Source: a virus. From it: DNA of 64,000 nucleotides. Below are positions 1 through 64,000 of this stretch, one piece after another. Position 1 is the first letter of the stretch, and each line of letters opens with the position of its first letter. Location of the stretch: IMG/VR virus record IMGVR_UViG_3300045988_168437; one strand, given 5' to 3'. Made by a program: the position numbers and the translations under genes. The notes beneath the pieces are model-generated. The model saw only the letters and a list, made by a program, of their open reading frames with translations. It did no database searches and was not told the DNA's origin.

Positions 1-198
1 TCCTTCAGCATAAGATGTGTTTACATAGTAATGAATTCTTGTTTCATTATCCATAACTTCTGTTACAGTATATCCATTTATTTTCTTTTCTTTTGAAATA
101 ATAGTAAATCCTTTTGTTTCAGTTATTCCTTTACATCCTGTTGTACTAAAACAGAATATACCAATTATTCCAATTAGTAATATTTTTTTAATTTTCAT
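1..198 (-). CDS. putative lipoprotein, N-terminal part (C-terminus lies beyond the left edge)
   Basis: ATG at 198-196 with AAAGGAAA upstream. N-terminus MKIKKILLIGIIGIFCFSTTGC looks like a signal peptide plus lipobox cysteine. Confidence 0.5.
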   Translation of the reverse strand, partial: MKIKKILLIGIIGIFCFSTTGCKGITETKGFTIISKEKKINGYTVTEVMDNETRIHYYVNTSYAEG

Positions 199-214
199 GT
201 TTATTTCCTTTCTG

Positions 215-400
215 TTAAACTAAAATACATATTGTTTTGCCACATTTTGAACATGTAATATAAATACAATATTCTCCTTTTGTTATTTCAAAGTTCTTTA
301 CATTTCCTAATTGAACTTCTCCATATTCATCAAAGTTATTTGTTTCTTTTATTTCACTTTCATTTCCACAGTCACATATAATTCTCATATCATTCACCAT
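215..400 (-). CDS. small Cys-rich (CxC...CxxC) hypothetical protein
   Basis: ORF track, 61 aa. Start overlaps the stop of the upstream small ORF. Confidence 0.5.
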   Translation of the reverse strand: MVNDMRIICDCGNESEIKETNNFDEYGEVQLGNVKNFEITKGEYCIYITCSKCGKTICILV

Positions 401-551
401 TATCTGTACTATAATAAATTAAAATTATTCTTCCATATCTTAAACTATTATCACATAATATTGAAATTATTGATTTAGGATATATCTTATTTTCATTTAA
501 ATAATCCTTTAAATCCATATAATCATCAAAATATTCTACTTTATATTCCAT
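390..551 (-). CDS. small hypothetical protein (53 aa, below the ORF-track cutoff)
   Basis: ATG at 551-549 preceded by AGGGG. Reads MEYKVEYFDDYMDLKDYLNENK... and its stop overlaps the next ATG. Confidence 0.45.
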   Translation of the reverse strand: MEYKVEYFDDYMDLKDYLNENKIYPKSIISILCDNSLRYGRIILIYYSTDNGE

Positions 552-560
552 AAGACACCC

Positions 561-1148
561 CTATTTCTTAGATAAATTGTAATTATCAACTAGCCAACTG
601 AAACGACAATTGCGCCCGTTGTTTTTACTTAAGCTATAATCACATTTAGAACAAGATGTTTCATAACAGTATGTTCTAAATTCATCATCTATTTCTTTAT
701 TTATTGTCTTCTCATTAGGAGCTAATTTAGCGTACTTCCAAGAGACTACAATAAGATTGTTTGGACGTGAAGTACTCCAAGATGTAGCTCCATTTGTAAA
801 AGTGAAAACTTTCCCATTTTCATATTTAGCAAAGTATCGTCTATCCCATTTTACATTTTCGCTATTCTTTACTAAAACTTTTGTATCGACTGGGATTTTA
901 CTCCAATCTATTTCATCTCTTTTCCAAATCGTTTTACCCCCATTATCAAATATTTTCACTATATCGAAATTAGATGATTTTTTTGAGATTAAGTCATCTT
1001 CATAAGTTTCTAAGAAGTCCCACAATGTTTCACATGGAACTAAAGTATGTTCAATAGTTTTAATATATACCATGCCTTCAATAACATAATAAGTACTACC
1101 CATTCTTAATTCAAAAAGCATTCCATTTATTATTTCTGATTTTTGCAT
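561..1148 (-). CDS. hypothetical protein with C-terminal DWSK(I/V)P...W domain (three-member paralogue family)
   Basis: Start moved to the ATG at 1148, which follows a strong AAGGAGG. The C-terminal domain is shared with ORFs 40752-41411 and 50878-51228. Confidence 0.65.
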   Translation of the reverse strand: MQKSEIINGMLFELRMGSTYYVIEGMVYIKTIEHTLVPCETLWDFLETYEDDLISKKSSNFDIVKIFDNGGKTIWKRDEIDWSKIPVDTKVLVKNSENVKWDRRYFAKYENGKVFTFTNGATSWSTSRPNNLIVVSWKYAKLAPNEKTINKEIDDEFRTYCYETSCSKCDYSLSKNNGRNCRFSWLVDNYNLSKK

Positions 1149-1149
1149 A

Positions 1150-1848
1150 TTAAACCTCCTTTGTAACATCGTTAATATTTCCACCAAAAGAACTATTTTG
1201 GCTTTCTATGAAATCTATAAATTTTTCATAAAAATCTCTTAATGATAAATCTGTATTTATTGTTCCTGATATTTCAAATATATTCTTTGATACACTCCAT
1301 TCTATTACTTCGAATTCATTCGATTTAAAAAATCCACAAGAGCTATATCCTAATTCCTCTCTATATGATATAAACTCGAAGCAAATTCTTTCTTTATAAT
1401 CTTTCCACCCTAAGTAACAAGCTTCTAATAAATTATTTATTTCTATTTCTTTATTTTGATTTATCCAACAGAGAAATTCTGCTACTTCTTGTTGTGTTTT
1501 ACAGTGAATTGCAATGTTTTCAGAAGCAAATATATCCCATGTTAAATTTTCTCTAGTTATAGTTTTATCTGGTTTCCATTCATAATAAGTTTTTTCAAAA
1601 TCATCCATCAATCCCCAACTTACTCTTTTATTTAGTCTATTAACATTATAAAATGTTTTTCCCTTGTATGCATTCCAATAAGTATTATTTAATGTTTCAA
1701 AGTCGTTTCCAGTTACTGCCCACTTGAAACCATTTTCACCTAAGAAGTTTAATAAATCCATAGCTGCTCTTTCTGTTTTACAGTTGATATTAACTTCTGT
1801 TAAATCACTAGTAAATTCTTTAAATATATTCCTATTTAATATTGCCAT
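1150..1848 (-). CDS. hypothetical protein
   Basis: ORF track, 232 aa, with GAGGTAGG SD upstream. Confidence 0.65.
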   Translation of the reverse strand: MAILNRNIFKEFTSDLTEVNINCKTERAAMDLLNFLGENGFKWAVTGNDFETLNNTYWNAYKGKTFYNVNRLNKRVSWGLMDDFEKTYYEWKPDKTITRENLTWDIFASENIAIHCKTQQEVAEFLCWINQNKEIEINNLLEACYLGWKDYKERICFEFISYREELGYSSCGFFKSNEFEVIEWSVSKNIFEISGTINTDLSLRDFYEKFIDFIESQNSSFGGNINDVTKEV

Positions 1849-2411
1849 TTTCCTACCTCTTTCTTATACACATAGTAATAAAAAATATTATCAATAGCTA
1901 TCCCAATAAACATTAGAAGGAATCCTAACTTTGTCGGTAATACTATTAAAGAACTAAATGCATATCCTATAATACAAGCTATATTATTATAATAAACAGT
2001 CTTGTTATCAAATTTTTCCCTGTCTTCTCCTTCGTATCTTAACGATTTTAAACGAACTCCTGCACATATGATATTTCTTGTTATTAAGGAGCTTAATATA
2101 GCATCTGACATAAAGAAGAATAATGGAGATATTCCATCTACTATAAACAAATAAATCAATATGCCATATAGAATAACTTCTATTGATAAGAAAAAGGAAA
2201 AAGCTCTATAAAGAACTTTTCCTTTAGATAACCAAATCTTTGTTATTAATACAGTAAGAACACAATTTAACAAACTAGCTATGCTAAGAAGATTAGAAGT
2301 TATTGCACTTACAGTTACTGTATGAACAATTGGATATGCAATAGAATAAAACAAACTACTAGAAAATCCTGCTATCAATAATTTATCTTTATTTTTGTTT
2401 ATTTGCACCAA
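1836..2411 (-). CDS. multi-pass membrane protein
   Basis: 191 aa with several hydrophobic helices. GTG start. Confidence 0.55.
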   Translation of the reverse strand: MVQINKNKDKLLIAGFSSSLFYSIAYPIVHTVTVSAITSNLLSIASLLNCVLTVLITKIWLSKGKVLYRAFSFFLSIEVILYGILIYLFIVDGISPLFFFMSDAILSSLITRNIICAGVRLKSLRYEGEDREKFDNKTVYYNNIACIIGYAFSSLIVLPTKLGFLLMFIGIAIDNIFYYYVYKKEVGKWQY

Positions 2412-2576
2412 ACCACCATACTCCCATTATGAATCCTATACATATTCCAATTATAAGTTTAACCATATTATCACCTCTTTAGTTAGTATTTTTATATCTA
2501 TTCTTATGATTTAATTATATAATTTTAATATCAATGTGTCAACATAAAATAGTAAGAAAAGAGAGGAAATTCCTCT

Positions 2577-2846
2577 CTAATCCTTCATGCTATCATATAT
2601 ATTACTTATAGTCTTTTTAAAAGTATTATCTTTATTCTCTTTTGGTTTAGTAACCTTTGTAACAGGCTTACTCTTTTGAGAGGGAGTAGCTGCTAAAACT
2701 ACCCCCTTAAGCATAAACTTTCTTTCTAATAACATTCTTTCAAGTGCTTGACTGTTTGTAGAAAGTCCATTTTCCTCTTTATAAGCTTTTACATCGTCAT
2801 ACAAGTCTTTAGAGAGAGAATAACTAGTCGTTATCTTCTTCGCCAT
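2577..2846 (-). CDS. parR: ParR-like ribbon-helix-helix centromere-binding protein
   Basis: 89 aa located directly downstream of, and overlapping, the ParM-like gene. The N-terminus has an RHH-like pattern (KKITTSYSLSKDLYDDVKAY...ALERMLLE). Confidence 0.55.
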   Translation of the reverse strand: MAKKITTSYSLSKDLYDDVKAYKEENGLSTNSQALERMLLERKFMLKGVVLAATPSQKSKPVTKVTKPKENKDNTFKKTISNIYDSMKD

Positions 2847-3777
2847 CTATCTCGCCTCCAAACTGCTCTGAACAGATGTAATAAAGTCCTTCGGCAGTAG
2901 CCATTTGAGGATTCTCTATCATCTTATATTTATTGTCAAAATTAAGTCTCATAGAAGTTCCTCCTGCTATTCTAATATCCATTTCATCTGTATTCTTCCA
3001 GATGTCAGAAATGTATTGATTAAGTTTTTCTGACATAAGTTCATAAGCAGATTCTTTCATTTCTTCTGTGGCTGGCTCTGTATCGAAGTCTATTTCAAAA
3101 GTTTCCTTAGAAAGATTCTTCTTCATAAGTCTATCTCTAACTATCTTTAATGCATCTTTATTTCCATATTCCAATGTAGAAGATAAACTATCTCTAAATC
3201 TGCCTCCTCTTTCAAAATAACTAAATTCAGAAGTATTAAAACCAACTGAAACAAGACCAACATGATTATGCTCATTATCTATAAGTCCTTTGTATCTAAG
3301 TCCCATAAGAGCAGCATCTGCTTCTCTGAATATATTTATATTATTTACAGTAACTCTCTTAGTAGTATTATTTATAGCATCTTGTATTTCAAATGTTTTA
3401 CCTTGATATTTATTTATTACCTTACACATCTCTGACTTTCTAAAGCTCTTATTAGGGACTCCTAGCATGATAGAAACATTATCTTCAACTGCTGCTTGAA
3501 GAAGTCCTGTAACAAATAATAATTCGGCAGTTCTTGAAACCTTAGAATCATTATTATTTCTAATTGGGGAATAACTTTCTTTTTCAGATAATTCTCCTAC
3601 AAAATACTTCTTACTTTCATATCCTATACAGATAGGAGCTTCATATTTATCAAAATCTATATCTTCGGTTCTTCCATCTCCCACGATACTTTTGAATACA
3701 AATTCTTTAGGTTTGTTGTTAATAACTGTAAATATCTTTACAAACCCTCTCCCAATATCCATACCTATATATTGCAT
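2824..3777 (-). CDS. parM: ParM/Alp-like actin-fold partition ATPase
   Basis: N-terminus MQYIGMDIGRGFVKI (DxGxxxxK phosphate-1 motif) and IRIAGGTSM near the C-terminus. Start set at the ATG at 3777, after GGAGGT. Confidence 0.7.
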   Translation of the reverse strand: MQYIGMDIGRGFVKIFTVINNKPKEFVFKSIVGDGRTEDIDFDKYEAPICIGYESKKYFVGELSEKESYSPIRNNNDSKVSRTAELLFVTGLLQAAVEDNVSIMLGVPNKSFRKSEMCKVINKYQGKTFEIQDAINNTTKRVTVNNINIFREADAALMGLRYKGLIDNEHNHVGLVSVGFNTSEFSYFERGGRFRDSLSSTLEYGNKDALKIVRDRLMKKNLSKETFEIDFDTEPATEEMKESAYELMSEKLNQYISDIWKNTDEMDIRIAGGTSMRLNFDNKYKMIENPQMATAEGLYYICSEQFGGEIDGEEDND

Positions 3778-3805
3778 ATTATTACCTCCAATATGTTTTT
3801 CTTTA

Positions 3806-3834
3806 ATAGTAGCACATATAATTTTTATTTGCAA
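3806..3834 (-). promoter_or_regulatory. parMR promoter candidate
   Basis: On the minus strand: TTGCAA (3834-3829), 17 nt spacer, TACTAT (3811-3806). Confidence 0.55.
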
Positions 3835-3846
3835 TAATTTTTTGTT

Positions 3847-3974
3847 AATATATCGTTAATTTTTCATTAGTGTTTAAAAATATATTAATATATCATTGAG
3901 AAACAATTAATATCTTGTGAATATATCATTAACATTCCTGATGCACTATATTTTTCTGTGAATATATCATTAGT
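3847..3974. repeat. parC-like centromere: four direct repeats of (G)AATATATC(A/G)TTA
   Basis: Copies start at about 3847, 3887, 3920 and 3961, spaced 33-41 bp apart, immediately upstream of the parMR promoter. Confidence 0.65.
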
Positions 3975-4185
3975 AAACCATGAGTATATAACTGACACTC
4001 TCTATACAAGATTTAGAGCGTTTTGTTTTTCTTCCCTTTGTAATTTATCAATATTATTATAATCAAACTCTTAGAATGGCTCTGACGGGGTTGTATAGTA
4101 AGTATGTAAACATTCTATTTTTCATATAGATTTTGCCGTCTTTAAATTATGAATTTTATAATATAATTTCTTGCATTTTTTATTT

Positions 4186-4330
4186 GGAGATTTGGGATTA
4201 GGAGGAGATGTGTGGGGTTTTATTGAGTGTTGGAGGGGTGATTTTGTAGTGTGTCTGCTGCGTAAACAACTGTTGTCGCCTGCCTGAAATACTCGGAAAA
4301 AATTTCCTAAAACTGGGGGGTGGGGGGATA
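4186..4330. other. G-rich (plus-strand) island in an AT-rich desert; candidate ncRNA or DNA structural site
   Basis: Contains GGAGGAG, GTGGGG, GGAGGGG and GGGGGGTGGGGGG (4315-4327), plus the palindrome ACAACTGTTGT. No ORF. Confidence 0.3.
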
Positions 4331-4451
4331 AATTCTATATAATAATTATATTATATCTACTATTTGAAAATAGGAGCATGATTTTTAAAAAAGGCTACTG
4401 GGAGAGGTTCTAAAATTTTACTTGCATTTTTTACGGTGAATAATTGAAAAA

Positions 4452-4553
4452 TTGCAATTGTTTATAAATTGCAAGCCCTTACATTTTTTCGTCAATTTGC
4501 TTAAATCGTCTGACAATTTACTACAATTGCATAATCCCTCATTAAACTTGCAA
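4452..4553. repeat. cluster of TTGCAA / CAATTGCA motifs
   Basis: At least four copies (4452, 4469, 4524, 4548) within about 100 bp. Confidence 0.5.
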
Positions 4554-4957
4554 TTCGACTCCAAAGTTTCATTAATAAAAAAATATAATAATATTTAATA
4601 ATTTATTTAAAAAATAATCCCTTTATTGTCTGAAATTCCATATAATTTTATTATATAACTTTATTGATTTTATGATATAATATAGACAATATAATATATT
4701 ATTTTTACATTTATTCATAGAATTAAAATACTAATGTATTATACTATTATAATTTATAATTAAATATTAAACAATAACTCATATTATATAATATAGTGTC
4801 GAATACATATAACATTTATTAAAAACAGTAACAGTCCATATGGCTTTTTAAAGCCTTTGCATTCCCTTCCTAATACCTTTATACTTTTAAAGCTTTAAAC
4901 TCTTTATAAGCTTAATAACAGGTTATTAGCCTTATAACCTATAATTTACTATTTATA

Positions 4958-5084
4958 AACAAATAGTTTACTAATACTATACTTTAAAAAAAATTAGTAT
5001 TTATATACTAAAAGTTTACTAATACTATACTAAAATAAGTTTAATATTTTTAAACAAATAGTTTACTAATACTATACTTTAAAC
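4958..5084. repeat. iterons: three copies of AGTTTACTAATACTATAC
   Basis: Copies at 4965-4982, 5013-5030 and 5060-5077 (47-48 bp spacing), with a degenerate fourth copy near 5098-5130. Flanked by an extremely AT-rich tract at 4560-4800. Confidence 0.7.
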
Positions 5085-5696
5085 AAGTATATTTATATTA
5101 AACAAATAGTATATAAATATTAAACTTTAAAATTAGGTTTTTTACCTTCTAAAATCCAGTTTAAAAAGCCTATTTTATAAAGGTATAAAAGTACTATATA
5201 TATATTTAGAGTACTTTTATATTGTCAATTAAGGAATATATAACAGGCTTTTTTATCCCTGTTATATTATATCTAACAACTAACTGGTAAAAGATTATAT
5301 ATTAATAGAGGGGATATTATAACCTTGTAACCTGTTATATAGATAATACTAGATATTTACAACTGGATAACTGGATAATAGATTAACACTAGTTAATAAC
5401 TAGTACTCTATATAAGAATATAATAGCCTTATGCTTTATTAATAATATAAATTATCCATAAGCTATATAAAACCTCTTACATTGGCAATACGGGGATATT
5501 TTAGCCTATACAGTATTTTCAGGAATATATAACCATACCATATAAATTTATTTTTATGGATAAATAAAGTTTTTTAAGAAATATTATTTTTATTATTGAA
5601 ATATTAAACTAGATAGTATACTATTAAAGTATCTTAATTGATAAAACATCTTATATTAATAGCTTAAAACTTTTTTAAAAACTTTTTATAAAGTAG

Positions 5697-5725
5697 TTGA
5701 CAATATAAAGTATATAAGCTACAAT
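5697..5725 (+). promoter_or_regulatory. sigma-70-type promoter
   Basis: TTGACA, 17 nt spacer, TACAAT. Confidence 0.65.
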
Positions 5726-5796
5726 ATAAGAAACAGTACTTTTAATATATTAGTTAACAGGCTTTAAAAAAAGTTTAAAAACTTTTAAAAAAGTAG

Positions 5797-5825
5797 TTGA
5801 CAAGTGATTAAAAAAGTACTATACT
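5797..5825 (+). promoter_or_regulatory. sigma-70-type promoter (tandem copy exactly 100 bp downstream of the previous one)
   Basis: TTGACA, 17 nt spacer, TATACT. The upstream AAAACTTTT...AAGTAGTTGACA context is duplicated. Confidence 0.65.
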
Positions 5826-5891
5826 TAAATTAATAAATGAGTTGATAGTTTTACACTAAAAACTTATTTATTACATATTAACCATAGGAAG

Positions 5892-5921
5892 TTGACTTAT
5901 TCAACTACTATACTTTATAAT
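5892..5921 (+). promoter_or_regulatory. sigma-70-type promoter
   Basis: TTGACT, 18 nt spacer, TATAAT. Confidence 0.55.
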
Positions 5922-6189
5922 AAAGGGGACTAGTAAAGTATTAGTTATCTTATATCCTCACCTAAACAACTTGTAGCTTTATAACTTGTACGGTAAAATA
6001 GAATATTCGACAACTTTGGAAAATCCTTCAATATACCGACTACTCTTTATGTAGTAGCTCATTCTAGTATATTAAAAGCCTGTATCTTGAAGTGCTTAAG
6101 AGTGCTTGGAGTTAGGAGTGTAAGAGTAACAACTCTTTGGATTAAGAATAAATTTTTATCTTTAACCTTTTAACCCTTTTTAAAGGTTT

Positions 6190-6220
6190 GGGGGATACCT
6201 GTTTAAAATCCCCTGTTTTA
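6190..6220 (+). terminator. hairpin plus U-tract in the operon leader (possible attenuator)
   Basis: GGGGAT (6191-6196) pairs with ATCCCC (6208-6213), followed by TGTTTTAAAATT. Confidence 0.3.
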
Positions 6221-6292
6221 AAATTAATCTTTGGGTATAAGGTGACAACTTTATACTCAAATACTAGTTTTAAAATAAAAGGGGGATATAAA

Positions 6293-6496
6293 ATGATAAA
6301 TTTAAGAAAAAAACCAGTAGAGACTAAAAATTATAGTGTGCAATTAAACAAAAACGATAGCTTACTATTTAAAGCATTCTTAAAAGGACTTGGAGCAACA
6401 TATGAAACAAGTGCTTGTTATGAGAAAATCCATTTTGAATTAACTTTAAATCGTATGGAATTAGGCAAAGTTGCTAGTTTTTTAAATGAATTATAA
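6293..6496 (+). CDS. small hypothetical protein (67 aa)
   Basis: The ATG at 6293 follows AAAAGGGGGATATAAA. The track ORF from 6188 uses an unlikely upstream TTG. Confidence 0.6.
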   Translation: MINLRKKPVETKNYSVQLNKNDSLLFKAFLKGLGATYETSACYEKIHFELTLNRMELGKVASFLNEL

Positions 6497-6504
6497 TTAT
6501 TCAA

Positions 6505-6521
6505 GGGACTTTAAAAGTCCC
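6505..6521 (+). other. conserved hairpin 5 nt upstream of the HDV-like cleavage site
   Basis: GGGACTTTAAAAGTCCC. Confidence 0.7.
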
Positions 6522-6526
6522 TATAT

Positions 6527-6587
6527 GGTTCTAGTGATTGATAACCTTCTCGTGGTGGGACTGAATTCGACTAATTTCAATCAATCA
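6527..6587 (+). ncRNA. HDV-like self-cleaving ribozyme candidate A
   Basis: P1 GGUUCUA (6527-33) pairs with UGGGACU (6556-62), starting with a G1-U wobble. P2 UGAUUGAU/AUCAAUCA. P3-L3 CC-UUCUCGU-GG, then GA (P1.1), then GACUAA (J4/2 C candidate). Predicted cut 6526|6527. Confidence 0.75.
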
Positions 6588-6613
6588 AATTTTGGATAAA
6601 AGGGGATAAAAAA

Positions 6614-6928
6614 ATGAAAAAATTAAATTTAAGTGGTGGTTTTCAAGTTTGGGCAACAACTGACTATATTCCAAAAATTGGTCATATTTTGATAACTTTA
6701 GACAATGAACCTATTCCAAGCAATCCAAGTGCATGGGATAAAAATTGTCGTATTTATAAGATAGTTAACAACTTTGAAGACTATGAAATTGATGAAATTT
6801 TAGAAAATCAAGAAATTTCTTTAGATTTAATTTTACCTATTCGATTTTATGTAGACTTTAATAAAATTGATAGCAATAACTTTAAAATCATAGTCAATCG
6901 AGCTTTAAAACACTTAAACAGGGATTAA
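6614..6928 (+). CDS. hypothetical protein (104 aa)
   Basis: ORF track. AAAAGGGGATAAAAAA precedes the ATG. Confidence 0.7.
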   Translation: MKKLNLSGGFQVWATTDYIPKIGHILITLDNEPIPSNPSAWDKNCRIYKIVNNFEDYEIDEILENQEISLDLILPIRFYVDFNKIDSNNFKIIVNRALKHLNRD

Positions 6929-6936
6929 TAAATCCC
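6921..6936 (+). other. hairpin upstream of the HDV-like cleavage site (overlaps the stop codon)
   Basis: GGGATTAATAAATCCC. Confidence 0.6.
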
Positions 6937-6941
6937 TTCAT

Positions 6942-6994
6942 GGTAGCAAGAGTCAACCTCCCCGTGGTGCTACTGGATAATCAACTAATGACTC
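6942..6994 (+). ncRNA. HDV-like self-cleaving ribozyme candidate B (minimal, no P4)
   Basis: P1 GGUAGCA/UGCUACU (7 bp, G1-U wobble). P2 GAGUCA/UGACUC. P3-L3 CC-UCCCCGU-GG, GG after P1 (P1.1), and CUAA just before the P2 3' strand. Predicted cut 6941|6942. Confidence 0.8.
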
Positions 6995-7023
6995 AAATAT
7001 AATAATGTAAAGGGGATAAAAAG

Positions 7024-7362
7024 ATGTTAAAAGAAAAATTAAACCAAATTAAAGAAAATTCAGAAGGGATTAAACTATTTGTAATTGACGATATTTTAGA
7101 ATTCAACGAAAGTGATGACGAAATAACAGGTTATGTAAATGATGTATTAAATTATGGTTGTTCTAGTGGTTGTGTATCAAGTTTGATTTATTATAGTGAT
7201 ACAGACAAATTTTTTACAAAATATCATGATGAAATACTTGAAATGTTAGAAGACTTTAAAAATGAATGTGATATAAACTTTGAAATTAATTCAAATAACC
7301 TTGCATGGTTTGGATATGAAGAGACTTTAAGATGTTTAGCAAGTGAATTAGGTATTTGGTAA
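7024..7362 (+). CDS. acidic hypothetical protein (112 aa)
   Basis: ORF track with AAAGGGGATAAAAAG SD context. Confidence 0.7.
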   Translation: MLKEKLNQIKENSEGIKLFVIDDILEFNESDDEITGYVNDVLNYGCSSGCVSSLIYYSDTDKFFTKYHDEILEMLEDFKNECDINFEINSNNLAWFGYEETLRCLASELGIW

Positions 7363-7368
7363 AATGAA

Positions 7369-7385
7369 GGGACTTTTAAAGTCCC
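7369..7385 (+). other. conserved hairpin upstream of the HDV-like cleavage site
   Basis: GGGACTTTTAAAGTCCC. Confidence 0.7.
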
Positions 7386-7390
7386 TAAAT

Positions 7391-7451
7391 GATAGCAAGA
7401 GTTTACCTCCCCGTGGTGCTATTGGAAACAAGGGAACTTGGCTAAAAACTC
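7391..7451 (+). ncRNA. HDV-like self-cleaving ribozyme candidate C
   Basis: P1 GAUAGCA/UGCUAUU. P2 GAGUUU/AAACUC. CC-UCCCCGU-GG, then GG. P4 CAAG-GGAA-CUUG, then GCUAA. Predicted cut 7390|7391. Confidence 0.8.
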
Positions 7452-7479
7452 AAATTTTAGATAAAAGGGGATAAAAAAG

Positions 7480-8028
7480 ATGAAAAATTTAGTAAACTTA
7501 AACGATTTCGAAATAAACAGAGAGAGTGCAAAAATGATGCTTGAAAACAATAGTGAGTTTAGAATGACACTTGAAAATAGTGCTTTTGATAACGAATGTT
7601 TTTATATCAAAGAAGAATATTTAGATTTATTACCTACTGTAAAATATAATATAGATTTCTGTAAAACAAGTTTAAGCATAGGGAATAGTGATGTATACGA
7701 TTTACTTTATGATATAATTTCAGAGTCCGAAACATGGATAGCACACCTTGATGATGTTGAAATTCTTATGCAAAAGATGGAAACTTTCAGAAACATGATG
7801 GGAAATATTGCGGGATATAGTTATCAATATGAAAGACTTGAAAATCGAGCTACTAAACTAATAGAAGAGTTTTTGGAAATCCTTGAAAAACATCTTGAAA
7901 GCATAATTGATGGGATTAATGATGACTATATTGTAGATGATATTCTTAATTCGTGTTTTGATGAAATTTGGAGTGGAATATATATCAATCCTAAGACTTT
8001 TGAATTATACGAGTTAAAACATCTATAA
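7480..8028 (+). CDS. acidic hypothetical protein, paralogue of 9857-10411
   Basis: Shares LVNL(N/S)DFE(I/L)NRE(S/N)AKM(M/I)LENNSEFR and the C-terminal IYINPKT..LYELKHL with ORF 9857. Confidence 0.75.
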   Translation: MKNLVNLNDFEINRESAKMMLENNSEFRMTLENSAFDNECFYIKEEYLDLLPTVKYNIDFCKTSLSIGNSDVYDLLYDIISESETWIAHLDDVEILMQKMETFRNMMGNIAGYSYQYERLENRATKLIEEFLEILEKHLESIIDGINDDYIVDDILNSCFDEIWSGIYINPKTFELYELKHL

Positions 8029-8033
8029 AAATG

Positions 8034-8115
8034 AAGGCGAAATTCGAAACAAGGACCACGGTCCTTGTCTGTAAGTAATGAGTTGCTTATACTGACGAGA
8101 TAGCTCGAGCCTTAC
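8034..8115 (+). ncRNA. type II hammerhead ribozyme candidate HH1
   Basis: C-GAAAC; stem III AAGGACC/GGUCCUU; GUC cut site (8069|8070); stem I UGUAAG/CUUAUA; CUGACGAG. Loop I GAGUU pairs with downstream AGCUC. Closing helix AAGGC/GCCUU. Confidence 0.8.
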
Positions 8116-8141
8116 AAATAAATAAAAAGGGGATAAAAAAG

Positions 8142-8315
8142 ATGAAAAAAAGTGTAAAAATCATGGTAGTTTCAGGAATATTAGTAATAGGAATGATGGT
8201 ATTTCATAAACCATTAACCTTAAAAGCTATGGATTTAGTAGATTATTACGGAGAAAAAACTGGTAAAAATGTTGTAGAAATGATAGACTTTTTAAATGAA
8301 GTTTATTATCTATAA
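8142..8315 (+). CDS. small membrane protein (57 aa, below the ORF-track cutoff)
   Basis: ATG follows AAAAGGGGATAAAAAAG. Reads MKKSVKIMVVSGILVIGMMVFHK... (hydrophobic N-terminus). Flanked by HH1 and HDV-D. Confidence 0.55.
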   Translation: MKKSVKIMVVSGILVIGMMVFHKPLTLKAMDLVDYYGEKTGKNVVEMIDFLNEVYYL

Positions 8316-8321
8316 ATGATA

Positions 8322-8338
8322 GGGACTTTAGAAGTCCC
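8322..8338 (+). other. conserved hairpin upstream of the HDV-like cleavage site
   Basis: GGGACTTTAGAAGTCCC. Confidence 0.7.
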
Positions 8339-8342
8339 GTAT

Positions 8343-8403
8343 GGTTCTAGTTGTTGGTAGCCTTCCCGTGGCGGAACTGAATTCGACTAATTTTAACCAA
8401 CAA
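8343..8403 (+). ncRNA. HDV-like self-cleaving ribozyme candidate D
   Basis: P1 GGUUCU/GGAACU. P2 UUGUUGGU/ACCAACAA, which covaries with copy A. P3-L3 GCC-UUCCCGU-GGC, then GA, then GACUAA. Predicted cut 8342|8343. Confidence 0.75.
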
Positions 8404-8426
8404 AAATGATAGTAAAGGGGATAAAG

Positions 8427-8909
8427 ATGATGATAAAAAGATTACCAGAAACAAGTTTAATGACTATTAAGGCAATGATAAGAGAATATAGCGAAGTTGA
8501 GACAATAGTTATTAATGAAGTGGATAACTACTGGAATGATAGATGTAAGCAAATATATCAAGCTCCAGGGACTTCTTTAGAAGTCGATATATATCAAGGT
8601 ACTTGTAAAATCAATATCCATGATAGAGAATTGATGGTAAGAAGTTTATATGATGAAGCGAATAAATCAACAGATAGTGTATTTCTTGACTCTGAGCGTC
8701 ATTGTATACAAGGTATGTATGCTCATAGAAAAGATGATATGTTTGAAATTTATTTAAAAGCATACATTAGATGTATTGAAGAATATATCTCTAATATGCA
8801 GCATGTATTTGACAAATATTCTCTAGCAACTTGGATACAAAATCATCCTGACAACTTCAACAAGTGGGCAGTAGATGAAGACACTTGCGAATTTTTCAGA
8901 ATGATATAA
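8427..8909 (+). CDS. hypothetical protein
   Basis: Start moved to the ATGATG at 8427, after AAAGGGGATAAAG. The track start at 8406 lies just after the ribozyme and lacks an SD. Confidence 0.7.
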   Translation: MMIKRLPETSLMTIKAMIREYSEVETIVINEVDNYWNDRCKQIYQAPGTSLEVDIYQGTCKINIHDRELMVRSLYDEANKSTDSVFLDSERHCIQGMYAHRKDDMFEIYLKAYIRCIEEYISNMQHVFDKYSLATWIQNHPDNFNKWAVDEDTCEFFRMI

Positions 8910-8914
8910 ATGAT

Positions 8915-8931
8915 GGGACTTTTAAAGTCCC
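8915..8931 (+). other. conserved hairpin upstream of the HDV-like cleavage site
   Basis: GGGACTTTTAAAGTCCC. Confidence 0.7.
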
Positions 8932-8936
8932 TATAT

Positions 8937-8999
8937 GGTAGTAATTGGTTCGCCTCCACGTGGCACTACTGGAAACGAGTTTACTCGGCTAAGAGTCAA
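8937..8999 (+). ncRNA. HDV-like self-cleaving ribozyme candidate E
   Basis: P1 GGUAGU/ACUACU. P3-L3 GCC-UCCACGU-GGC, then GG. P4 CGAG-UUUA-CUCG, then GCUAAG. P2 UUGGUU/AGUCAA (two G-U pairs). Predicted cut 8936|8937. Confidence 0.7.
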
Positions 9000-9018
9000 A
9001 AAAGAAGGGATAAAAAAG

Positions 9019-9339
9019 ATGATAAAAAAGATTGAAGAAAAAATTAAAGAATTGGGTTTCGTTGTAGGTTGTTACAACGATAAAATTGATGACATTTTAA
9101 CTCCAGGAGCAGCTCGTAAAGTTTGTGGGTTACTAGAAGAAGAATACACAGACGAATTGATGCGAATTAGAGGTAAACTATATAAAGTCTGTATAGCAAC
9201 TGTTGACGATGAAAAAGATATCAATATATATCATGCATTAGACTATTATAGACAATACGGAGAAGAACATCTGGATAATGACTATGAAGAAAAAATGATG
9301 ACATTAAAGGAATATAGAGCATTGAAAAAGATGGTATAA
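9019..9339 (+). CDS. hypothetical protein (106 aa)
   Basis: Start moved to the ATG at 9019, after AGAAGGGATAAAAAAG. The track start at 8935 lies inside the ribozyme. Confidence 0.7.
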   Translation: MIKKIEEKIKELGFVVGCYNDKIDDILTPGAARKVCGLLEEEYTDELMRIRGKLYKVCIATVDDEKDINIYHALDYYRQYGEEHLDNDYEEKMMTLKEYRALKKMV

Positions 9340-9340
9340 A

Positions 9341-9430
9341 ACAAATTCGAAACAAAGGACCATGGAGTAATTCATGGTCCTTTGTCTGTAAGCAATAGGC
9401 TACTTATACTGACGAGATAGCCTGTTGCTA
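9341..9430 (+). ncRNA. type II hammerhead ribozyme candidate HH2
   Basis: UUCGAAAC; stem III AAAGGACCAUG/CAUGGUCCUUU; GUC (cut 9386|9387); stem I UGUAAG/CUUAUA; CUGACGAG. Loop I CAAUAGGCUA pairs with downstream UAGCCUGUUG. Confidence 0.8.
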
Positions 9431-9456
9431 AAAATGATGATAAAAAGGGGATAAGA

Positions 9457-9744
9457 ATGATGAGAGAACATGCAATATATAAAGATTATATCAGATATAT
9501 AGGAGATGGATTTAATTTTTCAGAATTATATTCATATGAAGATGGTAAAGAATTACATTTCAATAAATTTATGGATTATTGGGAAGACTCTAAAACTGGT
9601 AGATTTTATCGTTGGAAAAATTCAAAAGATGATAAAATTATAAAGGAATGTCATGAAGAAACACTTGATTATTTTGGATTTAAATCTAGTCGACTAAATG
9701 ATGATAAAGAATCTTTAAAAGATGAAGAATATCTACCATTCTAA
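9457..9744 (+). CDS. hypothetical protein (95 aa)
   Basis: ORF track with AAAAGGGGATAAGA SD context. Confidence 0.7.
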   Translation: MMREHAIYKDYIRYIGDGFNFSELYSYEDGKELHFNKFMDYWEDSKTGRFYRWKNSKDDKIIKECHEETLDYFGFKSSRLNDDKESLKDEEYLPF

Positions 9745-9746
9745 TG

Positions 9747-9829
9747 AAGGTAATAAATTCGAAACAAGGACTAAGGTCCTTGTCTGTAAATGATAGGCTC
9801 TTTATACTGACGAGATAGCCTATTACCTT
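9747..9829 (+). ncRNA. type II hammerhead ribozyme candidate HH3
   Basis: Closing helix AAGGUAAU/AUUACCUU; UUCGAAAC; stem III AAGGAC/GUCCUU; GUC (cut 9784|9785); stem I UGUAAA/UUUAUA; CUGACGAG. Loop I AUAGGCU pairs with downstream AGCCUAU. Confidence 0.85.
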
Positions 9830-9856
9830 TACAATAGAAATGAAAGGGGATTAAAG

Positions 9857-10411
9857 ATGATGATGGGAAAATTAGTAAACTTAAGTGACTTTGAATTAAA
9901 TAGAGAAAATGCAAAAATGATACTTGAAAACAATAGTGAGTTTAGACAAGTTTTAATTGATGAATTATTTGAAAATGAAATTGATTATTATTGTTCAGAA
10001 ATATTAGAAAAAATACCTGAAATAAGTTGGAATATCAATTATTCAGATGTTAGAATATGGACTAAGTTTGGTTCTAATGTTATTAACATAATTGAAGGTA
10101 TATTTGATATTGACGAATATCTTACAGAAAACTGTAATATCATAATCAGTAAATTAAAAGTTTATCATAAATATCTGACTACTTGTTGTCAATATGATAA
10201 TAGATGGGATAGATTAATTGCTAGAACTGAAAAATTAGTTGACGATTTATTGAATGAACTTGAGCAAATGATAGGAACATATTTAGAAGCGATTAACGAT
10301 GATGATGACGAAATAATCGAATATTGTATAAGTTCAATGGAAGGGATTATATGTTCTACAATTTATATAAATCCTAAAACATTAGATTTATACGAATTAA
10401 AGCATTTATAA
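9857..10411 (+). CDS. acidic hypothetical protein, paralogue of 7480-8028
   Basis: See the 7480 entry. AAAGGGGATTAAAG SD context. Confidence 0.75.
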   Translation: MMMGKLVNLSDFELNRENAKMILENNSEFRQVLIDELFENEIDYYCSEILEKIPEISWNINYSDVRIWTKFGSNVINIIEGIFDIDEYLTENCNIIISKLKVYHKYLTTCCQYDNRWDRLIARTEKLVDDLLNELEQMIGTYLEAINDDDDEIIEYCISSMEGIICSTIYINPKTLDLYELKHL

Positions 10412-10413
10412 TA

Positions 10414-10442
10414 TTGACAGTTTTACACAAAAGTGATACTAT
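10414..10442 (+). promoter_or_regulatory. internal sigma-70-type promoter
   Basis: TTGACA, 17 nt spacer, TACTAT. Confidence 0.6.
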
Positions 10443-10448
10443 TAAATC

Positions 10449-10530
10449 AAGGGGAGTAATCCCCTTCCTAATGCAGTAGCTAAAAGCTAGAGGTCGCAAC
10501 TCCTCATAAAACATATGCAGAGCGGGAAAA
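10449..10530 (+). ncRNA. unclassified structured leader (three hairpins) in a slot otherwise occupied by ribozymes
   Basis: AAGGGGA-GUAA-UCCCCUU, UAGCU-AAA-AGCUA, and GAGG-UCGCAACU-CCUC. I cannot match it to a known core. Confidence 0.3.
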
Positions 10531-10545
10531 TGAAAGGGGATAAAG

Positions 10546-10992
10546 ATGATGAAAATAAAAGAATTATATGAAAACATTAGTAACTGTTTAGATTGGATTA
10601 AAATCAACAATAGTGACTTAAAAGACATATTTGAAGGTGCTAAAGCATTAAGAAGAGGAATTCAAGTCTTAGAATATGATAAAGCAATGATAGGTAAAAT
10701 TGATGATAACTATTTTATTTCAGATTTTATTATGAATATTCTTAAAAAGAATCTTCCAGAGTATCAATTAAGTTTAGGCATAATTGACGATGTTTTAGAA
10801 GAACTAGACATAGATGATGATACTTTAGAAGAATTAGATGAAAGCGAATTTGAAAATCATGTTATAATCAAAAATACTTTCGTAGATGTAAAAGAAGCAA
10901 TTTCTTTTGATGATTACTGGGATTTACCAGATTTTGATAGTCTTTTAAAAATGTTTGAATTTGCAAAAGAAGAAATTGGTTACTTATTATAA
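10546..10992 (+). CDS. very acidic hypothetical protein (148 aa)
   Basis: ORF track with AAAGGGGATAAAG SD context. Confidence 0.7.
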   Translation: MMKIKELYENISNCLDWIKINNSDLKDIFEGAKALRRGIQVLEYDKAMIGKIDDNYFISDFIMNILKKNLPEYQLSLGIIDDVLEELDIDDDTLEELDESEFENHVIIKNTFVDVKEAISFDDYWDLPDFDSLLKMFEFAKEEIGYLL

Positions 10993-11082
10993 GTTTAAAT
11001 TCGAAACAGGTAGTACAGGAAATCCTGTATTGCTTGTCTGTAAGTAATAGGCTACTTATACTGACGAGATAGCCTGAACTTA
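10990..11082 (+). ncRNA. type II hammerhead ribozyme candidate HH4
   Basis: Closing helix UAAGUU/AACUUA; UUCGAAAC; 12-bp stem III AGGUAGUACAGG/CCUGUAUUGCUU; GUC (cut 11038|11039); UGUAAG/CUUAUA; CUGACGAG. Loop I AGGCUA pairs with UAGCCU. Confidence 0.8.
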
Positions 11083-11110
11083 TAAATATGATGATAAAAA
11101 GGGGATAAAG

Positions 11111-11557
11111 ATGATGGCAAAGAGAATTGATATAGTAAGATGTAAAATGGTAAAGGAAAGTTCAGTTAAGTATGAAAAAAGAGTGATAACATCACCTTTT
11201 GATGGCTATATAATAGTAAAAGATTTTCTTGAAGACTTAGACAGAGAACAAGTGATGATGCTTTGTTTAAATAGTAAAAATGAACCTACAAACTTATCTG
11301 TTATAAGTATGGGGACTGTAAATAGTTCATTGATACATCCAAGAGAAGTATTTAAAATAGCAATACTTTCAAATGCTAGTAAAATCATGTTGGCACATAA
11401 TCATCCATCAGGAAATCCAAGTCCTTCTCATGAAGATGAATTAATGACAAAGAGAATCAAAGATTGTGGAGATATGATGGGAATTCAATTATTGGACCAT
11501 ATAATTGTAGGCGATAACACTTATTATAGTTTTAAAGAAAATAATTCAATATTATAA
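11111..11557 (+). CDS. radC: RadC-like JAB/MPN-domain protein
   Basis: HNHPSGNPSPSHED (JAMM-like H-x-H-P-S-G...S-x-x-D motif typical of RadC/DUF2466). 148 aa. Confidence 0.8.
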   Translation: MMAKRIDIVRCKMVKESSVKYEKRVITSPFDGYIIVKDFLEDLDREQVMMLCLNSKNEPTNLSVISMGTVNSSLIHPREVFKIAILSNASKIMLAHNHPSGNPSPSHEDELMTKRIKDCGDMMGIQLLDHIIVGDNTYYSFKENNSIL

Positions 11558-11565
11558 TATTTTAC

Positions 11566-11594
11566 TTGTTATCTTTATACAAAAATGATATAAT
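11566..11594 (+). promoter_or_regulatory. internal sigma-70-type promoter immediately upstream of HDV-like ribozyme F
   Basis: TTGTTA, 17 nt spacer, TATAAT. The predicted TSS is near 11601. Confidence 0.55.
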
Positions 11595-11610
11595 AAGGAT
11601 AGCAAGATAT

Positions 11611-11674
11611 GACGGCAAAGGTTCTTCCTCCCCGTGGTGTCGTCGGGAACTCCTAACAGGTGCTAAATAGAACC
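11611..11674 (+). ncRNA. HDV-like self-cleaving ribozyme candidate F
   Basis: P1 GACGGCA/UGUCGUC. P2 GGUUCU/AGAACC. CC-UCCCCGU-GG, then GG. P4 CUCCU-AAC-AGGUG, then GCUAA. Predicted cut 11610|11611. Confidence 0.75.
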
Positions 11675-11695
11675 AAAAATGAAAGGGGAATAAAG

Positions 11696-12082
11696 ATGAT
11701 GAAAGAATTAAAAAGACTAAATCAAATTGATTTAACAGAAAATCAAACAAAAAAACTCTTAAATAATGATATTTTTAAGGAAAGTGTCATAGACAAACTT
11801 GCTAGTTATTTTAATCATTGTATTTATGAAAAATATGTACTTAATCATATAATTCATTTTGAATGTGAATACAATACAAAAACAAATTTCTTTAAATATA
11901 AAATAGTTGAAGAGAATGATAAAAATCAAGAAGTTTTGGATAACTTAAAAAACGATATAAATAACTATTATCAATATTTGCAAGATAAAAATAGCCTTAA
12001 AGAGAATATAAAAGTCATCGTAAAGAGATTAGATGATAATTATTATGTTGATAATGATTTTAATGTTTATAAAGTTATTTAG
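11696..12082 (+). CDS. hypothetical protein
   Basis: Start moved to the ATGATG at 11696, after AAAGGGGAATAAAG. The track start at 11660 lies inside the ribozyme. Confidence 0.7.
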   Translation: MMKELKRLNQIDLTENQTKKLLNNDIFKESVIDKLASYFNHCIYEKYVLNHIIHFECEYNTKTNFFKYKIVEENDKNQEVLDNLKNDINNYYQYLQDKNSLKENIKVIVKRLDDNYYVDNDFNVYKVI

Positions 12083-12091
12083 GAGGTAAAA

Positions 12092-12358
12092 ATGATGAAA
12101 ACTTTAAATCAAATTGAATGGAAAAATCTGTTAAAAAATATGGATACAGAAGAAGGCAGACAAGAGTTTATAAGCAGAGTACCATCTGGAATATATGGTG
12201 GTAAAAATGAAGACGGAGAAGAAGTTATAACAGTTGTATCTCAAGGATTTGGGATGACAATAAAGACTAAACATCATGAGAAACCAAACTGGTGGGAATG
12301 TGTTGATTATGATGAACTTGGCTGCATGGAATGTGTAACATATGAAAGAGCAGATTAA
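12092..12358 (+). CDS. hypothetical protein (88 aa)
   Basis: ORF track with AGGAGGT SD. Confidence 0.7.
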   Translation: MMKTLNQIEWKNLLKNMDTEEGRQEFISRVPSGIYGGKNEDGEEVITVVSQGFGMTIKTKHHEKPNWWECVDYDELGCMECVTYERAD

Positions 12359-12361
12359 TTA

Positions 12362-12454
12362 GAAGGATAAATTCGAAACAGGTAGAATGAGGCAACTCAT
12401 TTTACTTGTCTATAAGGTTAAGCTACTTATACTGACGAGATAGCTTAATCCTTC
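12362..12454 (+). ncRNA. type II hammerhead ribozyme candidate HH5
   Basis: Closing helix GAAGGAU/AUCCUUC; UUCGAAAC; 12-bp stem III; GUC (cut 12410|12411); stem I UAUAAG/CUUAUA; CUGACGAG. Loop I UUAAGCUA pairs with UAGCUUAA, which covaries relative to the other copies. Confidence 0.85.
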
Positions 12455-12476
12455 AAAATGAAAGGGGATAAAAAAG

Positions 12477-13004
12477 ATGATGAAAAGAGAAAATGTTGTG
12501 AAATTTTTAGATTTATTACGTTCTGATGAAGTTAATGACGAAATAAAAGATTTATATATTGAACTATTAGAAGGACATATTCAAGATGCTCCAGGAACTC
12601 AAATTGAAATTATATTAGACTTAGACGGAGAAATTGATGAAAGATACTTTGTAGGAAATTCAACTAGAATGGATGTATATGAAGGCGATGCAATAGTTGT
12701 AGCAAGTATCAGATATGATGCAAACGTTACTTATGAAGACATGGGAGAATTATCAGATGCTTTAGATGAATCTGAATATGAAAAATTCGTAGAATGGATA
12801 TTTGCATACGAAGATATATCAGAAGATGATGAAAAAGAATATTTCGAAGAAAACTTTACATGGGAAAATTTTTCAGAATTTAATCCTGATAGATTTAAAG
12901 AGCTAGAAGAAGAATCTTGGCAAGCAAATGTTGATTATTACGGATATGAAGAAATTGGGCAAAAATTATCTGAATGTATACAACAATTAGAAACTTTATT
13001 ATAG
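12477..13004 (+). CDS. extremely acidic hypothetical protein (175 aa); DNA-mimic-like composition
   Basis: ORF track with long D/E-rich runs. No motif recognised. Confidence 0.7.
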   Translation: MMKRENVVKFLDLLRSDEVNDEIKDLYIELLEGHIQDAPGTQIEIILDLDGEIDERYFVGNSTRMDVYEGDAIVVASIRYDANVTYEDMGELSDALDESEYEKFVEWIFAYEDISEDDEKEYFEENFTWENFSEFNPDRFKELEEESWQANVDYYGYEEIGQKLSECIQQLETLL

Positions 13005-13020
13005 GGGCAGCAATTGCTCC

Positions 13021-13080
13021 TACTTTAAACCTACCAATGATGGTCCAAAGTCCATATGGAAAAAGGTGATGGGAGTAAAT
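13021..13080 (+). ncRNA. twister ribozyme candidate (type P1) Tw1
   Basis: UACU-U-U|AA; P2 ACCU/AGGU; ACC-AAU-G; P4 AUGG/CCAU with loop UCCAAAGU; A-rich strand; GAU-GGG-AGUA. Same block order as canonical twister. Predicted cut 13026|13027. Preceded by hairpin 13006-13020. Confidence 0.7.
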
Positions 13081-13141
13081 AAAGGCGAAGCTACTAAAAT
13101 ACTCGTCTATATATAAGAGTAGCAATTAAAAGGGGGTAAAA

Positions 13142-13456
13142 ATGAAGGTATATTTAGGGAATGCTTTTAGTTTACAAATGTTAGACACAACAAAGACTAC
13201 AGATATAAAAGTAACACCAGTTGATGCATCAGTTGTAGCAAGTTCAGATTTTACATCAGTTATAGGTCATCCAGATACAGCTGCAGTAGTTTCAAACATC
13301 TTAGGAAAAGACGTAGCTTGTAATAGAGTTTCTGTTAGTTTAAGTAAAGGTGACATTTTATATGTAGCACAAGTTGTTGGTGGCAGACTTCCTGCTGGAG
13401 CTACCACTCTACCAGACGGATTTAGTTTAGTATTTTTAAAAGTTGTCATTCTATAA
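13142..13456 (+). CDS. DUF1874 / STIV-B116-like protein (family assignment from memory)
   Basis: 104 aa. MKVYLGNAFSLQML...SVIGHPDTAAVVSNILG...ILYVAQ resembles that family. Confidence 0.45.
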   Translation: MKVYLGNAFSLQMLDTTKTTDIKVTPVDASVVASSDFTSVIGHPDTAAVVSNILGKDVACNRVSVSLSKGDILYVAQVVGGRLPAGATTLPDGFSLVFLKVVIL

Positions 13457-13521
13457 AAAGGTAGAAGGCTTATAGGAGTGTCTCAAACTCCTACATTATG
13501 TAAATGAAGGGAGAATTAAAA

Positions 13522-13659
13522 ATGAAAGTTAAAAAAGAAATTACAATTGAAGAAGAATTTGAAATACATATGAAAAGCATGGAAGGGCATGTTTGCTATG
13601 GTTGCTCAGGTTGTAAGTTTGCTTACTATGGAGTTTGCCCATATGTTCAAGAGGGTTAA
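13522..13659 (+). CDS. small Cys-rich protein (45 aa, below the ORF-track cutoff)
   Basis: ATG follows GAAGGGAG. Reads MKVKKEITIEEEFEIHMKSMEGHVCYGCSGCKFAYYGVCPYVQEG. Confidence 0.4.
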   Translation: MKVKKEITIEEEFEIHMKSMEGHVCYGCSGCKFAYYGVCPYVQEG

Positions 13660-13665
13660 TCCCTC

Positions 13666-13730
13666 TACTTTAAACTCACTTGACTAAGTCAAAAGGTCCA
13701 AAGTCCTTGAAAAGAGTGATGGGAGTAAAT
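13666..13730 (+). ncRNA. twister ribozyme candidate (type P1, with P3 insert) Tw2
   Basis: Same conserved blocks as Tw1. P2 ACUC/GAGU and P4 AAGG/CCUU both covary. An extra hairpin UGAC-UAA-GUCA sits at the optional-P3 position. Predicted cut 13671|13672. Preceded by hairpin GAGGG-UUAAU-CCCUC. Confidence 0.7.
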
Positions 13731-13747
13731 GAAAGGGGTAAAATGAT

Positions 13748-14023
13748 ATGAATAATTCTATTAAAAGATTAAAAGAAAAATTAATTGGAAAAGAATTCAA
13801 AGAAGAAGATTATAATAAAGAGTTAAATAATCTTGTAAAAGAATTTCATTTAGAGGCAAATACTTGTGATTTTGATTTTGACAGATTATATCACATTGGA
13901 TATGAAGAAAAAGAAAATTGGGATGATGAATATGTTTGTAGTATACAAGTTAATTATATTCCTGTATATGATGAAAATGGATATCATGACTTTGATATCA
14001 TAAAAATATTTGATGTGTTTTAA
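13748..14023 (+). CDS. hypothetical protein (91 aa)
   Basis: ORF track with AAAGGGGTAAAATG context. Confidence 0.65.
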   Translation: MNNSIKRLKEKLIGKEFKEEDYNKELNNLVKEFHLEANTCDFDFDRLYHIGYEEKENWDDEYVCSIQVNYIPVYDENGYHDFDIIKIFDVF

Positions 14024-14053
14024 TATAATTAAATCATATAGGGAGGTATGAAA

Positions 14054-14221
14054 ATGAGAACTTACTTAGCAGATTATGAAGACGATAATTTTGAAACAAT
14101 AATAGCGAATACAGATAATGAAGCTTACTTTGAAGCTCTTGACCATGAAGAAGAACATGGGACTTTATATAATCTTTTTGAAATTGATGATGACTACAAT
14201 AAAATAAGAGAAGTTAAATAG
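14054..14221 (+). CDS. small acidic protein (55 aa, below the ORF-track cutoff)
   Basis: ATG sits 7 nt after GGGAGGT. Reads MRTYLADYEDDNFETIIANTDNEAYFEALDHEEEHG... and its stop abuts HH6. Confidence 0.5.
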   Translation: MRTYLADYEDDNFETIIANTDNEAYFEALDHEEEHGTLYNLFEIDDDYNKIREVK

Positions 14222-14296
14222 AAGGCAAAATTCGAAACCGTGGTGGTCCACGGTCTGTAAGCAATAGGCTACTTATACTGACGAGATAGCCTTGCC
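14221..14296 (+). ncRNA. type II hammerhead ribozyme candidate HH6
   Basis: Closing helix GGCAA/UUGCC; UUCGAAAC; stem III CGUGG/CCACG; GUC (cut 14255|14256); UGUAAG/CUUAUA; CUGACGAG. Loop I AGGCUA pairs with UAGCCU. Confidence 0.8.
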
Positions 14297-14426
14297 AACA
14301 ATAAAAAGGAAGGTAAGATAAAATAGCTATCAAGAACTCGTGAAAACGGGTGTTGAATAAATTATCATTTTGGGAGAGGGTTGCCCTCTCCTATCCCCAA
14401 TATAAATGGGAGAGAGGAGTATAATA

Positions 14427-14777
14427 ATGATAAATACTTATGCTTATGAAATAAAACCACATATCTTTGACAGTATTATAGTTACTGTGAAAGATGATGA
14501 TAATAACTATGTTGAATTATTAGCTATGAAAGATAAGACAATTGGGGATTATAGAACTTTTTTACACGGTGAAGTAAATAGCACTATTTTCCAAAAAGAT
14601 TATCGTAATAGTAAATATTATAAAAAGGTAGGCAGAGGTAGAATAAAGGACGAAAAAAGAACCCTAGATACAATTAGCAGATTAGTTGGGACAGGAAAAC
14701 ATATTATTCTTTTTCGTTTAGATAACTATATAAAAGATAATAATTTTGAAGGTGACATTAAAATATCATTTAAGTAA
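14427..14777 (+). CDS. hypothetical protein
   Basis: Start moved to the ATG at 14427, after GAGAGGAG. Confidence 0.65.
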   Translation: MINTYAYEIKPHIFDSIIVTVKDDDNNYVELLAMKDKTIGDYRTFLHGEVNSTIFQKDYRNSKYYKKVGRGRIKDEKRTLDTISRLVGTGKHIILFRLDNYIKDNNFEGDIKISFK

Positions 14778-14786
14778 TATATATAA

Positions 14787-14814
14787 TAATCCCCTGATTG
14801 GGGGTTATTTTTTT
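14787..14814 (+). terminator. rho-independent terminator closing the ribozyme operon
   Basis: TAATCCCC-TGATT-GGGGGTTA followed by TTTTTTT. Confidence 0.75.
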
Positions 14815-14847
14815 GCTTAAAAATAATTTATTTTTTACAGAAATCAC

Positions 14848-14876
14848 TTGCAAGTTTTATATCAAAATGCTATAAT
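14848..14876 (+). promoter_or_regulatory. sigma-70-type promoter with extended -10
   Basis: TTGCAA, 17 nt spacer, (TGc)TATAAT. About 45 bp is near-identical to the promoter at 30329. Confidence 0.7.
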
Positions 14877-14898
14877 TAAATCAAAGGCGGTGAATAAT

Positions 14899-15189
14899 AT
14901 GAAAAATATTTCATTAGTGCAACTTAGAAAAGATTACAATTATCTAAATAGTAAAATTTCTTATCATGTGTTAAATGAAGATGAACTATTAAATGAAGTT
15001 GTTCCTAAAATGTTGAGCGGGAAAATGGATTTAAAAAACTTTATTCTGTGGGCAATAAAAGATACTATAACATATGTAGTAGAAGACAGAGAGGCAATGA
15101 ATACAAAAGAAGACATTGAATTTATTGAATCAGATAAAAGATTTAAAAGGATTCTTGACAGATACGATATTGATATAGAGGAGGTTTAA
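14899..15189 (+). CDS. hypothetical protein, tandem paralogue of 15191-15511
   Basis: Start moved to the ATG at 14899. Shares the L(K/N)..F(I/L)LW(A/S)I.D.I..V and SD.R(F/V)KRI(L/I) pattern with the next ORF. Confidence 0.65.
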   Translation: MKNISLVQLRKDYNYLNSKISYHVLNEDELLNEVVPKMLSGKMDLKNFILWAIKDTITYVVEDREAMNTKEDIEFIESDKRFKRILDRYDIDIEEV

Positions 15190-15190
15190 T

Positions 15191-15511
15191 ATGAATATAG
15201 AGCAACAATTAAAAGGATTAGAAATAAAACAATCTACAACTACTCTAAGAGCAGATTTTGAATATTTAGATGATAATATCAATTGGTATCTAATTGATGA
15301 AGCAATATTAGTAACAGAAATTGCTCCAGGATTGCAATATGGAACACTAAATCTAAAACAATTTTTGCTTTGGAGCATCTGGGACATTATTGCTTTTGTT
15401 ATTATAGAAAATCATGACGAAGATGATGTCAATTTTGTTAAAACAGACAGTAGGGTTAAAAGAATCATAAGAAAATATGGTTTAAAAGAAAGTATAGAAA
15501 AATTACTATAG
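15191..15511 (+). CDS. hypothetical protein, tandem paralogue of 14899-15189
   Basis: ORF track; see the previous entry. Confidence 0.65.
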   Translation: MNIEQQLKGLEIKQSTTTLRADFEYLDDNINWYLIDEAILVTEIAPGLQYGTLNLKQFLLWSIWDIIAFVIIENHDEDDVNFVKTDSRVKRIIRKYGLKESIEKLL

Positions 15512-15516
15512 AAAGG

Positions 15517-16314
15517 ATGACAAAGATGTTAAAAAATAGTTACTGGAATCATACAGGAAAATATCAAAATGAAAGTGAAGAATTAGAAAAATTAATACCT
15601 CACTGGGGTAGAACTACTAACCCTTATATGAACTTATTCATAGTTGCAAGTCAATTATACTATGATGTTTATAACAATGGTGGTTGTAATATCGAGGATT
15701 GTTATGTTGATGATATTGAAAAATATATAAAACCTTATGCAAAGGAATTAGAAGGAATTAATTTTAAATGTTCATTAAGAACAATAGTTAATAATCTTAT
15801 GAACGAAGAAAAATTAGAAAATTTCTTAAATTCCGTTATGGAATTTATTTCTGACAAAGACTTGTCTTATCGTAAATATTTAGCTTATTTTGATAGTAAC
15901 AATCACCTTCTTTCTTATGATAAAAAAGAGGGTTATTATGAAATAAGTTTTGGTGAAAAAGAAGAATTTGAAAGATGGATAAACAACAGAAAAAATTCTG
16001 GGTATAAATTAATAGGAGGTATAGTGATGAAATATAGAGTTTGGTGGATACCGCAAATAGGTTATGATGGTACTTTTTATGTACCTGTAAATTCTCCAGA
16101 AGAAGGACTAAAAATAATGTCAGTATTAGGTGCATATGATTTATTTCAATTAAAGAATAATATTAAACCAGACTTTTCAAATACAGGTGGCTTAGAAGTC
16201 TTTGAAGACGGAGAATGGGTAGATTACTATGATGAAGACGGCAGAGATATAGATGAACATTTTGAAGAAGATGTGAATATGCAAGATTTTATAGAAAAAG
16301 TTTATAATTTTTAG
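15517..16314 (+). CDS. hypothetical protein (265 aa)
   Basis: ORF track. Confidence 0.65.
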   Translation: MTKMLKNSYWNHTGKYQNESEELEKLIPHWGRTTNPYMNLFIVASQLYYDVYNNGGCNIEDCYVDDIEKYIKPYAKELEGINFKCSLRTIVNNLMNEEKLENFLNSVMEFISDKDLSYRKYLAYFDSNNHLLSYDKKEGYYEISFGEKEEFERWINNRKNSGYKLIGGIVMKYRVWWIPQIGYDGTFYVPVNSPEEGLKIMSVLGAYDLFQLKNNIKPDFSNTGGLEVFEDGEWVDYYDEDGRDIDEHFEEDVNMQDFIEKVYNF

Positions 16315-16327
16315 AGGGGGTTTTAAA

Positions 16328-16630
16328 ATGAAGGTTTTAATTAAGAATATAGGAGAAAACACTAAAATTACAGATATTGAAAATGATTTACAATCATTGC
16401 AAAATCTAGTAGGAGGGTATATTGAGGCATTACCATTAACTAAAGATGTATTATTAATATGTAATGAAGAAGGAAAGCTAAAAGGACTTCCTGTAAATTT
16501 CAACATAGTCATAAATGGAAAGATAGAATCTATCGTAGGGAATGTATTTTTCGTAGGAAAAAATGATTCTGATTTCGATAGTCTCACTAATGAACAAATC
16601 ATTATATTACAAGATTATCTTGATAATTAA
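16328..16630 (+). CDS. DUF3846-like protein (family assignment from memory)
   Basis: LQSLQNLVGGYIEALPL...GLPVN...GNVFFVG pattern. Confidence 0.5.
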   Translation: MKVLIKNIGENTKITDIENDLQSLQNLVGGYIEALPLTKDVLLICNEEGKLKGLPVNFNIVINGKIESIVGNVFFVGKNDSDFDSLTNEQIIILQDYLDN

Positions 16631-16666
16631 TATTCCAAAATAAAAAATAAAATATATAAGGGATAG

Positions 16667-16694
16667 AGCAGCTTAATTGCTGCTTTATTTTTTT
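16667..16694 (+). terminator. rho-independent terminator
   Basis: AGCAGC-TTAATT-GCTGCT followed by TTATTTTTTT. Confidence 0.75.
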
Positions 16695-16715
16695 ATAAAA
16701 AATTCCATATAATAG

Positions 16716-16744
16716 TTGACATACTTACATAAAAGTATTAATAT
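16716..16744 (+). promoter_or_regulatory. sigma-70-type promoter
   Basis: TAGTTGACA, 17 nt spacer, TAATAT. Confidence 0.65.
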
Positions 16745-16797
16745 ATAAGTATAGTTAGTTTTACACAAAAACAAAATTTCTAAAAGGGGATGAAGAT

Positions 16798-17532
16798 ATG
16801 TTTACACTAGGCAACAGTAAAATTAAAACGGCACTAAAGAATATATCACAAAGGAAGTATGATTGTGATGTGTTTAAAATGGAAGTAAATAGTATATCAG
16901 AAATATGTAAAAAAGAATTTCAAGCAGAATATAGTAAGATGGAAAAATTCTCTTTCAACAAAGGATATCTTGAATTTACATTTAAAGACCAAGCAGTAAT
17001 TGGTTATTTTGAAATACAAGGATTTAATATAAGTTTAATTATTGCTCCCACAAATAATGTTTATGGCAGTAGTTTTATCTTTAATGTAAATATAAAAGAT
17101 ATGCAAGGAGAAGTTGGATATGTAAAGAATTCTTTATTAATATTAGTGGAAGAAGATGAATCTTTGCATAAGAAAATTGGTGGAATTGGGAAAGCATTAT
17201 GCGAAGGAATTTTAGTTGCAAATTATTTAGCTCAAACAAATCCAACAATAATAAAAGACAATGAAACTAGGATTGTTAAAAAGTCAAATAAAAAGGGAAA
17301 ACATAAAAATAAAACTATCAGGAAAATAAACCTTACTAATATAAGACATGTAAAAGAATACAGTAATACTAATATAAATACAGATAAAAGAAATTACGAA
17401 AGACATACTGAATCTTGGACTGTAAGAGGGCATTACAGACATTATAAAAGTGGTAAGGTAGTTTGGATAGAACCATCTACTAGAGGGACTGGAAAACCTC
17501 AAGGAAAAGTTTACAATATAAATGTTGAATAA
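16798..17532 (+). CDS. hypothetical protein with basic C-terminal W.VRGHYRHYKSGK..WI motif
   Basis: ORF track. Confidence 0.6.
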   Translation: MFTLGNSKIKTALKNISQRKYDCDVFKMEVNSISEICKKEFQAEYSKMEKFSFNKGYLEFTFKDQAVIGYFEIQGFNISLIIAPTNNVYGSSFIFNVNIKDMQGEVGYVKNSLLILVEEDESLHKKIGGIGKALCEGILVANYLAQTNPTIIKDNETRIVKKSNKKGKHKNKTIRKINLTNIRHVKEYSNTNINTDKRNYERHTESWTVRGHYRHYKSGKVVWIEPSTRGTGKPQGKVYNINVE

Positions 17533-17545
17533 GGGGGACTAAAAC

Positions 17546-17920
17546 ATGGTAGAAGTAAATAAATTATACAGATGCAGACAAGATATAGTTTTAAATCCAA
17601 GTACAGTTGATAAAATCAATATATCATTAGACTTAGATATGGGAAATACAGTTATGGCAACTATTGATGATGTTGGGATATATAAACCTATAACAATTTC
17701 AGAATTTAATTTAGCAAAAGAAATACTTAAGAAAAAAGCAGAGCAGCTAATTATAGAGAATAAAGAAGTGGACCATGTAATATACTCTATAGTAGAAACT
17801 GACTATGAAGGTTATTGTAATCGAATAATTATATGTCTTATTCCTCTTACTCATGAAGAATATGTTAGAAGAATGAGACTTTTAAATGACACAACAAAGT
17901 GTTTTGTATTAAATAGATAA
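17546..17920 (+). CDS. hypothetical protein
   Basis: ORF track. Confidence 0.6.
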   Translation: MVEVNKLYRCRQDIVLNPSTVDKINISLDLDMGNTVMATIDDVGIYKPITISEFNLAKEILKKKAEQLIIENKEVDHVIYSIVETDYEGYCNRIIICLIPLTHEEYVRRMRLLNDTTKCFVLNR

Positions 17921-17934
17921 TAGGAGGGTTTTAT

Positions 17935-18882
17935 ATGAGTAATTGTTATAAAGAGTTTTTAGGATATATGAAAGATGTGCAAGGAGTTGATAATAAAACT
18001 CTAGTATGTTACGAAAAAAATTTAAAAGACTTTAACGAGTATATTTTTGGCGGGAAAGCAGATACTACTTTTGAAGAAATAGCAAACTTAAAAGTATCTG
18101 AAATACAAACAAAATGGCTCAATAGACTTAAAGATGAAAAAGGATATAAATCAAATACCTTAAATAACCGCATAATTACACTTACAAGACTTTACACATA
18201 TATGGTAGGAGAAAACTATACTACTGTAAATAAAGGCAAACTAATACCTCATTACAAAGGCGACAAGAAAGTTAAAAAAGAAATATCAACTGATGATTAT
18301 ATATCTTTATTAGAAGAACTTAGAAAAAATAGAGATAAAAACTTCACTAGTCTTAGAAATTGGTTTATGGTAGAATTCTTTTTAGCAACTGGACTTCGTA
18401 GAGCGGAAATCATAGCATTAGACATCGAAGATGTAAATATTCTTACTGGTGAAATAAAAGTCACTAGAAAATATGACGAAGGTGTTAAATTTGGTAAAGA
18501 AAGAATAGAGTATCTTCCAGAAATACTTTTAGATGATTTACACTATTATCTTTCACGCAGATTAGACATAGAAACAGATAGTGATGCTTTCTTTATTTCT
18601 ACTCATAAGAAAAGAATGTGTGCATCTAATATCAATAAGTTGCTTAATAAGATAGCAGATAATAACGGCATGAAAATACACCCTCATATGCTTAGAGCGG
18701 GATTTTCAAGCAATACCATTAATAGTGGTAGGGTAGAATCATATGAAGTCGCAGAAGCGATGGGACACAGTAATAAGACTACTACTTTGAACTATTATCA
18801 TAAGTCTAATACAGAAGTATTAAAGAAAGTTGCCAACAGTAATATGATATTTGACAAAAGACAAGATGATAATGTAATATAA
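17935..18882 (+). CDS. tyrosine recombinase / integrase
   Basis: ATGLRRAEIIAL (catalytic R box), HPHMLRAGF (HxxR) and GHSNKTTTLNYYH (catalytic Y). Confidence 0.8.
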   Translation: MSNCYKEFLGYMKDVQGVDNKTLVCYEKNLKDFNEYIFGGKADTTFEEIANLKVSEIQTKWLNRLKDEKGYKSNTLNNRIITLTRLYTYMVGENYTTVNKGKLIPHYKGDKKVKKEISTDDYISLLEELRKNRDKNFTSLRNWFMVEFFLATGLRRAEIIALDIEDVNILTGEIKVTRKYDEGVKFGKERIEYLPEILLDDLHYYLSRRLDIETDSDAFFISTHKKRMCASNINKLLNKIADNNGMKIHPHMLRAGFSSNTINSGRVESYEVAEAMGHSNKTTTLNYYHKSNTEVLKKVANSNMIFDKRQDDNVI

Positions 18883-18915
18883 AAATAGTATAAATAAAAC
18901 ATAGAGGTGATTAAT

Positions 18916-19605
18916 ATGATGAAAAACAAAAACTCAATTGGGTTCTATATAGAAAGTTTAGGATTCGATTTAGATAAAGTTTGGGATTTTGAAAAGAATA
19001 CAAAAAATCCTGATGAAGTGACAAAAATGTCAAATGTTGAAATATGGTTAAAATGTGTTAATCATGATTATCACGGCAGTTATAAAACAACTGCTAAGGC
19101 TTACTATTATTCCTCTTCTACAGAGGGATATGGTTGCCCTTACTGTTCTAAAATAAGTCCAAATAGAAAGGTCCACATACTTGATAGTTTTGCATATAAA
19201 CATCAAGATTGGGCAAAATGGTGGGATAGTTCTAATAAGAAAACTCCTTTTGAATGCAAAGGAAATGAACAACATGAGACATTTAAATTTACTTGTCCTG
19301 TTTGTGGATATAGTTTTGAAAGTACATTAATGTTCCTTTCCGATTTAAAATTTAAACATGTATGTGAATCAGATAAAACAAGAGGTAAGGGGTATGATGA
19401 ATATCAAGACTATAGAAAACAACAACAGTTTGAAAGGGCAGCAAAGCATATAAAGAAATCTGGTAAAGGAGAATGGGAACTTATAGAATTCAATGGAACA
19501 AACAGACCTGGTACTGTTAAGCATCATTGTGGAGCAACTAAGACAGTTACTAGAATATCTTCTTTATATAATAAAAATATAGTTTGTCCTAATTGTGATA
19601 AATAG
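18916..19605 (+). CDS. zinc-ribbon (treble-clef, DUF4379-like) protein
   Basis: WDFEKN..NPDEVTKMSNVEIWLKC...GCPYCS pattern. Start set at the ATG after AGAGGTG. Confidence 0.55.
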   Translation: MMKNKNSIGFYIESLGFDLDKVWDFEKNTKNPDEVTKMSNVEIWLKCVNHDYHGSYKTTAKAYYYSSSTEGYGCPYCSKISPNRKVHILDSFAYKHQDWAKWWDSSNKKTPFECKGNEQHETFKFTCPVCGYSFESTLMFLSDLKFKHVCESDKTRGKGYDEYQDYRKQQQFERAAKHIKKSGKGEWELIEFNGTNRPGTVKHHCGATKTVTRISSLYNKNIVCPNCDK

Positions 19606-19634
19606 TTGACATACTTATAAAAAAATAGTAAGAT
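19606..19634 (+). promoter_or_regulatory. sigma-70-type promoter
   Basis: TAGTTGACA, 17 nt spacer, TAAGAT. Confidence 0.55.
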
Positions 19635-19795
19635 AAAAAAAAGAGGTAGATGTCGAACCCATCTACCTTAAACAATATTGATATAATCAATCTTTAGAAT
19701 TGTTTTTAGAGTTAATCTTTTTAAATTGTATTTTTATAATACCATAAAAGGATTGATTATGTCAAGAAGTACTGCTATTTTTTAAGGAGAATTTT

Positions 19796-20752
19796 ATGAA
19801 AAAAAAGGAAGAGAAATTAGAACACTTAAGAGAATACGGCATAGTCAATTTAAATGACGGCAGATTAGTATTTTCGGCTTGTCATGATGTATCAAAAGAA
19901 GAAAATCTTACGATAATTAACGATTTAAACAAAGAAGACAAAGAAAAGAGAAACAAAATATTAGAATTCAAAAGATTTAATAGAAAGTTAGGAGGATTTT
20001 ATTTTATGGTTTACAGTAATAACAAAGCTTTATTTTCTGAAATTCCAGAAGTTAAAAATGGGGACTTACCTAAATTGCTTTATTTAGCCTCATACATGGA
20101 TTATGAGAATAGACATGGGAATAAGATATGTAAGGTAATAGGAGGAAATAAAAAAGTCCCTATGCCTAAGAGAGAAGTTTTTAAGTTAATAAGATTTGCA
20201 GATTCAACAAAGGCAAAAAATTGGTTTTTAAAAATGGAGAAATTAGGACTATTATATATTTATGATGATTCAGTAGAACTAAATGAAAAATATTTTATTA
20301 AAGGCTGTACTGGAACAGAATATAAATATAGTCGAGTTTATATTAACACGATAAGGGGATTATATACTAATTGTGATTTAAGAAAACATAGACAAATTGG
20401 CTTAATATTAAGACTATTGCCTTATATGAATATAAATTCAAATATACTTTGTAGCACTAGTGAAGATGAAATTCACAAACTAGATAGATATGAAATTGCA
20501 GAAATACTTGATGTAAAAGACGATAAGAGAAATTTATCTAAAATGATAAGAACTCTTTTAAATCTTAAAGTTGATTTTGAAAATTATAAATTGCAGGTAT
20601 TTAAATTAGTAAAAGTATATGACACCAATTTTGTTGAAGAATATTTTGTAGTCAATCCAATTTTAGCATATAAAGGAGATGACTATTATAAGATGCAAGA
20701 AATCCTAAAAACATATTTCTTTGATGAAGATGATATTAAAATAATAAGATAA
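19796..20752 (+). CDS. putative replication-initiator / DNA-binding protein, paralogue of 28237-29172
   Basis: Shares LPKLLYLASYMDYEN / ITRLIYLATYIDYNN and a colinear C-terminus with ORF 28237. An iteron field follows. The function is inferred. Confidence 0.35.
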   Translation: MKKKEEKLEHLREYGIVNLNDGRLVFSACHDVSKEENLTIINDLNKEDKEKRNKILEFKRFNRKLGGFYFMVYSNNKALFSEIPEVKNGDLPKLLYLASYMDYENRHGNKICKVIGGNKKVPMPKREVFKLIRFADSTKAKNWFLKMEKLGLLYIYDDSVELNEKYFIKGCTGTEYKYSRVYINTIRGLYTNCDLRKHRQIGLILRLLPYMNINSNILCSTSEDEIHKLDRYEIAEILDVKDDKRNLSKMIRTLLNLKVDFENYKLQVFKLVKVYDTNFVEEYFVVNPILAYKGDDYYKMQEILKTYFFDEDDIKIIR

Positions 20753-20821
20753 ATAGATTCGCTCTGATTAATTTCAGGGCGATTTTTAATATTTTTGAAC
20801 ATTGGTGTATTTGAGGACGAT

Positions 20822-20930
20822 TTTAAAAAAGTAAAAACCACTCTCAAAAGCCAATAAAGAGTGGTTCGCATAAATAATAGTTAATACTTCAAGAACTTCC
20901 ACTCTACTACCAATAGAATGTAGTTCTCTT
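20822..20930 (-). ncRNA. candidate sRNA 1 (promoter to terminator, about 108 nt)
   Basis: On the minus strand: TTGTAA, 16 nt spacer, TATAAT (20964-20937). The transcript starts AGAGAACUACAUUCUAUU... and ends at AACCACUC-loop-GAGUGGUU followed by a U-tract. Confidence 0.5.
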
Positions 20931-21024
20931 TTTTTAATTATATCATATATGGAAAATTTTACAATAGTTTTTTTACAAATAATAAATTTAATGTTTTTGA
21001 ACCTTAGTGTATTTGAGGACGATT

Positions 21025-21130
21025 TTAAAAAATAAAAAACCACTCAAATGCCGATAAGAGTGGTTTAAACTAAAAAAATTTTTATCTTAAGGAACTATCC
21101 ATCTAAGGCTAAATAGAATGCAGTTCTCTT
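21025..21130 (-). ncRNA. candidate sRNA 2 (paralogue of sRNA 1)
   Basis: On the minus strand: TTGCAA, 17 nt spacer, TATAAT (21165-21137). It shares the AGAGAACU(G)CAUUCUAUU 5' end and ends at terminator AAACCACUC/GAGUGGUUU followed by a U-tract. Confidence 0.5.
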
Positions 21131-21349
21131 ATTTTTATTATATCATGTATAGAAAAATTTTGCAAGAATTTATTTTTTAAACAACTTCATGTTTTTGAAC
21201 ATCAGTATATTTGAGGCAGACTTTTTTATATAAAATCCATGTTTTTAAACATTAGTGTATTTGAGGACGATTTTAAAAAAACACATTAAAAACATTGATA
21301 TTTCAACGATTGCATAGCAATAGGATTTGATTAGGTTAAATTTAATGGT

Positions 21350-21664
21350 CTACTTTGAGGCAGAAAAAAACAACGATTTTGACACTTTGAGGCAGATTTT
21401 TAAAATGGCAGAGAATGTTGATATTTCAACAATAACTCCAATTTTAGGTAGTTGTATCATTATTATTATTCTCTCTATATAGCTAACGCCAAATTCTTTT
21501 CCGATAAACGAGAAATATTCTTTAAATTTTCCCAAGCGATTAATTAGTTTTCGTGATATAAAAACACATGGAAAATTCTGTTCAGATTTATTTTTATCTT
21601 CCCTCACTTCATAACAAATAGATAAGATAGAAACAACTAGATGTTCAGTCCAGCTAAAAAACAT
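21350..21664 (-). CDS. doubtful ORF
   Basis: ORF track only. It overlaps the repeat field, has no SD and shows odd composition. Confidence 0.2.
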   Translation of the reverse strand: MFFSWTEHLVVSILSICYEVREDKNKSEQNFPCVFISRKLINRLGKFKEYFSFIGKEFGVSYIERIIIMIQLPKIGVIVEISTFSAILKICLKVSKSLFFSASK

Positions 21665-21685
21665 CTGAACTTTTACAAATTATTC

Positions 21686-21714
21686 TTGACATTTTTATAT
21701 TAAAATACTATAAT
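21686..21714 (+). promoter_or_regulatory. sigma-70-type promoter
   Basis: TTGACA, 17 nt spacer, TATAAT. Confidence 0.7.
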
Positions 21715-21826
21715 CTACTTATAAACAGTAAAGGAGAGATTCAATCATGAAAAATAACTCTTCATTTTATAGGAAATAAGGGTTTTATACTTGTTGTATA
21801 ATTCCCAAATAAAAAGGAGAAGGAAA

Positions 21827-22744
21827 ATGAAAGAAATCAATATTTATAACGAAAAAAAAGTAGAAGAAGTTATGTCAACATGGAAACCAACTGCAAGGAA
21901 TTCTGCTAAAGGTGGTTATAAAAAATTACTTTTTTACTTAAAAAGAGAAGGTTCTTTAAAAGTAAAAGGGAAAAACTATTATACAACAAAAGACATGTTA
22001 GACAGATATTTAGAAGAGACAACAAATAAGAGTTCGTATCAGGCTATGAGTATTATTAAAACTTATATGAACAAACTGTTTAGAGAGTTGGAAATTGATT
22101 ATCAATTCGAAGCAATATCTAGTAAGCAATACATTAGAAATACAGACTTTTACAACAAAGAAGAAGTAAAACAAATAGCTCTATTAACTAGAAATGCACA
22201 GGATAGATTTATAATCTACGGACTGTTTAGCGGTCTAAAAGGCAGCAAGTTTTGTGAGTTATTAGATTTAAAAACGAAAGACATAGATTTTAAGCACAAT
22301 CTAATTAAAATAAACAATAGAAAAATAGAAATGGATGAATTCATGACTATGATAGCTAAAGATACAGTTAATCAAGAAATTTATTATAAGAAAGGGGAGA
22401 AAGAAAACACTAGTAAGTCATCTATGTTTTATGAACTTAATATGCATAGTGAATATGTTTTAAAACCAAAGCCATACGCTAAAAACAATAAAGGTTTAAA
22501 GCCATTTAGTTTATGTGGATTTAAAACAAAGCTAGAAAAAATAAGTGCAGATTTAGAGGATTCTAGTTTTTATCCAGTTTTAGCAGACAAACTGTATAAG
22601 TCAGGAATCTTATATCAAATGAAAAAAATAGAAGAAGAAACAGGTATAGTATGGAAAAATAAAAATCTTGATGACTGGAAAAAAACAGAAGGCTTAATTT
22701 TTGGTACTTCTGAAATTCTAAATATCTATAGACAAATGAATTAA
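21827..22744 (+). CDS. integrase-like protein lacking recognisable HxxR/Y catalytic boxes
   Basis: Start set at the ATG at 21827, after GGAGAAGG. The mid-region LLTRNAQDRFIIYGLFSGLKGSKFCELLDLKTKDID resembles the recombinase box I region. The C-terminus is not recombinase-like. Confidence 0.3.
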   Translation: MKEINIYNEKKVEEVMSTWKPTARNSAKGGYKKLLFYLKREGSLKVKGKNYYTTKDMLDRYLEETTNKSSYQAMSIIKTYMNKLFRELEIDYQFEAISSKQYIRNTDFYNKEEVKQIALLTRNAQDRFIIYGLFSGLKGSKFCELLDLKTKDIDFKHNLIKINNRKIEMDEFMTMIAKDTVNQEIYYKKGEKENTSKSSMFYELNMHSEYVLKPKPYAKNNKGLKPFSLCGFKTKLEKISADLEDSSFYPVLADKLYKSGILYQMKKIEEETGIVWKNKNLDDWKKTEGLIFGTSEILNIYRQMN

Positions 22745-22767
22745 CATTTCGGAAAGGGTTTTGTTGT

Positions 22768-23109
22768 ATGTTAAGAAATATTGAGGGAAATAATGTTTTA
22801 GATATGCTAAAAACATTAGAAAGAGTAGAAAAAAATAAAACAAATGAGGAATATTATATTCCTAAGTTTAAGCAACTAAAAGGGTTTTTATACAGAAAAG
22901 AAATACTTAAAGCAATAGAAGTATTCGAAGAACTTTTTAGTGAAAAAATCAATATCTGTTTTAGAGACATACTGACACAATATTTAAGAAACAAAACTAA
23001 GGCAGATATTGACAAAGACATTCAAAGATGGATGACAGAATATAAAAATAGAGCCGAATGGGGGTTCATAACTTGTATAGGAGCAGAAATGCATAAAAAC
23101 ATAGGCTAG
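22768..23109 (+). CDS. hypothetical protein
   Basis: ORF track. Confidence 0.6.
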   Translation: MLRNIEGNNVLDMLKTLERVEKNKTNEEYYIPKFKQLKGFLYRKEILKAIEVFEELFSEKINICFRDILTQYLRNKTKADIDKDIQRWMTEYKNRAEWGFITCIGAEMHKNIG

Positions 23110-23137
23110 GGTTCTCCCTAGTCTTTAGGAGGTAATT

Positions 23138-23665
23138 ATGGAGCAAAATAAATTACGTTGCAGTTGGTGTCAATATCATATTCATGAAGGCATAGGTTAT
23201 AAGCCTTGTCCTAATTTAGACCATGATAAAATACAGTTAAGACCACAAGTGTTTAATGGGTATTCTGGGGCATATGACAGTTGTGAAATATGTTCACATT
23301 ATAAGTCTGCGAAATGGATTAAAAATCCAACATTTACAAATATAGAAGATTATATAGAGTTCTTAGATAAAGAATGGTATGAACCTAGTAATTATCAAAA
23401 GGCAATCGGCATTAGTAATCTTAAACAATTCAGATATGTAAGCATAAGAATACCTTCTGAAGATTTAGAAATAGAAGTACCTTTGATACATTGGTTAAAG
23501 GGCACTTGGAGAAACGAAAATAAAATAAGATATAAAAAAATTAGCAGATTAATCAAAAATAAAAAAGGCGAATATTATAAAATGGAATTAATAGATACTG
23601 TCAACATAAAAACCGATGAAGTTTATCATGGCGAGTTTAAATGGCATGAATTAAAGGAGAAATAA
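23138..23665 (+). CDS. Cys-rich hypothetical protein
   Basis: ORF track with AGGAGGT SD. Confidence 0.65.
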   Translation: MEQNKLRCSWCQYHIHEGIGYKPCPNLDHDKIQLRPQVFNGYSGAYDSCEICSHYKSAKWIKNPTFTNIEDYIEFLDKEWYEPSNYQKAIGISNLKQFRYVSIRIPSEDLEIEVPLIHWLKGTWRNENKIRYKKISRLIKNKKGEYYKMELIDTVNIKTDEVYHGEFKWHELKEK

Positions 23666-23667
23666 TT

Positions 23668-23865
23668 ATGAGAACTTTTAAATTCACAAAGAAAGAACAA
23701 CAATTATTAAGAGATGTCTATGATATGGGGATGGGGCAGATGTGTCGTAGTGGTTGTTATATTGAGAAATATCAAAATAACCCAAGAATAAGTTGTTATA
23801 CCAACTGTAAGTTTTATAAAGAAATGTGGGACTTATGGGAAAGATTAGAAAATGAATGTGAGTAA
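23668..23865 (+). CDS. small Cys-rich hypothetical protein
   Basis: ORF track; tightly coupled to the upstream ORF. Confidence 0.55.
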   Translation: MRTFKFTKKEQQLLRDVYDMGMGQMCRSGCYIEKYQNNPRISCYTNCKFYKEMWDLWERLENECE

Positions 23866-23882
23866 GAAATGGAGATGATTAG

Positions 23883-24803
23883 ATGAATAATTACAGTACA
23901 GAAACTAAGAAAAGATTTTGTAAAGATTTTGATATTCCAATAAAAATTTTTAGCGAGCCTTACTGGAGTTACTTGACAAACTTATATGAAAACTATTTTG
24001 GATTGTCAGATAAGCTTGCTTTACTAGATGAAGAAATCAGTAAATGCAATTCAGAGCAAGAGTTTTTAGATAAAATGTTTCATCTTAGAGACGATATTAT
24101 AACAAAAACAAAAGAGACGGATGCTTATAAACATTTTTTAGAAATGGATATGAATAAATATGGAGTTAAAACAAAATATTCTAGTAAACATATTTACAAC
24201 AATCAGAATATTGGACAGGTGTTTATATCTATTGATTTAGTAAAGGCTAATTTCCAAGCATTAAAACATATAGACAAAGAACTTGTATTCGGCTCTAAAA
24301 CCTACGGAGAGTATCTTGGTAGATTTACCAATAGTAAGTATCTAAAAGAGAGTAAAAGACTAAGACAGGTCATTTTTGGGAATATGAATCCTAAGCGACA
24401 AGTTACAGTAGAAAAATTTCTAATGAAGCAAGTCCTAGACTTGTTAGAAAGAAAATATGAATTAGGGACAATAGTTTCTTTTTCTAATGATGAAATCATA
24501 TATCAAGCAGATGATTTTGTTGCAGAATATTTAACTAATTTTCTTCCTGAAAATATAAAAAACATAGTAAAGGCAAATTTAGGATTAGATGTTCGTGTTG
24601 AAATATTTAAACTTTGCAAAATAGAAAATTCAGACTTTTATGTAAAAGAAAATGTTAATACCAATGATTATAAATTGATGTGCGTACCATCTAATTATTT
24701 TGCTCAAGCATATAAAAAATATAATGGACTAAAAATTATTGATATGGATTTGGCTTTTTGGTATGAAAATCAATTATGTAAATTTATGAATCCATTGTTT
24801 TAA
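23883..24803 (+). CDS. hypothetical protein (306 aa)
   Basis: ORF track. Confidence 0.65.
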   Translation: MNNYSTETKKRFCKDFDIPIKIFSEPYWSYLTNLYENYFGLSDKLALLDEEISKCNSEQEFLDKMFHLRDDIITKTKETDAYKHFLEMDMNKYGVKTKYSSKHIYNNQNIGQVFISIDLVKANFQALKHIDKELVFGSKTYGEYLGRFTNSKYLKESKRLRQVIFGNMNPKRQVTVEKFLMKQVLDLLERKYELGTIVSFSNDEIIYQADDFVAEYLTNFLPENIKNIVKANLGLDVRVEIFKLCKIENSDFYVKENVNTNDYKLMCVPSNYFAQAYKKYNGLKIIDMDLAFWYENQLCKFMNPLF

Positions 24804-24822
24804 CATAAATAGGAGGGAACAT

Positions 24823-25077
24823 ATGAAGTTTTATAAGACAAAAAGAAATGAGTTAAATGACAAATTGAGGAATACAGAAACTATGGAGCAGCTACTCTCT
24901 TTAGAAGGTGAAGCTCTATGTTATGGATTCGGGTTTTATTCCAAACGTTGCCAAGATAGGCAAATAGGAAACTTTAGAGATGGAGTTAACGACAAAGTCC
25001 AATATCTTTATATAGAGGATAAAAAAATAGGACATTCTCAAATAAAGAATTTATATAAATATTTTGAAATCAGATAA
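24823..25077 (+). CDS. hypothetical protein
   Basis: ORF track with AGGAGGGA SD. Confidence 0.6.
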   Translation: MKFYKTKRNELNDKLRNTETMEQLLSLEGEALCYGFGFYSKRCQDRQIGNFRDGVNDKVQYLYIEDKKIGHSQIKNLYKYFEIR

Positions 25078-25088
25078 AGGAGGCTATC

Positions 25089-25787
25089 ATGAATTTTAAA
25101 ACAGATGAAGAAAGAAATAACTTTGTAATAGACAATATGAGCCTTGTACCATTTTTAGTAAATAGATATTTCATGAATTATGTTGGAATAGATTCTGCAT
25201 GGGGATATGAGGATATTTTACAGCTTGGATATATTTCATTAATAAAAGCTACAAATAAATTTGATGAAGATGTAAATATAAAATTTTCATATTGGCTAAG
25301 ACTTTTCATGAAAAGAGAATTTCAAAACACTTTTAGAGAAGTCAGATGTGGAATCAGATATAAGAGAGACATACCTAAGAAAAGAGATATGGTAATTAAA
25401 TTAGCAAATAATGGGTTTACAGATAAAGAAATATCTAAAAAGACAGGAATGTCTTTAAAAGATATAGATAGCATGAAACAAATCTCATATAATGGCATCA
25501 GTTTAGATGCATTAGACGATGACGGAGAAGAAACAGATTTTACATCTATTGACAGACTTATGTATAAATCTAAGAATTATTCTACTTTAGATATAGAAGA
25601 AGATATCTTAGAAGGCTTTTCAGAGCGAGATAAAGACATTTTTAAATTAGCTAAAATAGGTGGGTTTACACATAAAGAAATTGCTAAAAAATATAATATG
25701 TCTGCTAAGAATGTTGGAAGAATAATATGCGATATAAAAAAAGGAATGAAAGAAAAGATAAATCCAGATATGAAAAAAGTTAGCTAA
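25089..25787 (+). CDS. sigma-70-family RNA polymerase sigma factor
   Basis: Region-2-like YEDILQLGYISLIKATNKFDEDVNIKFSYWLRLFMKREF, and a region-4 HTH SERDKDIFKLAKIGGFTHKEIAKKYNMSAKNVGRI. Confidence 0.8.
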   Translation: MNFKTDEERNNFVIDNMSLVPFLVNRYFMNYVGIDSAWGYEDILQLGYISLIKATNKFDEDVNIKFSYWLRLFMKREFQNTFREVRCGIRYKRDIPKKRDMVIKLANNGFTDKEISKKTGMSLKDIDSMKQISYNGISLDALDDDGEETDFTSIDRLMYKSKNYSTLDIEEDILEGFSERDKDIFKLAKIGGFTHKEIAKKYNMSAKNVGRIICDIKKGMKEKINPDMKKVS

Positions 25788-25802
25788 ATTTAAAAAATAA
25801 AG

Positions 25803-25831
25803 TTGACAAACTAGTATAAAAAACATATAAT
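25803..25831 (+). promoter_or_regulatory. sigma-70-type promoter
   Basis: AGTTGACA, 17 nt spacer, TATAAT. Confidence 0.7.
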
Positions 25832-25899
25832 ATAATTAGTTAAATGCTTAATAGAATTTAACATAAATAACAAATTTCCTCATATATCTTATCTATCTC

Positions 25900-25934
25900 G
25901 GCTCAAGATTATCCCCCTTGAGCCTATTTTTTTT
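25900..25934 (+). terminator. intrinsic terminator inside the leader (attenuator or short RNA of about 97 nt)
   Basis: GGCTCAAG-loop-CTTGAGCC followed by TATTTTTTTT, located about 97 nt after the predicted TSS and 38 nt before the ATG. Confidence 0.7.
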
Positions 25935-25972
25935 AAGTATTTGACTGAACTATAAAGATTGGAGAATGTAAA

Positions 25973-26824
25973 ATGAATGAATTAATAAAAGTATTTAATT
26001 TTGAAGGAAAAGAATTAGAAGTATTAATGTATAACAATGAAGCTTTATTTAATCCAAGAGATGTTGGGAGATGTTTAGAAATCTCTGATGTAACAGTTAG
26101 AAGACATATGCAAAATATGAATCAAAAACAATTCATTAAGCTTACAAATTCAGATGTTCAAGATATGAACTTCCGAAAATTAAATAATGCAGGAGAAAAT
26201 TTCTTAACAGAATCTGGTGTTTATAAGCTTATTTTTAAGTCCCATAAAGAATCCGCAGAAAAATTTCAAGACTGGATAACAGATGAAGTTCTTCCAAGTA
26301 TAAGAAAACATGGAACATATATGACAGATAATGTATTAGAACAAGCAATATCAAACCCAGATTTTTTAATAGGATTACTACAAAATTTAAAAGAAGAACA
26401 ACAACAAAGAAAGATAGCAGAAGAAAAAGCTAAAGCATTAGAAATTGAAGTAGACCATAAAGAGGATGTTATTGTTGGTCTTTGTCAAGATATATCTTTA
26501 GCAGAAAAAAGACAAAGAATAAAACAAATTATAAATCATAATTCAAACGGCAGATATTCAGATAGATATAATCTTTTATATAAAGAATTCCAAGATAAAT
26601 ATCATATAGACTTAAAAAGACGTATGAATAATCTTGAAGTCAAATCAATTAGTGAGAATAGGCATCATGAAGACATTAAGATTACATCAAAAATTAAGAC
26701 TAACAAAATGGAGTACATAGATAAAATATTATGTATGATTCCTGAACTATACGAAATCAGCTGCAAGATATTTGAAAACGATGTCGCAGAACTAATGAAA
26801 GAATGGGAAACAACAATAGTATAA
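25973..26824 (+). CDS. Bro-N domain phage antirepressor-like protein
   Basis: FNFEGKELEVLMYNNEALFNPRDVGRCLE...ESGVYKLIFKSHKESAEKFQDWITDEVLPSIRKHG, which fits the Bro-N family. Confidence 0.75.
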   Translation: MNELIKVFNFEGKELEVLMYNNEALFNPRDVGRCLEISDVTVRRHMQNMNQKQFIKLTNSDVQDMNFRKLNNAGENFLTESGVYKLIFKSHKESAEKFQDWITDEVLPSIRKHGTYMTDNVLEQAISNPDFLIGLLQNLKEEQQQRKIAEEKAKALEIEVDHKEDVIVGLCQDISLAEKRQRIKQIINHNSNGRYSDRYNLLYKEFQDKYHIDLKRRMNNLEVKSISENRHHEDIKITSKIKTNKMEYIDKILCMIPELYEISCKIFENDVAELMKEWETTIV

Positions 26825-26837
26825 ATTGGAGGCAAAA

Positions 26838-27164
26838 ATGGGAAAAGAAATAACTAAAAAAGAATGGTTTCAATATGAATTAAAAGTACATTTTTCAGAT
26901 GGAGCATATAGAAAAAGAACTTTAGAAGAATATAGTTTCTTAGATGAAGAGACCTTCTTATATTATCAAATGAAATTACCAATTTGGAAAATGGACACAG
27001 GCGAATATTATAATACAAATTTTATTACATCTATAGAAATAGGAATTAAAGATATTCAATATGTAATTGGAGATTCAGAATTGGACCTTGGATTATATGC
27101 AACTCGTGAAGAAATAAAGAAATATAACGAGGAGGTTTTGAAAAAGAAAAAATGGCAATTTTAA
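26838..27164 (+). CDS. hypothetical protein
   Basis: Start set at the ATG after TTGGAGGC. Confidence 0.6.
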   Translation: MGKEITKKEWFQYELKVHFSDGAYRKRTLEEYSFLDEETFLYYQMKLPIWKMDTGEYYNTNFITSIEIGIKDIQYVIGDSELDLGLYATREEIKKYNEEVLKKKKWQF

Positions 27165-28090
27165 CGATAACTCAAAAAGATTACGATTTAATTAAGATTA
27201 AAAAGGGGGAAATAGGTTATACAACACTTGAAGATTTTTTAGATTATGGAAAAGAAAAATTTAATTTAGAAGAAGAAAGAATTAAAGAAATATTTTTTGA
27301 AAACATTCAAGCAAAAATTTCAGATTTAATTTATTTAGATAATGAGAATAAATCAATTTGTGGAATTCATATAACTCATTGTGAAATAGAGAATATAAAA
27401 TTAGAAGGAATCAAACATTTAAGAATAAAAAAATCTAAAATAGGAACAGTTTGTGCAGAAGAAATAAAAACAATAGGTCTTCTTAATTCAACAATTTTCT
27501 TTTTACAATTGTCTGAAAGTATTGTGAACATAACTCTTTCAGATACTACAAATATAGGAACATTACATTTATTTTGTTGTATTTATAAAATTTTTACTGA
27601 TTCTCCCTTCTGTACGCTAGAAAAGATTCATGTAGAAAATAGTTATGTTACAAATATATGTAGGAACACTTCTTTATTAATGAAGGAAAGTAAGAAAATA
27701 ACTAATTGTGGAAACAATCTATATCCTATAGTTCCAGAAACGGGTTCTTTTATTGGATACAAAAAAGCACTTAGTTGTATTACTCCAGGAAGACATTTTC
27801 CTGTAATTATAAAGCTGGAAATACAAGAAGATAGTTTAAGAAATTCTGCTTGTGGGAGAAAATGCAGAGCAAGTAAGGTAAAAGTTTTAGATATTTATAG
27901 TATTAAAGATAAAAATATAAAATACGAAATTGCTTATAGTAAATTTGGTTTATGTTACGAAAATTCATTAAAATATGAAATTGGGAAAATAGTTGAGCCA
28001 AATTCTTTTGAAGAAGATAGATGGATTGAGTGCGCTCCAGGTATTCATTTCTTTATAACAGAAGAAGAAGCAATAAATTATGATTTTTAG
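27152..28090 (+). CDS. hypothetical protein (312 aa)
   Basis: ORF track. Confidence 0.6.
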   Translation: MAILTITQKDYDLIKIKKGEIGYTTLEDFLDYGKEKFNLEEERIKEIFFENIQAKISDLIYLDNENKSICGIHITHCEIENIKLEGIKHLRIKKSKIGTVCAEEIKTIGLLNSTIFFLQLSESIVNITLSDTTNIGTLHLFCCIYKIFTDSPFCTLEKIHVENSYVTNICRNTSLLMKESKKITNCGNNLYPIVPETGSFIGYKKALSCITPGRHFPVIIKLEIQEDSLRNSACGRKCRASKVKVLDIYSIKDKNIKYEIAYSKFGLCYENSLKYEIGKIVEPNSFEEDRWIECAPGIHFFITEEEAINYDF

Positions 28091-28119
28091 TTGACAAACT
28101 TAAATAAAAAATATATAAT
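28091..28119 (+). promoter_or_regulatory. sigma-70-type promoter
   Basis: TAGTTGACA, 17 nt spacer, TATAAT. Confidence 0.7.
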
Positions 28120-28191
28120 GTATATATACTCAATTAAATACTCTCCCCAGTATTTAGTTATCAATAATATATATCATTAATATATTCCTCA

Positions 28192-28222
28192 GACCCAAGA
28201 ATTCCCCTTGGGTCCATTTTTT
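28192..28222 (+). terminator. intrinsic terminator inside the leader (attenuator), homologous to 25900-25934
   Basis: GACCCAAG-loop-CTTGGGTC followed by CATTTTTT. The SD AAGGAG follows immediately. Confidence 0.7.
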
Positions 28223-28236
28223 AAGGAGATGAACAG

Positions 28237-29172
28237 ATGCCAAACTACAAAAGAATTTACAAAGAAAATGAAACAGAAGGGCAAGATGTTATTGGTTATA
28301 TAAAACCCAATGAAACAGTAAGAGTTGTAAAGAATCTAACTCCTCAACAAATAGCTATTATAAATCAAAAAGACGAACTTAAAGAGCATTGTAGAGAATT
28401 AGGTGGATTTATTCATGTTTGTTATGTAAAAAACGAATTGCTATTTAATAATTTAAATTTAACAAGACCCACAATCACGAGACTAATTTACTTAGCTACA
28501 TATATTGATTATAATAACAGGGATTCAAATTTATTAGTAAAATACGGAAAGAATCACAAATTAGAACCATTGAAGAAAAAAGATATAGAAAATCTAATGA
28601 AACTTTCAAACCCATCTTTTCTTAAATTTTTTAATGAAATAAAAGAAAAGGGAATATTATTTGAAGACAATAAGAAATATTATTTATCAAATAAATATTT
28701 TTCTAAAGGGCAAAGTATTTATAAAAAGAAAGAATATACTAGAATTTTTATTGACTCTACTAGATTTTTCTATCAAAATTCAACTAGTAGGCAACACACA
28801 CAATTGTCATATGTTTTTCAATTAATTCCATTTTTGCATTACGAAACAAATATTTTATGTAGAAATCCAGATGAACTAGATATAGATAATTTAGATATAT
28901 TATCTTTGAGAGATATATGTGAATTACTTAAAATTAAAACAAGCTACGAACAAATGAGTAGAGTTGAAAATTCTTTATTAAAATTCAAGTTAATATTTAA
29001 CAATAAAAAATACCATTTATTTAAAAGAATAATAGTCAAAGGAGAAGATGAAAAAGTAGATTATTTTATAACTAATCCGCTATTGATTTGGAAAGGAAAT
29101 GATGTGGATAAAAACAAAGAAACTATTGAAAAATTGTATTTTTCTAACAAAAATAACAAGGTCTCACACTAA
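28237..29172 (+). CDS. putative replication-initiator / DNA-binding protein, paralogue of 19796-20752
   Basis: See the 19796 entry. Confidence 0.35.
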   Translation: MPNYKRIYKENETEGQDVIGYIKPNETVRVVKNLTPQQIAIINQKDELKEHCRELGGFIHVCYVKNELLFNNLNLTRPTITRLIYLATYIDYNNRDSNLLVKYGKNHKLEPLKKKDIENLMKLSNPSFLKFFNEIKEKGILFEDNKKYYLSNKYFSKGQSIYKKKEYTRIFIDSTRFFYQNSTSRQHTQLSYVFQLIPFLHYETNILCRNPDELDIDNLDILSLRDICELLKIKTSYEQMSRVENSLLKFKLIFNNKKYHLFKRIIVKGEDEKVDYFITNPLLIWKGNDVDKNKETIEKLYFSNKNNKVSH

Positions 29173-29340
29173 GTTTTAAAAAATAGCCTAAAACCTCACA
29201 CTAAGTTTTATGTTAAAAACACTTAATTAGATAGAAAAATATAACCAGATAGTATATTTTTTATTGCTCGACTGTTATTATTATTAGACTACACACTACT
29301 AAACCATTCATACAGTATAATATTTTTAAGGAGTAAAATT

Positions 29341-30306
29341 ATGAATAAATTTATAAAAGAAATTGAGAAAACAAATAAAATAGCCTTATTAACTTACGGA
29401 GGCAGCTATGCATATGGAACAAATGTAGAAGGCTCTGATATTGATTTAAGGGGTATATTTCTACCTTCTAAATTAGAAATATTATCTATGACATCAGGAG
29501 ACAAAGCATTGACTGACAATGAAACAGATACAGTTATGTACCCTTTAAAACAAATGATTCAACTGTTATGTAATGCAAATCCAAATACAATTGAAGTTTT
29601 AGGCACGAGAGAGCAAGATATATTCATAATATCAGAGGAAGGGCAAATGCTTAGGAAAAATGTAAATTTATTTTTAACTAAGAGTAAAGTTCATTCTGCC
29701 TTTTTAGGATATGCACAAAATCAATTAAGAAGACTTAAAAATGCAATAGCTCGAGATGATTTAGAACAGGCAGAAAAAGAGAAACATATTTTAAAATCAG
29801 TTGAAAAGAGAATGTCTGCTTTCGAACAGTCATATGCTCCAATAACAAATGGAAAATTAAAGCTGCACATAGAAAAATCAAATAAAGAAGATTTAGAAGA
29901 GGAAATTATGATAGACATGTGCTTAGAAAATTATCCATTACGAGACTGTAAAAAAATGTTAGATGAAATGGCAATAACCTTAAAACAATATGGAAAATTA
30001 AATCACAGAAATAAAAAGAAAGACGAACAACATCTTCTGAAACATTCTATGCACCTTGTGAGACTTTATTTAATGGGAATTGATATATTACAAGGAAATG
30101 GAATTAAAACTTACAGAGAGGACGACAGAGAGTTATTATTAGATATTAGAAATGGCAAATATTCTTATGAACAAATTTATAATATGGCAGAAAAATTAGA
30201 AGAAGAATTTAAAGATGTACTGCAAACAAGTAAATTGCCTGAAAAATTAGATTATAACAAAATAAATAACCTTGTTGCAGAAATAAATAAACAAATGTTA
30301 AAATAA
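29341..30306 (+). CDS. Pol-beta-superfamily nucleotidyltransferase (predicted-nucleotidyltransferase / RlaP-like, from memory)
   Basis: N-terminus LLTYGGSYAYGTNVEGSDIDLRGIF (GS...SD.D NTase motif). Confidence 0.6.
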   Translation: MNKFIKEIEKTNKIALLTYGGSYAYGTNVEGSDIDLRGIFLPSKLEILSMTSGDKALTDNETDTVMYPLKQMIQLLCNANPNTIEVLGTREQDIFIISEEGQMLRKNVNLFLTKSKVHSAFLGYAQNQLRRLKNAIARDDLEQAEKEKHILKSVEKRMSAFEQSYAPITNGKLKLHIEKSNKEDLEEEIMIDMCLENYPLRDCKKMLDEMAITLKQYGKLNHRNKKKDEQHLLKHSMHLVRLYLMGIDILQGNGIKTYREDDRELLLDIRNGKYSYEQIYNMAEKLEEEFKDVLQTSKLPEKLDYNKINNLVAEINKQMLK

Positions 30307-30328
30307 TTATTTTTTTTAGAAATTCACT

Positions 30329-30357
30329 TGACAGTTTAATACAAAAATGCTATTATT
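30329..30357 (+). promoter_or_regulatory. sigma-70-type promoter upstream of tnpB
   Basis: TTGACA, 17 nt spacer, (TGc)TATTAT. Near-duplicate of the promoter at 14848. Confidence 0.65.
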
Positions 30358-30445
30358 TATATATGTAAAGGGGGTTATAAAATGAGAATGACAAGTAGAA
30401 GATTCAATAATATAGTTAAGAAAATGATTAAGGAGTTGATAGAAG

Positions 30446-31561
30446 ATGATACTTGCAAAGAAAGTTAGATTGCGCCCAAGTGAACTACAAGAAGAAAAAT
30501 TATGGAAATCAGTAGGGACTGCAAGATTTATTTATAATTGGACTTTAAATAGGCAAGAAGAAAATTATAAAGGTGGTGGTAAATTCATACCTGATAGTGT
30601 TCTTAGAAAAGAAATAACTCAATTAAAGAAAACTGACTTAAGTTGGTTAAATGAAGTATCTAATAATGTTGCAAAACAAGCTGTAAAAGATGCCTGTGAT
30701 TCATATAAAAGATTCTTTAAAGGATTGTCAGGTAAACCTAGATTTAAAAGTAGGAAAAGAAGTAAGAAGTCTTTTTATCATGACAATGTTAAACTTAAAG
30801 TTAAAGATAATAAATTAGTTAAGATTGAAAAAGTTGGGTGGATAAAAACCAATGAACAATTACCTATTGGAGTTAAATATACCAATCCGAGAATTAGTTA
30901 TGATAATAAGTATTGGTATTTATCTGTAGGAATTGAACAGGAAGGAATCCAAGAAGAATTAACAGAAATATCATTAGGAATAGATTTAGGGTTGAAAAAC
31001 TTAGCAATTTGTTCCGATGGTGCAATATATAAAAATATAAATAAAACTTGTACAGTCAAAAAAATCGAAAAGAAACTAAAAAGATTACAAAGACAAATAA
31101 GTAGAAAGTATGAAAAAAATAAAAAAGGAAAGGAGTATGTCAAAACTAAAAATATTATAAAACTTGAAAAGCAGATACAACAAGTACATAGAAGGTTGAC
31201 TAACATTAGAAATAACTATCTTCATCAAACTACGACAAGTATAGTGAAAACCAAACCATACAGAGTTGTAATAGAAGATTTAAGTGTTTCTAATATGATG
31301 AAAAATAAACATTTATCTGATGCTATAAGGAAACAAGGATTCTATGAATTCAGAAGACAACTTGAATACAAGTGTAAATTTAGAGGAATTAAGTTAGTCG
31401 TAGCAGATAGATTTTATCCATCGTCAAAAATTTGTAGCCAATGTGGAGAGATTAAGAAGGATTTAAAGCTATCCGATAGAGTATACAAGTGTGATTGTGG
31501 GCTTGTGATTGATAGAGATTTAAATGCAAGTATTAATCTTTCTAAATATAAATTAGCATAA
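30446..31561 (+). CDS. tnpB: IS200/IS605-family TnpB (OrfB) RNA-guided nuclease, with no adjacent tnpA
   Basis: N-terminus KVRLRPSELQEEKLWKSVGTARFIYNW. RuvC D (GIDLGLKN), E (VVIEDLS) and D (DRDLNASINL). Zinc ribbon CSQCG...CDCG. Confidence 0.9.
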   Translation: MILAKKVRLRPSELQEEKLWKSVGTARFIYNWTLNRQEENYKGGGKFIPDSVLRKEITQLKKTDLSWLNEVSNNVAKQAVKDACDSYKRFFKGLSGKPRFKSRKRSKKSFYHDNVKLKVKDNKLVKIEKVGWIKTNEQLPIGVKYTNPRISYDNKYWYLSVGIEQEGIQEELTEISLGIDLGLKNLAICSDGAIYKNINKTCTVKKIEKKLKRLQRQISRKYEKNKKGKEYVKTKNIIKLEKQIQQVHRRLTNIRNNYLHQTTTSIVKTKPYRVVIEDLSVSNMMKNKHLSDAIRKQGFYEFRRQLEYKCKFRGIKLVVADRFYPSSKICSQCGEIKKDLKLSDRVYKCDCGLVIDRDLNASINLSKYKLA

Positions 31562-31745
31562 TATCATTAATAAGATAATGCTAATATGTAGGATGTGTTG
31601 TATCCGAATTTACGCCCTTGGAGAGTTATATCAAACGAAAGTAGGTTGTTATTTATAATTTCCAAAATCGAATTCGTAGAACAGGGAATTAAACAAGATT
31701 TATAGATATTTATAGATTTTTGGCAACAGAGATTTTCTCCTCTTT
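31500..31745 (+). ncRNA. probable omega-RNA / right-end region of the TnpB element (boundaries not resolved)
   Basis: Positional inference: omega-RNAs overlap the tnpB 3' end and the RE. The 31562-31745 segment is noncoding and noticeably less AT-rich. Confidence 0.35.
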
Positions 31746-31759
31746 ATTTAAAAAATAAG

Positions 31760-31788
31760 TTGACATATTATTATAAAAATGCTAATAT
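31760..31788 (+). promoter_or_regulatory. sigma-70-type promoter
   Basis: AAGTTGACA, 17 nt spacer, (TGc)TAATAT. Confidence 0.65.
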
Positions 31789-31813
31789 ATAAATATGCAA
31801 GGGAGGTTGAAAA

Positions 31814-32764
31814 ATGCTAAAACTTATAACTCATAATGATTTAGACGGAGTTGGGTGTGGGATTATTGCAAGTTATATACTGGGAAATGGAATAGACATA
31901 AGTTATTGTAGTAATCATCAAGTCGATAAAGTTTTTTCAGATGCTTTATCTAGTGGAGAATACGAAATGATAATTCTAACAGATGTAAGCATTAATAAAG
32001 AAAATGCAGAAAAGGTTAAAGAATCAGATATGAACGTTCTTTTATTAGACCATCATCCAACTGCACTTTGGTTAAATGAATATCCGTTTGCTAAAGTTTT
32101 TATAGAAGATGCAGATGGAACAAAGACTTGTGGAACTCAACTATTTGCAAGTTTCCTTTATCAATCAATAGAGGAAGACAAAGATTTCCACAAAGGCAGA
32201 AAAATGTTTGAAATGGTTACAAATAAAGTTCTTTGGAAATTTGTAAAACTAGTAACTTATTGGGACACATGGCAATGGAAAGAAGAAAATATATTAGAAG
32301 CAAAAGAGCTTAATATGTTATTTGACATTTATGGACTTGAAGAATTTTCAAAGCTAATTAAAAAGAAATTTGAAAACTATGAGCTATATGGAGACGATTC
32401 TAGTTTCTTTGGAATGGCAGAAAGACATGTATTAAAATTAAGACAAAGAGAAATAGATGATTTGTTCAAAAAGAAAAATAAATCATTAAAGAAAACTAAA
32501 TTCGAAGGTCATGATGTTGGAGTTATATTCTGTGATAGATTTTATTCAGAAATAGGAAATAGAATTTGTGAAGAGAATTCTGACATAGATTTTGTGGTTA
32601 TGTTACAAGACTATACTACAAGCCTTAGAGGTATAGATAAAGTTAATTTAGGAGATATCGCCAAAAAATACGGTGGTGGAGGACATAATAATGCTGCAGG
32701 ATTCCCAATTGGTGCAGTAAATTTTATAGATGAAATATTGGGTGATATGAATGATTTCTTATAA
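31814..32764 (+). CDS. DHH/DHHA1-family phosphoesterase (NrnA-like)
   Basis: HNDLDGVGCG, LLLDHHPT and GGGGHNNAAGF. Confidence 0.8.
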   Translation: MLKLITHNDLDGVGCGIIASYILGNGIDISYCSNHQVDKVFSDALSSGEYEMIILTDVSINKENAEKVKESDMNVLLLDHHPTALWLNEYPFAKVFIEDADGTKTCGTQLFASFLYQSIEEDKDFHKGRKMFEMVTNKVLWKFVKLVTYWDTWQWKEENILEAKELNMLFDIYGLEEFSKLIKKKFENYELYGDDSSFFGMAERHVLKLRQREIDDLFKKKNKSLKKTKFEGHDVGVIFCDRFYSEIGNRICEENSDIDFVVMLQDYTTSLRGIDKVNLGDIAKKYGGGGHNNAAGFPIGAVNFIDEILGDMNDFL

Positions 32765-33317
32765 GGTTGCATTTACTGGACATAGACCAAATGGTTTATA
32801 TGGATATGATATGAATGCCTATAAATATATTGAATTAGAACTTAAAATTGAGCAAACTATCAGATGGTTAATTCAAAAGTATGGTTCTAATGATTTTTAT
32901 ACAGGTGGAGCTTTAGGATTTGATACGCTTGTAGCAAAAATCTTAATAAACTTTAGAAAAAATGAATATCCAAATATTCAAGATTATGTATGTGTTCCTT
33001 TCAAAGAGCAATATAAGGCTTGGAGTAAAGAACAAATAAAAGAATGGTTATATATTGTAAATAATTGTTATAAATCATTTGCAATTGATACAATAGAAGG
33101 TTATACTTGTAATAAGGCAGAAATTGGAAAATATCATCCATATAAAATGGAATTAAGAAACCAATATATGGTAGATAATTGCGATATTCTTATTGCTTGT
33201 TGGAATGAGGAGAAACATGGAGGAACTTACAACTGTGTTAGATATGCTTTAGAGAATAATAAAAAAGTTTTAGTCATAAACCCTCAAACCTTAAAAACAA
33301 ATAAAATTAACTTTTAG
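32751..33317 (+). CDS. SLOG / DUF1273 (YpsA/YoqJ-like) protein (from memory)
   Basis: N-terminus KVAFTGHRPNGLYGYD... and GGALGFDTL. Confidence 0.45.
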   Translation: MISYKVAFTGHRPNGLYGYDMNAYKYIELELKIEQTIRWLIQKYGSNDFYTGGALGFDTLVAKILINFRKNEYPNIQDYVCVPFKEQYKAWSKEQIKEWLYIVNNCYKSFAIDTIEGYTCNKAEIGKYHPYKMELRNQYMVDNCDILIACWNEEKHGGTYNCVRYALENNKKVLVINPQTLKTNKINF

Positions 33318-33331
33318 GAGGAGACAAAGAA

Positions 33332-33838
33332 ATGGAAGTTTACAAATTATTAGAAAAAGGAATTGGAAGTTTCCCAGGAGATAATGGGACAGAATGGATG
33401 AATAAAGAATTCGCCCTTATACACAAAGGAGCTATAGCTACTACATTATTTGGACCACTAGAGTCATCTGGTGCAGAATTATTTGGAATTTCAGAACTTA
33501 CATTTAAAAATCACTTTGTAAGAACTGGAGAAACAAATAATCCAATAGTAAAAAAAATAGCAACAATGTATAAAGAAATTTCAACAGATATAGAAAAAGA
33601 TATATTATCTGATATGTTAAAAACAAAATTAGGAATATCTGATAAAGAAGAAAAGAAAAAGGAAACAGTAAATAAGAGTTTAGATTTCTTAGACTTTTTA
33701 AATAAAATATTTGATGTAGATACTGATTCAGATGAAGAATGTGATGTAGATATAGAAGAAAGATTAGACAGAATGGAGCAAAAATTAGATAGAATAGAAT
33801 CTGTAATAGATAGAATAGCTGCTTTCTGCAAATTATAA
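33332..33838 (+). CDS. hypothetical protein
   Basis: ORF track with AGGAGGAG SD. Confidence 0.65.
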   Translation: MEVYKLLEKGIGSFPGDNGTEWMNKEFALIHKGAIATTLFGPLESSGAELFGISELTFKNHFVRTGETNNPIVKKIATMYKEISTDIEKDILSDMLKTKLGISDKEEKKKETVNKSLDFLDFLNKIFDVDTDSDEECDVDIEERLDRMEQKLDRIESVIDRIAAFCKL

Positions 33839-33848
33839 AGCATTTTAA

Positions 33849-33877
33849 GGTAGTCAAAATTTTGGCTACCATTTTTT
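33849..33877 (+). terminator. rho-independent terminator
   Basis: GGTAGTC-AAAATTTT-GGCTACC followed by ATTTTTT. Confidence 0.7.
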
Positions 33878-33887
33878 ATAAAATCAG

Positions 33888-33916
33888 TTGACATACTAAT
33901 ACAAAAAATATATAAT
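33888..33916 (+). promoter_or_regulatory. sigma-70-type promoter
   Basis: CAGTTGACA, 17 nt spacer, TATAAT. Confidence 0.7.
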
Positions 33917-33941
33917 TAATATATACGAAAGGAGAATGAAA

Positions 33942-34715
33942 ATGTTAGAAGTTTTATATTGTGACGAAAAGGTAATAATAGACACTTTAGCTGAAAGTTT
34001 AGTAATAGGTGGACTACCTATGAATGACAAAATTCCTACGCAAGAAGATTTAACTAATGAAATAGAGGATTTAAAACTTAAATTAAAGTTAATTTGGGCA
34101 CATAAAAAGTTATTTAATTTTGACAAAAATAATAAAATTATAAGACTTAAAAAAGATTTAACAGAAGAGGACTTAAAAAAATCTTATATTGAACCAGAAG
34201 AAATACCTATGATAAATAAAATATGTGAACAGTTAGATGTCTATTGTAAAAGAGGTAGAACTCTTGGAAATGTCCCAACAGGAAGTGGACACAACTCTTT
34301 ATTCAAAGGAGTTCAGTTTAATATGGTGGTTAACTTTCCATTATATTGGCTTAAAGAGTATCAGAGGTATCATTTTACAGATATAATATCTAGTCAATCT
34401 ACTATGCATAAAATATTAAAATTTAATTTAGATGATATGTTCAGTAATGAAGTTGACCCAAGATGTATCTCTGTAATCAAAGAATTAAAATGTGAGTATG
34501 AACAGGAAGAAAATAAAGACAAAAAGAAACAAATATGGAGAAGAATAATAAATAGTTTACCAGACGGATTTACAATGTCTATGGGAATCACAATGAACTA
34601 TTTGCAATTAACAACTATGATTCCCCAACGTAGACACCATAAATTATCTGAATGGTCCAAAGATTTAATTCCTTTCTTTGAATCCTTACCATATTATGAT
34701 TTCTTTTTAATATAA
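33942..34715 (+). CDS. hypothetical protein
   Basis: ORF track. The second in-frame ATG has the better SD spacing (AAAGGAGAA); 33936 is an alternative start. Confidence 0.6.
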   Translation: MLEVLYCDEKVIIDTLAESLVIGGLPMNDKIPTQEDLTNEIEDLKLKLKLIWAHKKLFNFDKNNKIIRLKKDLTEEDLKKSYIEPEEIPMINKICEQLDVYCKRGRTLGNVPTGSGHNSLFKGVQFNMVVNFPLYWLKEYQRYHFTDIISSQSTMHKILKFNLDDMFSNEVDPRCISVIKELKCEYEQEENKDKKKQIWRRIINSLPDGFTMSMGITMNYLQLTTMIPQRRHHKLSEWSKDLIPFFESLPYYDFFLI

Positions 34716-34753
34716 AATTCATTAATAAAATAAAAAAACAGGAGGATTTTATA

Positions 34754-35617
34754 ATGGCGAAAGTAAATATGAAATCAACAAAAGCAGAGATTTTTGAAAA
34801 ATTACAAGAAGTTGAAAAACAACTTGAAGCAGAAAGAAACTCTAAGAAAACAGCAGTAGATGTAGCTCAAGAAAAAGTTGCTACAGAAAGAAAAGTAAAG
34901 GTAAATAACCTAGTAGGGAAAGAAATTCTTTCACAAGAAATAATAGACGGATATAATGCTTTAAAAGAAGAAGAAGTGTCTATAAAGAAAAGAATAAAAG
35001 ATTTATATGACATAGAAGTTAATTTAAATACTTTAGATGCTTTAAAAATAGTACATAAAGAAGAACTAGAAAAACATAAAGCAGAATTAGAATCTATTAA
35101 CGAAGAAATAAAAACTTCAAAACTTGAAACTCAAAGAGAAAGAGAAGAGGAAGAAAAAGAATATATATTCCAAAGAGATAAAAAGAGAAAAGCAGAACAA
35201 AGAGAATATGAAACTCAAAAGACAGAAAGAGAAATTGCTATCAGAGAAAAAGAAAGAGCAGTTGAAGTTAGGGAAAATGACATAGCAAATAAAGAAGAAG
35301 AAATTTCTAATTTATATAAAGAAATAACAGAGTTAAAACTTCTTGCAGAAGAAAAATACAAAGAAGGTTTAGAAAAAGGGAAGAAAGACGAATCTAAATC
35401 AAATGTATTTGAAAAGAGAGCTTTAGAAAATAAACATAGTGCTGAAATAGAAAAACTACAAAATAAAATAGAAATCTTAGAAGATAGCTTATCAACTGAA
35501 AAACAAAGAAATATAGACTTATCTTCTAAATTAGATAAAGCTTATGAAAAAATAAATAATACTGCTTTAGAAGTTGCTAAAAACTCAGGCACTAAAATCT
35601 TGAATGACAATAAATAA
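34754..35617 (+). CDS. K/E-rich coiled-coil protein
   Basis: ORF track with AGGAGGA SD. Confidence 0.65.
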   Translation: MAKVNMKSTKAEIFEKLQEVEKQLEAERNSKKTAVDVAQEKVATERKVKVNNLVGKEILSQEIIDGYNALKEEEVSIKKRIKDLYDIEVNLNTLDALKIVHKEELEKHKAELESINEEIKTSKLETQREREEEEKEYIFQRDKKRKAEQREYETQKTEREIAIREKERAVEVRENDIANKEEEISNLYKEITELKLLAEEKYKEGLEKGKKDESKSNVFEKRALENKHSAEIEKLQNKIEILEDSLSTEKQRNIDLSSKLDKAYEKINNTALEVAKNSGTKILNDNK

Positions 35618-35640
35618 TATTTAGATGGGGGCTGATATAT

Positions 35641-36588
35641 TTGGCTAAAATAAAATTTAATGAAGTAGTTATATCTGGGGAAGTTCTTGATTTATTTAAT
35701 CCAAGAATAACTCCAATTAAATCTAAAGATGCAGATGGAGTTGAATTTGACAATGAAATGTTATCATATCAAATTCAAGTAGAAACAGGAAAAGACGAAA
35801 GTAAAGTTGTTGATATTAATTCAAGAAAATTTAACTTTGATGGAACACCTTCTCAAGATTATATGAGAAAGAAAACTTTAGGGAATGACCTAGAAACTAG
35901 AGCAGAAAATGAAGAAGGTGGAGAATTAGTTAGATGTACAGGTTCTTTAATAGGAAATGTTTACTACAATAAAGAGGGCGAATTAGTGCAAGGATATAGA
36001 ATAGACTGCCAATTCTGTAATAGAAAATCAGACAGTAAATTCAATATCTATAAAACTCAAAACTGGAAAGCATATGCTCTTATAAAAGAAATTGTAGAAA
36101 TGGAAGATTCTCTAAACGGACAACCTTATTTATTAGTTACTTTAGCTATAAACAAATGGGTTAAAAAAGACAGAACAAATGCTGCTTGGAGTATAGTTAA
36201 AGCTAGAACTTATGACAATATAGAAGTATTCAAAAAAATGTATAAAGTTGGAGATGTAGCTTTCTTTAAAGGAAAATTTAGTTCTCATATGGTAGAAGAA
36301 ACAGGTGCATTTGGTGAATGCAATACTAGAAAAACAGAATCCTTTTTAGAAATAAAAGGAGGGAAACCACCTGTACAAGAAACTCTTGAAAATGGAGAAT
36401 TTTCTGTATTAGATAAAGAAATATGTTCAGATGAAAAATATCCTTTTACAAAAGAACTTGTTGAAATACAAGAAAAAGCCTATGAAGAAGAATTAGCTAG
36501 AGCCAAAGAGAAATGGGTTAAAAAACAAGAAGAAGAAGTAAACACATCATCACAAATGGAAATAACTGACGATGACATACCATTCTAG
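35641..36588 (+). CDS. ssb: SSB-like protein with canonical acidic C-terminal tip
   Basis: The C-terminus ends ...EITDDDIPF (bacterial SSB tail motif). Sits in a recombination/replication gene context. TTG start. Confidence 0.55.
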   Translation: MAKIKFNEVVISGEVLDLFNPRITPIKSKDADGVEFDNEMLSYQIQVETGKDESKVVDINSRKFNFDGTPSQDYMRKKTLGNDLETRAENEEGGELVRCTGSLIGNVYYNKEGELVQGYRIDCQFCNRKSDSKFNIYKTQNWKAYALIKEIVEMEDSLNGQPYLLVTLAINKWVKKDRTNAAWSIVKARTYDNIEVFKKMYKVGDVAFFKGKFSSHMVEETGAFGECNTRKTESFLEIKGGKPPVQETLENGEFSVLDKEICSDEKYPFTKELVEIQEKAYEEELARAKEKWVKKQEEEVNTSSQMEITDDDIPF

Positions 36589-36601
36589 GAAAGGAGAAAA
36601 T

Positions 36602-37219
36602 ATGGAAGAAGTAAAAGAAACACCAGTTGTTAATGAAGAATTAGAAAACCTTAAAAAAGAAAAAGAAACAGCACTTAAAAAAGTGACTGTTTTATCACAA
36701 GAAAATGAAATGTTGAGTTCTATAATAGAAGATTATCAAAAAGAATCGGGAGTTAAATTCAATCTTAACAAAGGAAAATTACTTCCTGCTTTGGTAGCTA
36801 CACAAATGGAATTAAAAGAGGTTGAAAAAAGTAGTGAAAACCCTTTCTTTAATTCTAGTTATGCAGATTTATCTACGATAATAAAAGAGACAAGACCAAT
36901 CCTAGCAAAACATGGCTTAGTAGTCGTACAAGCTCCGATTAATGGTAAAATGGGATTAGATAAGAAACCAACACTTACAGTAAAAACAATTCTTTTCCAT
37001 GAGGATGGAGAATTTATAGAATATGATTCAACTACCTTTGCTCCAAAAAACCCAGCAGATATACAGGCTTGGGGTTCTGCTATGACTTATTTAAAACGTT
37101 ATACTTTGCAATCATTATTATGCATTTCTTTCAAAGTAGAGGACGATGACGGAAATTCAAATAGTGGAAAATCACCAGTTAAAGCTACTCCAACAAAGAC
37201 AAAAGGTAATAGACTATAG
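36602..37219 (+). CDS. ERF-family single-strand annealing recombinase
   Basis: ENPFFNSSYADLSTIIKETRPILAKHGLVVVQ pattern. Start set at the ATG after AAAGGAGAAAAT. Confidence 0.7.
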   Translation: MEEVKETPVVNEELENLKKEKETALKKVTVLSQENEMLSSIIEDYQKESGVKFNLNKGKLLPALVATQMELKEVEKSSENPFFNSSYADLSTIIKETRPILAKHGLVVVQAPINGKMGLDKKPTLTVKTILFHEDGEFIEYDSTTFAPKNPADIQAWGSAMTYLKRYTLQSLLCISFKVEDDDGNSNSGKSPVKATPTKTKGNRL

Positions 37220-37226
37220 AAAAGGA

Positions 37227-37257
37227 ATAGGTGAGCTTTCGGGTTCGCCTATTTTTT
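37227..37257 (+). terminator. hairpin plus T-tract (terminator or attenuator) overlapping the start region of the next ORF
   Basis: ATAGGTGAGC-loop-GGTTCGCCTAT followed by TTTTT. Confidence 0.4.
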
Positions 37258-37794
37258 ATGGCTAGAACTGTTAAATGTAAATATTGTAATAAAAAAATTT
37301 TAAATACAGAGGCTTTTAAGCAAGAAGTTTCTGTAGGGAGTAAAACTCAAAACTGGTATTTTTGCAATAAAGAAGAGGCAAGACAGTATAGAATAGATTT
37401 AGACACATGGAAAACTATCATGTTTGCACTTGATGTCTTAGCAAAAGACAAAATAGCACATAGCAGTAAAGCAAAGAAAATGAATGATATTTTGAATCAA
37501 GGTTACACAAAAACAGATATATATTGTTGTTTAGTTGAAATGGTTAATGATATTTATCTTGAAAGTAAAATGAAGTATGACATAGAGACCCCTTATCAAA
37601 AATTGTGTTATCTTAGTGCAGTAATAGAAAACAACATAGCTAGGATTCACAAAGATAATACTAGAGCAAATATGGAGCAGCAATATACTCCAACTGTAGA
37701 AGTCTTTAAAGAGCAAACAAAGGTAAAAAATAATAGAAGAAAAACATTGAGGGATAAAATAAATGAAAAACTTCAAGATAATAACAAAGAATAG
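37231..37794 (+). CDS. zinc-finger-containing hypothetical protein
   Basis: ORF track (GTG start); alternative ATG at 37258. Contains CKYC...C. Confidence 0.55.
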   Translation: MSFRVRLFFMARTVKCKYCNKKILNTEAFKQEVSVGSKTQNWYFCNKEEARQYRIDLDTWKTIMFALDVLAKDKIAHSSKAKKMNDILNQGYTKTDIYCCLVEMVNDIYLESKMKYDIETPYQKLCYLSAVIENNIARIHKDNTRANMEQQYTPTVEVFKEQTKVKNNRRKTLRDKINEKLQDNNKE

Positions 37795-39343
37795 AAAACA
37801 AATAGAATCTCTTGTTTTAGGAGGTTTCTTAAGCAACTTAGATTTTTATGGAACTTACAATAAAATAAGCGACAAAGATTTTAGAATTGAAGAAATTAAA
37901 TTCTTTTTTAACATAGCAAAAACTATCAGTAAAAAATATAAAGAATTAGATGAATTTAGCATCATGGAATTAATTTCAGGAAACAAAGAATCTAAGATTA
38001 AATATGAAAAATATGGTGGTTGGGATGCAATAGAAGAATATATAGATAACTCAAATCCAAACAATATAGATGCATATATAGATAATTTAGCAAAAAATAA
38101 TTATTTATTATATTTAGATGAAAAAGGCATTGATTTAGTTGAAGAAATTGAAATAGAGGGAACTATGATTTCTCCTTTAGATTTATTTTCTACATGGACT
38201 TGTGCAGAAGTTGGAGCTTTTTACGAAGGAATAGTTGCAAAAGGAGAAGTTCAGTCTATTAATAAAAAATACAAAAGAGAAAGTCTTCTGTTTAGTGATG
38301 AAGAAATAATAAACTTGCAAGATAAAGTCGAAGCAGGAACTCCATACAATGTCATATTTGAATATACAGACAAAGAAATCGGGATGGGAGATTCAGAAGA
38401 GCCAAGGTATATTTATGGACTTCCTCTTACTTCTAATAAAACATCAGGAATGGGCAAAGGTGGAGGAGTTTCTTTTATAGCTGGTTATTCAGGTATAGGG
38501 AAATCAACTTTAACTTTCATTGATATTATTCTACCGCTTATCTATCAAGGAGAGAAAATAGTTATGTTCTCCAATGAACAAGGCTCTTTATATTTTAAGA
38601 CTATCTTATATTCATTTGTAGCTTATAATGTATTTGGATATAAAAACCTAAGAAGAAGTGACATTGTTAATGGGGAATTTGATGCCGAAAGTCTTGAAAT
38701 TATGAAAAAAGTTAAAAAATTCCTTCAAGATAGAGAATATGACGAATTATTGACTTTTTATGAGTTAGAAGACTTTGACATTAGTGAAATTCTAAAAGTG
38801 GCAACAAGTTTAGTAACTCATGAAGGATATACTGGAATACTGGTAGATACTTTCAAAAGTGAAGATATGGCAGATGCACAATATGTTGGAAAAATATTAG
38901 AAAATGCGAAACAAATAGATAAATTTGGAAATAAATATAAAATATTAACTTTTTTAACTATGCAATTAACTCCCGCTACTACTGATAAAAACGCTTATTT
39001 GACCGTAGGAGAGCTTTCTGAATGTAAGGCAATAGTTACTGTGGCAGATTTATTATTCCTCGTTAGAAGGGTAATAAACGACTTAGAACTAGATGAAAAA
39101 AATAAAAAATATTATTTAAATCCATATAGGCTTAAATACAACGAAGTAACAGAAGAATATGAAAGAGAATATATACAATTTAATGAAGAAGATTTAAAGA
39201 AAGACTATAGACTTGTATTTCTTACAAAATCACGAAGAGGGGGAGATGGAATGATTATTTTGTTAAGATTTAATGGGACAACAGGCTGGTTTAAAGAAAT
39301 TGGCTATGTCAGTCATGTATATAGAGGGCCACTTAGCTATTGA
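37763..39343 (+). CDS. dnaB: DnaB-like replicative helicase
   Basis: Walker A GYSGIGKSTLTF. DnaB-type N-terminal region. Adjacent primase gene. Confidence 0.75.
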   Translation: MKNFKIITKNRKQIESLVLGGFLSNLDFYGTYNKISDKDFRIEEIKFFFNIAKTISKKYKELDEFSIMELISGNKESKIKYEKYGGWDAIEEYIDNSNPNNIDAYIDNLAKNNYLLYLDEKGIDLVEEIEIEGTMISPLDLFSTWTCAEVGAFYEGIVAKGEVQSINKKYKRESLLFSDEEIINLQDKVEAGTPYNVIFEYTDKEIGMGDSEEPRYIYGLPLTSNKTSGMGKGGGVSFIAGYSGIGKSTLTFIDIILPLIYQGEKIVMFSNEQGSLYFKTILYSFVAYNVFGYKNLRRSDIVNGEFDAESLEIMKKVKKFLQDREYDELLTFYELEDFDISEILKVATSLVTHEGYTGILVDTFKSEDMADAQYVGKILENAKQIDKFGNKYKILTFLTMQLTPATTDKNAYLTVGELSECKAIVTVADLLFLVRRVINDLELDEKNKKYYLNPYRLKYNEVTEEYEREYIQFNEEDLKKDYRLVFLTKSRRGGDGMIILLRFNGTTGWFKEIGYVSHVYRGPLSY

Positions 39344-40416
39344 TTGAACAAATAATAAATTCCTTCTCAAGTAACGATATCATTAACTTCATGAAAATAG
39401 TCTTTGATGCCGACATTTTATTTGAAAATAACGAGAGATTAGTCTTTTCTACAGAAGTTTGTCATGGTGGAGATAGCCATAATTTAGTTTATTTTAAAAG
39501 TAATCATCTTTTCTTTTGTAGGACTCATTGTAATAATATTGGGTCACTTCTTGATTTAGTTATGAAAAATAAAAACTGTAATGAATCTGCTGCTACTGAT
39601 ATTATATTAGAATTTGTAAATCTTAGAAGAGAAGGTTATGAGTTTGATTTTGATTCAAGCATAGAGAATGTTGAAAAACAAACTGTAGATGACATTGAAA
39701 TAGAATTTTTACCTACAATAGATAAACCATTCCTTCATAGAATATTTAGTAACAGAACTATTAAGTGTTGGGAATCTGAATTCATTACAAAAGAAACTAT
39801 GCAAAAATATGAAATAAGATATGACATAGAACGTAATCAAATTATAATTCCACACTTTTGTTGGAACTCTCGACATAGAGTGGTAGGGATTAGAGTTCGA
39901 AATTTAGATTCTAAGGTATCTGAAAAATATGGAAAGTATATTCCTTTGACTTATCATGGAGTATCTTATAATCATGCATTATCAAAGAATTTATATGGAT
40001 TTAATTTTAATAAAAAGTTCATTAAAAAAAAGAAAAAGGTAATTATTTTTGAAGGTGAGAAATCTGTTTTACAGATGGATTCATTTTATAGAGATAAAAA
40101 TTTAGCAGTAGCAGTTTGTGGAAGTGCTTTAAATATTTTTCAAAAGAAAATTCTTATAGATAATGGAGTTAAAGATATTACAATAGCTTTTGATAAGCAA
40201 TTTCAAAAAACGGGGGACGAAGAATATTATATTTGGAAAGAAAAAATAAAGAAAATTACAATGGACTTAAGAGGGATTGTTGATGTTTATGTTATTTGGG
40301 ATACCAATAATATCCTCGATTATAAGGATAGTCCATCAGATAAAGGTAAGAAAATATTTGAACAATTGTACAAAGAAAGAATCAGATTGGAGGATTTTTA
40401 TGAGCAAGAGCTTTAA
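39340..40416 (+). CDS. dnaG: DnaG-like primase (zinc finger plus TOPRIM)
   Basis: CHGGDSHNLV..FFCRTHC, TOPRIM VIIFEGEKSVLQ and ITIAFDKQ. Confidence 0.6.
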   Translation: MIEQIINSFSSNDIINFMKIVFDADILFENNERLVFSTEVCHGGDSHNLVYFKSNHLFFCRTHCNNIGSLLDLVMKNKNCNESAATDIILEFVNLRREGYEFDFDSSIENVEKQTVDDIEIEFLPTIDKPFLHRIFSNRTIKCWESEFITKETMQKYEIRYDIERNQIIIPHFCWNSRHRVVGIRVRNLDSKVSEKYGKYIPLTYHGVSYNHALSKNLYGFNFNKKFIKKKKKVIIFEGEKSVLQMDSFYRDKNLAVAVCGSALNIFQKKILIDNGVKDITIAFDKQFQKTGDEEYYIWKEKIKKITMDLRGIVDVYVIWDTNNILDYKDSPSDKGKKIFEQLYKERIRLEDFYEQEL

Positions 40417-40720
40417 GAAAATACCAATTTGTCTTGATAAAACAGGAAAGAAATATAAAAAATTAAGTAATAAAATCATTAGACGATATAATAGAGAGCT
40501 TGTACAAAATCTCCACTTAAACAACTATGATACAGATGATTATATTGGATTTTATGTAAAGGAAATTCCAAACGGGAATACATATAAACATGTGTTTCAA
40601 AGTTGGGATATTTGTGATTGGAAGATTGAAATATCTTTTGAGGAATATCTTGATTTTTGGAATATAGAATCCAATAAAGAGTCTTATAGAGATTGGTATA
40701 CGAGATATATCATGAAATAG
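40400..40720 (+). CDS. hypothetical protein
   Basis: Start moved to the ATG at 40400, after GGAGGA. The track N-terminus overlaps the primase gene. Confidence 0.55.
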   Translation: MSKSFKKIPICLDKTGKKYKKLSNKIIRRYNRELVQNLHLNNYDTDDYIGFYVKEIPNGNTYKHVFQSWDICDWKIEISFEEYLDFWNIESNKESYRDWYTRYIMK

Positions 40721-40751
40721 TTGACAAACTTAAACGGAAAGGAAATAAAAA

Positions 40752-41411
40752 ATGTATAATTATAAGTATGCTAGAATTATAGATTCTCTATGTACAAGAC
40801 CAACATATACTGAATTTATTAGTAAATATTTTAAAGAATGGCTTCCTTCATTCTCTTATGATAAATTACCTGAAAACGGAGAAAAAGTTGTTGTCTTAGG
40901 GAGTCAAGTAGAGGAAAATACAGAAGAATTGATTTATTTAGTTAGAAGTATTTTTACAGGGAATGTTTATATGATAGATGACGAAGGAATTGACTTTACA
41001 AATATAAAAGATTTCTTATGTCCAGGAATGAATATACAGTTAAAAAATGGAACTTGGTATTTCGTTTCGCACAATAAAGAATCTCTTATAAAAGAGAAAA
41101 ATTATAGAATCCCATTAAAGTCATATGATTCAAATTTAAGCCATATAGAAGGAATGGAACAATGGGATATATCATCTGTAGTTATTAATTTAAATGGCAC
41201 TACATGGCGAATATGGGAACGAAAAAAGGTAGATTGGAGTAAAGTTCCAAAAGACACAAGAGTATTTGTAAGAGATTCTACAGATAAAGAATGGAAGAAA
41301 GCTCATTTTGCTCTTTATGATAAAGGAACTTTTTATGTTTATCAAGAAGGAATGTCTTCTTGGACGGCAGAGAAAATTTATCCATACAGATATTGCGAGT
41401 TAGCAAAATAA
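40752..41411 (+). CDS. hypothetical protein with C-terminal DWSKVP...W domain (paralogue family)
   Basis: VDWSKVPKDTRVFVRDSTDKEWKKAHFALYDKGTFYVYQEGMSSWT. Confidence 0.65.
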   Translation: MYNYKYARIIDSLCTRPTYTEFISKYFKEWLPSFSYDKLPENGEKVVVLGSQVEENTEELIYLVRSIFTGNVYMIDDEGIDFTNIKDFLCPGMNIQLKNGTWYFVSHNKESLIKEKNYRIPLKSYDSNLSHIEGMEQWDISSVVINLNGTTWRIWERKKVDWSKVPKDTRVFVRDSTDKEWKKAHFALYDKGTFYVYQEGMSSWTAEKIYPYRYCELAK

Positions 41412-41418
41412 TGCAATC

Positions 41419-41456
41419 AAGACTATTGGATTATTTCTAATAGTCTTATTTTATTT
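41419..41456 (+). terminator. rho-independent terminator
   Basis: AAGACTATT-loop-AATAGTCTT followed by ATTTTATTT. Confidence 0.65.
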
Positions 41457-41467
41457 CCAAAAATTAG

Positions 41468-41496
41468 TTGACATACTAATATAAAAAATATATAAT
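41468..41496 (+). promoter_or_regulatory. sigma-70-type promoter; the -10 ends 6 nt before the recJ ATG
   Basis: TAGTTGACA, 17 nt spacer, TATAAT. Confidence 0.65.
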
Positions 41497-41502
41497 TAAG
41501 AT

Positions 41503-43185
41503 ATGAAGATAAAGTTAAATAAAACAACAGAAGACATTAAAACAAACATGTTGACTAATCGAGGATTGACTGTAGAAGAAGTAAATAATCTTTTAAATCC
41601 AACTGGAAAAATGGTAGAAAGTATTTCTCATTATAATGTTGAAAAAGGGATTGATATGTATTTAAATTCAATAAAAAATAATGAATTAATTGCCACTTTA
41701 GTAGATGTAGATGCAGATGGTTATTGTTCTTCTTCTATAGTATATCAAGTTACAACAGACGAATTTGGATATGAAAATATTGTTTATATACTTCAAGACG
41801 GCAAAACTCATGGACTTACAAGAAAGGTTGTAGATAAACTTCTAAATTCAGATGTAAAATTACTGATAATTCCAGATGCGGGTTCAGATAATATTAAATT
41901 ATTAAAAGAAATTTCAACACATGGTATTAGTGTACTGATACTGGACCATCATATAATTGAATTGCCAATGGATGAATTAAATAGTTTACATAATATTGTT
42001 CTAGTAAACTGTCAGAATGGAATTGTAGAAAATAAATATCTATCAGGAACTGGAGTCACATATAAATTTTTTAGTGAAGTGGCTAAAAAACAAGGAATAA
42101 AGCTAAGAAGTAAATATTTAGACTTAGTTGCTCTTAGTCTTATTACAGATGTGTGTGATATGAAATTTAGTTTTGAAAATAGATATTATCTTTCTCAAGG
42201 TTCGAAAATAAGCAAAATAACTAATCCATTAATTGAACTTTTCAAAGAAAAACTTAAAAAGAAAAGCAAAGATAAGTTTTCTATTACAGAGTTTGGATTT
42301 GAAATAGGCCCAAAGATAAATGCAATTATACGATATGGGACATTAGAAGAAAAAGAAATTCTTTTTAATGCAATGATTGGAGTTGAAGAATTACTACCGA
42401 ATAAAAAGACATATCAACAAGAAACTTACACTATTGGTAGTAGATATCAAAGAATTCAAAGAGAATCCAGTAAAGAAATTATTCCATTACTCAATGACAT
42501 TGTAGAAGAGACAAAAGCAAATGAGAAACCTGTAATTTTTATAGATGGGACAGACATTGTTCCAAAGGAAATAAAAGGATTATTATGTAACAAAATGCTT
42601 GATATATATAAAAAGCCAATTATGATTTCCACTTTAGATAATGGAATTTATAGTGGTAGTAGCAGAAGTATAAAAACAGAACAATTATCTGATTTTAAAT
42701 CTTTTTGTGAAAAAAGTCAATTGTTTGAATGGGTTCGTGGACATAATAATGCACATGGACATAAGATTAAAAAAGAAAACATACCTAAATTTTTAGAATA
42801 CTGTGACAATAATTTAGATATGCAAGAGTATCAAGAGGAAGTAGAAAATATTTATGTAAATGAAATACCTCTTGAAGATGTAGTAGAAATAGCTAATTAT
42901 GAAGAATTATGGTGCAATCAAATAGAACCACCAAAATACCTTCTTAAAGGAGTTTGTTTAACTCCTGAAAGCATAGTTAGAGCAGGAAGTTCAACTTATA
43001 ACATAATAATAGGAGATGTTAAATTTACTAAAGAATTTGGTTCTTTAGCTTGGTATAATGAAGTTTTAGATGAAATTTCAAAAACGGGATTATTAAATGT
43101 TGAACTTATTGTTGAATTTAGACAACAAAAGAATAAACAACCTTACGCAAAAATTCTTGAATTGAGGTGGGAACATGAAAGTTAG
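41503..43185 (+). CDS. recJ: RecJ-like DHH ssDNA exonuclease
   Basis: VDVDADGYCSS, IPDAGS, LILDHH and GTGVTYKF. Confidence 0.75.
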   Translation: MKIKLNKTTEDIKTNMLTNRGLTVEEVNNLLNPTGKMVESISHYNVEKGIDMYLNSIKNNELIATLVDVDADGYCSSSIVYQVTTDEFGYENIVYILQDGKTHGLTRKVVDKLLNSDVKLLIIPDAGSDNIKLLKEISTHGISVLILDHHIIELPMDELNSLHNIVLVNCQNGIVENKYLSGTGVTYKFFSEVAKKQGIKLRSKYLDLVALSLITDVCDMKFSFENRYYLSQGSKISKITNPLIELFKEKLKKKSKDKFSITEFGFEIGPKINAIIRYGTLEEKEILFNAMIGVEELLPNKKTYQQETYTIGSRYQRIQRESSKEIIPLLNDIVEETKANEKPVIFIDGTDIVPKEIKGLLCNKMLDIYKKPIMISTLDNGIYSGSSRSIKTEQLSDFKSFCEKSQLFEWVRGHNNAHGHKIKKENIPKFLEYCDNNLDMQEYQEEVENIYVNEIPLEDVVEIANYEELWCNQIEPPKYLLKGVCLTPESIVRAGSSTYNIIIGDVKFTKEFGSLAWYNEVLDEISKTGLLNVELIVEFRQQKNKQPYAKILELRWEHES

Positions 43186-43597
43186 AGCAATACAAAATGT
43201 TGCTTTTATCAAAAAAGGTGAAATATACGATGCAACAGTCAATCATTGGGGAAATTATAGTATTTCTATAGATGGAGTGAGTCGTAGTTTCTCTCCTAAG
43301 TGGTTTGAGAAAATAACAAGAAAGGAACAAAAGCAAATGAAAAATAATAACACTATTTATGAAATGCCGTCATATGTAACACTTCTTAGTGAAGGAGATG
43401 TAACTAAAGTTATATTTAACGAAGAAAAAGGAGTTACAGTTGTAAAACTTAATGATGGAACAAAAGCAACTGCAAGATGTAGTGAACATGATGTATTTTG
43501 TAGAGAAACAGGTTTTAGAGTTGCTTATGCAAAGGCAGAAATAAAACAACTTAAAAAAATGATAAAAGACAGAGAAGAATTTATAGCAAGAGTTTAA
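43175..43597 (+). CDS. hypothetical protein
   Basis: ORF track. Confidence 0.6.
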   Translation: MKVRAIQNVAFIKKGEIYDATVNHWGNYSISIDGVSRSFSPKWFEKITRKEQKQMKNNNTIYEMPSYVTLLSEGDVTKVIFNEEKGVTVVKLNDGTKATARCSEHDVFCRETGFRVAYAKAEIKQLKKMIKDREEFIARV

Positions 43598-43708
43598 AAC
43601 TCAATAGAAAAATAAAAGTTGCCAACTGTCTATTGAGTTAATATAAAAAAGGTATGTGGATGTTTTAAATAGCTACATACCTTTAATCGTAAAAGGAGTG
43701 GTATTTTA

Positions 43709-44512
43709 GTGACATTAAAAGTATTTGAATCTTTTAGTGGTTATGGTTCACAATCTATTGCTTTAGAAAATATAGGCATTGATTATGAAGTAGTAGCAAC
43801 TTCTGAAATTGATAAATATGCTATTATTGCTTATGATGCATTACATAGACATAATATGAATACAGAAGTAGAACAAAAAACAAAAGAAGAAATGGTAGAG
43901 TATTTACAAAATAAAAGAATAGCATGGGATTCAAAGAAAGAAAAATGTATGTTGCCGAAGTCTGAAAAACAAATAAGGCAGCTATATGAAGCCTGTGTTA
44001 GAAGTAAGAATTTGGGAGACATAAGTAACATCAAAGTAGAAGATATTCCAAAACACGATTTATTTACAGTAAGTTCTCCTTGTACTGATTTTTCAGTAGC
44101 AGGGAAAACAAAAGGAGCAATGTGGACTTGTAAAAAATGTGAAACTAAGTTTAATCCTTTTGAAACAAATTTCACATCGAAATGTCCTAATTGTGGTTCA
44201 GAGGAAATAACAAAAACTGCTAGTTCATTATTAGTTGAATGCAGTAAAATCATTCAATATTGTCGTCCTAAATTTATATTTATGGAAAATGTAAAAAACC
44301 TAGTAGGAAAGAAATTTAAACCATTCTTTGATAAATGGTGTGAATACTTAGAATCTCTTGGATATACAAATTATTATTCTGTTCTTAATGGAAAGGATTT
44401 TGGAATTCCACAAAACAGAGAAAGAGTTTTTATGATAAGTATACACGGAGAGCATACTCCGTATGAATTCCCAAAAGGATTTCCTTTGAAATTAAGACTT
44501 AAGATATGTTAG
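43709..44512 (+). CDS. DNA (cytosine-5) methyltransferase, N-terminal part (motifs I-VIII)
   Basis: FESFSGYGS (I), SSPCTDFSVAGK (IV), MENVKNL (VI) and QNRERVF (VIII). It stops 7 nt after the ATG of the next ORF. Confidence 0.85.
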   Translation: MTLKVFESFSGYGSQSIALENIGIDYEVVATSEIDKYAIIAYDALHRHNMNTEVEQKTKEEMVEYLQNKRIAWDSKKEKCMLPKSEKQIRQLYEACVRSKNLGDISNIKVEDIPKHDLFTVSSPCTDFSVAGKTKGAMWTCKKCETKFNPFETNFTSKCPNCGSEEITKTASSLLVECSKIIQYCRPKFIFMENVKNLVGKKFKPFFDKWCEYLESLGYTNYYSVLNGKDFGIPQNRERVFMISIHGEHTPYEFPKGFPLKLRLKIC

Positions 44513-46512
44513 AAGATAAAGTAGATGAAAAATATTATTTGCCACAAGAAATGCACGATAGATTTCTTGCTTTTCCAAAGAACAGACTTAATAATGAAGA
44601 CTTAGAAGTGATTGGAACTACTGCTCCCAATCCTTATGATAAAGAAGGAAATATAATTTATGATAAATGTACTTCTGCATGGTGTTATAGTCCAGATAAA
44701 TGTATTTCAACTTTATCTGCTAGAGATTATAAACAACCTAAACAGATAGTTGAATCAAATAATGATAAATTCGTTTCTAAAAAATACAAAGAGTTTATTG
44801 ATAAAAACGGATATATCCCAGAGATGTTTAATCCTTACAATTGCAAGGAAGTAAATGATATTTCTCCAACTCAAACAACTCAATGTGGAAGTACAACAAG
44901 TAGTGCTACTGTTTTAAAAACAGAAACAGATAGAGTTATTGTAGAAGGAAATGCATCTAAAAATCCAAAATCACAGGCTAATCAAGTTGTTTCGGACAAA
45001 GGTATTTCAATGACTTTATGTTCAGGCACTCATGGGTATGCAATGGGATATGTAAAGGAATCAAAAGATTCTGCAAAAATAATAGAACATAAATTAATGC
45101 AAAATGTAAAAGTTAGAAAACATAAAGTAGACATTGAAAAATTAAAAGAAATTTTAAAAGTTCAGAAACAAAAATTAGGATTAACTATAAATGATATAAG
45201 TAATACCTTAAATGTCAATAAAACAACAGTAGAACATTGGTTTAGGAGCGATGATTGTTTTAGTATTCCTGATGCAGAAATTTGGTTAGATTTAAAAAAA
45301 TTACTTCAAATGGATACAGATGAATTCATGGATAAATCTATTATGGAATTTGAAATAAAACCAAATGAGTATGATATGACAAATAGAGTTTATGATGAAA
45401 ATGGTATTTCTCCAACTTTAACGTGTACTGGAGAAAGTGGAGCTAAAAAAGTCCTTCAATATATAGAAGAATCAAAACCAATTAAACTTAATGAAAAAGA
45501 AAACTTCCAATTCAAGAAAAGTGGAGAGAATATAATAGGAGAATTAAGTGGAGAACTATGGGACTCAAGACATGAACAAACAAGAAGAGTATATGATACA
45601 AATACGATATCTCCTACTATTCCAACCTCTCAAGGCGGAGGAGTTTGCCCCAAAATATTAGTGGAAAAACTAGGAAATATATATCCTAGTAATGGGCAAA
45701 ATGGCAATATATATAGCTCAAATGGAATATCTCCAACAATTTCTGCTGGAACAGGAATAAAAGGAAATGGTATTGGAAGTAATAATGCTCCTAAAATATT
45801 AATAGATAAACTAAATTTTGTAGGTGGAATTGGAGAAAAAGATTGGGCAGGAGACGGCAAGAAATTATCAAGAAATTACCCGCAAGGAAATAGAGTATAT
45901 GACGAAAATGGAATAGCTTGCAGTCAAACCTCTAATGGCGGAGGATTAGGTGGCCCAACTGGATTATATTTAACAGATAATAAAGATATAAATCCAATTC
46001 GACTAGGTGGAGTTTTTGACGATGAAAAATCAAGACATCAAGCAGGTAGTGTGCGGGATAAAGAACAACTATCTCCAACTTTAGATACTGCACAAGGAGG
46101 TTATAGAGAGCCTTGTATAGTAGAAAAAGTCCAATTAAAAAATTCGGATATTGAGTTAACTCAAGAAGAATTACCTTGTTGCGTTGCTAGTCGAGGAAGA
46201 AATGTCGATAATCCATCTCGTAGAATCACAGGAGACGATTTGGAACAGAGATTAGAACCAAATAGAAATAACTGTACAAATACTCTTACAAGTGTATCTA
46301 AAGACAATTATGTTATGCAAAGAAATTTCAGAATCAGAAGACTTACTTGTCGAGAATGTTTTAGATTAATGGGACTTAAAGATTATCAAATTGATTTAAT
46401 TCAAAATGCAAAAATATCAGATACTCAACAATATAAAATGGCTGGAAATTCAATAATTGTAGATGTTCTTGAATATATTTTTTCTAATTTATTCAAAGGG
46501 ACTGATTTGTAA
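44506..46512 (+). CDS. DNA (cytosine-5) methyltransferase, C-terminal part (multiple TRD-like repeats plus motifs IX-X)
   Basis: At least five repeats of (R)VYD.NGISPT(L/I), an internal HTH, and C-terminal RRLTCRECFRLMGL and YKMAGNSI. Confidence 0.8.
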   Translation: MLEDKVDEKYYLPQEMHDRFLAFPKNRLNNEDLEVIGTTAPNPYDKEGNIIYDKCTSAWCYSPDKCISTLSARDYKQPKQIVESNNDKFVSKKYKEFIDKNGYIPEMFNPYNCKEVNDISPTQTTQCGSTTSSATVLKTETDRVIVEGNASKNPKSQANQVVSDKGISMTLCSGTHGYAMGYVKESKDSAKIIEHKLMQNVKVRKHKVDIEKLKEILKVQKQKLGLTINDISNTLNVNKTTVEHWFRSDDCFSIPDAEIWLDLKKLLQMDTDEFMDKSIMEFEIKPNEYDMTNRVYDENGISPTLTCTGESGAKKVLQYIEESKPIKLNEKENFQFKKSGENIIGELSGELWDSRHEQTRRVYDTNTISPTIPTSQGGGVCPKILVEKLGNIYPSNGQNGNIYSSNGISPTISAGTGIKGNGIGSNNAPKILIDKLNFVGGIGEKDWAGDGKKLSRNYPQGNRVYDENGIACSQTSNGGGLGGPTGLYLTDNKDINPIRLGGVFDDEKSRHQAGSVRDKEQLSPTLDTAQGGYREPCIVEKVQLKNSDIELTQEELPCCVASRGRNVDNPSRRITGDDLEQRLEPNRNNCTNTLTSVSKDNYVMQRNFRIRRLTCRECFRLMGLKDYQIDLIQNAKISDTQQYKMAGNSIIVDVLEYIFSNLFKGTDL

Positions 46513-46673
46513 TGTATAAAGTATTTTATAGTATTTTAATAATTATTTGGCTATTAGATGTTTCTAATTTCCTGCAAATGGAATTTTTAGATACAACATA
46601 TCCAGTCAATGGAGTTCTTTGGTTTTTGATTTGGTGTATCTTACCAAGTCCAGATGAAAATAAAAAAGAATAA
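46512..46673 (+). CDS. small membrane protein (53 aa, below the cutoff)
   Basis: ATG overlaps the MTase stop. Reads MYKVFYSILIIIWLLD...VLWFLIWCILP. Confidence 0.35.
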   Translation: MYKVFYSILIIIWLLDVSNFLQMEFLDTTYPVNGVLWFLIWCILPSPDENKKE

Positions 46674-46824
46674 AAAATACGACTCCCTAGAATCAATTCT
46701 AAGGGGTCTGCAATTTATTCATAATGTATTTATATGGAGGTTTGAAATGGAAAGAATTATTACAGATTTCATTATGTTAATAATTTTAGTTATACTTGCG
46801 ATATGTTTGCTAGGAGGATAGATT

Positions 46825-47142
46825 ATGGGTTGGGAACATTTAAAAGAAAGCATTGATAATCTTGGGAAAGACTCAAAAGAAAATGAAGTAAAAATAGCAT
46901 TATGTCATTTTACTGGTGGGACAAAATTATATGCTTTCAAAACAATAGAACAGGAATTAAAGTTTGGAGATACAGTTATCGTAAATGTACTTGATGGATT
47001 TGAAATTGTTAAATTTATTGAATATACTGATTCAAGTCAAATGAGAAATATAGCATCTAAGTGGCTTATTGAAAAAATAGATATTCAAGGATTTTATAAT
47101 AAAGTAAAAGAATTAGATAAATTAATAAACATAAGGAGATGA
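46825..47142 (+). CDS. hypothetical protein
   Basis: ORF track with AGGAGGA SD. Confidence 0.65.
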   Translation: MGWEHLKESIDNLGKDSKENEVKIALCHFTGGTKLYAFKTIEQELKFGDTVIVNVLDGFEIVKFIEYTDSSQMRNIASKWLIEKIDIQGFYNKVKELDKLINIRR

Positions 47143-47152
47143 ATTATGAATT

Positions 47153-47365
47153 ATGAAATGTTTTAGAGGAATAAGTGGTTGTGTGGGATATTCAAATGGA
47201 GAATGTCATAGTATAGAGAATTGTAAGTATCAAGATTATTTTTATAATAGCACAACAAATGACAACAGTTCAAAATCTACTAACGAATGCAGTAAGAAAG
47301 GATTTTGCCCATATAAATCAGGTGATTGGTGTACAGTGGTAAAAAATTGTGCTTATAAAGGTTGA
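47153..47365 (+). CDS. small Cys-rich protein
   Basis: ORF track. Confidence 0.5.
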   Translation: MKCFRGISGCVGYSNGECHSIENCKYQDYFYNSTTNDNSSKSTNECSKKGFCPYKSGDWCTVVKNCAYKG

Positions 47366-47386
47366 GAATAATTGTGAGGGCAGACT

Positions 47387-48055
47387 ATGAAAATAGGAAT
47401 AACTGGAGATGTTCATGGAGATAGGGATTTTAGACAAATATATAATGCCAAAAAACTTGGAATTACCCATTTAATTATATGTGGAGATTTTGGACATATT
47501 TGGGATGGCTCATATAAAGAGCAAAAAAGACTTAATTACATGAACAAAATAGGAATAAAGATATTATTTGTCGATGGAAACCATGAAAATTTTGACTTGT
47601 TATATAAATATCCTGTATCAGAAATGTATAGTGGGAAAGTTCAAGTCATAAGAGAAAATATTATACATCTTATGAGAGGAGAAATTTATACAATTAACAA
47701 CAAGAAGTTCTTTGCTTTTGGTGGAGCAGCATCAACTGACAAAGAGTTTCGCACAGAAGGGAAAAGTTGGTGGGAACAAGAACTTCCTAGCATCGAAGAA
47801 TATCAAAATGCAATACTTAATTTACAAAAACATAATTTTAATGTTGATTATATAGTAACACATACAAGCTTTCCAAAAGCTTTGATTGAATTAGGTGGAG
47901 ATTATAGAATTGACGATATGTCTAATTTTTTGAATTACGTGAAAACACAAACAAATTATAAATATTGGTTCTTTGGACATATGCATACAAATACAGATAT
48001 AAAAGGCTTAAATGCTATGTGTTTATATAAAAATATATATGTATTGGAGGAATAA
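47387..48055 (+). CDS. calcineurin-like metallophosphoesterase
   Basis: GDVHGD, CGDFG, DGNHEN and GHMH. Confidence 0.75.
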   Translation: MKIGITGDVHGDRDFRQIYNAKKLGITHLIICGDFGHIWDGSYKEQKRLNYMNKIGIKILFVDGNHENFDLLYKYPVSEMYSGKVQVIRENIIHLMRGEIYTINNKKFFAFGGAASTDKEFRTEGKSWWEQELPSIEEYQNAILNLQKHNFNVDYIVTHTSFPKALIELGGDYRIDDMSNFLNYVKTQTNYKYWFFGHMHTNTDIKGLNAMCLYKNIYVLEE

Positions 48056-48059
48056 AAAA

Positions 48060-48860
48060 ATGGCAATATTAGGTGCAATTATGGGAGATATAGCTGGTTC
48101 TCCTTATGAGTTTCATAATATAAAATATCAATTAAAAAAAGAAGAGTTAATTACTAACAAATGTAAATTTACAGACGATACAGTTATGACGATTGCAGTT
48201 GCAGATGCTTTGCTTGATTGTAATATTAGAGGAATTGATTCAGATGAAACTATCAAATCAACTATTTCAAGATATATGAAAAGTTATGGAAGAAAATATC
48301 CACATGTAGGATATGGAGGGAATTTTAGAACCTGGCTTAAATCAGATTCTCTCGAAGCATATAATAGCTGGGGTAATGGTTCTGCTATGAGATGTTCTTA
48401 TTGTGGTTGGATAGCGACAGATTTAAATGAGGCAAATAAATTTGGAAGACTATCAGCAGAGACAACTCACAATCACCCAGAGGGGATTAAAGGAGCAGTA
48501 GTTATCTCTGAATGCATTTATCTTTTGAAAAATGGAGCTACTAAAGAAGAAATATTTAATCATGCATCAAAATATTATGATTTAAACTTTACTTTAGACC
48601 AAATTAGACCTTATTATATTTTTGATGTAAGTTGTCAAGGTTCAGTTCCTCAAGCAATAAAGGCATTTTTAGAATCAAATGATTTTTATGATGCAATTTC
48701 TAAAGCTATATCAATAGGTGGAGATAGCGACACGATAGCTACTATTACTGGAAGTTTAGCAGAAGCTCACTATGGGATTCCTAATGACTTTAAAATAAAA
48801 TTGCCATTGGATGATTTTTTATTTAAAAAAGTACTCAATTTAGAATTAGCAATTTCGTAA
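48060..48860 (+). CDS. ADP-ribosylglycohydrolase (ARH/DraG family)
   Basis: Start set at the ATG after GGAGGAA. Contains GAIMGDIAGSPYEF and GGDSDTIATITGSLAEA. Confidence 0.75.
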   Translation: MAILGAIMGDIAGSPYEFHNIKYQLKKEELITNKCKFTDDTVMTIAVADALLDCNIRGIDSDETIKSTISRYMKSYGRKYPHVGYGGNFRTWLKSDSLEAYNSWGNGSAMRCSYCGWIATDLNEANKFGRLSAETTHNHPEGIKGAVVISECIYLLKNGATKEEIFNHASKYYDLNFTLDQIRPYYIFDVSCQGSVPQAIKAFLESNDFYDAISKAISIGGDSDTIATITGSLAEAHYGIPNDFKIKLPLDDFLFKKVLNLELAIS

Positions 48861-48873
48861 AAGAGGGATTCAT

Positions 48874-49185
48874 ATGAATAGTATATTAGATTTAGGTTCA
48901 GTTTATGAAATAAGAAATATAAATTATGTAATAATAGAAGTTTATAAATTAGAGGACCATGATTGTGGTGGATGGGGTAATGGAGGCTGGATAACGTATT
49001 ATTATAAAGCGATTCCATTAAGTATTATTAAAGCAGATACATATAATCTATTAGATTTAGATAATAGGATTATTGAATTTAATTCTGATGATAAAGAAAT
49101 AATGGAAAATATTAAAAAAGTAAGTGATATTAATTATGATGTTAAAAGTTGGACCATAAGTGGTTTTATTTTAAATAAAAAATAA
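48874..49185 (+). CDS. hypothetical protein
   Basis: ORF track. Confidence 0.6.
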   Translation: MNSILDLGSVYEIRNINYVIIEVYKLEDHDCGGWGNGGWITYYYKAIPLSIIKADTYNLLDLDNRIIEFNSDDKEIMENIKKVSDINYDVKSWTISGFILNKK

Positions 49186-49370
49186 TTGACAATTATTATC
49201 AATAAGACGACCTCATGAGAGCCATTTTAAAAATATGGTCGAGTGTTTATACCTTGAGATTCTTAGAATTGAAATTAGAAAAATTCAAAAGTTTAAACTT
49301 TCCGTTTACAATAAAAAATGTGTGAATAACACCATATTTTATATATTTTAATAAAAACATAATAAAATCC

Positions 49371-49400
49371 TTGCTAATAACCCCGTAATCTCTATATAAT
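49371..49400 (+). promoter_or_regulatory. sigma-70-type promoter
   Basis: TTGCTA, 18 nt spacer, TATAAT. Confidence 0.5.
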
Positions 49401-49429
49401 ATGGGTAATAGGGTAAAAGGAGATTTATT

Positions 49430-50020
49430 ATGGAAAGAAAAATTAAATCAAGAAAGATACCAGAGGTTCTTACTGATTATGAACAAAGACAATTAATTAA
49501 TGTTTTTAATACAAGATATTTTTATCCGTACAGAAATCAAACTATGATTGAATTATTTTTATGTACTGGATTAAGACTTTCAGAAATGACGCATTTAAAA
49601 TGGAAAGATATAAATTTAATGACTGGGCAGCTTAAAGTTGTTCAAGGTAAGAATTCAAAAGATAGAATATTGTGGATTAGTGAAAATATGTTAAACAAAC
49701 TTCAAATTTGGAAATCAAAAGAATTCGAAAGATTTGGAAAGTGTGAATTGGTTTTCTGTACTAGTAATCATAATCCAATAGATAGCAAGACTATGGATAC
49801 TATGATAAAAACTTATTCAAAAAAAGCAGGAATAACTAAACATATTTCATGTCACACACTTAGACATACTTTTGCTACAGACTTACTTAAAGCGACTAAA
49901 AATATACGATTAGTTCAAAAAGCATTGGGACATTCAGATATATCAACTACTATGATTTATACTCATATTGTAGATGATGAATTGGAAGATGCTTTAAAAA
50001 ACTTTAGAAGGGAGTTATAA
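49430..50020 (+). CDS. short XerC/D-like tyrosine recombinase (catalytic domain only)
   Basis: TGLRLSEMTHLKWKDI, HTLRHTFATDLL and GHSDISTTMIYTH. Confidence 0.8.
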   Translation: MERKIKSRKIPEVLTDYEQRQLINVFNTRYFYPYRNQTMIELFLCTGLRLSEMTHLKWKDINLMTGQLKVVQGKNSKDRILWISENMLNKLQIWKSKEFERFGKCELVFCTSNHNPIDSKTMDTMIKTYSKKAGITKHISCHTLRHTFATDLLKATKNIRLVQKALGHSDISTTMIYTHIVDDELEDALKNFRREL

Positions 50021-50023
50021 ATT

Positions 50024-50383
50024 GTGATTGTAAAAGGTGATGAATATATTAAAAAAATGAGAACACAGATTCTTTTAAACAGTTCAGATGTAATGTCTCC
50101 TACTTTTTCTCATATTTCATATAGTGAGAAAATAAATAATGAAAAAGATATGACATTAATGAGATATGTTGATTACGAAGAATTTACATTAAATGAAATG
50201 ATTAGAATGTTCAAGAGTTTAATAAATCGCAATATTCATTTAGATACAGAAAAAATATTAAGTAAGAAAACTAGATATATAATTGGAGATTTAAGAATAG
50301 AAAATCCTAAAGTATCAAGTAGGTGTGGATTTATTGAGTTACCAATAAGAGTAATTGAGGAGGAACAAATATGGCAGAAGTAG
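50024..50383 (+). CDS. hypothetical protein
   Basis: ORF track (GTG start). Confidence 0.5.
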   Translation: MIVKGDEYIKKMRTQILLNSSDVMSPTFSHISYSEKINNEKDMTLMRYVDYEEFTLNEMIRMFKSLINRNIHLDTEKILSKKTRYIIGDLRIENPKVSSRCGFIELPIRVIEEEQIWQK

Positions 50384-50778
50384 ATTATAAATTTCAACGT
50401 TGTGATAGAGATGAAAATGGCAATTTTAAATTAACAACTATTAAACCATTAGAAGATATCTTTAAAGATTTAGAAAATTACAATAAATATTTGGAAGATG
50501 TAATTGTTGATTTACGAAAAGAAGTAAAAAAATTAAAAAACTTTAATAAAGACGAAGAAATTGAAAAGCTTAAAAAAGAAATAGAAAATTTGGAAGAACA
50601 ATCAGTTTATATCTTAACTAAATCTCAAAAAGAAAAAATGGAAAAATTCAGACACGAACACTATAAAATGACAGGTCATAGTTATCATCAAGTTGTATTA
50701 AGACCCAACGAGATATTTACAAAGGTTGTAATACAATGTGATAAATGTGATGAAGAATTAGATTTGACTATATATTAA
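50371..50778 (+). CDS. hypothetical coiled-coil protein
   Basis: ORF track. Confidence 0.6.
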   Translation: MAEVDYKFQRCDRDENGNFKLTTIKPLEDIFKDLENYNKYLEDVIVDLRKEVKKLKNFNKDEEIEKLKKEIENLEEQSVYILTKSQKEKMEKFRHEHYKMTGHSYHQVVLRPNEIFTKVVIQCDKCDEELDLTIY

Positions 50779-50877
50779 GTGGAGAAAATATAATGTATTT
50801 ATTGTGTTTTTTGTTTGGAATAGTAATTGGAATGGCTATTTTAAGTATTTTAGAAAAATAGAAATTGAGGTGAAAAT

Positions 50878-51228
50878 ATGAATAGAACACAATTAAATGA
50901 CAGATTTGATAAATATTGTGAACAAAAAGATTGTGAGAGAATCTGTACATTAGAAAACTATAGAGATTGTTTTATTGGTTATTTATTAGATAATTATGAT
51001 TTAAAATTAAAAGAAGAACCAAAAATTGACTGGACAAAAGTTCCAGTCGATGCTAAAATATTGGTAAGAGAATTTCATAACGATAGATGGCTTAAAAGAC
51101 GATTTGCAAAATTCGAAAATGGAAAAGTATATGCTTTTCAACTTGGAATGGATTCTTGGACAACAGGAATTAAATCTCCGATAAGTTGGAATTTTGCAAA
51201 ATTAGTTGACAAACTTGAACAAAAATAA
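50878..51228 (+). CDS. hypothetical protein with DW(T/S)KVP...W domain (paralogue family)
   Basis: IDWTKVPVDAKILVREFHNDRWLKRRFAKFENGKVYAFQLGMDSWT. Confidence 0.65.
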   Translation: MNRTQLNDRFDKYCEQKDCERICTLENYRDCFIGYLLDNYDLKLKEEPKIDWTKVPVDAKILVREFHNDRWLKRRFAKFENGKVYAFQLGMDSWTTGIKSPISWNFAKLVDKLEQK

Positions 51229-51259
51229 TGTTTTTAAATAATAAAACGGAGGAAATGAA

Positions 51260-52054
51260 ATGGGATTATTTAACAAATTGTTTGGAAAACAAGAAAACAA
51301 AGAAGAATCTTTGAAAGTGGGAACACAAAATATAACGCCACAAGGTATTACAGATGTTGAATTTAAAATGCCAGATAGCACTGAACAAATGAGAAAAATC
51401 AATCTTAGAAAAGAAACTTTAAATAAGGTATGCTTAACTAAAGAGCCTTTGAATAACTTAACAGCAAGAGTTGTTGTAGCACTTGACTATTCTGGCTCAA
51501 TGAGAAGTTTATACAAAAATGGAGCAGTACAAGATGTTTTGAATAGATTATTACCTTTAGGATTAAAATTTGATGATAACGGAGAAGTTGAGCTACATTT
51601 ATTTTCAAATAAATCTTGGCAAATTCCTTCATTAAATATAAACAATTTTTACAATTATATAAATAAGAATAAAATTTTAAAAAAATACGAAATGGGCGGA
51701 ACTAATTATGCTCCTGTCATGGAATCAATAATTAAAGAACATTCGTCACATAAAGACAAAGTACCAACTTTTGTTATTTTTATTACAGATGGAGATGCAT
51801 GGGATAAGCCTAAATCAGAAAAAGTTATTAAAGATGCATCAAAATTAGGAATCTTTTGGCAGTTTGTTGGAATTGGATATGAAGATTTTGATTTCTTAGA
51901 AAAACTAGATGACATGACTGGAAGAGTTGTTGATAATGCAGATTTTTTAAATGTAAATAAAATAGCAAACCTATCTGATGAAGAACTATATGCTAAATTA
52001 TTAGGAGAATTTCCAAACTGGATTCAAGCTGCTAAAAATAAAAACATAATTTAA
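51260..52054 (+). CDS. vWA-domain protein (TerF/TerY-like)
   Basis: VVALDYSGSM (MIDAS DxSxS) and VIFITDGD. Confidence 0.65.
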   Translation: MGLFNKLFGKQENKEESLKVGTQNITPQGITDVEFKMPDSTEQMRKINLRKETLNKVCLTKEPLNNLTARVVVALDYSGSMRSLYKNGAVQDVLNRLLPLGLKFDDNGEVELHLFSNKSWQIPSLNINNFYNYINKNKILKKYEMGGTNYAPVMESIIKEHSSHKDKVPTFVIFITDGDAWDKPKSEKVIKDASKLGIFWQFVGIGYEDFDFLEKLDDMTGRVVDNADFLNVNKIANLSDEELYAKLLGEFPNWIQAAKNKNII

Positions 52055-52061
52055 CAGACGG

Positions 52062-52090
52062 TGAGAGAGTAATTTACTCTCTCATTTTAC
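52062..52090 (+). terminator. rho-independent terminator
   Basis: TGAGAGAGT-AATTT-ACTCTCTCA followed by TTTTAC. Confidence 0.6.
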
Positions 52091-52108
52091 TAGAAAGGAA
52101 TAATTTTT

Positions 52109-52876
52109 ATGAGCAAAAAAATAGATAGGACAGGAGAAGAAAGACATAATAATTTTGGAAGCAAAATGATTATAAAGGAATACAGAAACAATATGGATAT
52201 AGATGTATATTTCCCAGAATATAATTACACAAAATATAATGTTAAATATAAACCATTCCAAACAGGGCAAATTCGCTGCCCTTATGAAAAGAGAGCATAC
52301 GGAAAAGGATATTTAGGGGAAGGAAAATATCCAACAAAGATAAACAAAAAAAGAACAAAACCATATCTCAAATGGACTCAAATGTTATTAAGATGTTACG
52401 ATGAAAATTATAAGAAAAAACAAAAAACATACGAAAACTGTAAAGTTTGTGACGAATGGTTAAATTTCCAAAATTTTGCAGAATGGTATGAAGAAAATTA
52501 TTATGAGATAAAAGGACAAAATATGCAATTAGATAAGGATATATTAATTAAAGGGAATAAAATATATAGTCCTAAAACATGTGTATTCGTTCCCCAAGAT
52601 ATAAATCTTCTTTTTGTTAAGAGAGAAACATGTAGAGGAGATTTACCGATTGGAGTACATTGCGATAAAACTAAAAAGAAAGTATTTATATCTAGCATTG
52701 GAATAAACAATAACACTATTTCTTTAGGAAGATATAAAACTCCAGAAGAAGCATTTGTGGCATATAAAGAATATAAAGAAAAAATAATTAAGGAATTTGC
52801 CAATAAATATAAAACTCAAATACCACAAAAACTTTATGATGCTATGTATCAATACGAAGTAGAAATAACAGATTAA
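52109..52876 (+). CDS. homing-endonuclease-like protein with AP2-type DNA-binding domain
   Basis: VCDEWLNFQNFAEWY and SLGRYKTPEEAFVAYKEYKEK patterns are typical of phage Mob/AP2 free-standing endonucleases (from memory). Confidence 0.45.
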   Translation: MSKKIDRTGEERHNNFGSKMIIKEYRNNMDIDVYFPEYNYTKYNVKYKPFQTGQIRCPYEKRAYGKGYLGEGKYPTKINKKRTKPYLKWTQMLLRCYDENYKKKQKTYENCKVCDEWLNFQNFAEWYEENYYEIKGQNMQLDKDILIKGNKIYSPKTCVFVPQDINLLFVKRETCRGDLPIGVHCDKTKKKVFISSIGINNNTISLGRYKTPEEAFVAYKEYKEKIIKEFANKYKTQIPQKLYDAMYQYEVEITD

Positions 52877-52887
52877 GGAGCGATTTT

Positions 52888-55800
52888 ATGAAAACATATG
52901 TTAATTATCACAAACATAGTTATTACTCAAATGCTTTTGTGCAAGATTCAACTGTATCTGTAGAACAATATTTAGAAAGAATTGCAGAATTAGGGCATAA
53001 AGCATATTCGACAGTAGAACATGGATACATGGGAATGTTTTACAATCATTACTTAGAAGTAGAAAAATTTAATAAAAAAAGAATTGATAGAGGTTTAGAG
53101 CCTATAAAAATAATTGCAGGATGTGAGGCATATTGGGTTCAAAATCGTTTCGAAAAAGATAAGGCAAATGGACATATAGTTCTTTTGGCTAGAAATAATA
53201 ACGGAAGAAAAGCCATAAATAGAATTACAAGTCAGGCGAATAAAGACGGATACTATTATAAGCCTAGAGTTGATTTAGAACTTCTTATGACCCTTCCTCC
53301 AAATGATGTAATGATAACAACGGCTTGCATCGCTTTTAATAGATATGAAGACATAGATGATATAATACTTATGTTAAATGATAGATTTCCACATTTTTAT
53401 TTAGAAGTTCAAGCACATAATGTAGAAACTCAAAAGAAATGGAATCAACACCTTTTAGATTTAAGCTATGAGTATGATTTAAAAATAATTGCAGGGTGCG
53501 ATTCTCATATGATAAATAAAAGTCAAGAGATTGAAAGAGATAATTATTTAAAAAGTTATAAAATATCATATGAAGAAGAAAGTGGTTGGGATTTAACATA
53601 TCCAGACTACGATACTTTGTTTAAAAATTTTCAAAGACAAGGAGTTTTATCGGACGAAGAAATATCTATTGCTATAGATAACACGAATAAAATTTTGGAT
53701 TTTGAAGATATAATATTAGATAAGAATTTGAAATTACCAAATGTATATCCTGATTTATCTCAAGAAGAAAGAAATATAAAGTTGAAAAATCTTGTATATG
53801 AAAATTGGGAAAAGGAAAAAATAAACATACCTCAAAAAGAATGGAAACATTATAAGGAACAAATTGAATATGAGTTATCTGAAATAATAGGTTGTCATAT
53901 GGCAGATTATTTCTTATTAAATGAAAAAATAGTTGGATTAGGAATTAAGAAATATGGGGGAATTTTAACTCATAGTTCAAGAGGTTCTGCTGGTGGATGT
54001 TATATAGGCAAACTGTTAGGATTTACAAATATAGATAGAATAAATGCCCCAGTTCCTCTGATATTTGAAAGATTCCTTACAAAAGACAGAATATTAAAAA
54101 GTAAAAGTCTAGTAGATATAGATTGGAATGTTGCAGACAGACAACCATTTATAATGGCTCAAAAAGAGTTATTAGGAGAAAAAAGTTCATATGATTTATT
54201 AGCATTTGGAACATTAAAAACAAAAGCTGCTTTTAAACTCTATTGTAGAGCTTGTAATGTAAACCCAGAAGAGGCCAATGAAGTTTCTAAACAAATTGAA
54301 AAGTACGAAGAAAAACTTAAATATGCAGAACGAGACGATACAGGAGAATTATTAGAAGAAATTAATATTGAAGACTTTGTTGAACCTAAGTATTCTTATT
54401 TAATAGAAGAAAGTAAAAAATATCTTGGGATAAAAACAAATGCGAGACCACACCCTTGTGGGTTTTGTACGACTTCAATCAATTTAGAGGAAGAAATTGG
54501 AATTATAAAAGTTAAATCAGAGGCTACGAGAAATGAGGTTTTATGCGTCTGTATAGAAAGTGGAGATATGGATGCATTTCAATTTGTAAAAGAAGATTTC
54601 TTAAAAGTTGAAGTGGTAAAAACAACAAATGAAATATACAAAAGAATAGGAATCTCACAACCTTCTGTTTCAGAATTATTAAATATTGTAAAAAACAATG
54701 ATAAAGTTTGGAATATCTATGCAAAGGGATTAACATTAGGAATTAATCAAGTAGAACAAGAGGGAAGTAGAAATAAATGTAAAAAATATAAACCTAAGAA
54801 TATCGTAGAATTAACAGCTTTTGTTGCTGCGATTAGACCATCGTTTAAGTCTTTAGTAAAACAATTTATATCAAGAAAATCTTTTGAGTATGGAATAAAA
54901 GAATTGGACGAACTTTTACAAACAAAAGAAATGCCATATTCCTATATCTTCTATCAAGAACAATTAATGAAAATACTCGAATTTGCAGGATTTCCAATGA
55001 AGGAAACATATGACATTATCAAAATGATTAGTAAGAAAAAAACTTATTGTGCAAATTGTGGAACTATAGGTAACGATGGAATGACAATTTGTCCTTCTTG
55101 TAAGGGACGAGTAATAAAACCTTTAGTTGATAAATATAAGGAACAATTCGTAGAAGGATTTATTAAGAGAACTGGAGAAGGTAATTCGGACATGGCCCTT
55201 AAAGTATATCAAATAGTTGTTGATTTTGCTAAATATGGATTTAACTGTTCGCATAGCTATGCGATGGCTTTAGATTCAGTAGAACAAGCATATTTAAAAG
55301 CATATTATTCAGGAGAATTTTATGAGGTAATGTTAAGAACATATACTGAAAAAGGAGAAAAAGATAAAGTAAGCGCCTTTAAACAAGAAATGAAAAACTT
55401 TGGCATCAAATTAGGTAAAATAGCTTTTGGAGAAAATAATTATGAGTTTAAATACATTCCTGAAAAGAATGAAATAACTCAAAATATAACTTCTTTTAAA
55501 AATATAAATCAACAATGTGCGATAGAGTTATATAAACTTTCTCAAGCTAAACGCTATAATAATTTTTTAGAATTATTAAAAGATATAAAAGAAAAAACTT
55601 CAATCTCAAAAAGACAATTAGACCCACTTATAGATATGGGATATTTTGCAGAATTTGGAAACACACAATATATTAGAAAATGTTATGAAGTATTTGAAAT
55701 GTTTTATAAAAAAGTACAATTTAGTAATACAAATCCATATTCTTATATTATTGAAAAATACGCTAATAAAAAAACTCTTAAGCAATACAGAGAAGTAGAT

Positions 55801-56160
55801 ACAGATAAAGTAATGTTAGATATCATGAGTAACTATGATAAAGCTGTGAGCGACATTGAAAAGGTTATATACGATTTTAAAAAATACAATGAAACAAGTC
55901 ACATAACAGAAAATAAATATTATGTCGTTATGGATTTAGATACAAAATATTCTCCAAAACTTACTTTGTATAATACTAAAAATAAAAACAAACAGGTAGT
56001 AAAAATAAGTAAAGCTTTGTTTAATAAAATACCATTGTCAGAGTATGATGCAATTAAAATAAAAAAAGTAGTTCCAAAACCTAGAAAGAAAAAAATTGAC
56101 GGAGAATGGACTAATTTATCTGTAACAGATTATTGGATAATAGACTATGAAAAAGTATAG
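52888..56160 (+). CDS. dnaE: DNA polymerase III alpha subunit (DnaE-type, PHP domain)
   Basis: N-terminal PHP motifs (NYHKHSYYS, VEHG, GCDSH) and SRGSAGG. 1090 aa with an inserted CxxC...CxxC ribbon. Confidence 0.85.
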   Translation: MKTYVNYHKHSYYSNAFVQDSTVSVEQYLERIAELGHKAYSTVEHGYMGMFYNHYLEVEKFNKKRIDRGLEPIKIIAGCEAYWVQNRFEKDKANGHIVLLARNNNGRKAINRITSQANKDGYYYKPRVDLELLMTLPPNDVMITTACIAFNRYEDIDDIILMLNDRFPHFYLEVQAHNVETQKKWNQHLLDLSYEYDLKIIAGCDSHMINKSQEIERDNYLKSYKISYEEESGWDLTYPDYDTLFKNFQRQGVLSDEEISIAIDNTNKILDFEDIILDKNLKLPNVYPDLSQEERNIKLKNLVYENWEKEKINIPQKEWKHYKEQIEYELSEIIGCHMADYFLLNEKIVGLGIKKYGGILTHSSRGSAGGCYIGKLLGFTNIDRINAPVPLIFERFLTKDRILKSKSLVDIDWNVADRQPFIMAQKELLGEKSSYDLLAFGTLKTKAAFKLYCRACNVNPEEANEVSKQIEKYEEKLKYAERDDTGELLEEINIEDFVEPKYSYLIEESKKYLGIKTNARPHPCGFCTTSINLEEEIGIIKVKSEATRNEVLCVCIESGDMDAFQFVKEDFLKVEVVKTTNEIYKRIGISQPSVSELLNIVKNNDKVWNIYAKGLTLGINQVEQEGSRNKCKKYKPKNIVELTAFVAAIRPSFKSLVKQFISRKSFEYGIKELDELLQTKEMPYSYIFYQEQLMKILEFAGFPMKETYDIIKMISKKKTYCANCGTIGNDGMTICPSCKGRVIKPLVDKYKEQFVEGFIKRTGEGNSDMALKVYQIVVDFAKYGFNCSHSYAMALDSVEQAYLKAYYSGEFYEVMLRTYTEKGEKDKVSAFKQEMKNFGIKLGKIAFGENNYEFKYIPEKNEITQNITSFKNINQQCAIELYKLSQAKRYNNFLELLKDIKEKTSISKRQLDPLIDMGYFAEFGNTQYIRKCYEVFEMFYKKVQFSNTNPYSYIIEKYANKKTLKQYREVDTDKVMLDIMSNYDKAVSDIEKVIYDFKKYNETSHITENKYYVVMDLDTKYSPKLTLYNTKNKNKQVVKISKALFNKIPLSEYDAIKIKKVVPKPRKKKIDGEWTNLSVTDYWIIDYEKV

Positions 56161-56169
56161 TTTTCTTAG

Positions 56170-56198
56170 TTGACATACCGAAATAAAAATACTATAAT
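56170..56198 (+). promoter_or_regulatory. sigma-70-type promoter
   Basis: TAGTTGACA, 17 nt spacer, TATAAT. Confidence 0.7.
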
Positions 56199-56232
56199 TA
56201 ACTTATAAAATACATAAGCAAATAAATAATTA

Positions 56233-56308
56233 ATATGCCACCTATTAATGCAGAATGTGTTTTAATTAGGGTAATATGTTTTATTTTTCTTGTGATTAGG
56301 TGGCATAT
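56233..56308 (+). promoter_or_regulatory. 12-bp long-range inverted repeat in the leader RNA
   Basis: ATATGCCACCTA (56233-44) pairs with TAGGTGGCATAT (56297-308). The pair encloses 52 nt and ends next to the SD. Confidence 0.5.
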
Positions 56309-56321
56309 GGAAAGGATGTAA

Positions 56322-56576
56322 ATGACAAAAGAAAAACCTATAAGAGTTCTTTTTGGAAATGAAAGTGGTAGAATCCTCGTAGATAAAGACTACTTAGAAA
56401 TTGAAAATGGATTATATAAAGTTTCTTCAAATGCAGAAGATGTAACAGGTGATGCAATATTTGCAGTCGCCAAATTCTTAGAACAAGGAAAATGGAAATT
56501 TGAATTTGAAGAAGACGGGAAAATCTATCAGTTGAAATTAAAGACAAAGAAAAAAATCAGAAAGAGAAATGATTAG
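56322..56576 (+). CDS. hypothetical protein
   Basis: ORF track. Confidence 0.6.
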   Translation: MTKEKPIRVLFGNESGRILVDKDYLEIENGLYKVSSNAEDVTGDAIFAVAKFLEQGKWKFEFEEDGKIYQLKLKTKKKIRKRND

Positions 56577-56578
56577 AC

Positions 56579-58036
56579 ATGAAAAAGAAAAACAACGATG
56601 TTATCATTGAGTTTTTAGGGACCAGTAGAGACGAAGTTACTGGCTCATGTGTGCTAGTTTCATATGTAAATTCAGATAACGAAAGGGAAAATATCCTAAT
56701 CGAATGTGGAATGAATCAGGGGTGTCCTACTATATTATCTGACTATAATACAAATAAAAGAATGGTTGAGAAAGTTCCGTTTTCAAACATTAAATATATA
56801 TTTGTTAATCATGTCCATGTAGACCATATAGGAAACCTTCCTACTGCCTTCAACAGAGGATTTACAGGAGAGGTAATAACAACAGAAGACAATAGAGAAT
56901 TAATGATTCCCTTACTTAATGACACATATACAATACATTTAAAAAATGTAAAAAAAATAAATGAAAAAGGAAAGAATTTAGATTTACTCTTTAATAAAAT
57001 AGATGTACATACTGCTATTCATAAAACTAGAATCTTTGAAAAAAATATTATTCATAAATTAAATGAAACTCTTTCTTTTAGATTCTTGCCAAATAATCAT
57101 TGCGTAGGAGCTTGTCAATTAGAATTGTTTATTAAGAAACCAAGTGGGAAAATTGCTAAAATATTTTATTCATCAGATTTAGGCTCTAATTACAATTCTA
57201 AGTACTCTCCTTTCTTGGATGATATAGTATATTCAACTACTTCTGACATAGCTATATTCGAAGCGACATATGGCAATAAAGACAGAAATTTTGCTAAGAA
57301 AAACGTAATCAACGAAAGAAAAGATTTAATTACACAAATAAAAAAATATACTAGTATGAATCATCGAGTTTTAATACCTTCTTTTTCATTTAGTAGAAGT
57401 CAAATGCTTATGTCATTTTTATATGATAATTTAAAAGACGATAAAGATTTTGACAACATTTCAGTTATAGTCGATTCTAAACTATTAAATGACATTAATG
57501 GAGTTTATAGCAAAATACTTAAAGGAGAAAATAAAGAATATTGGGAACAGGTTTTAAGTTGGAGCAATTTTCATTTTGTTAAGGAATTTAAAGATACCGA
57601 AACCATTATTAAGAAGAAAGATATCCCAATGGTGATAATTTCAAGCGCTGGAATGTGTAATGCAGGGCATGTAGTAAGTTATGCTAAATCTATATTGCTA
57701 AATCCTAATGACTGCATGATATTTGTTGGTTATTGTGGCTTAAACACTTTAGGAAGTATGATTCAGAATAATAGACTAAATAGCGTTACAATAAACAGAG
57801 AAATATACGAAAAAAAATGCGATATCATTTCTTACAAAACTTTTTCTTCTCATATACAACAAGCAGAACTTATTGATTATATGAAAAAAATCAATACAGG
57901 AAAAATTTTATTGCATCATGGTAGTACTAGCAGTAAAGAGGAACTTAAATTAGCAGCTAAAGAAGAATTGTTCAAGGCAAATAAAACAACTCCTATTGAA
58001 ATAGTAACAAATAAGAACAAGGAGTTTAGAGTTTAA
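56579..58036 (+). CDS. MBL-fold beta-CASP nuclease (RNase J/CPSF-like)
   Basis: VNHVHVDHIGNLP (HxHxDH). Size and layout are consistent with the beta-CASP family. Confidence 0.65.
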   Translation: MKKKNNDVIIEFLGTSRDEVTGSCVLVSYVNSDNERENILIECGMNQGCPTILSDYNTNKRMVEKVPFSNIKYIFVNHVHVDHIGNLPTAFNRGFTGEVITTEDNRELMIPLLNDTYTIHLKNVKKINEKGKNLDLLFNKIDVHTAIHKTRIFEKNIIHKLNETLSFRFLPNNHCVGACQLELFIKKPSGKIAKIFYSSDLGSNYNSKYSPFLDDIVYSTTSDIAIFEATYGNKDRNFAKKNVINERKDLITQIKKYTSMNHRVLIPSFSFSRSQMLMSFLYDNLKDDKDFDNISVIVDSKLLNDINGVYSKILKGENKEYWEQVLSWSNFHFVKEFKDTETIIKKKDIPMVIISSAGMCNAGHVVSYAKSILLNPNDCMIFVGYCGLNTLGSMIQNNRLNSVTINREIYEKKCDIISYKTFSSHIQQAELIDYMKKINTGKILLHHGSTSSKEELKLAAKEELFKANKTTPIEIVTNKNKEFRV

Positions 58037-58239
58037 TGTATGACTTAGAATTTTATGACATTTTAGAACAAAGAAACGACTTATTACGAGAAGTCGAAGA
58101 ACTTAAAGATGAAATTCGTTTTCTTACAGAAGAAATAGAAGATTATCAAGAAGCTCTTGAACAACGGAATAACTTTAGAGACGAAATACAAAAAGAAAAA
58201 AAGTTTAAATCTCTTTACGAAAAAATAAAAGATTTCTAA
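58036..58239 (+). CDS. small coiled-coil protein
   Basis: ORF track; the ATG overlaps the upstream stop. Confidence 0.55.
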   Translation: MYDLEFYDILEQRNDLLREVEELKDEIRFLTEEIEDYQEALEQRNNFRDEIQKEKKFKSLYEKIKDF

Positions 58240-58248
58240 GGAGAAACT

Positions 58249-58407
58249 ATGGAAAGCAAAATAAAGACTTATATTGGAGAAGATATAAGATTTAAAAATA
58301 AAAAAGTAACAATAAAATCAACTAGAGGAAATAAAAAACGTATATTTATTAATGATGAAATATATGGGAAAATTTATGCAACAGTTGATAAAAAATATTT
58401 GAAATAG
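58249..58407 (+). CDS. small basic protein (52 aa, below the cutoff)
   Basis: ATG follows TAAGGAGAAACT. Reads MESKIKTYIGEDIRFKNKKVTIKSTRGNKKR... Confidence 0.45.
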   Translation: MESKIKTYIGEDIRFKNKKVTIKSTRGNKKRIFINDEIYGKIYATVDKKYLK

Positions 58408-58415
58408 GAGAAAAT

Positions 58416-58898
58416 ATGAGCTTTGACAAAGACATTATACTCGGAAACGTTGGAGAAGAATTAACTTTAAAATTACTTAAACAAGATAAAACTATAACAA
58501 AAATTAAAGATGTTAGGACAGAGAGAAAATTTCAAAAATGGGATATTGATTTTATTATATATAAAGGAGATAAAAAAATAAAACTAGAAGTCAAAACAGA
58601 CAGATTGGCTTTTGAAACAGGAAATATTATATATGAAAAATATAGTAATATAAAATACAATTCAATCGGTTGTTTTGAGAAGACTAGAGCAAATTATATT
58701 CTTTATTATATTTTATATACAAATGTTTTGTATATCATTAATGTATTAGAATTTAATTTTTGGGTTAATAGTCATAAACCTAATGAGTTAGAAGTTATTA
58801 GAATGGGCGATAATGCAATAGGTTATTTATTTTCATTAGAAGAATTAGAAGAACATTCTTTTATTGAGAAAGTATATTTAAGGGAGCGATTGATATGA
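58416..58898 (+). CDS. PD-(D/E)xK-like nuclease-fold protein
   Basis: WDIDFIIYKGDKKIKLEVKTD (D...E.K). Confidence 0.4.
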   Translation: MSFDKDIILGNVGEELTLKLLKQDKTITKIKDVRTERKFQKWDIDFIIYKGDKKIKLEVKTDRLAFETGNIIYEKYSNIKYNSIGCFEKTRANYILYYILYTNVLYIINVLEFNFWVNSHKPNELEVIRMGDNAIGYLFSLEELEEHSFIEKVYLRERLI

Positions 58899-59215
58899 AT
58901 AATTGTGCAACATGTTCAATGAGAGTAAAGCCTTATATTTCAAAAGAAATTGACTCACAATTAATGGATAAAGGCTTTAAATTTGACAATGGAGCTATCT
59001 ATTATGATGATTCTGAAAACAATATTCATTTTACTATTTCAGTCTTTAGAAAAGATATAATAATAGGAAATGATTTAGACGATGGATATTCTGTACAATG
59101 TATAGTAGAAAAAGAAAAAATTACAAGTATTGATAAAATATTTGAAATATTTGAAACAATTAAAAAAAGCAAATTTAAATTAAAAGATGATTTTAATGAC
59201 GAAATTTTTAAATAG
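58895..59215 (+). CDS. hypothetical protein
   Basis: ORF track. Confidence 0.6.
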   Translation: MNNCATCSMRVKPYISKEIDSQLMDKGFKFDNGAIYYDDSENNIHFTISVFRKDIIIGNDLDDGYSVQCIVEKEKITSIDKIFEIFETIKKSKFKLKDDFNDEIFK

Positions 59216-59229
59216 GAAGAAGGAGTTAA

Positions 59230-61488
59230 ATGTTTGTAATAAAACGTAACAACAGTTTAGTAGATTTTGATTTAAATAAAATAAAGGTTGCTATTTCAAA
59301 AGCAATGAAAGAATGTGATAAATACGATAAAGCAGATTTAGATAAAGTCGTTGAAAAAATAGATAATGAAATATCGGATTGGAATAAAGAATACAACGAA
59401 GACTTAATTCATATTGAAGATATTCAAAATATAATCGAAAATCAATTAATGAAAAATGGCTTAACAGAAGTTGCTAAGGCTTATATTTTATATCGTGATA
59501 ATAGAAGAAAAATAAGAGATGAACAAGCTCATTTATACAAAGAATCTCAAGATAGAATTAAAGAAATTATAGAAATGAAAAATATAGAAAATGCAAATGC
59601 AAATGTAGACGAAGGTTCTTTTAGTGGTAAAAATGCCAAAATAACTTCTTATTTTTTAAAAGAATATGCATTAAATAATTTAATAGATAAAGAGGTAGCT
59701 AAAGCACATAGAGAAGGCAGATTATATACTCATGATTTAGATAGTTATTGTTGTGGACAGCATAATTGTTTGTTTATAGATTTTCAAGATTTATTTGACA
59801 ACAATAAAGGTTTTGAAACAAGAAATGGAGATGTAAGAAAGCCAAATGATATCATGACTTTCTTTCAACTCGTAGCAGTTGTATTTCAATGTGAGAGTCA
59901 AGTCCAATATGGAGGAGTTGGAGCAAATAAAATAGATTATGATGCTGCACCATATGTCGCAATAACTTTTAGAAAGACTTTCGTAGATGCCTTAGTTGAC
60001 TTAAGAGATATTACAGAACAAGAAGCTAAAAAAATAGTTGAATCAATTAAAGACAAAGTTAAATTAGAAAGCTCTTATTTGAAAGATTACTATCCAAAAG
60101 AATATGAAGTCGCAAAACGACATACTATAAAAAAAACAATGCAAGGAGCAGAAAGTCTTTATCATAACTTAAATACTCTCGAAAGTAGAGCTGGAAGCCA
60201 AGTTCCGTTTACATCTATAAACTTTGGAACAGATACTTCTCCAGAAGGACGATTAGTTTCTAAATCTTTATTACAAGCGAGTATAAACGGTATTGGAAAA
60301 TTTCATAGAACATCAATCTTTCCAATCTCAATATTTAAATATAAGAAAGGTATTAACGATAAAAAAGGAACTCCAAACTATGATTTAAAACTATTAGCTA
60401 TTGAAAGCTTAAGTAAAAGAATCTATCCTAATTTTTGTAATGTAGATATATCTTATCAGAAAGAAATAAATTGTCCAGATGACGAGTTTTCTACTATGGG
60501 ATGTAGAACAACAGTAGGTAAGGATATAAACGGATTAGGTTGGAGTAAAGGTGGCAGAGGAAACATTTCTCCAGTTACAATAAATTTAGTTGATATCGGT
60601 ATTAAAAATGGAATATGTTTAGGAGAAAGAAATAAAGCAGATATAGAAGGCTTTTGGAAAGACTTAGATGATATGCTTAAATTATCTGAAAAGGCTTTAT
60701 TAGATAGATACGAATGGATATGCTCTCAAAAAGCCAAAAGCGGATTCTTTTTACATCAAAATGGATTAATGAAAAACACAATAGGTAGAAAATTAAATTT
60801 AGAGGAAGATGTAAGAGAATCAATGAAACATGGAACGCTTGCAATTGGCTATATTGGTATAGCAGAAACAATGGTCGCTATGTTTGGAGAAACCCAAACT
60901 AATAATGATAAAATATATGATTTTGCATATAAAATCGTAGAAAGAATTTATAATTTCACAAAAGAGTGTACAGAAAGAAATTCATTGAACTTTAGTTGTT
61001 ATGCTACTCCTGCCGAAAACTGCTGTAAGACATTACGAAATGATTTAGTTAAAAGATATGGAGTAATAAAGGGAGTTACGGATAAAAAATATATTACAAA
61101 TTCACATCATATTCCAGTATATGATGAAATTACTATTAAAGATAAAATCGACAAAGAAGCTCCTTTTAGTAAATTAGCTACGGGCGGAAATATAATGTAT
61201 GTAGAATTAGAATCTAGCATGATAAATAATTTAAAAGCTATTGAAAAAATGATTGATTATGCTATGTCTAAAGATGTTTCATATTTCGCATTAAATTTCC
61301 CAATTGATACATGTATGAATTGTGGATATTCTTCTGAAATAAATGACAAATGCCCTCAATGTGGTAGTAAAGATATTGAAAGACTTAGACGCGTAACAGG
61401 TTACTTAACTACAGATTATAGAAAATTTAATGAAGGAAAAATAGAAGAAGTCCACGATAGAGTTAGACATTCATTAGGAGAGATGTAA
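59230..61488 (+). CDS. nrdD: anaerobic ribonucleoside-triphosphate reductase
   Basis: N-terminal ATP-cone, C-terminal CxxC...CxxC and the glycyl-radical motif RRVTGYL. Confidence 0.92.
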   Translation: MFVIKRNNSLVDFDLNKIKVAISKAMKECDKYDKADLDKVVEKIDNEISDWNKEYNEDLIHIEDIQNIIENQLMKNGLTEVAKAYILYRDNRRKIRDEQAHLYKESQDRIKEIIEMKNIENANANVDEGSFSGKNAKITSYFLKEYALNNLIDKEVAKAHREGRLYTHDLDSYCCGQHNCLFIDFQDLFDNNKGFETRNGDVRKPNDIMTFFQLVAVVFQCESQVQYGGVGANKIDYDAAPYVAITFRKTFVDALVDLRDITEQEAKKIVESIKDKVKLESSYLKDYYPKEYEVAKRHTIKKTMQGAESLYHNLNTLESRAGSQVPFTSINFGTDTSPEGRLVSKSLLQASINGIGKFHRTSIFPISIFKYKKGINDKKGTPNYDLKLLAIESLSKRIYPNFCNVDISYQKEINCPDDEFSTMGCRTTVGKDINGLGWSKGGRGNISPVTINLVDIGIKNGICLGERNKADIEGFWKDLDDMLKLSEKALLDRYEWICSQKAKSGFFLHQNGLMKNTIGRKLNLEEDVRESMKHGTLAIGYIGIAETMVAMFGETQTNNDKIYDFAYKIVERIYNFTKECTERNSLNFSCYATPAENCCKTLRNDLVKRYGVIKGVTDKKYITNSHHIPVYDEITIKDKIDKEAPFSKLATGGNIMYVELESSMINNLKAIEKMIDYAMSKDVSYFALNFPIDTCMNCGYSSEINDKCPQCGSKDIERLRRVTGYLTTDYRKFNEGKIEEVHDRVRHSLGEM

Positions 61489-61983
61489 ATGAATTTAGGT
61501 GGAATAATATACGATTCTGTTGTAGATGGAGACGGAATTAGAAATACAATTTTTGTTAGTGGTTGTTTACATAAATGTAAATCCTGTCAAAATCCTCAAA
61601 CATGGGATTTCAATTATGGTTATCCATTTACTTATGAACTGCAAGAATCCTTCATAGAGGAATGCAAAGAAAATATTATGCTAGATGGCATAACAATAAG
61701 TGGAGGAGACCCAATATATAGCTACAAAGACCTTGTTCCTTTTTTAACAAAATATAAAGAAAAAAATCCAACACATACAATTTGGTTATATACAGGATTT
61801 AGATTTGAAGAAATTAAAGAAAATCCAATTCTTAAATATATAGATGTATTAGTAGATGGAGAATACATAAATGAATTAAAAGACTTAACCTTAAGGTTTA
61901 GAGGTTCATCAAATCAAAGAATTATAGATGTTCAAAAATCTTTAAAGCAAAATAAAATAATAGAATATATAGGTGAGAATTAA
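61489..61983 (+). CDS. nrdG: anaerobic RNR activating protein (radical SAM)
   Basis: DGDGIRNTIFVSGCLHKCKSCQNP (CxxxCxxC), immediately downstream of nrdD. Confidence 0.9.
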   Translation: MNLGGIIYDSVVDGDGIRNTIFVSGCLHKCKSCQNPQTWDFNYGYPFTYELQESFIEECKENIMLDGITISGGDPIYSYKDLVPFLTKYKEKNPTHTIWLYTGFRFEEIKENPILKYIDVLVDGEYINELKDLTLRFRGSSNQRIIDVQKSLKQNKIIEYIGEN

Positions 61984-61986
61984 TTT

Positions 61987-62457
61987 ATGAATAGAAAATT
62001 ATGTATTGAAGATTTAATAATATATGCTCTAAGAGGAATTGATTATGCCGAAACTAAGAAGGGAGGTGAATTAATGCGAAAATTAGATACAATACAAACT
62101 AAAGAAAACTTAAACGACATTTATGCAATAGATAATATTGGACCAGGTGGAGCAAATCATCAATATATGATTGTTCCAAATGGAACTCAGGTAACAGAAG
62201 AAACACTCAACTATGGATATTTAAATAAAATCCAAATGCAATGCGGCCCAAGAAATGAGACAAATCTAGCAAATGGATTACTCCCTAATGATTTATTAGA
62301 GATAGCTAGAGATGTGCTAAAGGGTTTTCAATCAAGTGACTTTGCAAATATATATAATGAAAAAGCATTAGGACATATTGAAATAGCTTTACTATATCTT
62401 AATAAAAGAGTAGAAGACAGAATAAAAAGACAGGTGTTAGGCAAATATGAAAAATAA
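61987..62457 (+). CDS. conserved-looking phage protein of unknown function
   Basis: ORF track. The start is uncertain; an internal Met at MRKLDT is possible. Confidence 0.55.
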   Translation: MNRKLCIEDLIIYALRGIDYAETKKGGELMRKLDTIQTKENLNDIYAIDNIGPGGANHQYMIVPNGTQVTEETLNYGYLNKIQMQCGPRNETNLANGLLPNDLLEIARDVLKGFQSSDFANIYNEKALGHIEIALLYLNKRVEDRIKRQVLGKYEK

Positions 62458-62659
62458 TCATGAAACATCTAAATATATAATATCAATTCTTGCAGTAGTT
62501 GGAATTATGTCTATTACTGTAGTAACAATTGCATATATATGTGTAATATTTAATCTTGACGTAAACAACTATGAATCATTTGTTAAAGTATTACTTATAA
62601 CAATTTTAATAGGCGGAACTTTATTTATAGCCAATGAAATAGACAAAATATCAAAATAG
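62447..62659 (+). CDS. small two-TM membrane protein
   Basis: ORF track; hydrophobic. Confidence 0.55.
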   Translation: MKNNHETSKYIISILAVVGIMSITVVTIAYICVIFNLDVNNYESFVKVLLITILIGGTLFIANEIDKISK

Positions 62660-62701
62660 AAAAAGTGGGAACAAAGAAAAATAATAATTAGGAGTGATAA
62701 T

Positions 62702-62938
62702 ATGAAAATATATCCAAAAACTTTTAAGGTACTTGATGTAGTTAAAGGTAAATATAACCACATCACTGCATTAAAAGGAGCTACATTACAAATAGTTTCT
62801 TTTGGAAAACTAAGTTATCTATTATTTGATAATAAAATATGGATAAAAGAATTTAACAAACAAATAACTTATTTAGAATCTAAAAATGTATATCACTTAG
62901 AGTCTAAAGTAGGATTATTTGTATTGGCAGAAGTTTAG
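62702..62938 (+). CDS. hypothetical protein
   Basis: ORF track with AGGAGTG SD. Confidence 0.6.
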   Translation: MKIYPKTFKVLDVVKGKYNHITALKGATLQIVSFGKLSYLLFDNKIWIKEFNKQITYLESKNVYHLESKVGLFVLAEV

Positions 62939-62946
62939 GAGGCAGT

Positions 62947-63510
62947 ATGAATCTATTTTTAATATGTGGAAAATCAAATAGCGGTAAAGATAGTTTAGTA
63001 AATGCTTTAATACAAAATCCTTTTTGTCATGTAGAAAAAGCAATAAACTTTACCACTAGACCAAAAAGAGAAGGAGAAGTTGACGGACTTACATATAATT
63101 TCATTACAGAACAAGACTTTGAAGAAAAGCTTAGAAATGGAGAAATACTAGAATACGAATCATATCAAATAGATTCAGAAAACACTAACTGGCTATATGG
63201 CTCTATAAAAGGTGAGTTGACTAAATCAGATAATGTAGTAGTAATAGTAAATCCAAAAGGCTTAAAATCCATTCTAGCAACTGATTTAGTCCCTTATATA
63301 ACCACAATACTAATAGAATGTGATGACAAGATTCGCCTACAAAGAGCTTTAGTCAGAGATTCTAATGTTAAAGAAATTATTGATAGATATTTGCGTGATG
63401 AAAAAGACTTTGAACATACAGATTTATATGACTATAAAATAAATAATAAAGACTTTTGTAAAGCTTATAATGAGCTTTTAGCAATAATAAAATCTAAACA
63501 AGGAGAATAA
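62947..63510 (+). CDS. guanylate-kinase-like (d)NMP kinase
   Basis: P-loop GKSNSGKDS and TTRPKREGEVDGLTYNFI. Confidence 0.7.
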   Translation: MNLFLICGKSNSGKDSLVNALIQNPFCHVEKAINFTTRPKREGEVDGLTYNFITEQDFEEKLRNGEILEYESYQIDSENTNWLYGSIKGELTKSDNVVVIVNPKGLKSILATDLVPYITTILIECDDKIRLQRALVRDSNVKEIIDRYLRDEKDFEHTDLYDYKINNKDFCKAYNELLAIIKSKQGE

Positions 63511-63511
63511 T

Positions 63512-63889
63512 ATGGATAAAGAAAATTATTTAATTATGACGAAGATATTAAAAAATGAAGGAAAGACTTTATTAGATTGCAAAGAAGAAACTGTTTCAAA
63601 TTTTTTAGAATTTATAGGATTTAAATTAACTTTTCAAAGTTCAAAAATTTGTTATCAAAAATATATTGTAATTAACAAATCTCAATATAGAATAACGATA
63701 TCTCCAAAAACATATAACGAATGTGATATATCTATTTGGAATATTACTAAAAATTCTCCATTTGAACACACAGAAAAAATAATTTTTGAAGATGGGAAAA
63801 GCAGAGTAATTCCTATTTGTAATAAAATTATGCAAGGATTTGAAGACTTAGAGGAAGACTTAACTGAATTAAAATTAAAATATAAGTAA
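63512..63889 (+). CDS. hypothetical protein
   Basis: ORF track. Confidence 0.6.
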   Translation: MDKENYLIMTKILKNEGKTLLDCKEETVSNFLEFIGFKLTFQSSKICYQKYIVINKSQYRITISPKTYNECDISIWNITKNSPFEHTEKIIFEDGKSRVIPICNKIMQGFEDLEEDLTELKLKYK

Positions 63890-63899
63890 GGAGAATAAT

Positions 63900-64000
63900 A
63901 TGGATATTAGAGATTTAGAAAAAAGAATAAGTAATGAAATAGAATATGTTAAATTGCTCCTTAATGAAAGACTTGATGAAGTGAATATTTTAATAAAAAA
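63900..64000 (+). CDS. hypothetical protein, N-terminal fragment (runs off the right edge)
   Basis: ATG follows AAGGAGAA and the frame stays open to the window end. Confidence 0.45.
   Translation, partial: MDIRDLEKRISNEIEYVKLLLNERLDEVNILIK

Follow-up and report, generated by a model that had tools for sequence, protein, structure and literature searches.

The window analyzed here, a 64-kb stretch of DNA from a large uncultured phage, contains an operon of 8.5 kb with about 19 small genes, and 15 predicted self-cleaving RNA motifs from three unrelated classes were recognized in it. The operon belongs to the accessory or early region of the ~140-kb genome of this phage, which probably infects a low-GC Firmicute. 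Nineteen genes of 45 to 184 aa were found on the + strand at 6293-14777, as an earlier note made from the sequence had claimed. They are ORFans for the most part, and include a DUF7222 gene (7024-7362, +), a RadC-like JAB gene (11111-11557, +), a STIV_B116-like gene (13142-13456, +) and a paralogue pair (7480-8028 and 9857-10411). No tRNA genes were found in the 64-kb window.

Three tandem sigma-70-type promoters (5697-5725, 5797-5825 and 5892-5921, +), each matching 11 of 12 consensus positions, were the top three + strand consensus matches in the region and are kept in sister phages. The operon ends at an intrinsic terminator with a 10-bp stem followed by a T-run (14785-14814, +), and no terminators were found within it. 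The promoters at 5697-5921 and the terminator that had been proposed were thus confirmed as consensus matches. Two internal promoters with an extended TG were also located on the + strand: TTGACA-17 nt-TACTAT (10414-10442), kept in the sister genome L002, and TTGTTA-17 nt-TATAAT (11566-11594). The first gene is preceded by a conserved, structured non-coding leader (5964-6292, +) with 82 to 99% identity across six sister genomes, an MFE z-score of -3.95 and compensatory changes in several hairpins; no Rfam families matched inside it.

The 15 units, comprising six HDV-like, six type II hammerhead and three twister-P1 motifs, are all encoded on the + (coding) strand and occupy intergenic spacers from 6527 to 14294, at 12 to 58 nt past the stop codon and 66 to 171 nt ahead of the next start (n = 15). 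Searches of the remaining 50 kb of the window with models built for hammerheads (R1), HDV-like units (R2) and twisters (R3) found no further units. The order of genes and motifs given earlier was exact; of the 14 units counted there, the six HDV-like units and six hammerheads stood, but the two twisters became three. A strong RBS, AAAGGGGAUAAA, followed by AUG occurs approximately 65 to 90 nt past the predicted downstream 5' end. Its AAAGGGG element was found 14 times on the + strand, between 6278 and 13732, and zero times on the - strand of the window. The proposal that the same initiation module follows every unit held for 13 units, which account for 13 of the 14 AAAGGGG copies, but at HDV-E the sequence is the variant AAGAAGGGAT, and past HH6 there is an RBS-like AAGGAAGG without a start codon.

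R1 detected exactly six sites in the 64-kb window, with scores of 67 to 77 bits (E ~1e-17 to 1e-20) and all hammerhead core nucleotides intact. On the + strand, these are HH1 (8041-8108; predicted cut 8069/8070; 70.2 bits), HH2 (9344-9425; 9386/9387; 71.7 bits), HH3 (9756-9823; 9784/9785; 77.3 bits), HH4 (10998-11077; 11038/11039; 68.8 bits), HH5 (12370-12448; 12410/12411; 67.6 bits) and HH6 (14229-14294; 14255/14256; 74.5 bits). HH1 has the core CUGACGA / GAAA / GUC, a loop I to 3'-tail pseudoknot (GAGUUG x UAGCUC) and an outer stem II of AAGGC/GCCUU. The outer stem II of HH3 is AAGGUAAU/AUUACCUU, and the pseudoknot of HH5 is UAAGCUA x UAGCUUA.

The HDV-like units, also on the + strand, were more varied in form. 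HDV-A (6527-6587; predicted cut 6526/6527) is minimal and lacks P4; it has a 6-bp P1 with a G1.U wobble, an 8-bp P2, a 3-bp P3, L3 UUCUCGU and J4/2 ACUAA, with compensatory changes in P1 and P2 relative to the sister genomes L002, L059 and L062. HDV-B (6942-6994; cut 6941/6942; R2 69.3 bits) is minimal at 53 nt, and its predicted fold is supported by covariation. HDV-C (7391-7451; cut 7390/7391; R2 83.7 bits) has P4 and matched Rfam HDV-F-prausnitzii at 24.3 bits. HDV-D (8343-8402; cut 8342/8343) is minimal without P4, with P2 (UUGUUGGU/ACCAACAA) and P3 (GCC/GGC) showing compensatory changes relative to HDV-A. HDV-E (8937-8999; cut 8936/8937; R2 75.5 bits), which has P4, matched HDV-F-prausnitzii at 40.2 bits (E 9e-5; gathering score 44) and showed compensatory changes in P2 and P4 relative to L002. 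HDV-F (11611-11674; cut 11610/11611; R2 60.2 bits), approximately 15 nt downstream of the second internal promoter, is atypical, with G1-C replacing the usual G1.U and a U.U at the base of P3, and is identical or nearly so in five sister genomes. R2 matched four of the six units in the window at 60 to 84 bits, scores that are partly by construction because all four are R2 seeds; HDV-D gave a weak match (14.9 bits) and HDV-A none at E <= 1, and both units, which lack P4, showed the correct fold when parsed by hand. Regular-expression searches and folds placed a GGGACUUUNAAAGUCCC-type hairpin ahead of five of the six units, 4 to 5 nt before the cut site (6505-6521, with further copies at 7369-7385, 8322-8338 and 8915-8931 and a variant at 6920-6937, all +); it is missing only at the promoter-proximal HDV-F.

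Twister Tw1 (13021-13077, +; predicted cut 13026/13027) lacks P3 and matched Rfam twister-P1 at 34.4 bits (E 2e-4), whereas Tw2 (13666-13727, +; cut 13671/13672) has P3 and matched at 46.6 bits (E 5e-8). In the 64-kb window R3 matched these two units at 72 to 75 bits (74.6 and 72.5 bits, respectively), both being R3 seeds, and covariation was present in each. Hairpins precede Tw1 at 13002-13022 and Tw2 at 13650-13666 (both +). Between Tw1 and the RBS, an extra conserved 5'UTR hairpin, GCUACU...AGUAGC (13078-13141, +), is replaced in L002 by the compensatory GUUACC...GGUAAC. The earlier note had left 10464-10529 as an unknown leader; this segment matched Rfam twister-P1 (35.9 bits, E 6e-5) and is the third twister, Tw0 (+; predicted cut 10469/10470). 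Its preceding hairpin (10449-10466, +) lies directly downstream of the first internal promoter. In Tw0, T2 pairs CGC x GCG and T1 requires a one-nucleotide register shift; the L002 orthologue shows a compensatory P1 change, from UUCC/GGAA to UUCU/AGAA. Among the 15 units, Tw0 is the one assigned with least certainty.

None of the 15 units reached the Rfam gathering score. In the Rfam scan that had been suggested as a check, the twisters matched at E 5e-8 to 2e-4 and HDV-C and HDV-E matched below gathering, but Hammerhead_II gave no match to the window hammerheads, even with a 126-nt slice at E <= 10. Some members of the R1 family exceed the Hammerhead_II gathering score. A lack of significant covariance-model hits, which had been put forward as grounds for rejection, fails technically, since Hammerhead_II misses hammerheads that R1 detects; Rfam on its own would lead to wrongful refutation of the array. 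With the study's own models and ten sister genomes, catalytic cores were intact and compensatory changes were found in every helix and most pseudoknots. Cells paired in 90% of cases for the hammerheads (52 distinct sequences, loop I to 3'-tail pseudoknot included), 97% for the HDV-like nested double pseudoknot and 96.5% for the twisters, in alignments fitted to those models and biased toward the modeled structures. Hammerhead covariation was 0.659, compared with 0.16 in shuffles, and double changes were seen in P1, P2, P3 and P4 of the HDV-like fold and at 13 of 22 twister pairs, pseudoknot T1 included; these cells are not independent events because many of the sister genomes are closely related. 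Core sequence and covariation agree with the three-class assignment made earlier, and by these measures the motifs are genuine members of the three classes.

The ten sister genomes carry 7 to 16 ribozymes each, with intervening genes present or absent, and at the compared junctions the cassette breakpoints lie directly 3' of the ribozyme core. At the junction past gene 7480-8028, seven genomes have a hammerhead, whereas L002 and L059 have a twister, retain the old stem III hairpin and have lost the hammerhead core. This class swap argues that cleavage, and not any one motif, is what selection maintains. The unrelated viral contig L207 is an independent example: its small ORFs alternate with a pistol and a twister-P5, both above Rfam gathering scores, and with an HDV-like unit.

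A hairpin lies 1 to 5 nt ahead of each predicted cut save that of HDV-F; it is stem III in the hammerheads and a dedicated pre-ribozyme hairpin at the HDV-like and twister units. From this anatomy, and from the identity, conservation and covariation of the motifs, the cassette mosaicism and the class swap, we infer that the 15 ribozymes probably cut the operon RNA in vivo into cassette mRNAs with defined ends, aiding stability or insulation and gene reshuffling. The three tandem and two internal promoters would give long + strand RNAs, in which each intergenic ribozyme would cut itself co-transcriptionally or soon afterwards, yielding single-gene mRNAs and, at four places, two-gene mRNAs. The upstream product would end in a stable 3' hairpin followed 1 to 5 nt on by a 2',3'-cyclic phosphate. 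The downstream product would begin with a 5'-OH in or beside a helix (HDV P1, hammerhead stem I or twister P2) and would keep this structured 5' end and the uniform RBS. Each cassette would thus have its own nuclease-protected ends and an identical translation start, so that its expression would be independent of its neighbors, and the phage would be free to gain, lose and reshuffle accessory genes. The three unrelated classes would be interchangeable because any fast self-cleaver suffices. Owing to the two internal promoters, some mRNAs would be separate without processing. Unmasking of the RBS by cleavage was also considered; in a simple folding test the mean unpaired probability was 0.74 when cleaved and 0.67 when uncleaved, and since the RBS is open even without cleavage, unmasking was not supported.

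T4-type phages have mobile promoter/stem-loop cassettes (PeSL) between small accessory genes in their hyperplastic regions. These resemble the operon spacers in being short conserved regulatory repeats that mark gene-shuffling joints among related phages, but PeSL repeats consist of promoters and terminator-like hairpins and work through DNA and transcription, whereas the operon spacers are predicted catalytic RNAs. With PeSL as the nearest analogy, the ribozyme and RBS spacers could be kept mainly as homology blocks for cassette recombination, with cleavage secondary or incidental. The ten sister genomes differ in gene content by whole cassettes, compared breakpoints lie on the 3' side of the hammerhead, directly past its invariant end ...CUGACGAGAUAGCC, and same-class spacers are 70 to 90% identical within one genome, all as such a role would predict. 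Intact catalytic cores, compensatory changes in helices and most pseudoknots, and three different folds would nevertheless be needless for it, and the hammerhead-to-twister swap preserves a cleavage module while dropping sequence homology. As a replacement for cleavage, this reading is unlikely; the two roles are compatible, and serving as homology blocks is likely a second function.

The predicted ends also bear on the proposal that the ribozymes limit how long early or accessory mRNAs last: cleavage would open 5'-OH ends to attack by an exonuclease of the RNase J type, either a host enzyme or the beta-CASP enzyme of the phage itself, and expression would be a brief pulse. A beta-CASP/RMMBL nuclease is encoded by the phage at 56579-58036, and ribozymes sit directly after internal promoters, where separation of cistrons is not needed. 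The glmS ribozyme of Bacillus offers a precedent: its 5'-OH product is reportedly degraded by RNase J1 in B. subtilis, so a 5'-OH alone does not stabilize RNA. In all three classes, however, the new 5' ends are paired or no more than 2 nt from a helix, and the upstream products, except at HDV-F, have a 3' hairpin. These features are classic stabilizers rather than exonuclease entry sites, and a shortening of mRNA lifetime is accordingly rather improbable. A reading of the motifs as relics that have decayed, or as chance resemblances, which do not cleave and lie in spacers acting as ordinary stem-loops, agrees with the low or absent Rfam scores but is very improbable, being contradicted by model E values of ~1e-12 to 1e-20 for 12 of 15 units (HDV-like and twister models partly self-seeded), by the presence of all invariant core nucleotides and covarying helices and most pseudoknots, and by conservation of the units in ten genomes despite variable flanking genes.

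Cleavage into cassette mRNAs has both engineered and natural parallels. Synthetic insulators such as RiboJ place an engineered self-cleaving ribozyme upstream of the RBS to give a fixed, context-independent 5'UTR. The operon units likewise lie between a promoter or upstream sequence and an RBS, but they also give the upstream RNA a hairpin at its 3' end, and RBS unmasking found little support in the folding test. In prophages, several hammerheads flank individual genes or short runs of genes, and polycistronic transcripts of ~2 kb were cleaved in vitro, one array also in E. coli (Perreault et al. 2011, PMC3088659). The view that the operon is not a described system was therefore too strong. 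Both there and here, several one-strand ribozymes surround phage-origin genes, and the role proposed for those arrays, the processing of long phage transcripts to mRNAs the length of a gene, is the same explanation that fits the anatomy predicted here. Those arrays contain hammerheads only, with three units in the tested examples, whereas the operon has 15 units of three classes, approximately one per gene, and adds the hairpin ahead of the cuts, the uniform RBS and the sister-genome comparison.

The clustering of hammerheads and twisters, which the earlier note had cited as known, is indeed published, for hammerhead arrays in PMC3088659 and for hammerheads together with twisters in the passages searched of the review PMC6765202. 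As described in those passages, twister, hammerhead, pistol, hatchet and twister-sister ribozymes share gene neighborhoods in bacteria and phages; efficient cleavage matters and the precise motif does not, and the biological reason is given as undetermined. The operon is alike in having unrelated self-cleavers close together near similar genes, and its hammerhead/twister swap supports the view, in those parts of the review, that the motif is unimportant. To what they describe, the operon adds a layout suggestive of protected ends and autonomous cassettes. The passages searched do not list HDV-like ribozymes in the shared neighborhoods. Gut phages carry minimal HDV-like ribozymes, termed theta ribozymes, which are defined by adjoining viral tRNAs that they process, and non-tRNA cases are assigned "unknown biological functions" (Kienbeck et al. 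2024, PMC10879173). HDV-B and the L207 unit are similar 53-nt minimal folds, but the operon units lie between protein-coding genes. With the core pattern CCUCCNCGUGG...UGGAWA, many HDV-like ribozymes were recovered from viral contigs, and a considerable fraction lay within tRNA arrays. No description of HDV-like ribozymes within such phage arrays was found. The principle of ribozyme punctuation is already known for hammerhead and twister ribozymes; the details that appear new are HDV-like ribozymes as a third class in arrays, class swapping between sister phages and the evidence gained by comparing these phages.

Direct reading of positions 5600-15000, divided into genes and spacers, gave 19 + strand genes of 45 to 184 aa spanning 6293-14777. 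Three promoter-like sites precede them on the same strand (5697, 5797, and 5892, each with 11/12 consensus positions), and a + strand terminator follows at 14785-14809. The earlier note had proposed these promoters and this terminator, which were found as consensus matches, and the order of genes and motifs that it gave proved exact. One compact motif was present in each of 15 spacers of 88 to 184 nt; the remaining four junctions were short, at 9, 24, and ∼65 nt in the window and 13 nt in the sister genomes. In total, 15 units were counted per 19 genes, comprising 6 HDV-like, 6 type II hammerhead, and 3 twister units. The third twister had been listed as an "unknown leader" at 10464-10529 and is a twister-P1 (Rfam, 35.9 bits, E value of 6e-5), while every other motif on the list was retained. 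Several predicted self-cleavers on the coding strand of a phage genome were thereby seen to bracket single genes or short blocks, which is the array type of Perreault 2011. Reading the spacers as terminators or attenuators was rejected, since no + strand terminator-like site was found at any ribozyme spacer.

The only Rfam match at gathering scores in the 64 kb was RAGATH-18 at 31615-31688. With none of the 15 units at gathering score and no hammerhead match, the Rfam search that had been proposed as arbiter would, used alone, have wrongly refuted a real feature. A relaxed search (E ≤ 10) of 5500-15200 returned three twister-P1 and two HDV-F-prausnitzii matches, all below gathering: the twisters scored 46.6, 35.9, and 34.4 bits against a threshold of 67.2 bits (RF03160), with E values of 5e-8 to 2e-4 in the 9.7-kb search, and HDV-like units E and C scored 40.2 and 24.3 bits against a threshold of 44 bits (RF02682), with the other HDV-like units giving no match. 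Hammerhead_II (RF02276) gave no match at any threshold, including searches of 5500-15200 and of a 126-nt slice at E ≤ 10, and dedicated covariance models were therefore built. MAFFT did not align the full set of HDV-like units, or that of twister units, in a structurally correct way, and subsets with model-based realignment were used instead.

The hammerhead core consists of C3U4G5A6N7G8A9 and G12A13A14, with an A15.1-U16.1 pair and an NUH cleavage triplet. All six units assigned to this class (HH1, 8041-8108; HH2, 9344-9425; HH3, 9756-9823; HH4, 10998-11077; HH5, 12370-12448; HH6, 14229-14294) contained CUGACGA, (C)GAAA, and GUC followed by U, and these columns were invariant in the hammerhead alignment. 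Their shared layout, AAAUUC-GAAAC, stem III, GUC-U (cut before the U), stem I, and CUGACGA-G-AUAGCY, forms a three-way junction with stems I and III looped and stem II open. One G-C pair makes up the whole of stem II, the downstream AUAGCY segment pairs with loop I, and a variable outer helix closes each unit, for example AAGGUAAU/AUUACCUU in HH3. The window hammerheads share this one-base-pair stem II and loop I pseudoknot with the type II architecture characterized biochemically by Perreault et al. in 2011 (PMC3088659).

Across 52 distinct sequences, 98.3% of stem III cells and 98.4% of stem I cells were paired, with double changes in 5/7 and 5/5 pairs, respectively. The pseudoknot between loop I and the tail can form in all six window copies with 6 to 7 pairs (e.g., AGGCUA with UAGCCU and GAGUUG with UAGCUC) and showed double changes in 5/7 pairs across the same family; through this tertiary contact, stems I and II are predicted to lie parallel. 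A model built from 20 sequences matched exactly these six window sites, at 67 to 77 bits, and no other site in the window. In the resulting alignment of the 52 distinct sequences, 90.4% of cells paired versus 62% in shuffled and 32 to 39% in slid controls, and the covariation score was 0.659 versus 0.162 in shuffles. Three members of this alignment (L053:624-690, L056:2619-2684, and L052:4840-4919) reached the RF02276 gathering score, which connects the curated family with the copies in the window. By sequence, the six units are type II hammerheads and predicted self-cleavers.

By pattern scanning, this subtype was also detected in further viral contigs and in a small number of genomes. The scan of genome contigs gave 20 loci where ∼30 matches were estimated by chance, with only L031, L038, L039, and L040 folding as hammerheads; at this chance level it says little about hosts. 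In L002, an IMG/VR contig of 138 kb on which the operon occurs in mosaic form, hammerheads at 6728-6808 and 8701-8782 read CUGAUGAUGAUAGCC, with an additional U between A9 and G10.1. They scored lower under the hammerhead model, at ∼50 bits, and could represent a tolerated core variant or inactive copies.

The six HDV-like units of the window (A, 6527-6587; B, 6942-6994; C, 7391-7451; D, 8343-8402; E, 8937-8999; F, 11611-11674) and four from L002 were parsed by hand. Every helix of the nested double pseudoknot (P1, P1.1, P2, P3, and optional P4) forms in these 10 units and in 8 further variants of the A/D type. P1 comprises 6 bp starting from G1, P2 6 to 8 bp, and P3 3 bp, and units A, B, and D, which have no P4, represent a "minimal" type. 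All six window units and the four L002 units carry UNCNCGU in L3 and (A/G)CUAA in J4/2, the C of which is presumed, from knowledge of the family, to be the catalytic base.

Among 15 distinct HDV-like sequences, 97.2% of cells paired, with covariation of 0.50 versus 0.21. Double changes were found in 5/6 pairs of P1, 5/6 of P2, 1/3 of P3, and 2/4 of P4; P1.1 was invariant and hence uninformative. Within the A/D subtype, compensatory changes were observed in P1 (GGUUCU/GGGACU versus GGUAUU/GAUACC), P2 (UGAUUGAU/AUCAAUCA versus UUGUUGGU/ACCAACAA versus UGGUUGAU/AUCAACCA), and P3 (ACC/GGU versus GCC/GGC). A G1.U wobble, the pair expected to close P1 next to a cleavage site 5' of G1, was present in five of the six window units and in 13 of the 15 distinct rows, the other two rows having G1-C. 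The window exception, HDV-F, is atypical in having both G1-C and a U.U in P3 but is still conserved in five sister genomes. The HDV-like model matched four of the six window units at 60 to 84 bits, all four being among its seeds, and also found orthologues in sister genomes. It missed unit A and barely detected D, and the twister model missed one of the three twisters (Tw0); as both models are narrow, the lack of a hit in other loci is weak evidence of absence. Theta ribozymes have the same fold and adjoin viral tRNA genes, but an ARAGORN search of the 64 kb detected no tRNA; a role of the window units in tRNA processing was therefore rejected, and, their context being a different one, they were not classed as theta ribozymes.

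The three twisters are of type P1, with P1, P2, P4, an optional P3, T1, and T2. In 10 distinct sequences of the type of Tw1 (13021-13077) and Tw2 (13666-13727), 96.5% of cells paired and double changes occurred in 13/22 pairs, distributed over P1, P2, P3, P4, and T1. T1 covaries (AC with GU versus GC with GC), and T2 is invariant within the type. The twister model matched Tw1 and Tw2, both of which are its seeds, and found relatives. In Tw0 (10464-10529), T2 covaries against the Tw1/Tw2 type (CGC with GCG versus CCA with UGG), and L002 carries a compensatory change in P1. T1 of Tw0 requires a one-nucleotide shift, as judged by eye, and this unit is the weakest of the 15 assignments.

The cuts are predicted at 6526|7, 6941|2, 7390|1, 8069|70, 8342|3, 8936|7, 9386|7, 9784|5, 10469|70, 11038|9, 11610|1, 12410|1, 13026|7, 13671|2, and 14255|6. 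They fall 12 to 58 nt 3' of the stop codon, so that no ORF is truncated. A hairpin of −8 to −23 kcal/mol lies 1 to 5 nt before the predicted 3' end of every upstream product except that of HDV-F, which sits behind an internal promoter. The hairpin ahead of the HDV-like units is an element of its own with almost no variation, GGGACUUUNAAAGUCCC, needed because an HDV-like ribozyme leaves none of itself upstream. The predicted 5' end of the downstream product lies within P1 for HDV-like units and 2 nt ahead of P2 for twisters, and for hammerheads it coincides with the first stem I pair. The predicted 5' untranslated regions measure 66 to 89 nt in 12 of 15 cases, the exceptions with extra structure including those of Tw1 (115 nt) and HH6 (171 nt), and the regions close with AAAGGGGAUAAA, set a few nucleotides ahead of AUG. 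Between Tw1 and its ribosome-binding site (RBS), an additional hairpin (13078-13141) reads GCUACU...AGUAGC in the window and GUUACC...GGUAAC in L002, a compensatory difference. After HH6, 14295-14426 contains an RBS-like AAAAAGGAAGG without a start codon, followed by two hairpins including GGAGAGGGUUGCCCUCUCC, and the last gene starts 171 nt past the HH6 cut. As one sister genome, L064, has extra cassettes at this place, the segment may mark where a cassette was lost.

The internal promoters at 10414 and 11566 point directly into a ribozyme, an order by which primary transcripts, too, would exchange their triphosphate 5' end. This argues that end definition would matter beyond the separation of cistrons. 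Unmasking of the RBS by cleavage has little support from partition-function folding, in which the site was unpaired at 0.74 in cleaved and 0.67 in uncleaved RNA. Protected ends and context independence of each gene would instead constitute the benefit, an explanation that is favored for this reason and held with about even confidence.

Searches with the protein encoded at 7480-8028 led to eight further metagenomic loci, the longest contigs being 134 to 140 kb. L061 is identical to the window across the 701-nt promoter-and-leader stretch compared and has the same order of genes and ribozymes. The sister loci, some of them truncated, carry 7 to 16 ribozymes each, with whole genes present or absent between ribozymes. 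Comparison of spacers showed that the ribozyme moves with the upstream gene and the last 20 to 30 nt, including the RBS, with the downstream gene; at those junctions that were compared, the break came immediately 3' of the invariant ribozyme end. The junction following gene 7480-8028 contains HH1 in the window and a hammerhead in six other genomes, and it contains a twister in L002 and L059. In the latter two, the former stem III hairpin and GUCU are kept, the hammerhead core is lost, and the twister begins directly afterward; the same twister spacer is also found in L058, behind a different gene. This swap of class with a retained hairpin provides direct comparative evidence, at the sequence level, that "hairpin plus cut" rather than a particular fold would be what is conserved.

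The operon genes are nearly all ORFans. Pfam and PHROGs named only RadC, DUF7222, and STIV_B116-like proteins among the 19 and allowed no anti-defense function to be assigned to them; this ORFan content is in keeping with an early or accessory region. Paralogous genes occur in two pairs, 7480-8028 with 9857-10411 inside the operon and 14899-15189 with 15191-15511 just after it (families g4 and g19), which is consistent with cassette duplication. Megablast of the operon gave no match to deposited phages and, against plasmids, only an 81-nt match to the JAB gene of a C. difficile plasmid. A noncoding leader of ∼330 nt (5964-6292) separates the promoters from the first gene and is 82 to 99% conserved in six sister phages. 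It has a minimum free energy z-score of −3.95 and compensatory changes in several hairpins, and it matched no Rfam family. Before this leader, L063 to L065 carry an extra gene and HDV-like cassette.

Elsewhere, the window encodes ParM-like, PolIII alpha, NrdD/NrdG, DnaB-like helicase, ERF, integrase, DNA methylase, sigma factor, and GP17-like superinfection-exclusion proteins. The closest deposited PolIII alpha sequences, at 35 to 38% identity, are from 113- to 176-kb phage records, mostly of Firmicutes (Geobacillus E3, C. difficile phiCD211, and Lactococcus phiL47). Four proteins encoded at 29341-30306, 31814-32764, 47387-48055, and 56579-58036 are an RlaP-like "RNA repair pathway" nucleotidyltransferase, a DHH/DHHA1 phosphoesterase, a calcineurin-like metallophosphoesterase, and a beta-CASP/RMMBL (RNase J/CPSF-like) nuclease. 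Ribozyme products, with their 2',3'-cyclic phosphate and 5'-OH ends, may be substrates of any of the four. At 30446-31688, a TnpB ORF (HTH_OrfB_IS605, OrfB_IS605, and Cas12f1-like TNB) is followed 54 nt on by the full-length RAGATH-18 RNA (67.6 bits). The pair resembles an IS607-type TnpB and its guide reRNA as described in PMC11061315; despite its "RAGATH" name, it has no relation to the ribozyme operon.

Dense arrays consisting of hammerheads only were detected in other viral contigs with the hammerhead model (∼15 matches in L056 and three each in L050 and L054). The ∼15 in L056 (IMGVR_UViG_3300033551_000003, 65 kb) lie on one strand within 11 kb (1-11100), an array at least as dense as that of the window. 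The HDV core pattern retrieved >119 viral stretches, and the HDV-like model confirmed 77 units in the 79 loci searched; the hammerhead model found no hammerheads in the HDV-pattern loci searched. Many of the HDV-like units lie inside tRNA arrays, the theta-ribozyme context of Kienbeck et al. 2024 (PMC10879173). Others are in tRNA-free loci, some in groups of three or four: L163, L150, and L160/L198 are high-GC viral contigs with no nearby tRNA genes and with three or four matches to the HDV-like model on one strand (27 to 47 bits), and they may be gene-punctuating arrays of HDV-like units only. In six unrelated RadC-bearing, high-GC viral contigs (L011, L013 to L016, and L019; GC ∼0.74), weak hammerhead matches of 21 to 26 bits lie ∼0.3 to 1.5 kb from RadC-like genes, hinting that RadC may be one gene recurrently associated with ribozymes. 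In L207 (IMGVR_UViG_3300021399_000119), an unrelated 115-kb viral contig, small ORFs alternate with self-cleavers on one strand within 1.6 kb (region 900-3300). The first of these, at 1243-1295, is HDV-like. The other two, a pistol at 2011-2074 (54.8 bits) and a twister-P5 at 2731-2781 (38.2 bits), exceed Rfam gathering scores. On this evidence, mixed arrays with predicted HDV-like ribozymes exist outside the phage clade of the window.

The locus belongs to a known kind, in which self-cleaving ribozymes cluster around phage genes (PMC3088659; PMC6765202). Provisionally, no description was found in the searchable literature of HDV-like ribozymes as a regular array member, of a dedicated upstream hairpin, of a class swap at an orthologous junction, or of cassette breakpoints beside ribozyme cores. 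A wider generalization is held at somewhat less than even confidence. The hairpin-ribozyme-RBS modules would be a general cassette system of phage accessory regions, in which an RNA-level "end kit" would accompany each small gene, combining a 3' hairpin and a standard RBS with a self-cleaver of whichever class, and would make its expression independent of its neighbors. The ribozyme cores would double as recombination joints between phages, and HDV-like ribozymes, including the many "orphan" theta-like ones that viral contigs carry away from tRNAs, would be a regular third or fourth component beside hammerhead, twister, and pistol.

The reason for which hammerheads and twisters of bacteria and phages gather around the same genes has been debated since 2011 to 2015, and a 2019 review (PMC6765202) describes it as still unsettled. 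The locus makes the question directly testable, with three classes and 15 units in one operon. Each predicted cut shows a readable design: a hairpin precedes the site, and a structured 5' end with a fixed RBS follows. The sister phages are natural experiments, offering the same genes with or without a given neighbor and a hammerhead or a twister at one junction. A plausible job is also suggested for minimal HDV-like phage ribozymes that do not adjoin tRNAs. If confirmed, the array would be a natural counterpart of the ribozyme insulators of synthetic biology.

What the first reader, a model, noticed from the sequence alone, without database searches (positions are those of the whole stretch)
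6527..11674. Six HDV-like (nested double-pseudoknot) ribozyme candidates with compensatory changes in P1, P2 and P4
All six copies share the order P1(5') - P2(5') - CC/GCC - U(U/C)C(C/U/A)CGU - GG/GGC - P1(3') - G(G/A) - [optional hairpin] - (G/A)CUAA - P2(3'). This is the HDV topology P1-P2-P3/L3-P1'-P1.1-P4-J4/2-P2'.

- The P3/L3 block CCUCCCCGUGG closely resembles genomic HDV GCCUCCUCGCUGGC (recalled from memory).
- P1 is 6-7 bp and begins with G. In five of six copies that G pairs with U, as in HDV-like ribozymes.
- Helix sequences differ between copies but stay complementary. Examples for P1: GGUAGCA/UGCUACU, GAUAGCA/UGCUAUU, GACGGCA/UGUCGUC. Examples for P2: GAGUCA/UGACUC, UUGUUGGU/ACCAACAA, GGUUCU/AGAACC. 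Examples for P4: CAAG/CUUG, CGAG/CUCG.
- Copies A and D have GA instead of GG after P1 and correspondingly UUC.. in L3, which is compatible with a covarying P1.1.

Bacterial and phage HDV-like ribozymes are rare in the literature.
Basis: partly seen in the sequence, partly recalled or inferred. Interest (0 to 1): 0.85.

Follow-up and report, generated by a model that had tools for sequence, protein, structure and literature searches.

The report
Six catalogued phage HDV-like self-cleaving ribozymes
The six elements are genuine HDV-like self-cleaving ribozymes sitting between small genes of a roughly 140 kb gut phage, but five of them are already listed for this very genome in a 2024 paper, so the find is real but not new.

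Summary
All six copies (G1 at 6527, 6942, 7391, 8343, 8937, 11611; + strand) have the full HDV-like double-pseudoknot layout.

- **More than chance:** the P3/L3 core occurs exactly six times in the window, against 0.42 expected.
- **Independent detection:** a covariance model built only from unrelated viral contigs recovers five copies at E ≤ 0.004. Copy F scores weakly.
- **Family support:** in viral contigs, 76% of core matches have a complementary P1 starting at G1, against 12% for shuffles and 13% in bacterial genomes.

The find is not new. Kienbeck et al. 2024 (PMC10879173, Supplementary Data File 4) list copies A–E for MGV-GENOME-0374641. Their coordinates are offset from mine by exactly 64000. 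Copy B is also their theta ribozyme 1808. Phage HDV-like ribozymes now number in the thousands.

None of the six is next to a tRNA. They occupy intergenic linkers of one ~9 kb operon of 19 small genes. The operon also carries six type II hammerheads and three twisters at equivalent positions.

The most likely role, which is inferred, is cutting the long transcript into single-gene mRNAs. Each upstream piece would end in a hairpin. Each downstream piece would start with a 5'-OH ribozyme fold ahead of its ribosome-binding site.

The parts
6527..6586 (+). HDV-like ribozyme A, minimal (no P4). P1 GGUUCUA/UGGGACU; L3 UUCUCGU; P1.1 GA; J4/2 CUAA. P2 is AUUGAUA/UUUCAAU (ends 6581) or UGAUUGAU/AUCAAUCA.
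   Evidence: R1 model 38.3 bits, E 3.9e-5. Listed as MGV-GENOME-0374641:70527-70581 in PMC10879173 Suppl. Data File 4.
6942..6995 (+). HDV-like ribozyme B, minimal. P1 GGUAGCA/UGCUACU; L3 UCCCCGU; P1.1 GG; P2 GAGUCA/UGACUC.
   Evidence: R1 56.2 bits, E 2e-8. Identical to theta ribozyme no. 1808 and to MGV-GENOME-0374641:70942-70995.
7391..7452 (+). HDV-like ribozyme C with short P4 (CAAG-GGAA-CUUG). P1 GAUAGCA/UGCUAUU; P2 GAGUUU/AAACUC.
   Evidence: R1 30.8 bits, E 9e-4. RF02682 24.3 bits. Listed at 71391-71452.
8343..8403 (+). HDV-like ribozyme D, minimal. P1 GGUUCU/GGAACU; P3 GCC/GGC; L3 UUCCCGU; P1.1 GA. P2 is GUUGGUA/UUUUAAC or UUGUUGGU/ACCAACAA.
   Evidence: R1 40.8 bits, E 1.4e-5. Listed at 72343-72397.
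8937..8999 (+). HDV-like ribozyme E with P4 (CGAG-UUUA-CUCG). P1 GGUAGU/ACUACU; P3 GCC/GGC; P2 UUGGUUC/GAGUCAA.
   Evidence: RF02682 40.2 bits against gathering 44, E 6e-4. R1 27.4 bits, E 0.004. Listed at 72937-72999.
11611..11674 (+). HDV-like ribozyme F with imperfect P4. P1 GACGGCA/UGUCGUC (G1-C); P3 only CC/GG; P2 GGUUCU/AGAACC. This is the weakest copy.
   Evidence: R1 only 11.8 bits, E 2.7. RF00094 22.3 bits, E 9.6. Not among the five published entries held. Conserved in four relatives, with only a P4-loop change in L240.
6504..6522 (+). Hairpin (GGGAC..GUCCC type) ending 4 nt 5' of the cleavage site of A. Equivalent hairpins lie at 6920-6937 (B), 7368-7386 (C), 8322-8338 (D) and 8915-8931 (E). 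F has none.
   Evidence: RNAfold of the 40 nt upstream of each G1. Across the family, 66% of unique members have a stable structure ending 8 nt or less from the site, against 15% at control positions.
5697..5921 (+). Three strong sigma-70-like promoters (11 of 12 matches each), the likely start of the operon transcript.
   Evidence: Consensus matches only.
14785..14809 (+). The only strong + strand intrinsic-terminator-like site downstream of the promoters; the likely end of the operon.
8045..8099 (+). Type II hammerhead at an equivalent intergenic position. Five more lie at 9348-9416, 9760-9814, 11002-11068, 12374-12439 and 14233-14285.
   Evidence: Invariant CGAAAC..GUC..CUGACGAG core, covarying stem III, and a loop I / 3' tail pseudoknot. 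Matches the description in PMC3088659. No Rfam hit at E 10 or below.
10465..10528 (+). Twister (type P1) at an equivalent intergenic position. Two more lie at 13022-13076 and 13667-13726.
   Evidence: RF03160 scores 35.9, 34.4 and 46.6 bits, all below the gathering score of 67.2; E 6e-5 to 5e-8 in the 9.2 kb search.

Best explanation
The six elements are cis-acting HDV-like (delta-like) self-cleaving ribozymes. A, B and D are the minimal P4-less type. C, E and F carry a short P4. They lie in the intergenic linkers of one ~9 kb, 19-gene, + strand operon, which runs from promoters near 5.7-5.9 kb to a terminator near 14.8 kb. The operon belongs to a ~140 kb human-gut phage or phage-plasmid, MGV-GENOME-0374641.

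Each ribozyme starts 14-30 nt (A-E) after the stop codon of the gene before it; F starts about 53 nt after. Each ends 19-29 nt before the start codon of the next gene.

**Shown at sequence level only:**
- the fold;
- the G1 cleavage-site geometry;
- the catalytic-position C;
- homology to family members that have been shown to cleave.

**Inferred:**
- As the operon is transcribed, each ribozyme cuts 5' of its G1.
- The upstream mRNA ends in a stable hairpin, then 4-5 nt, then a 2',3'-cyclic phosphate.
- The downstream mRNA begins with a 5'-OH on the compact ribozyme fold, followed by AAAGGGGAUAAA (the ribosome-binding site) and AUG.
- Together with six type II hammerheads and three twisters at equivalent junctions, this chops the polycistronic transcript into mono- or dicistronic mRNAs. 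Stability and translation of each cassette then become independent.
- Three unrelated ribozyme classes are used interchangeably, which suggests the selected activity is simply to cut here.
For: - **Motif count.** Six core matches against 0.42 expected.
- **Complete helices.** P1, P2, P1.1, a J4/2 C and U at -1 are present in all six.
- **Unbiased family test.** Of 124 core matches, 94 have P1 of 6 or more pairs starting at G1, against 12% for shuffles. Of those 94, 82 have P2 of 5 or more, against 21%. The same pattern in bacterial genome contigs gives 13%, which is null level.
- **Covariation.** Five P1 pairs and six P2 pairs covary.
- **P1.1 link.** L3 UCC goes with GG in 92 of 92 cases. L3 UUC goes with GU 33 times, GA 9, GG 1 and GC 0.
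- **Independent models.** R1, built without window sequences, finds A-E at E 2e-8 to 0.004 and nothing else convincing. RF02682 scores E at 40.2 bits.
- **Published listing.** A-E are in the published minimal-drz list, and B is theta ribozyme 1808.
- **Activity in the family.** Family members cleave in vitro, and cleavage is abolished by changing the C to U (PMC10879173).
- **Compensatory changes in relatives.** Sister contigs show GGUAGC/GCUACU against GGUAAC/GUUACU. A related genome shows P4 CGAG/CUCG against CAAG/CUUG.
- **Operon context.** There are 15 ribozymes in 18 junctions, one promoter cluster and one terminator.
- **Upstream hairpins.** Present 4-5 nt before G1 in A-E.
- **Precedent.** Clustered hammerheads flank single genes in prophages and cleave in vitro and in vivo (PMC3088659).
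Against: - No cleavage data exist for these six copies.
- None reaches an Rfam gathering score.
- F is weak: R1 gives E 2.7, it has G1-C, a 2-bp P3, and no covariation among its orthologues.
- The covariation alignments A2 and A3 were pre-selected for pairing, so only one search is unbiased.
- The processing role is inferred from position alone.
- In Firmicutes, RNase J1 can degrade 5'-OH ends (known for glmS; my own knowledge). Protection by the 5' fold is therefore an assumption.
- The host is unknown.
Confidence: 0.8

Rival explanations
1. The ribozymes cleave conditionally and act as switches. Cleavage efficiency would respond to a metabolite, a protein, Mg2+ or the upstream fold. It would then tune expression of individual downstream cassettes, rather than process the transcript constitutively.
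For: - The F. prausnitzii relative is reported to be modulated by GlcN6P (cited in PMC6765202).
- The upstream hairpins could gate folding.
- A and D have two alternative P2 registers.
Against: - No ligand-binding extension is present, and three copies are the minimal form.
- Three unrelated ribozyme classes occupy equivalent sites, which argues for a class-independent activity.
- The downstream genes are unrelated small ORFs.
Confidence: 0.12
2. The main selected role is at DNA level. The conserved ribozyme-plus-RBS linkers would serve as homology patches for recombination that shuffles gene cassettes between related phages. RNA cleavage would be secondary.
For: Sister contigs L239-L243 carry the same operon with different cassette content. 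Homology breakpoints fall in or next to ribozymes and ribosome-binding sites: 6599-6633, 8437-8439, 8973, 9378, 10554, 11033, 11676 and 14296. A 10-nt fragment of copy C's 5' end lies just upstream of F.
Against: - Any viable indel must break between genes, so this enrichment is expected anyway.
- Strand-specific compensatory changes in P1, P2 and P4, together with the conserved catalytic C, show selection on the RNA fold.
- The helices differ between copies, so they offer little DNA homology.
Confidence: 0.06
3. The elements are structured RNAs of HDV-like shape that no longer cleave. They would be decayed copies, or serve as binding sites for a protein or RNase.
For: No copy reaches an Rfam gathering score. 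F is divergent.
Against: - Every position known to be needed for catalysis is intact in all six.
- B is identical to a sequence seen 74 times in public metagenomes.
- The copies are conserved across relatives, with compensatory changes.
Confidence: 0.04
4. They are theta ribozymes in the narrow sense, trimming the 3' ends of phage tRNAs.
For: The minimal architecture of A, B and D matches theta ribozymes.
Against: ARAGORN finds no tRNA anywhere in the window. Upstream of each G1 lies a protein-gene stop codon and a simple hairpin.
Confidence: 0.01

Closest known systems
Minimal HDV-like ribozymes and theta ribozymes of gut phages (Riccitelli et al. 2014, as cited by Kienbeck et al. 2024, PMC10879173)
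   Same: - The same P3/L3 core (A/G)CC-U(C/U)C-NCGU-GG(U/C).
- A 6-7 bp P1 starting at G1.
- P1.1 GG or GA, and J4/2 CUAA.
- P4 absent or short.
- The host is a gut Caudoviricetes genome.
- A-E are in their Supplementary Data File 4 for this genome, and B is their no. 1808.
   Different: - None is tRNA-adjacent. They belong to the 'isolated' class, whose function that paper leaves open.
- C, E and F carry a 4-bp P4.
- F is not among the five entries held for this genome.
- That paper does not mention hammerheads, so the mixed-class array is not described there.
drz-Fpra-1, Rfam RF02682 (HDV ribozyme from Faecalibacterium prausnitzii)
   Same: E and C align over the full model, with CCUC.ACGUGG, GG.AAC-P4-GGCUAAGA and P1 in register.
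   Different: - The scores of 40.2 and 24.3 bits are below the gathering score of 44.
- P1, J1/2 and P4 are shorter.
- They are not upstream of glmM.
Genomic HDV ribozyme (Rfam RF00094)
   Same: The same nested double-pseudoknot topology, a G1-U wobble, a C-rich L3 pairing with GG (P1.1), and a catalytic C in J4/2.
   Different: - Only F gives any hit, at 22.3 bits and E 9.6.
- P2 and P4 are far shorter.
- The elements are encoded in DNA in a phage operon, not in a circular RNA replicon.
Clustered hammerhead ribozymes flanking single genes in prophages (Perreault et al. 2011, PMC3088659)
   Same: - The same arrangement: ribozymes between individual small genes of a long phage transcript.
- The same proposed processing into single-gene mRNAs.
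- This window carries six such type II hammerheads in the same operon.
   Different: - A different catalytic fold.
- Here three classes are mixed: six HDV-like, six hammerhead and three twister within 9 kb.

Membership tests
HDV-like (delta-like) self-cleaving ribozymes | Nested double-pseudoknot order: P1 5' - P2 5' - P3/L3 - P1 3' - P1.1 - (P4) - J4/2 - P2 3'. | tested here: met
   All six copies. Family-wide P1 and P2 pairing is far above shuffles. Covariation is shown.
HDV-like (delta-like) self-cleaving ribozymes | The cleavage site lies immediately 5' of G1, which closes P1, usually as a G-U wobble. | tested here: met
   G1 is present in 6 of 6 copies. It pairs with U in A-E and with C in F. 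Position -1 is U in all. In the family, G1 occurs in 93 of 94 and G-U in 76 of 94.
HDV-like (delta-like) self-cleaving ribozymes | A two-pair P1.1 between L3 and the two bases after P1. | tested here: met
   CC/GG in B, C, E and F; UC/GA in A and D. Family-wide, UCC goes only with GG, and UUC goes with GU, GA or GG but never GC.
HDV-like (delta-like) self-cleaving ribozymes | A catalytic cytosine at the first position of J4/2. | tested here: met
   C of CUAA is present in all six. My search patterns required this C, so its conservation across the family was not tested here. The published decoy control is in PMC10879173.
HDV-like (delta-like) self-cleaving ribozymes | Mg2+-dependent self-scission that is lost when the C is changed to U. 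| not testable with these tools
   Shown for four other family members in PMC10879173, but not for these copies.
Rfam HDV families (RF02682, RF00094) | A score at or above the curated gathering threshold. | tested here: not met
   There is no hit at gathering level. Below it: E 40.2 and C 24.3 bits against 44, and F 22.3 against 50. A, B and D get no hit at E 10 or below.
Minimal drz / theta ribozymes (Kienbeck 2024) | A match to the authors' RNArobo descriptor. | tested here: met
   A-E appear in Supplementary Data File 4 at window coordinates plus 64000. B also appears in Data File 2 as no. 1808. F is not among the five entries held.
Minimal drz / theta ribozymes (Kienbeck 2024) | tRNA association: the cleavage site lies within 5 nt of a tRNA 3' end. 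| tested here: not met
   The window has no tRNA genes. These copies are of the 'isolated' kind.
drz-Fpra-1 type | A location in the 5' UTR of glmM. | tested here: not met
   The downstream genes are small ORFs with no Pfam or PHROG function, except DUF7222.

The most novel reading that the evidence does not exclude
The operon is a 'ribozyme-punctuated cassette array'. Nineteen small early or anti-defence-type genes (RadC-like, DUF7222, STIV B116-like and unknowns) are each delimited by one of three interchangeable self-cleaving ribozyme classes. Cleavage would give every cassette its own hairpin-ended, 5'-OH, ribozyme-capped mRNA. The ribozyme-plus-RBS linkers would double as joints where cassettes are swapped between related ~140 kb gut phage-plasmids. 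On this reading, HDV-like ribozymes in phages are general mRNA punctuation marks rather than tRNA processors.
Probability: 0.3. Interest if true: 0.6.

Novelty: already known. Interest (0 to 1): 0.27.

Why it matters
As a discovery it adds little. The ribozyme class, its abundance in gut phages, and five of these six copies are already published.

Its value is as a model locus. What non-tRNA ('isolated') phage HDV-like ribozymes do is still an open question, and so is the role of bacterial self-cleaving ribozymes in general (PMC10879173; PMC6765202). This operon places 15 ribozymes of three classes at equivalent junctions of one transcript. Natural cassette variants exist in sister genomes. 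That makes the processing hypothesis, and the idea that the classes are interchangeable, testable in a single construct.

Tried and rejected
- **MAFFT on the six copies and on 32 sequences.** The P4-containing 3' halves were misaligned. I therefore used only columns 1-38 of A2, plus a minimal-only alignment (A3), for pair counts.
- **Rfam at gathering thresholds.** It found only RAGATH-18. The hammerheads get no Rfam hit even at E 10, so they are called from the sequence and from PMC3088659.
- **Megablast of the operon and the replication region** against phages and plasmids. No informative DNA match.
- **The search for related loci with ORF 7480-8028** in viral contigs. Nothing.
- **Exact copy D in genome contigs.** Nothing, so the host stays unidentified. 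The only host clue is a PolIII alpha at 35-38% identity to large Clostridioides and Geobacillus phages.
- **The general pattern in genome contigs.** Matches were almost all chance, which served as a negative control.
- **Long contiguous strings in the paper's supplements.** These failed because the entries are split by '|'. Searching by segment succeeded.
- **The tRNA-processing role.** Rejected.
- **A promoter just upstream of F (11566-11594).** Considered, but promoter-like hits are not enriched over shuffles (75 against 63.6), so I make no claim.
- **PMC4509812 (Weinberg 2015).** Not held. I could not check whether HDV-like ribozymes were already noted in twister/hammerhead gene neighbourhoods.

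Full report
**1. What is in the sequence.**

Reading 6000-12200 confirms six + strand elements. Their G1 positions are 6527 (A), 6942 (B), 7391 (C), 8343 (D), 8937 (E) and 11611 (F). Each has the same order of parts:
- a 6-7 nt P1 5' strand starting with G;
- a P2 5' strand;
- CC or GCC;
- a 7-nt loop U(C/U)CNCGU;
- GG or GGC;
- the P1 3' strand;
- GG or GA;
- an optional 4-bp hairpin;
- (A/G)CUAA;
- the P2 3' strand.

The core CCTYCNCGTGG occurs exactly six times in the 64 kb, all on the + strand and all between ORFs. Shuffles give 0.42 on average, and 0 of 100 reach six. A descriptor script found 6-7 contiguous P1 pairs and 6-8 P2 pairs in every copy. G1 pairs with U in A-E and with C in F. 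Position -1 is U in all six. P4 is CAAG-GGAA-CUUG in C, CGAG-UUUA-CUCG in E and imperfect in F. A, B and D have no P4.

**2. Is it more than chance, and is it a family?**

I scanned IMG/VR for the P3/L3..P1.1..CUAA pattern. This pattern says nothing about the P1 5' strand or about P2.
- Of 124 matches, 94 have at least 6 contiguous pairs between the 7 nt after P3 and a segment 5-25 nt upstream. Shuffling the 3' strand gives 12%.
- 93 of those 94 start with G, and 76 form G-U.
- 82 of the 94 also have a P2 of at least 5 pairs, against 21% for shuffled tails.
- The same pattern in 596 Gb of bacterial genome contigs gives 15 of 119 (13%) with P1 of 6 or more, which is null level. The pairing test therefore discriminates, and the family is essentially viral.

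Pair counts also support the fold. On 32 sequences (A2) and on 44 non-window sequences (A3), five P1 pairs and all six P2 pairs show changes on both sides. About 95% of cells are paired, against 27-54% when the partner is slid by 1-3 columns. These sequences were pre-selected for pairing, so one search is the unbiased test.

With L3 UCC, the two bases after P1 are GG in 92 of 92 cases. With L3 UUC they are GU (33), GA (9) or GG (1), and never GC, whereas unfolded background matches show GC 24, GA 17, GG 17 and GU 8. A and D are U-A compensated.

**3. Independent models.**

I built a covariance model (R1) from 44 viral-contig sequences with no window sequence included. I searched the whole window with filters off. 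It scores B at 56.2 bits (E 2e-8), D at 40.8, A at 38.3, C at 30.8 and E at 27.4 (E 0.004). F reaches only 11.8 bits (E 2.7). The next hit lacks P3/L3 altogether. So there are six copies and no more, and F is the least certain.

Rfam at gathering thresholds reports none of them. At E-value thresholds, RF02682 (HDV ribozyme from F. prausnitzii) aligns E end to end at 40.2 bits, against a gathering score of 44, and C at 24.3 bits. RF00094 touches F at 22.3 bits with E 9.6.

**4. It is already in the literature.**

Kienbeck et al. 2024 (PMC10879173) describe minimal HDV-like 'theta' ribozymes in gut Caudoviricetes. They report 9344 unique sequences in metagenomic reads. They show in vitro Mg2+-dependent cleavage that is abolished by changing the C to U. 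They also leave a large 'isolated' class, not next to tRNAs, with unknown function.

Their Supplementary Data File 2 lists, as ribozyme no. 1808 with 74 occurrences, a sequence identical to copy B.

Their Supplementary Data File 4 lists five hits for MGV-GENOME-0374641, at 70527-70581, 70942-70995, 71391-71452, 72343-72397 and 72937-72999. The sequences are identical to A-E. Every start equals the window coordinate plus 64000, so the window is that genome's 64001-128000. F is not among the five entries held.

**5. Context.**

The window has no tRNA, so the tRNA-trimming role does not apply here.

The genome is a large phage-like element. It encodes:
- DnaB;
- a DHH-family protein;
- a C5 DNA methylase;
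- PolIII alpha, at 35-38% identity to Clostridioides phiCD211-like and Geobacillus E3 phages;
- a beta-CASP protein;
- NrdD;
- an actin-like ALP;
- TnpB followed by RAGATH-18.

An exact-protein look-up found a 140,164 bp contig that is 100% identical over 5001-16000, plus sister contigs of 133-140 kb.

The six ribozymes lie in one + strand gene array. Three 11-of-12 promoter matches sit at 5697-5921. The only strong + strand terminator is at 14785-14809. In between are 19 small ORFs, nearly all preceded by AAAGGGGAUAAA. Most have no family match. The exceptions in the array are DUF7222, RadC-like JAB and STIV B116-like, and a GP17-like protein lies just beyond.

Of the 18 junctions, 15 hold a self-cleaving ribozyme:
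- the six HDV-like copies;
- six type II hammerheads, with an invariant CGAAAC..GUC..CUGACGAG core, a 2-bp stem II, covarying stem III, and a covarying pseudoknot between loop I and the 3' tail, exactly as Perreault et al. describe (PMC3088659);
- three type-P1 twisters, at 35.9, 34.4 and 46.6 bits.

**6. How it most likely works.**

Shown: the fold and the catalytic-position residues, at sequence level.

Inferred: each ribozyme cuts 5' of G1 during transcription.

A-E are preceded by a stable hairpin ending 4-5 nt before G1. Family-wide, 66% of members have such an upstream structure, against 15% at control positions. Each ribozyme ends 19-29 nt before the next AUG.

The products would be:
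- an upstream mRNA ending in a hairpin plus a 2',3'-cyclic phosphate;
- a downstream mRNA whose 5'-OH end is buried in the ribozyme fold, just ahead of its ribosome-binding site.

Hammerhead and twister cleavage at the other junctions also leaves hairpins on both products.

Perreault et al. showed that clustered prophage hammerheads cleave in vitro and in vivo. They proposed processing into single-gene mRNAs. [quoted passage not shown] This operon is an unusually dense, three-class example of that known arrangement.

An upstream hairpin may also insulate the ribozyme from misfolding with 5' sequence. This is known for the genomic HDV ribozyme (my own knowledge, not tested here).

**7. Variation among relatives.**

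Sister contigs carry the same operon with cassettes gained or lost. The ends of homology fall in or beside ribozymes and ribosome-binding sites.

Their ribozyme variants show compensatory changes. B's GGUAGC/GCUACU becomes GGUAAC/GUUACU. E's P4 CGAG/CUCG becomes CAAG/CUUG in MGV-GENOME-0374426.

At the junction homologous to E, the relatives have a P4-less ribozyme with a different but still complementary P1 and P2.

These changes support selection on the RNA fold. They also suggest, weakly, that the linkers are joints for cassette exchange. The caveat is that any viable indel must break between genes.

**8.

- P3 can be read as 3 bp (ACC/GGU or GCC/GGC) with a 6-bp P1, as in the published parse.
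- In A and D, P2 has two registers. The published register lies directly after CUAA: AUUGAUA/UUUCAAU and GUUGGUA/UUUUAAC, each with a U-U mismatch.
- The second register is 5 nt further 3': UGAUUGAU/AUCAAUCA and UUGUUGGU/ACCAACAA. It has three compensatory differences between A and D.
- I cannot decide between the two registers.

**9. Verdict.**

The elements are real, are more than chance, and were correctly interpreted as HDV-like ribozymes. As objects they are already known: A-E are catalogued, and F is a plausible extra member. Their function is inferred, not shown. Interest is low to moderate, and rests on the operon as a test bed for what non-tRNA phage ribozymes do.

Noticed in passing
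window 8045-8099, 9348-9416, 9760-9814, 11002-11068, 12374-12439, 14233-14285 (+): Six type II hammerhead ribozymes sit in the same operon. They have an invariant AAAUUCGAAAC..GUCU.UAA..UUAUACUGACGAGAUAGC core, a 2-bp stem II, covarying stem III, and a covarying pseudoknot between loop I and the 3' tail. Rfam gives no hit even at E 10.
   Followed up: partly
window 10465-10528, 13022-13076, 13667-13726 (+): Three type-P1 twister ribozymes lie at intergenic junctions. All score below Rfam's gathering score (35.9, 34.4 and 46.6 against 67.2 bits).
   Followed up: partly
window 5001-16000 against L239-L243: Sister contigs of 133-140 kb carry the same operon with cassettes gained or lost. Homology breakpoints fall at or inside ribozymes and ribosome-binding sites (6599-6633, 8437-8439, 8973, 9378, 10554, 11033, 11676, 14296). 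This hints that the linkers act as recombination joints.
   Followed up: partly
window 8900-9030 against L239:11965-12090: At the junction homologous to copy E, the relatives have a P4-less ribozyme (GG-AUAACCAA-CUAAC) with a compensated P1 and a different P2. This is a natural example of interconversion between P4-containing and minimal forms.
   Followed up: partly
window 11566-11610: Upstream of F there is no hairpin. Instead there is a promoter-like TTGTTA-17-TG-TATAAT, then GAUAGCAAGA, which equals the first 10 nt of copy C. This may be the scar of a truncated ribozyme. The promoter call is not significant on its own.
   Followed up: no
window 30446-31561 and 31615-31688 (+): A TnpB-like ORF (OrfB_IS605, Cas12f1-like TNB) is followed 54 nt later by a full-length RAGATH-18 RNA (67.6 bits, above gathering). 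This matches the reported pairing of TnpB with RAGATH-18-derived guide RNAs (PMC11061315).
   Followed up: no
window 6208-6287 (+): A long, near-perfect hairpin sits in the 5' leader of the first ORF (MFE -37.2 kcal/mol for 6180-6292, z -5.1). Its 3' arm contains that ORF's AAAAGGGGGAU ribosome-binding site, so translation of the first gene may be gated.
   Followed up: no
window 14286-14405 (+): A 120-nt linker lies after the last hammerhead. It has two strong hairpins (MFE -33.3, z -3.5) and no match to any Rfam family. Junctions 13077-13141 and 13457-13503 also lack a recognised ribozyme.
   Followed up: partly
window 3850-5950: An AT-rich non-coding stretch lies between a divergent actin-like (ALP_N) gene (2824-3834, - strand) and the operon. 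It holds an approximately 95-nt repeat unit in two copies (AAACAAATAGTTTACTAATACTATACTTTAAA at 4945-5126), short repeats TGTGAATATATCATTA at 3916 and 3957, and a duplicated promoter block (5664-5703 and 5764-5803). It may be a partition or replication control region.
   Followed up: no
window 7480-8028 and 9857-10411 (+): Two ORFs in the operon are paralogues (37% identity, E 3e-35) with no family match. One is followed by a hammerhead and the other by a twister.
   Followed up: partly
whole window: The window equals MGV-GENOME-0374641 positions 64001-128000. This follows from five published ribozyme coordinates that are all offset by exactly 64000. An ENA contig (ERZ27261314 k119_117257, 140,164 bp) is 100% identical over 11 kb.
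   Followed up: yes

What the first reader, a model, noticed from the sequence alone, without database searches (positions are those of the whole stretch)
8034..14296. Six type II hammerheads with a covarying loop-I to stem-II pseudoknot
Every copy contains, in order:
- C-GAAAC (C11.1, G12-A14, A15.1);
- a variable stem III hairpin of 5-12 bp whose sequence differs in each copy;
- G-U-C (cut after C17);
- stem I U(G/A)UAA(G/A)...(C/U)UUAUA;
- CUGACGA-G (C3-A9, G10.1).

Both ends are closed by a distal helix that differs per copy (AAGGC/GCCUU, AAGGUAAU/AUUACCUU, GAAGGAU/AUCCUUC, GGCAA/UUGCC). Stem II is therefore the open stem, which makes this type II.

The loop of stem I pairs with the strand directly after CUGACGAGAU: AUAGGCUA/UAGCCUAU, UUAAGCUA/UAGCUUAA, GAGUU/AGCUC. 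That is clear covariation for a tertiary pseudoknot, as reported for many type II hammerheads.
Basis: partly seen in the sequence, partly recalled or inferred. Interest (0 to 1): 0.8.

Follow-up and report, generated by a model that had tools for sequence, protein, structure and literature searches.

The report
Six phage hammerhead ribozymes between genes
The six repeats are genuine type II hammerhead self-cleaving RNAs of an already described kind, sitting between the small genes of one phage operon in which nearly every gap between genes carries a self-cleaving ribozyme of one of three classes.

Summary
Six + strand copies (8034-8113, 9340-9429, 9747-9829, 10988-11084, 12362-12454, 14224-14296) carry the full hammerhead core in type II order. 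Stems I and III and the loop-I/3'-tail pseudoknot covary, both among the six and across 88 distinct relatives from viral and metagenome contigs.

This is the architecture Perreault et al. 2011 described: a 2-bp stem II, a pseudoknot to the 3' tail, and clusters flanking phage genes. They are therefore new members of a known kind.

Rfam's Hammerhead_II model misses all six, although it detects a GC-richer sibling. A 5-11 bp closing helix beyond the pseudoknot is lineage-specific and is absent from the Rfam consensus.

The hammerheads lie in one operon, from tandem promoters at about 5.7-5.9 kb to a terminator at 14.8 kb. That operon also holds six HDV-like and three twister-like candidates, giving 15 in about 8 kb. 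Fourteen of the 15 predicted cleavage sites lie 1-5 nt after a stable hairpin, and each ribozyme precedes a strong ribosome-binding site.

Most likely function (inferred): cutting the polycistronic early transcript into single-gene mRNAs with hairpin-protected 3' ends. HH2 is a recombinant of two hammerheads.

The parts
8034..8113 (+). HH1, type II hammerhead. Distal helix 8034-8038/8109-8113 (AAGGC/GCCUU). Predicted cut after C17 at 8069. Pseudoknot GAGUU(G)/(U)AGCUC.
   Evidence: (97.9 bits). Orthologues L060 and L067 have GAGCU in loop I, so the window's G-U wobble is a canonical pair there.
9340..9429 (+). HH2, type II hammerhead. 15-bp stem III. Cut after 9386. Pseudoknot CAAUAGGCUA/UAGCCUGUUG. 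Distal helix only AACA/UGUU. Recombinant copy.
   Evidence: 72.1 bits; the junction with L086 lies inside the ribozyme at 9378
9747..9829 (+). HH3, type II hammerhead. Distal helix AAGGUAAU/AUUACCUU. Cut after 9784. Pseudoknot AUAGGCU/AGCCUAU.
   Evidence: (101.4 bits)
10988..11084 (+). HH4, type II hammerhead. Distal helix UAUAAGUUU/GAACUUAUA, which overlaps the upstream stop codon. 14-bp stem III. Cut after 11038.
   Evidence: (81.2 bits)
12362..12454 (+). HH5, type II hammerhead. Distal helix GAAGGAU/AUCCUUC. 14-bp stem III. Cut after 12410. Pseudoknot UUAAGCUA/UAGCUUAA.
   Evidence: (78.6 bits)
14224..14296 (+). HH6, type II hammerhead. Distal helix GGCAA/UUGCC. Cut after 14255. Pseudoknot AGGCUA/UAGCCU.
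   Evidence: (92.8 bits)
5697..5921 (+). Three tandem near-consensus sigma-70-type promoters (5697-5725, 5797-5825, 5892-5921; 11 of 12 matches each). Presumed start of the ribozyme-rich operon.
   Evidence: consensus scan only
14785..14815 (+). Intrinsic-terminator-like hairpin followed by a U run. Presumed end of the operon.
6527..6588 (+). HDV-like ribozyme candidate a, preceded by the hairpin GGGACUUUAAAAGUCCC.
   Evidence: helices read by hand, no Rfam score
6942..6995 (+). HDV-like ribozyme candidate b, preceded by the hairpin GGGAUUAAUAAAUCCC.
7391..7454 (+). HDV-like ribozyme candidate c.
   Evidence: RF02682, 24.3 bits, below the gathering score of 44
8343..8403 (+). HDV-like ribozyme candidate d, with a minimal P4 and GACUAA in place of GGCUAA.
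   Evidence: no Rfam hit
8937..9001 (+). HDV-like ribozyme candidate e.
   Evidence: RF02682, 40.2 bits against a gathering score of 44
11611..11675 (+). HDV-like ribozyme candidate f.
   Evidence: RF00094, 22.3 bits
10465..10528 (+). Twister type-P1-like candidate, preceded by the hairpin GGGGAGUAAUCCCC.
   Evidence: 35.9 bits against a gathering score of 67.2
13022..13076 (+). Twister type-P1-like candidate, preceded by an 8-bp hairpin.
   Evidence: 34.4 bits
13667..13726 (+). Twister type-P1-like candidate, preceded by the hairpin AGAGGGUUAAUCCCUCU.
   Evidence: 46.6 bits

Best explanation
The six elements are active type II hammerhead ribozymes transcribed as part of one long early transcript of a large, low-GC Bacillota-type phage.

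Each ribozyme folds once its 3' part has been made. Stem III and stem I form as hairpins. A 2-bp stem II forms (G10.1-C11.1, A10.2-U11.2, then U.U). The strand right after stem II pairs with loop I in a 5-10 bp pseudoknot that holds stems I and II side by side. In this lineage a 5-11 bp closing helix then joins the two flanks.

The RNA cuts itself after C17. The upstream gene's mRNA then ends in the long stem III hairpin with a 2',3'-cyclic phosphate. The downstream mRNA starts with a 5'-OH and the folded ribozyme body, followed by a strong ribosome-binding site.

Together with the HDV-like and twister-like elements in the other gaps, this cuts the operon into single-gene mRNAs with defined, structured ends.

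Shown here: sequence, architecture, covariation and genomic placement. Inferred: catalysis in vivo, and the effect on mRNA stability and translation.
For: - Core and order: read directly. The descriptor finds 6 against 0 in 200 shuffles.
- Covariation: stem III is 96.7% paired, stem I 98.5% and the pseudoknot 78% over 88 distinct sequences. The covariation score is 0.611, against 0.154 shuffled and 0.06-0.13 slid. Pseudoknot pairs alternate AU/GC/CG (for example 87-131: AU 32, GC 24, CG 7).
- Pseudoknot complementarity: 13.5 for matched partners against 9.26 +/- 0.25 for swapped partners.
- Closing helix: 15 of 16 distinct 5'/3' helix sequence pairs (classes) among the subfamily copies form 5-11 bp at a fixed distance from the core, with unrelated sequences. 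Matched partners score 17.9; mismatched partners score 11.0 +/- 3.5.
- Placement: every copy lies between a stop codon and the AAAGGGGAUAAA..AUG ribosome-binding site, on the coding strand.
- Operon frame: tandem promoters and a terminator.
- Hairpins: 14 of 15 predicted cleavage sites of three ribozyme classes are preceded by a stable hairpin, mean -11.1 kcal/mol against a background of -2.2 +/- 2.6. The hairpin sequences differ in relatives.
- Published tests of this architecture: pseudoknot disruption lowers k_obs 20- to more than 100-fold at 0.5 mM Mg2+, and clustered phage hammerheads cleave 2-kb polycistronic transcripts (PMC3088659).
Against: - There are no cleavage or transcript data for these sequences.
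- Rfam RF02276 does not score them.
- Stem I is AU-rich (6 bp with a G.U). Nested MFE folding prefers the pseudoknot helix over stem I, so co-existence of the two rests on covariation and precedent.
- HH2 lacks a proper closing helix and may be impaired.
- The stabilising role of the 3' hairpins and of 5'-OH ends is inferred from general knowledge of bacterial RNA decay, not tested.
- The biological role of phage and bacterial ribozyme clusters is still called 'largely elusive' in the literature (PMC6765202).
Confidence: 0.85

Rival explanations
1. The ribozymes are conditional rather than constitutive. Cleavage, or release of the two products, is controlled by the ribosome terminating on the upstream gene or by a switch between the closing helix and the pseudoknot.
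For: The 5' strand of the closing helix starts 0-6 nt after the upstream stop codon, or overlaps it in HH2 and HH4. The maximal closing helix and the pseudoknot compete for 1-3 nt at their junction. After cleavage the two products stay joined by the 5-11 bp closing helix plus the 2-bp stem II.
Against: There is no conserved extra domain or ligand pocket. The wider family mostly lacks the closing helix. Overlap of adjacent helices by 1-3 nt is common and need not be a switch.
Confidence: 0.12
2. The copies are selfish or neutral repeats that spread and recombine between intergenic regions. They may self-cleave, but this gives the phage no benefit.
For: The paralogues share 70-90% identical cores. 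HH2 is an HH-HH recombinant. The L086:2444-2536 copy has U16.1>C and a weakened pseudoknot. Gene cassettes between ribozymes are gained and lost among relatives.
Against: Three unrelated ribozyme classes occupy equivalent positions, each with a hairpin before the cut and a ribosome-binding site after it. Compensatory changes maintain all helices.
Confidence: 0.1
3. The repeats are DNA-level signals such as repeated promoters or recombination boundary sequences, and the hammerhead resemblance is incidental.
For: TTGTCT-17 nt-TATACT inside HH1-HH5 matches 9 of 12 sigma-70 consensus positions. A recombination junction lies inside HH2.
Against: HH6 and most of the wider family lack the -35-like hexamer. 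102 promoter-like sites were found against 80 expected by chance. A DNA signal would not preserve RNA helices through compensatory changes, nor keep all hammerhead core residues invariant in 88 sequences.
Confidence: 0.02
4. Pairs of ribozymes excise each cistron as an RNA with 5'-OH and 2',3'-cP ends that is then ligated into a circle or spliced, for example by RtcB.
For: Every ORF in the 6.5-14.3 kb stretch is flanked by ribozymes. The end chemistry fits RtcB-type ligation (general knowledge).
Against: Perreault 2011 looked for circular or spliced products in clustered phage hammerheads and found none. No complementarity between cassette ends was noted here.
Confidence: 0.03

Closest known systems
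Type II hammerhead ribozymes with a loop I / 3'-tail pseudoknot (Perreault et al. 2011, PMC3088659; Rfam RF02276 Hammerhead_II)
   Same: The GSC order, the full catalytic core, a 2-bp stem II, a pseudoknot between loop I and the nucleotides immediately 3' of stem II, and location between phage genes in clusters. A member of the same AAUUC...CUGACGAGAUAGC subfamily (L014:625-691) passes the Rfam threshold.
   Different: The window copies have an AU-rich 6-bp stem I with a 9-10-nt loop I and are not detected by RF02276. They add a 5-11 bp closing helix outside the pseudoknot and a conserved AAAUU 5' bridge, which the Rfam consensus lacks (1 nt 5' of stem II, an 8-nt free tail). Stem III is unusually long at 7-15 bp.
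Clustered hammerheads flanking prophage genes (Clostridium scindens, Agrobacterium tumefaciens ardA, Azorhizobium; Perreault 2011)
   Same: Several hammerheads flank single genes or short blocks. The genes between them are not constant. Processing of long phage transcripts has been proposed.
   Different: Density and mix: here 6 hammerheads, 6 HDV-like and 3 twister-like candidates lie in about 8 kb of one operon, one in almost every intergenic gap.
Gene neighbourhoods shared by bacterial twister and hammerhead ribozymes (summarised in PMC6765202 and PMC10085705)
   Same: Different self-cleaving classes occur close to each other near phage genes. The reason is unknown.
   Different: This locus adds a shared layout across classes: a hairpin just before the cut and a ribosome-binding site after the ribozyme. 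I did not find this described in the papers read (search limited to the held library).
Synthetic ribozyme insulators such as RiboJ (own knowledge, not checked here)
   Same: A self-cleaving ribozyme upstream of a ribosome-binding site gives each gene a defined, structured 5' end independent of upstream sequence.
   Different: This is a natural, multi-class array, with protection of the upstream 3' end as well.

Membership tests
Hammerhead ribozyme (class) | Conserved core C3 U4 G5 A6 N7 G8 A9, G12 A13 A14, A15.1-U16.1, and a non-G residue at position 17. | tested here: met
   All six copies have CUGACGA, GAA, A15.1...U16.1 and C17. These positions are almost invariant across the 88 distinct sequences shown; one search counts A15.1-U16.1 as paired in 87 of 88.
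Hammerhead ribozyme (class) | Three helices (I, II, III) around the core, supported by covariation. | tested here: met
   Stem III is 96.7% paired with 6 of 8 pairs changed on both sides. Stem I is 98.5% paired with 6 of 6 changed on both sides. Stem II is 2 bp and invariant, so it is uninformative.
Hammerhead ribozyme (class) | Site-specific self-cleavage 3' of position 17, giving 2',3'-cP and 5'-OH ends. | not testable with these tools
   No experimental or transcript data were available.
Type II (GSC) permutation | [quoted passage not shown] | tested here: met
   The order is GAAA - stem III hairpin - C17 - stem I hairpin - CUGANGA in all six copies.
Type II hammerhead with pseudoknot (Perreault 2011) | [quoted passage not shown] | tested here: met
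   5-10 bp in each copy. Covarying pairs are seen. Swapped-partner control: 13.5 against 9.26 +/- 0.25.
Rfam RF02276 Hammerhead_II | A covariance-model score at or above the gathering threshold of 37 bits. | tested here: not met
   There is no hit at the gathering threshold or at E<=10. The positive control works: L017 copies score 28-45 bits and L014:625-691 scores 43.5 bits. This criterion reflects model sensitivity and does not define the class. My own model R1 links the window copies to L014 (51.5 bits).

The most novel reading that the evidence does not exclude
The locus is a natural 'ribozyme-insulated cassette operon'. In it, three unrelated self-cleaving classes are interchangeable parts of one design: ORF, then a stable hairpin, then the cut, then the ribozyme body, then the ribosome-binding site.

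On this reading, what selection maintains is the cut plus structured ends on both products. The conserved ribozyme sequences also act as recombination sites through which single-gene cassettes are gained and lost between phages; HH2 is such a junction.

The closing helix of this hammerhead lineage would keep the two products together until the helix is unwound, for instance by the ribosome terminating on the upstream gene.
Probability: 0.4. Interest if true: 0.6.

Novelty: new member of a known kind. Interest (0 to 1): 0.33.

Why it matters
The hammerheads themselves add little. The type, the pseudoknot and the phage clustering were published in 2011.

Their value lies in the context. This is a compact operon in which almost every intergenic gap has a ribozyme, drawn from three classes that share the same flanking layout. 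That makes it a clean natural system for the still open question of why phages and bacteria cluster self-cleaving ribozymes.

It also shows two further things:
- The curated Rfam type II model misses AU-rich members, so such arrays are probably under-counted in low-GC phage genomes.
- Ribozymes can be break points of phage mosaicism.

Tried and rejected
- **Rfam cmscan.** Run at the gathering threshold and at E<=10 on the whole window, on 9 kb and on 511 nt. It gave no hammerhead hit. A positive control shows this is a model sensitivity gap.
- **Phage genome searches.** Megablast of 6-20 kb and blastn of HH6 against 50,697 phage records gave no match. No isolated phage or host could be named. 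Only DnaE at 38% amino-acid identity or less to Geobacillus E3, phiCD211 and phiL47-type phages was found.
- **tRNA scan.** None found.
- **Pfam on ten cassette proteins.** Only RadC-like JAB and STIV B116-like domains were found; the rest are unknown.
- **Further copies.** A search with my own model found none elsewhere in the window.
- **Promoter reading.** The TTGTCT...TATACT match was considered and rejected (with the covariation evidence).
- **Closing helix as a general feature.** Rejected: it is enriched only in the window's lineage.
- **Nested MFE folding.** It cannot show stem I and the pseudoknot together. No pseudoknot-aware 3D modelling was available.
- **R-scape.** Not available; the count of structure pairs was used instead.


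Full report
**1. What is there**

The octamer CTGACGAG occurs six times in the window, all on the + strand, against 0.14 expected. Reading the six sites gives one layout:
- a variable 5' strand
- AAAUU
- C11.1, G12 A13 A14, A15.1 C15.2
- a hairpin of 7-15 bp (stem III)
- G16.2 U16.1 C17
- U(G/A)UAA(G/A), then a 9-10 nt loop, then (C/U)UUAUA (stem I)
- C3UGACGA9, then G10.1 A10.2 U10.3
- a strand complementary to loop I
- a variable 3' strand complementary to the 5' strand

This is the hammerhead core in type II (GSC) order.

A generic descriptor finds six on the + strand, none on the - strand and none in 200 dinucleotide shuffles. A covariance model (R1) built from 12 relatives, with only three window copies among them, recovers exactly these six at 72-101 bits. 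The next best match scores 16.8 bits.

The extents are 8034-8113, 9340-9429, 9747-9829, 10988-11084, 12362-12454 and 14224-14296. The predicted cuts fall after 8069, 9386, 9784, 11038, 12410 and 14255.

**2. Is the structure real?**

Among the six copies alone, 94.8% of cells are paired, against 82.1 +/- 1.9 in shuffles. The covariation score is 0.442 against 0.196, and slid controls reach at most 0.10. The pseudoknot is 97.4% paired, with two pairs changed on both sides.

To gain power I scanned public collections for TTCGAAAC..GTC..CTGACGAGAT. This leaves stems I and III, the pseudoknot and the flanks free. The yields were:
- 18 viral loci
- 4 genome loci from a slightly longer version of the pattern

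R1 aligned 123 matches, 88 of them distinct. On that alignment stem III is 96.7% paired, stem I 98.5% and the pseudoknot 78%. The covariation score is 0.611, against 0.154 shuffled and 0.06-0.13 slid. Pseudoknot pairs alternate between types, for example AU 32 / GC 24 / CG 7 at one position and GC 36 / AU 32 at another.

The alignment was fitted to the nested helices but not to the pseudoknot, so the pseudoknot counts are if anything conservative. An independent test that swaps loop-I and tail partners between sequences gives 13.5 against 9.26 +/- 0.25.

**3. Comparison with what is known**

Perreault et al. 2011 (PMC3088659) described four relevant things:
- natural type II hammerheads
- a stem II as short as two base pairs
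- a pseudoknot between loop I and the 3' tail 'immediately downstream of stem II'
- clusters of hammerheads flanking single genes in prophages

They also showed that disrupting the pseudoknot lowers k_obs 20- to more than 100-fold at 0.5 mM Mg2+, and that clustered copies cleave about 2-kb polycistronic transcripts.

The suggested cmscan test is negative. RF02276 gives no hit at the gathering score, nor at E<=10 in 64-kb, 9-kb or 511-nt searches. A positive control shows why. The same search detects type II copies in L017 (28-45 bits) and a GC-rich member of the very same AAUUC...CUGACGAGAUAGC subfamily, L014:625-691 (43.5 bits). It detects none of the AU-rich copies of the window's relative L006. 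The Rfam consensus has a GC-rich 9-bp stem I, so the miss is a sensitivity gap.

**4. What is lineage-specific**

The Rfam consensus has one nucleotide 5' of stem II and an unpaired 8-nt tail. In the window and its relatives (L086, L006, L027, L059, L060, L067, L092) the two flanks form a closing helix. I grouped the subfamily copies by the sequences of their 5' and 3' helix strands. This gives 16 distinct helix pairs, here called classes, and 15 of them form 5-11 bp.

The helix ends 4-6 nt before C11.1 and starts 7-10 nt after G10.1. Its sequences are unrelated between copies:
- AAGGC/GCCUU
- GUGUAAAACA/UGUUUUAUAC
- AAGGUAAU/AUUACCUU or AUUGCCUU
- UAUAAGUUU/GAACUUAUA or AAGCUUAUA
- GAAGGAU/AUCCUUC
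- GGCAA/UUGCC
- GGCAAA/UUUGUC
- AUAGUCUA/UAGACUAU
- AGUAACA/UGUUACU

Matched strands score 17.9, against 11.0 +/- 3.5 for mismatched strands. In the wider family the enrichment is weak (11.3 against 9.8 +/- 0.23), so the helix is an add-on of this lineage.

The pseudoknot strand and the closing helix abut, or share 1-3 nt. The conserved AAAUU on the 5' side must bridge back across the pseudoknot helix. How it does so is inference only.

**5. Context**

The window is a low-GC (about 27%) phage-like genome with DnaB, primase, RecJ, DnaE-type polymerase and NrdD. Its polymerase is at most 38% identical to those of Geobacillus E3, phiCD211 and phiL47-type phages of 113-176 kb. No close nucleotide match exists among 50,697 phage records.

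The hammerheads lie on the coding strand. Each sits between a stop codon and a strong ribosome-binding site (AAAGGGGAUAAA..AUG). Three tandem near-consensus promoters sit at 5697-5921 and a terminator at 14785-14815. Between them almost every intergenic gap carries a ribozyme candidate:
- Six HDV-like elements. The motif CCUYCNCGUGG occurs 6 times against 0.42 expected. P1 and P2 pairings can be read by hand. Only 8937-9001 comes near the Rfam threshold, at 40.2 bits against 44.
- Three twister-P1-like elements, at 34-47 bits against a gathering score of 67.

That makes 15 candidates in about 8 kb. The proteins between them are mostly unknown small ORFs, plus a RadC-like JAB protein and a STIV B116-like protein.

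**6. A shared layout across classes**

For 14 of the 15 predicted cleavage sites, the 32 nt upstream fold into a stable hairpin ending 1-5 nt before the cut. The range is -8 to -18 kcal/mol, with a mean over all 15 sites of -11.1, against an operon background of -2.2 +/- 2.6.

In the hammerheads this hairpin is stem III. In the HDV-like and twister-like elements it is a separate hairpin that is not part of the ribozyme, and its sequence differs between copies and between relatives.

Every upstream product would therefore end in a hairpin with a cyclic phosphate. Every downstream product would start with a 5'-OH and a folded ribozyme body, followed by a ribosome-binding site. This supports the published proposal that such ribozymes process polycistronic phage transcripts (PMC3088659; PMC6765202). 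It also suggests that the structure of the ends is part of what is selected. The effect on decay and translation is inferred, not shown.

**7. Mosaicism**

L086 (OLOX01000258.1) matches the window at 99.3% from window position 9378 onward, and 9378 lies inside HH2. The 5' half of HH2 matches a different L086 hammerhead (L086:2062-2162, 92%). L086 has an extra gene plus an extra hammerhead between them.

The window's HH2 is therefore a recombinant of two hammerheads, with loss of one cassette. This explains why its two closing strands no longer match (AACA/UGUU only). L006 lacks the RadC, HDV-like and ORF cassettes altogether. Ribozymes are thus break points of cassette gain and loss.

**8. Verdict**

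The novelty is that of new members of a known kind, with a lineage-specific closing helix. The interest is modest for the hammerheads themselves and higher for the operon-wide layout, which remains an inference that experiments listed elsewhere in this report could test.

Noticed in passing
window 6527-6588, 6942-6995, 7391-7454, 8343-8403, 8937-9001, 11611-11675 (+): Six HDV-like ribozyme candidates share CCUYCNCGUGG (6 found against 0.42 expected) and have P1 and P2 pairings readable by hand. Only one comes near the Rfam gathering score (RF02682, 40.2 against 44 bits). Two have no Rfam hit, and 8343-8403 has a minimal P4 with GACUAA.
   Followed up: partly
window 10465-10528, 13022-13076, 13667-13726 (+): Three twister type-P1-like elements lie in intergenic gaps. 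They score 34-47 bits against a gathering score of 67.2.
   Followed up: partly
window 6500-14255, just upstream of each predicted cleavage site: 14 of 15 predicted ribozyme cuts, across three classes, lie 1-5 nt after a stable hairpin (mean -11.1 kcal/mol against -2.2 +/- 2.6 background). For the HDV-like and twister-like elements the hairpin is separate from the ribozyme: GGGACUUUUAAAGUCCC or a near variant before four of them, and other sequences elsewhere.
   Followed up: partly
window 9378 (inside HH2) versus L086:2476; L086:2444-2536: HH2 is a chimera of two hammerheads present in the relative L086, with one gene cassette deleted. The extra L086 copy has U16.1>C and a weakened pseudoknot, so it may be decaying.
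   Followed up: yes
window 30446-31561 (+) and 31615-31688 (+): A transposase/TnpB-like ORF (phrog_506) is followed 53 nt later by a RAGATH-18 RNA (67.6 bits; gathering score 44.9). This matches the published IS607 TnpB with its RAGATH-18-derived guide RNA (PMC11061315).
   Followed up: partly
L006:1732-1797, L006:3705-3771, L027:1923-1976, L092:445-498 and 119-173: Relatives carry a core variant, CUGAUGA-U-GAUAGCC, with an extra U between A9 and G10.1. All helices and the pseudoknot are kept.
   Followed up: no
L017 (IMGVR_UViG_3300033551_000003), 74-11059: Another viral contig has 11 or more type II hammerheads in 11 kb, each followed by a UUAGGAGA ribosome-binding site. It is a GC-richer counterpart of the array studied here.
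   Followed up: no
window 14297-14430 (+): After HH6 there is a hairpin GGGAGAGGGUUGCCCUCUCC, whose CCCUCUCC arm could instead pair with the downstream ribosome-binding site GGGAGAGAGGAG of the last gene of the operon. This may be an element that occludes the ribosome-binding site.
   Followed up: no
window 13085-13141 and 13457-13503 (+): Two intergenic gaps have no recognised ribozyme but do contain hairpins (GCUACU...AGUAGC and UAGGAGUGUCUCAAACUCCUA).
   Followed up: no
window 11111-11557 and 13142-13456 (+): Of the ten cassette proteins scanned, only two have a reliable Pfam match: RadC-like JAB (PF04002, 6.9e-44) and STIV B116-like (PF08960, 7.2e-10). One further match (Sec3_CC) falls below Pfam's cut-off.
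   Followed up: no
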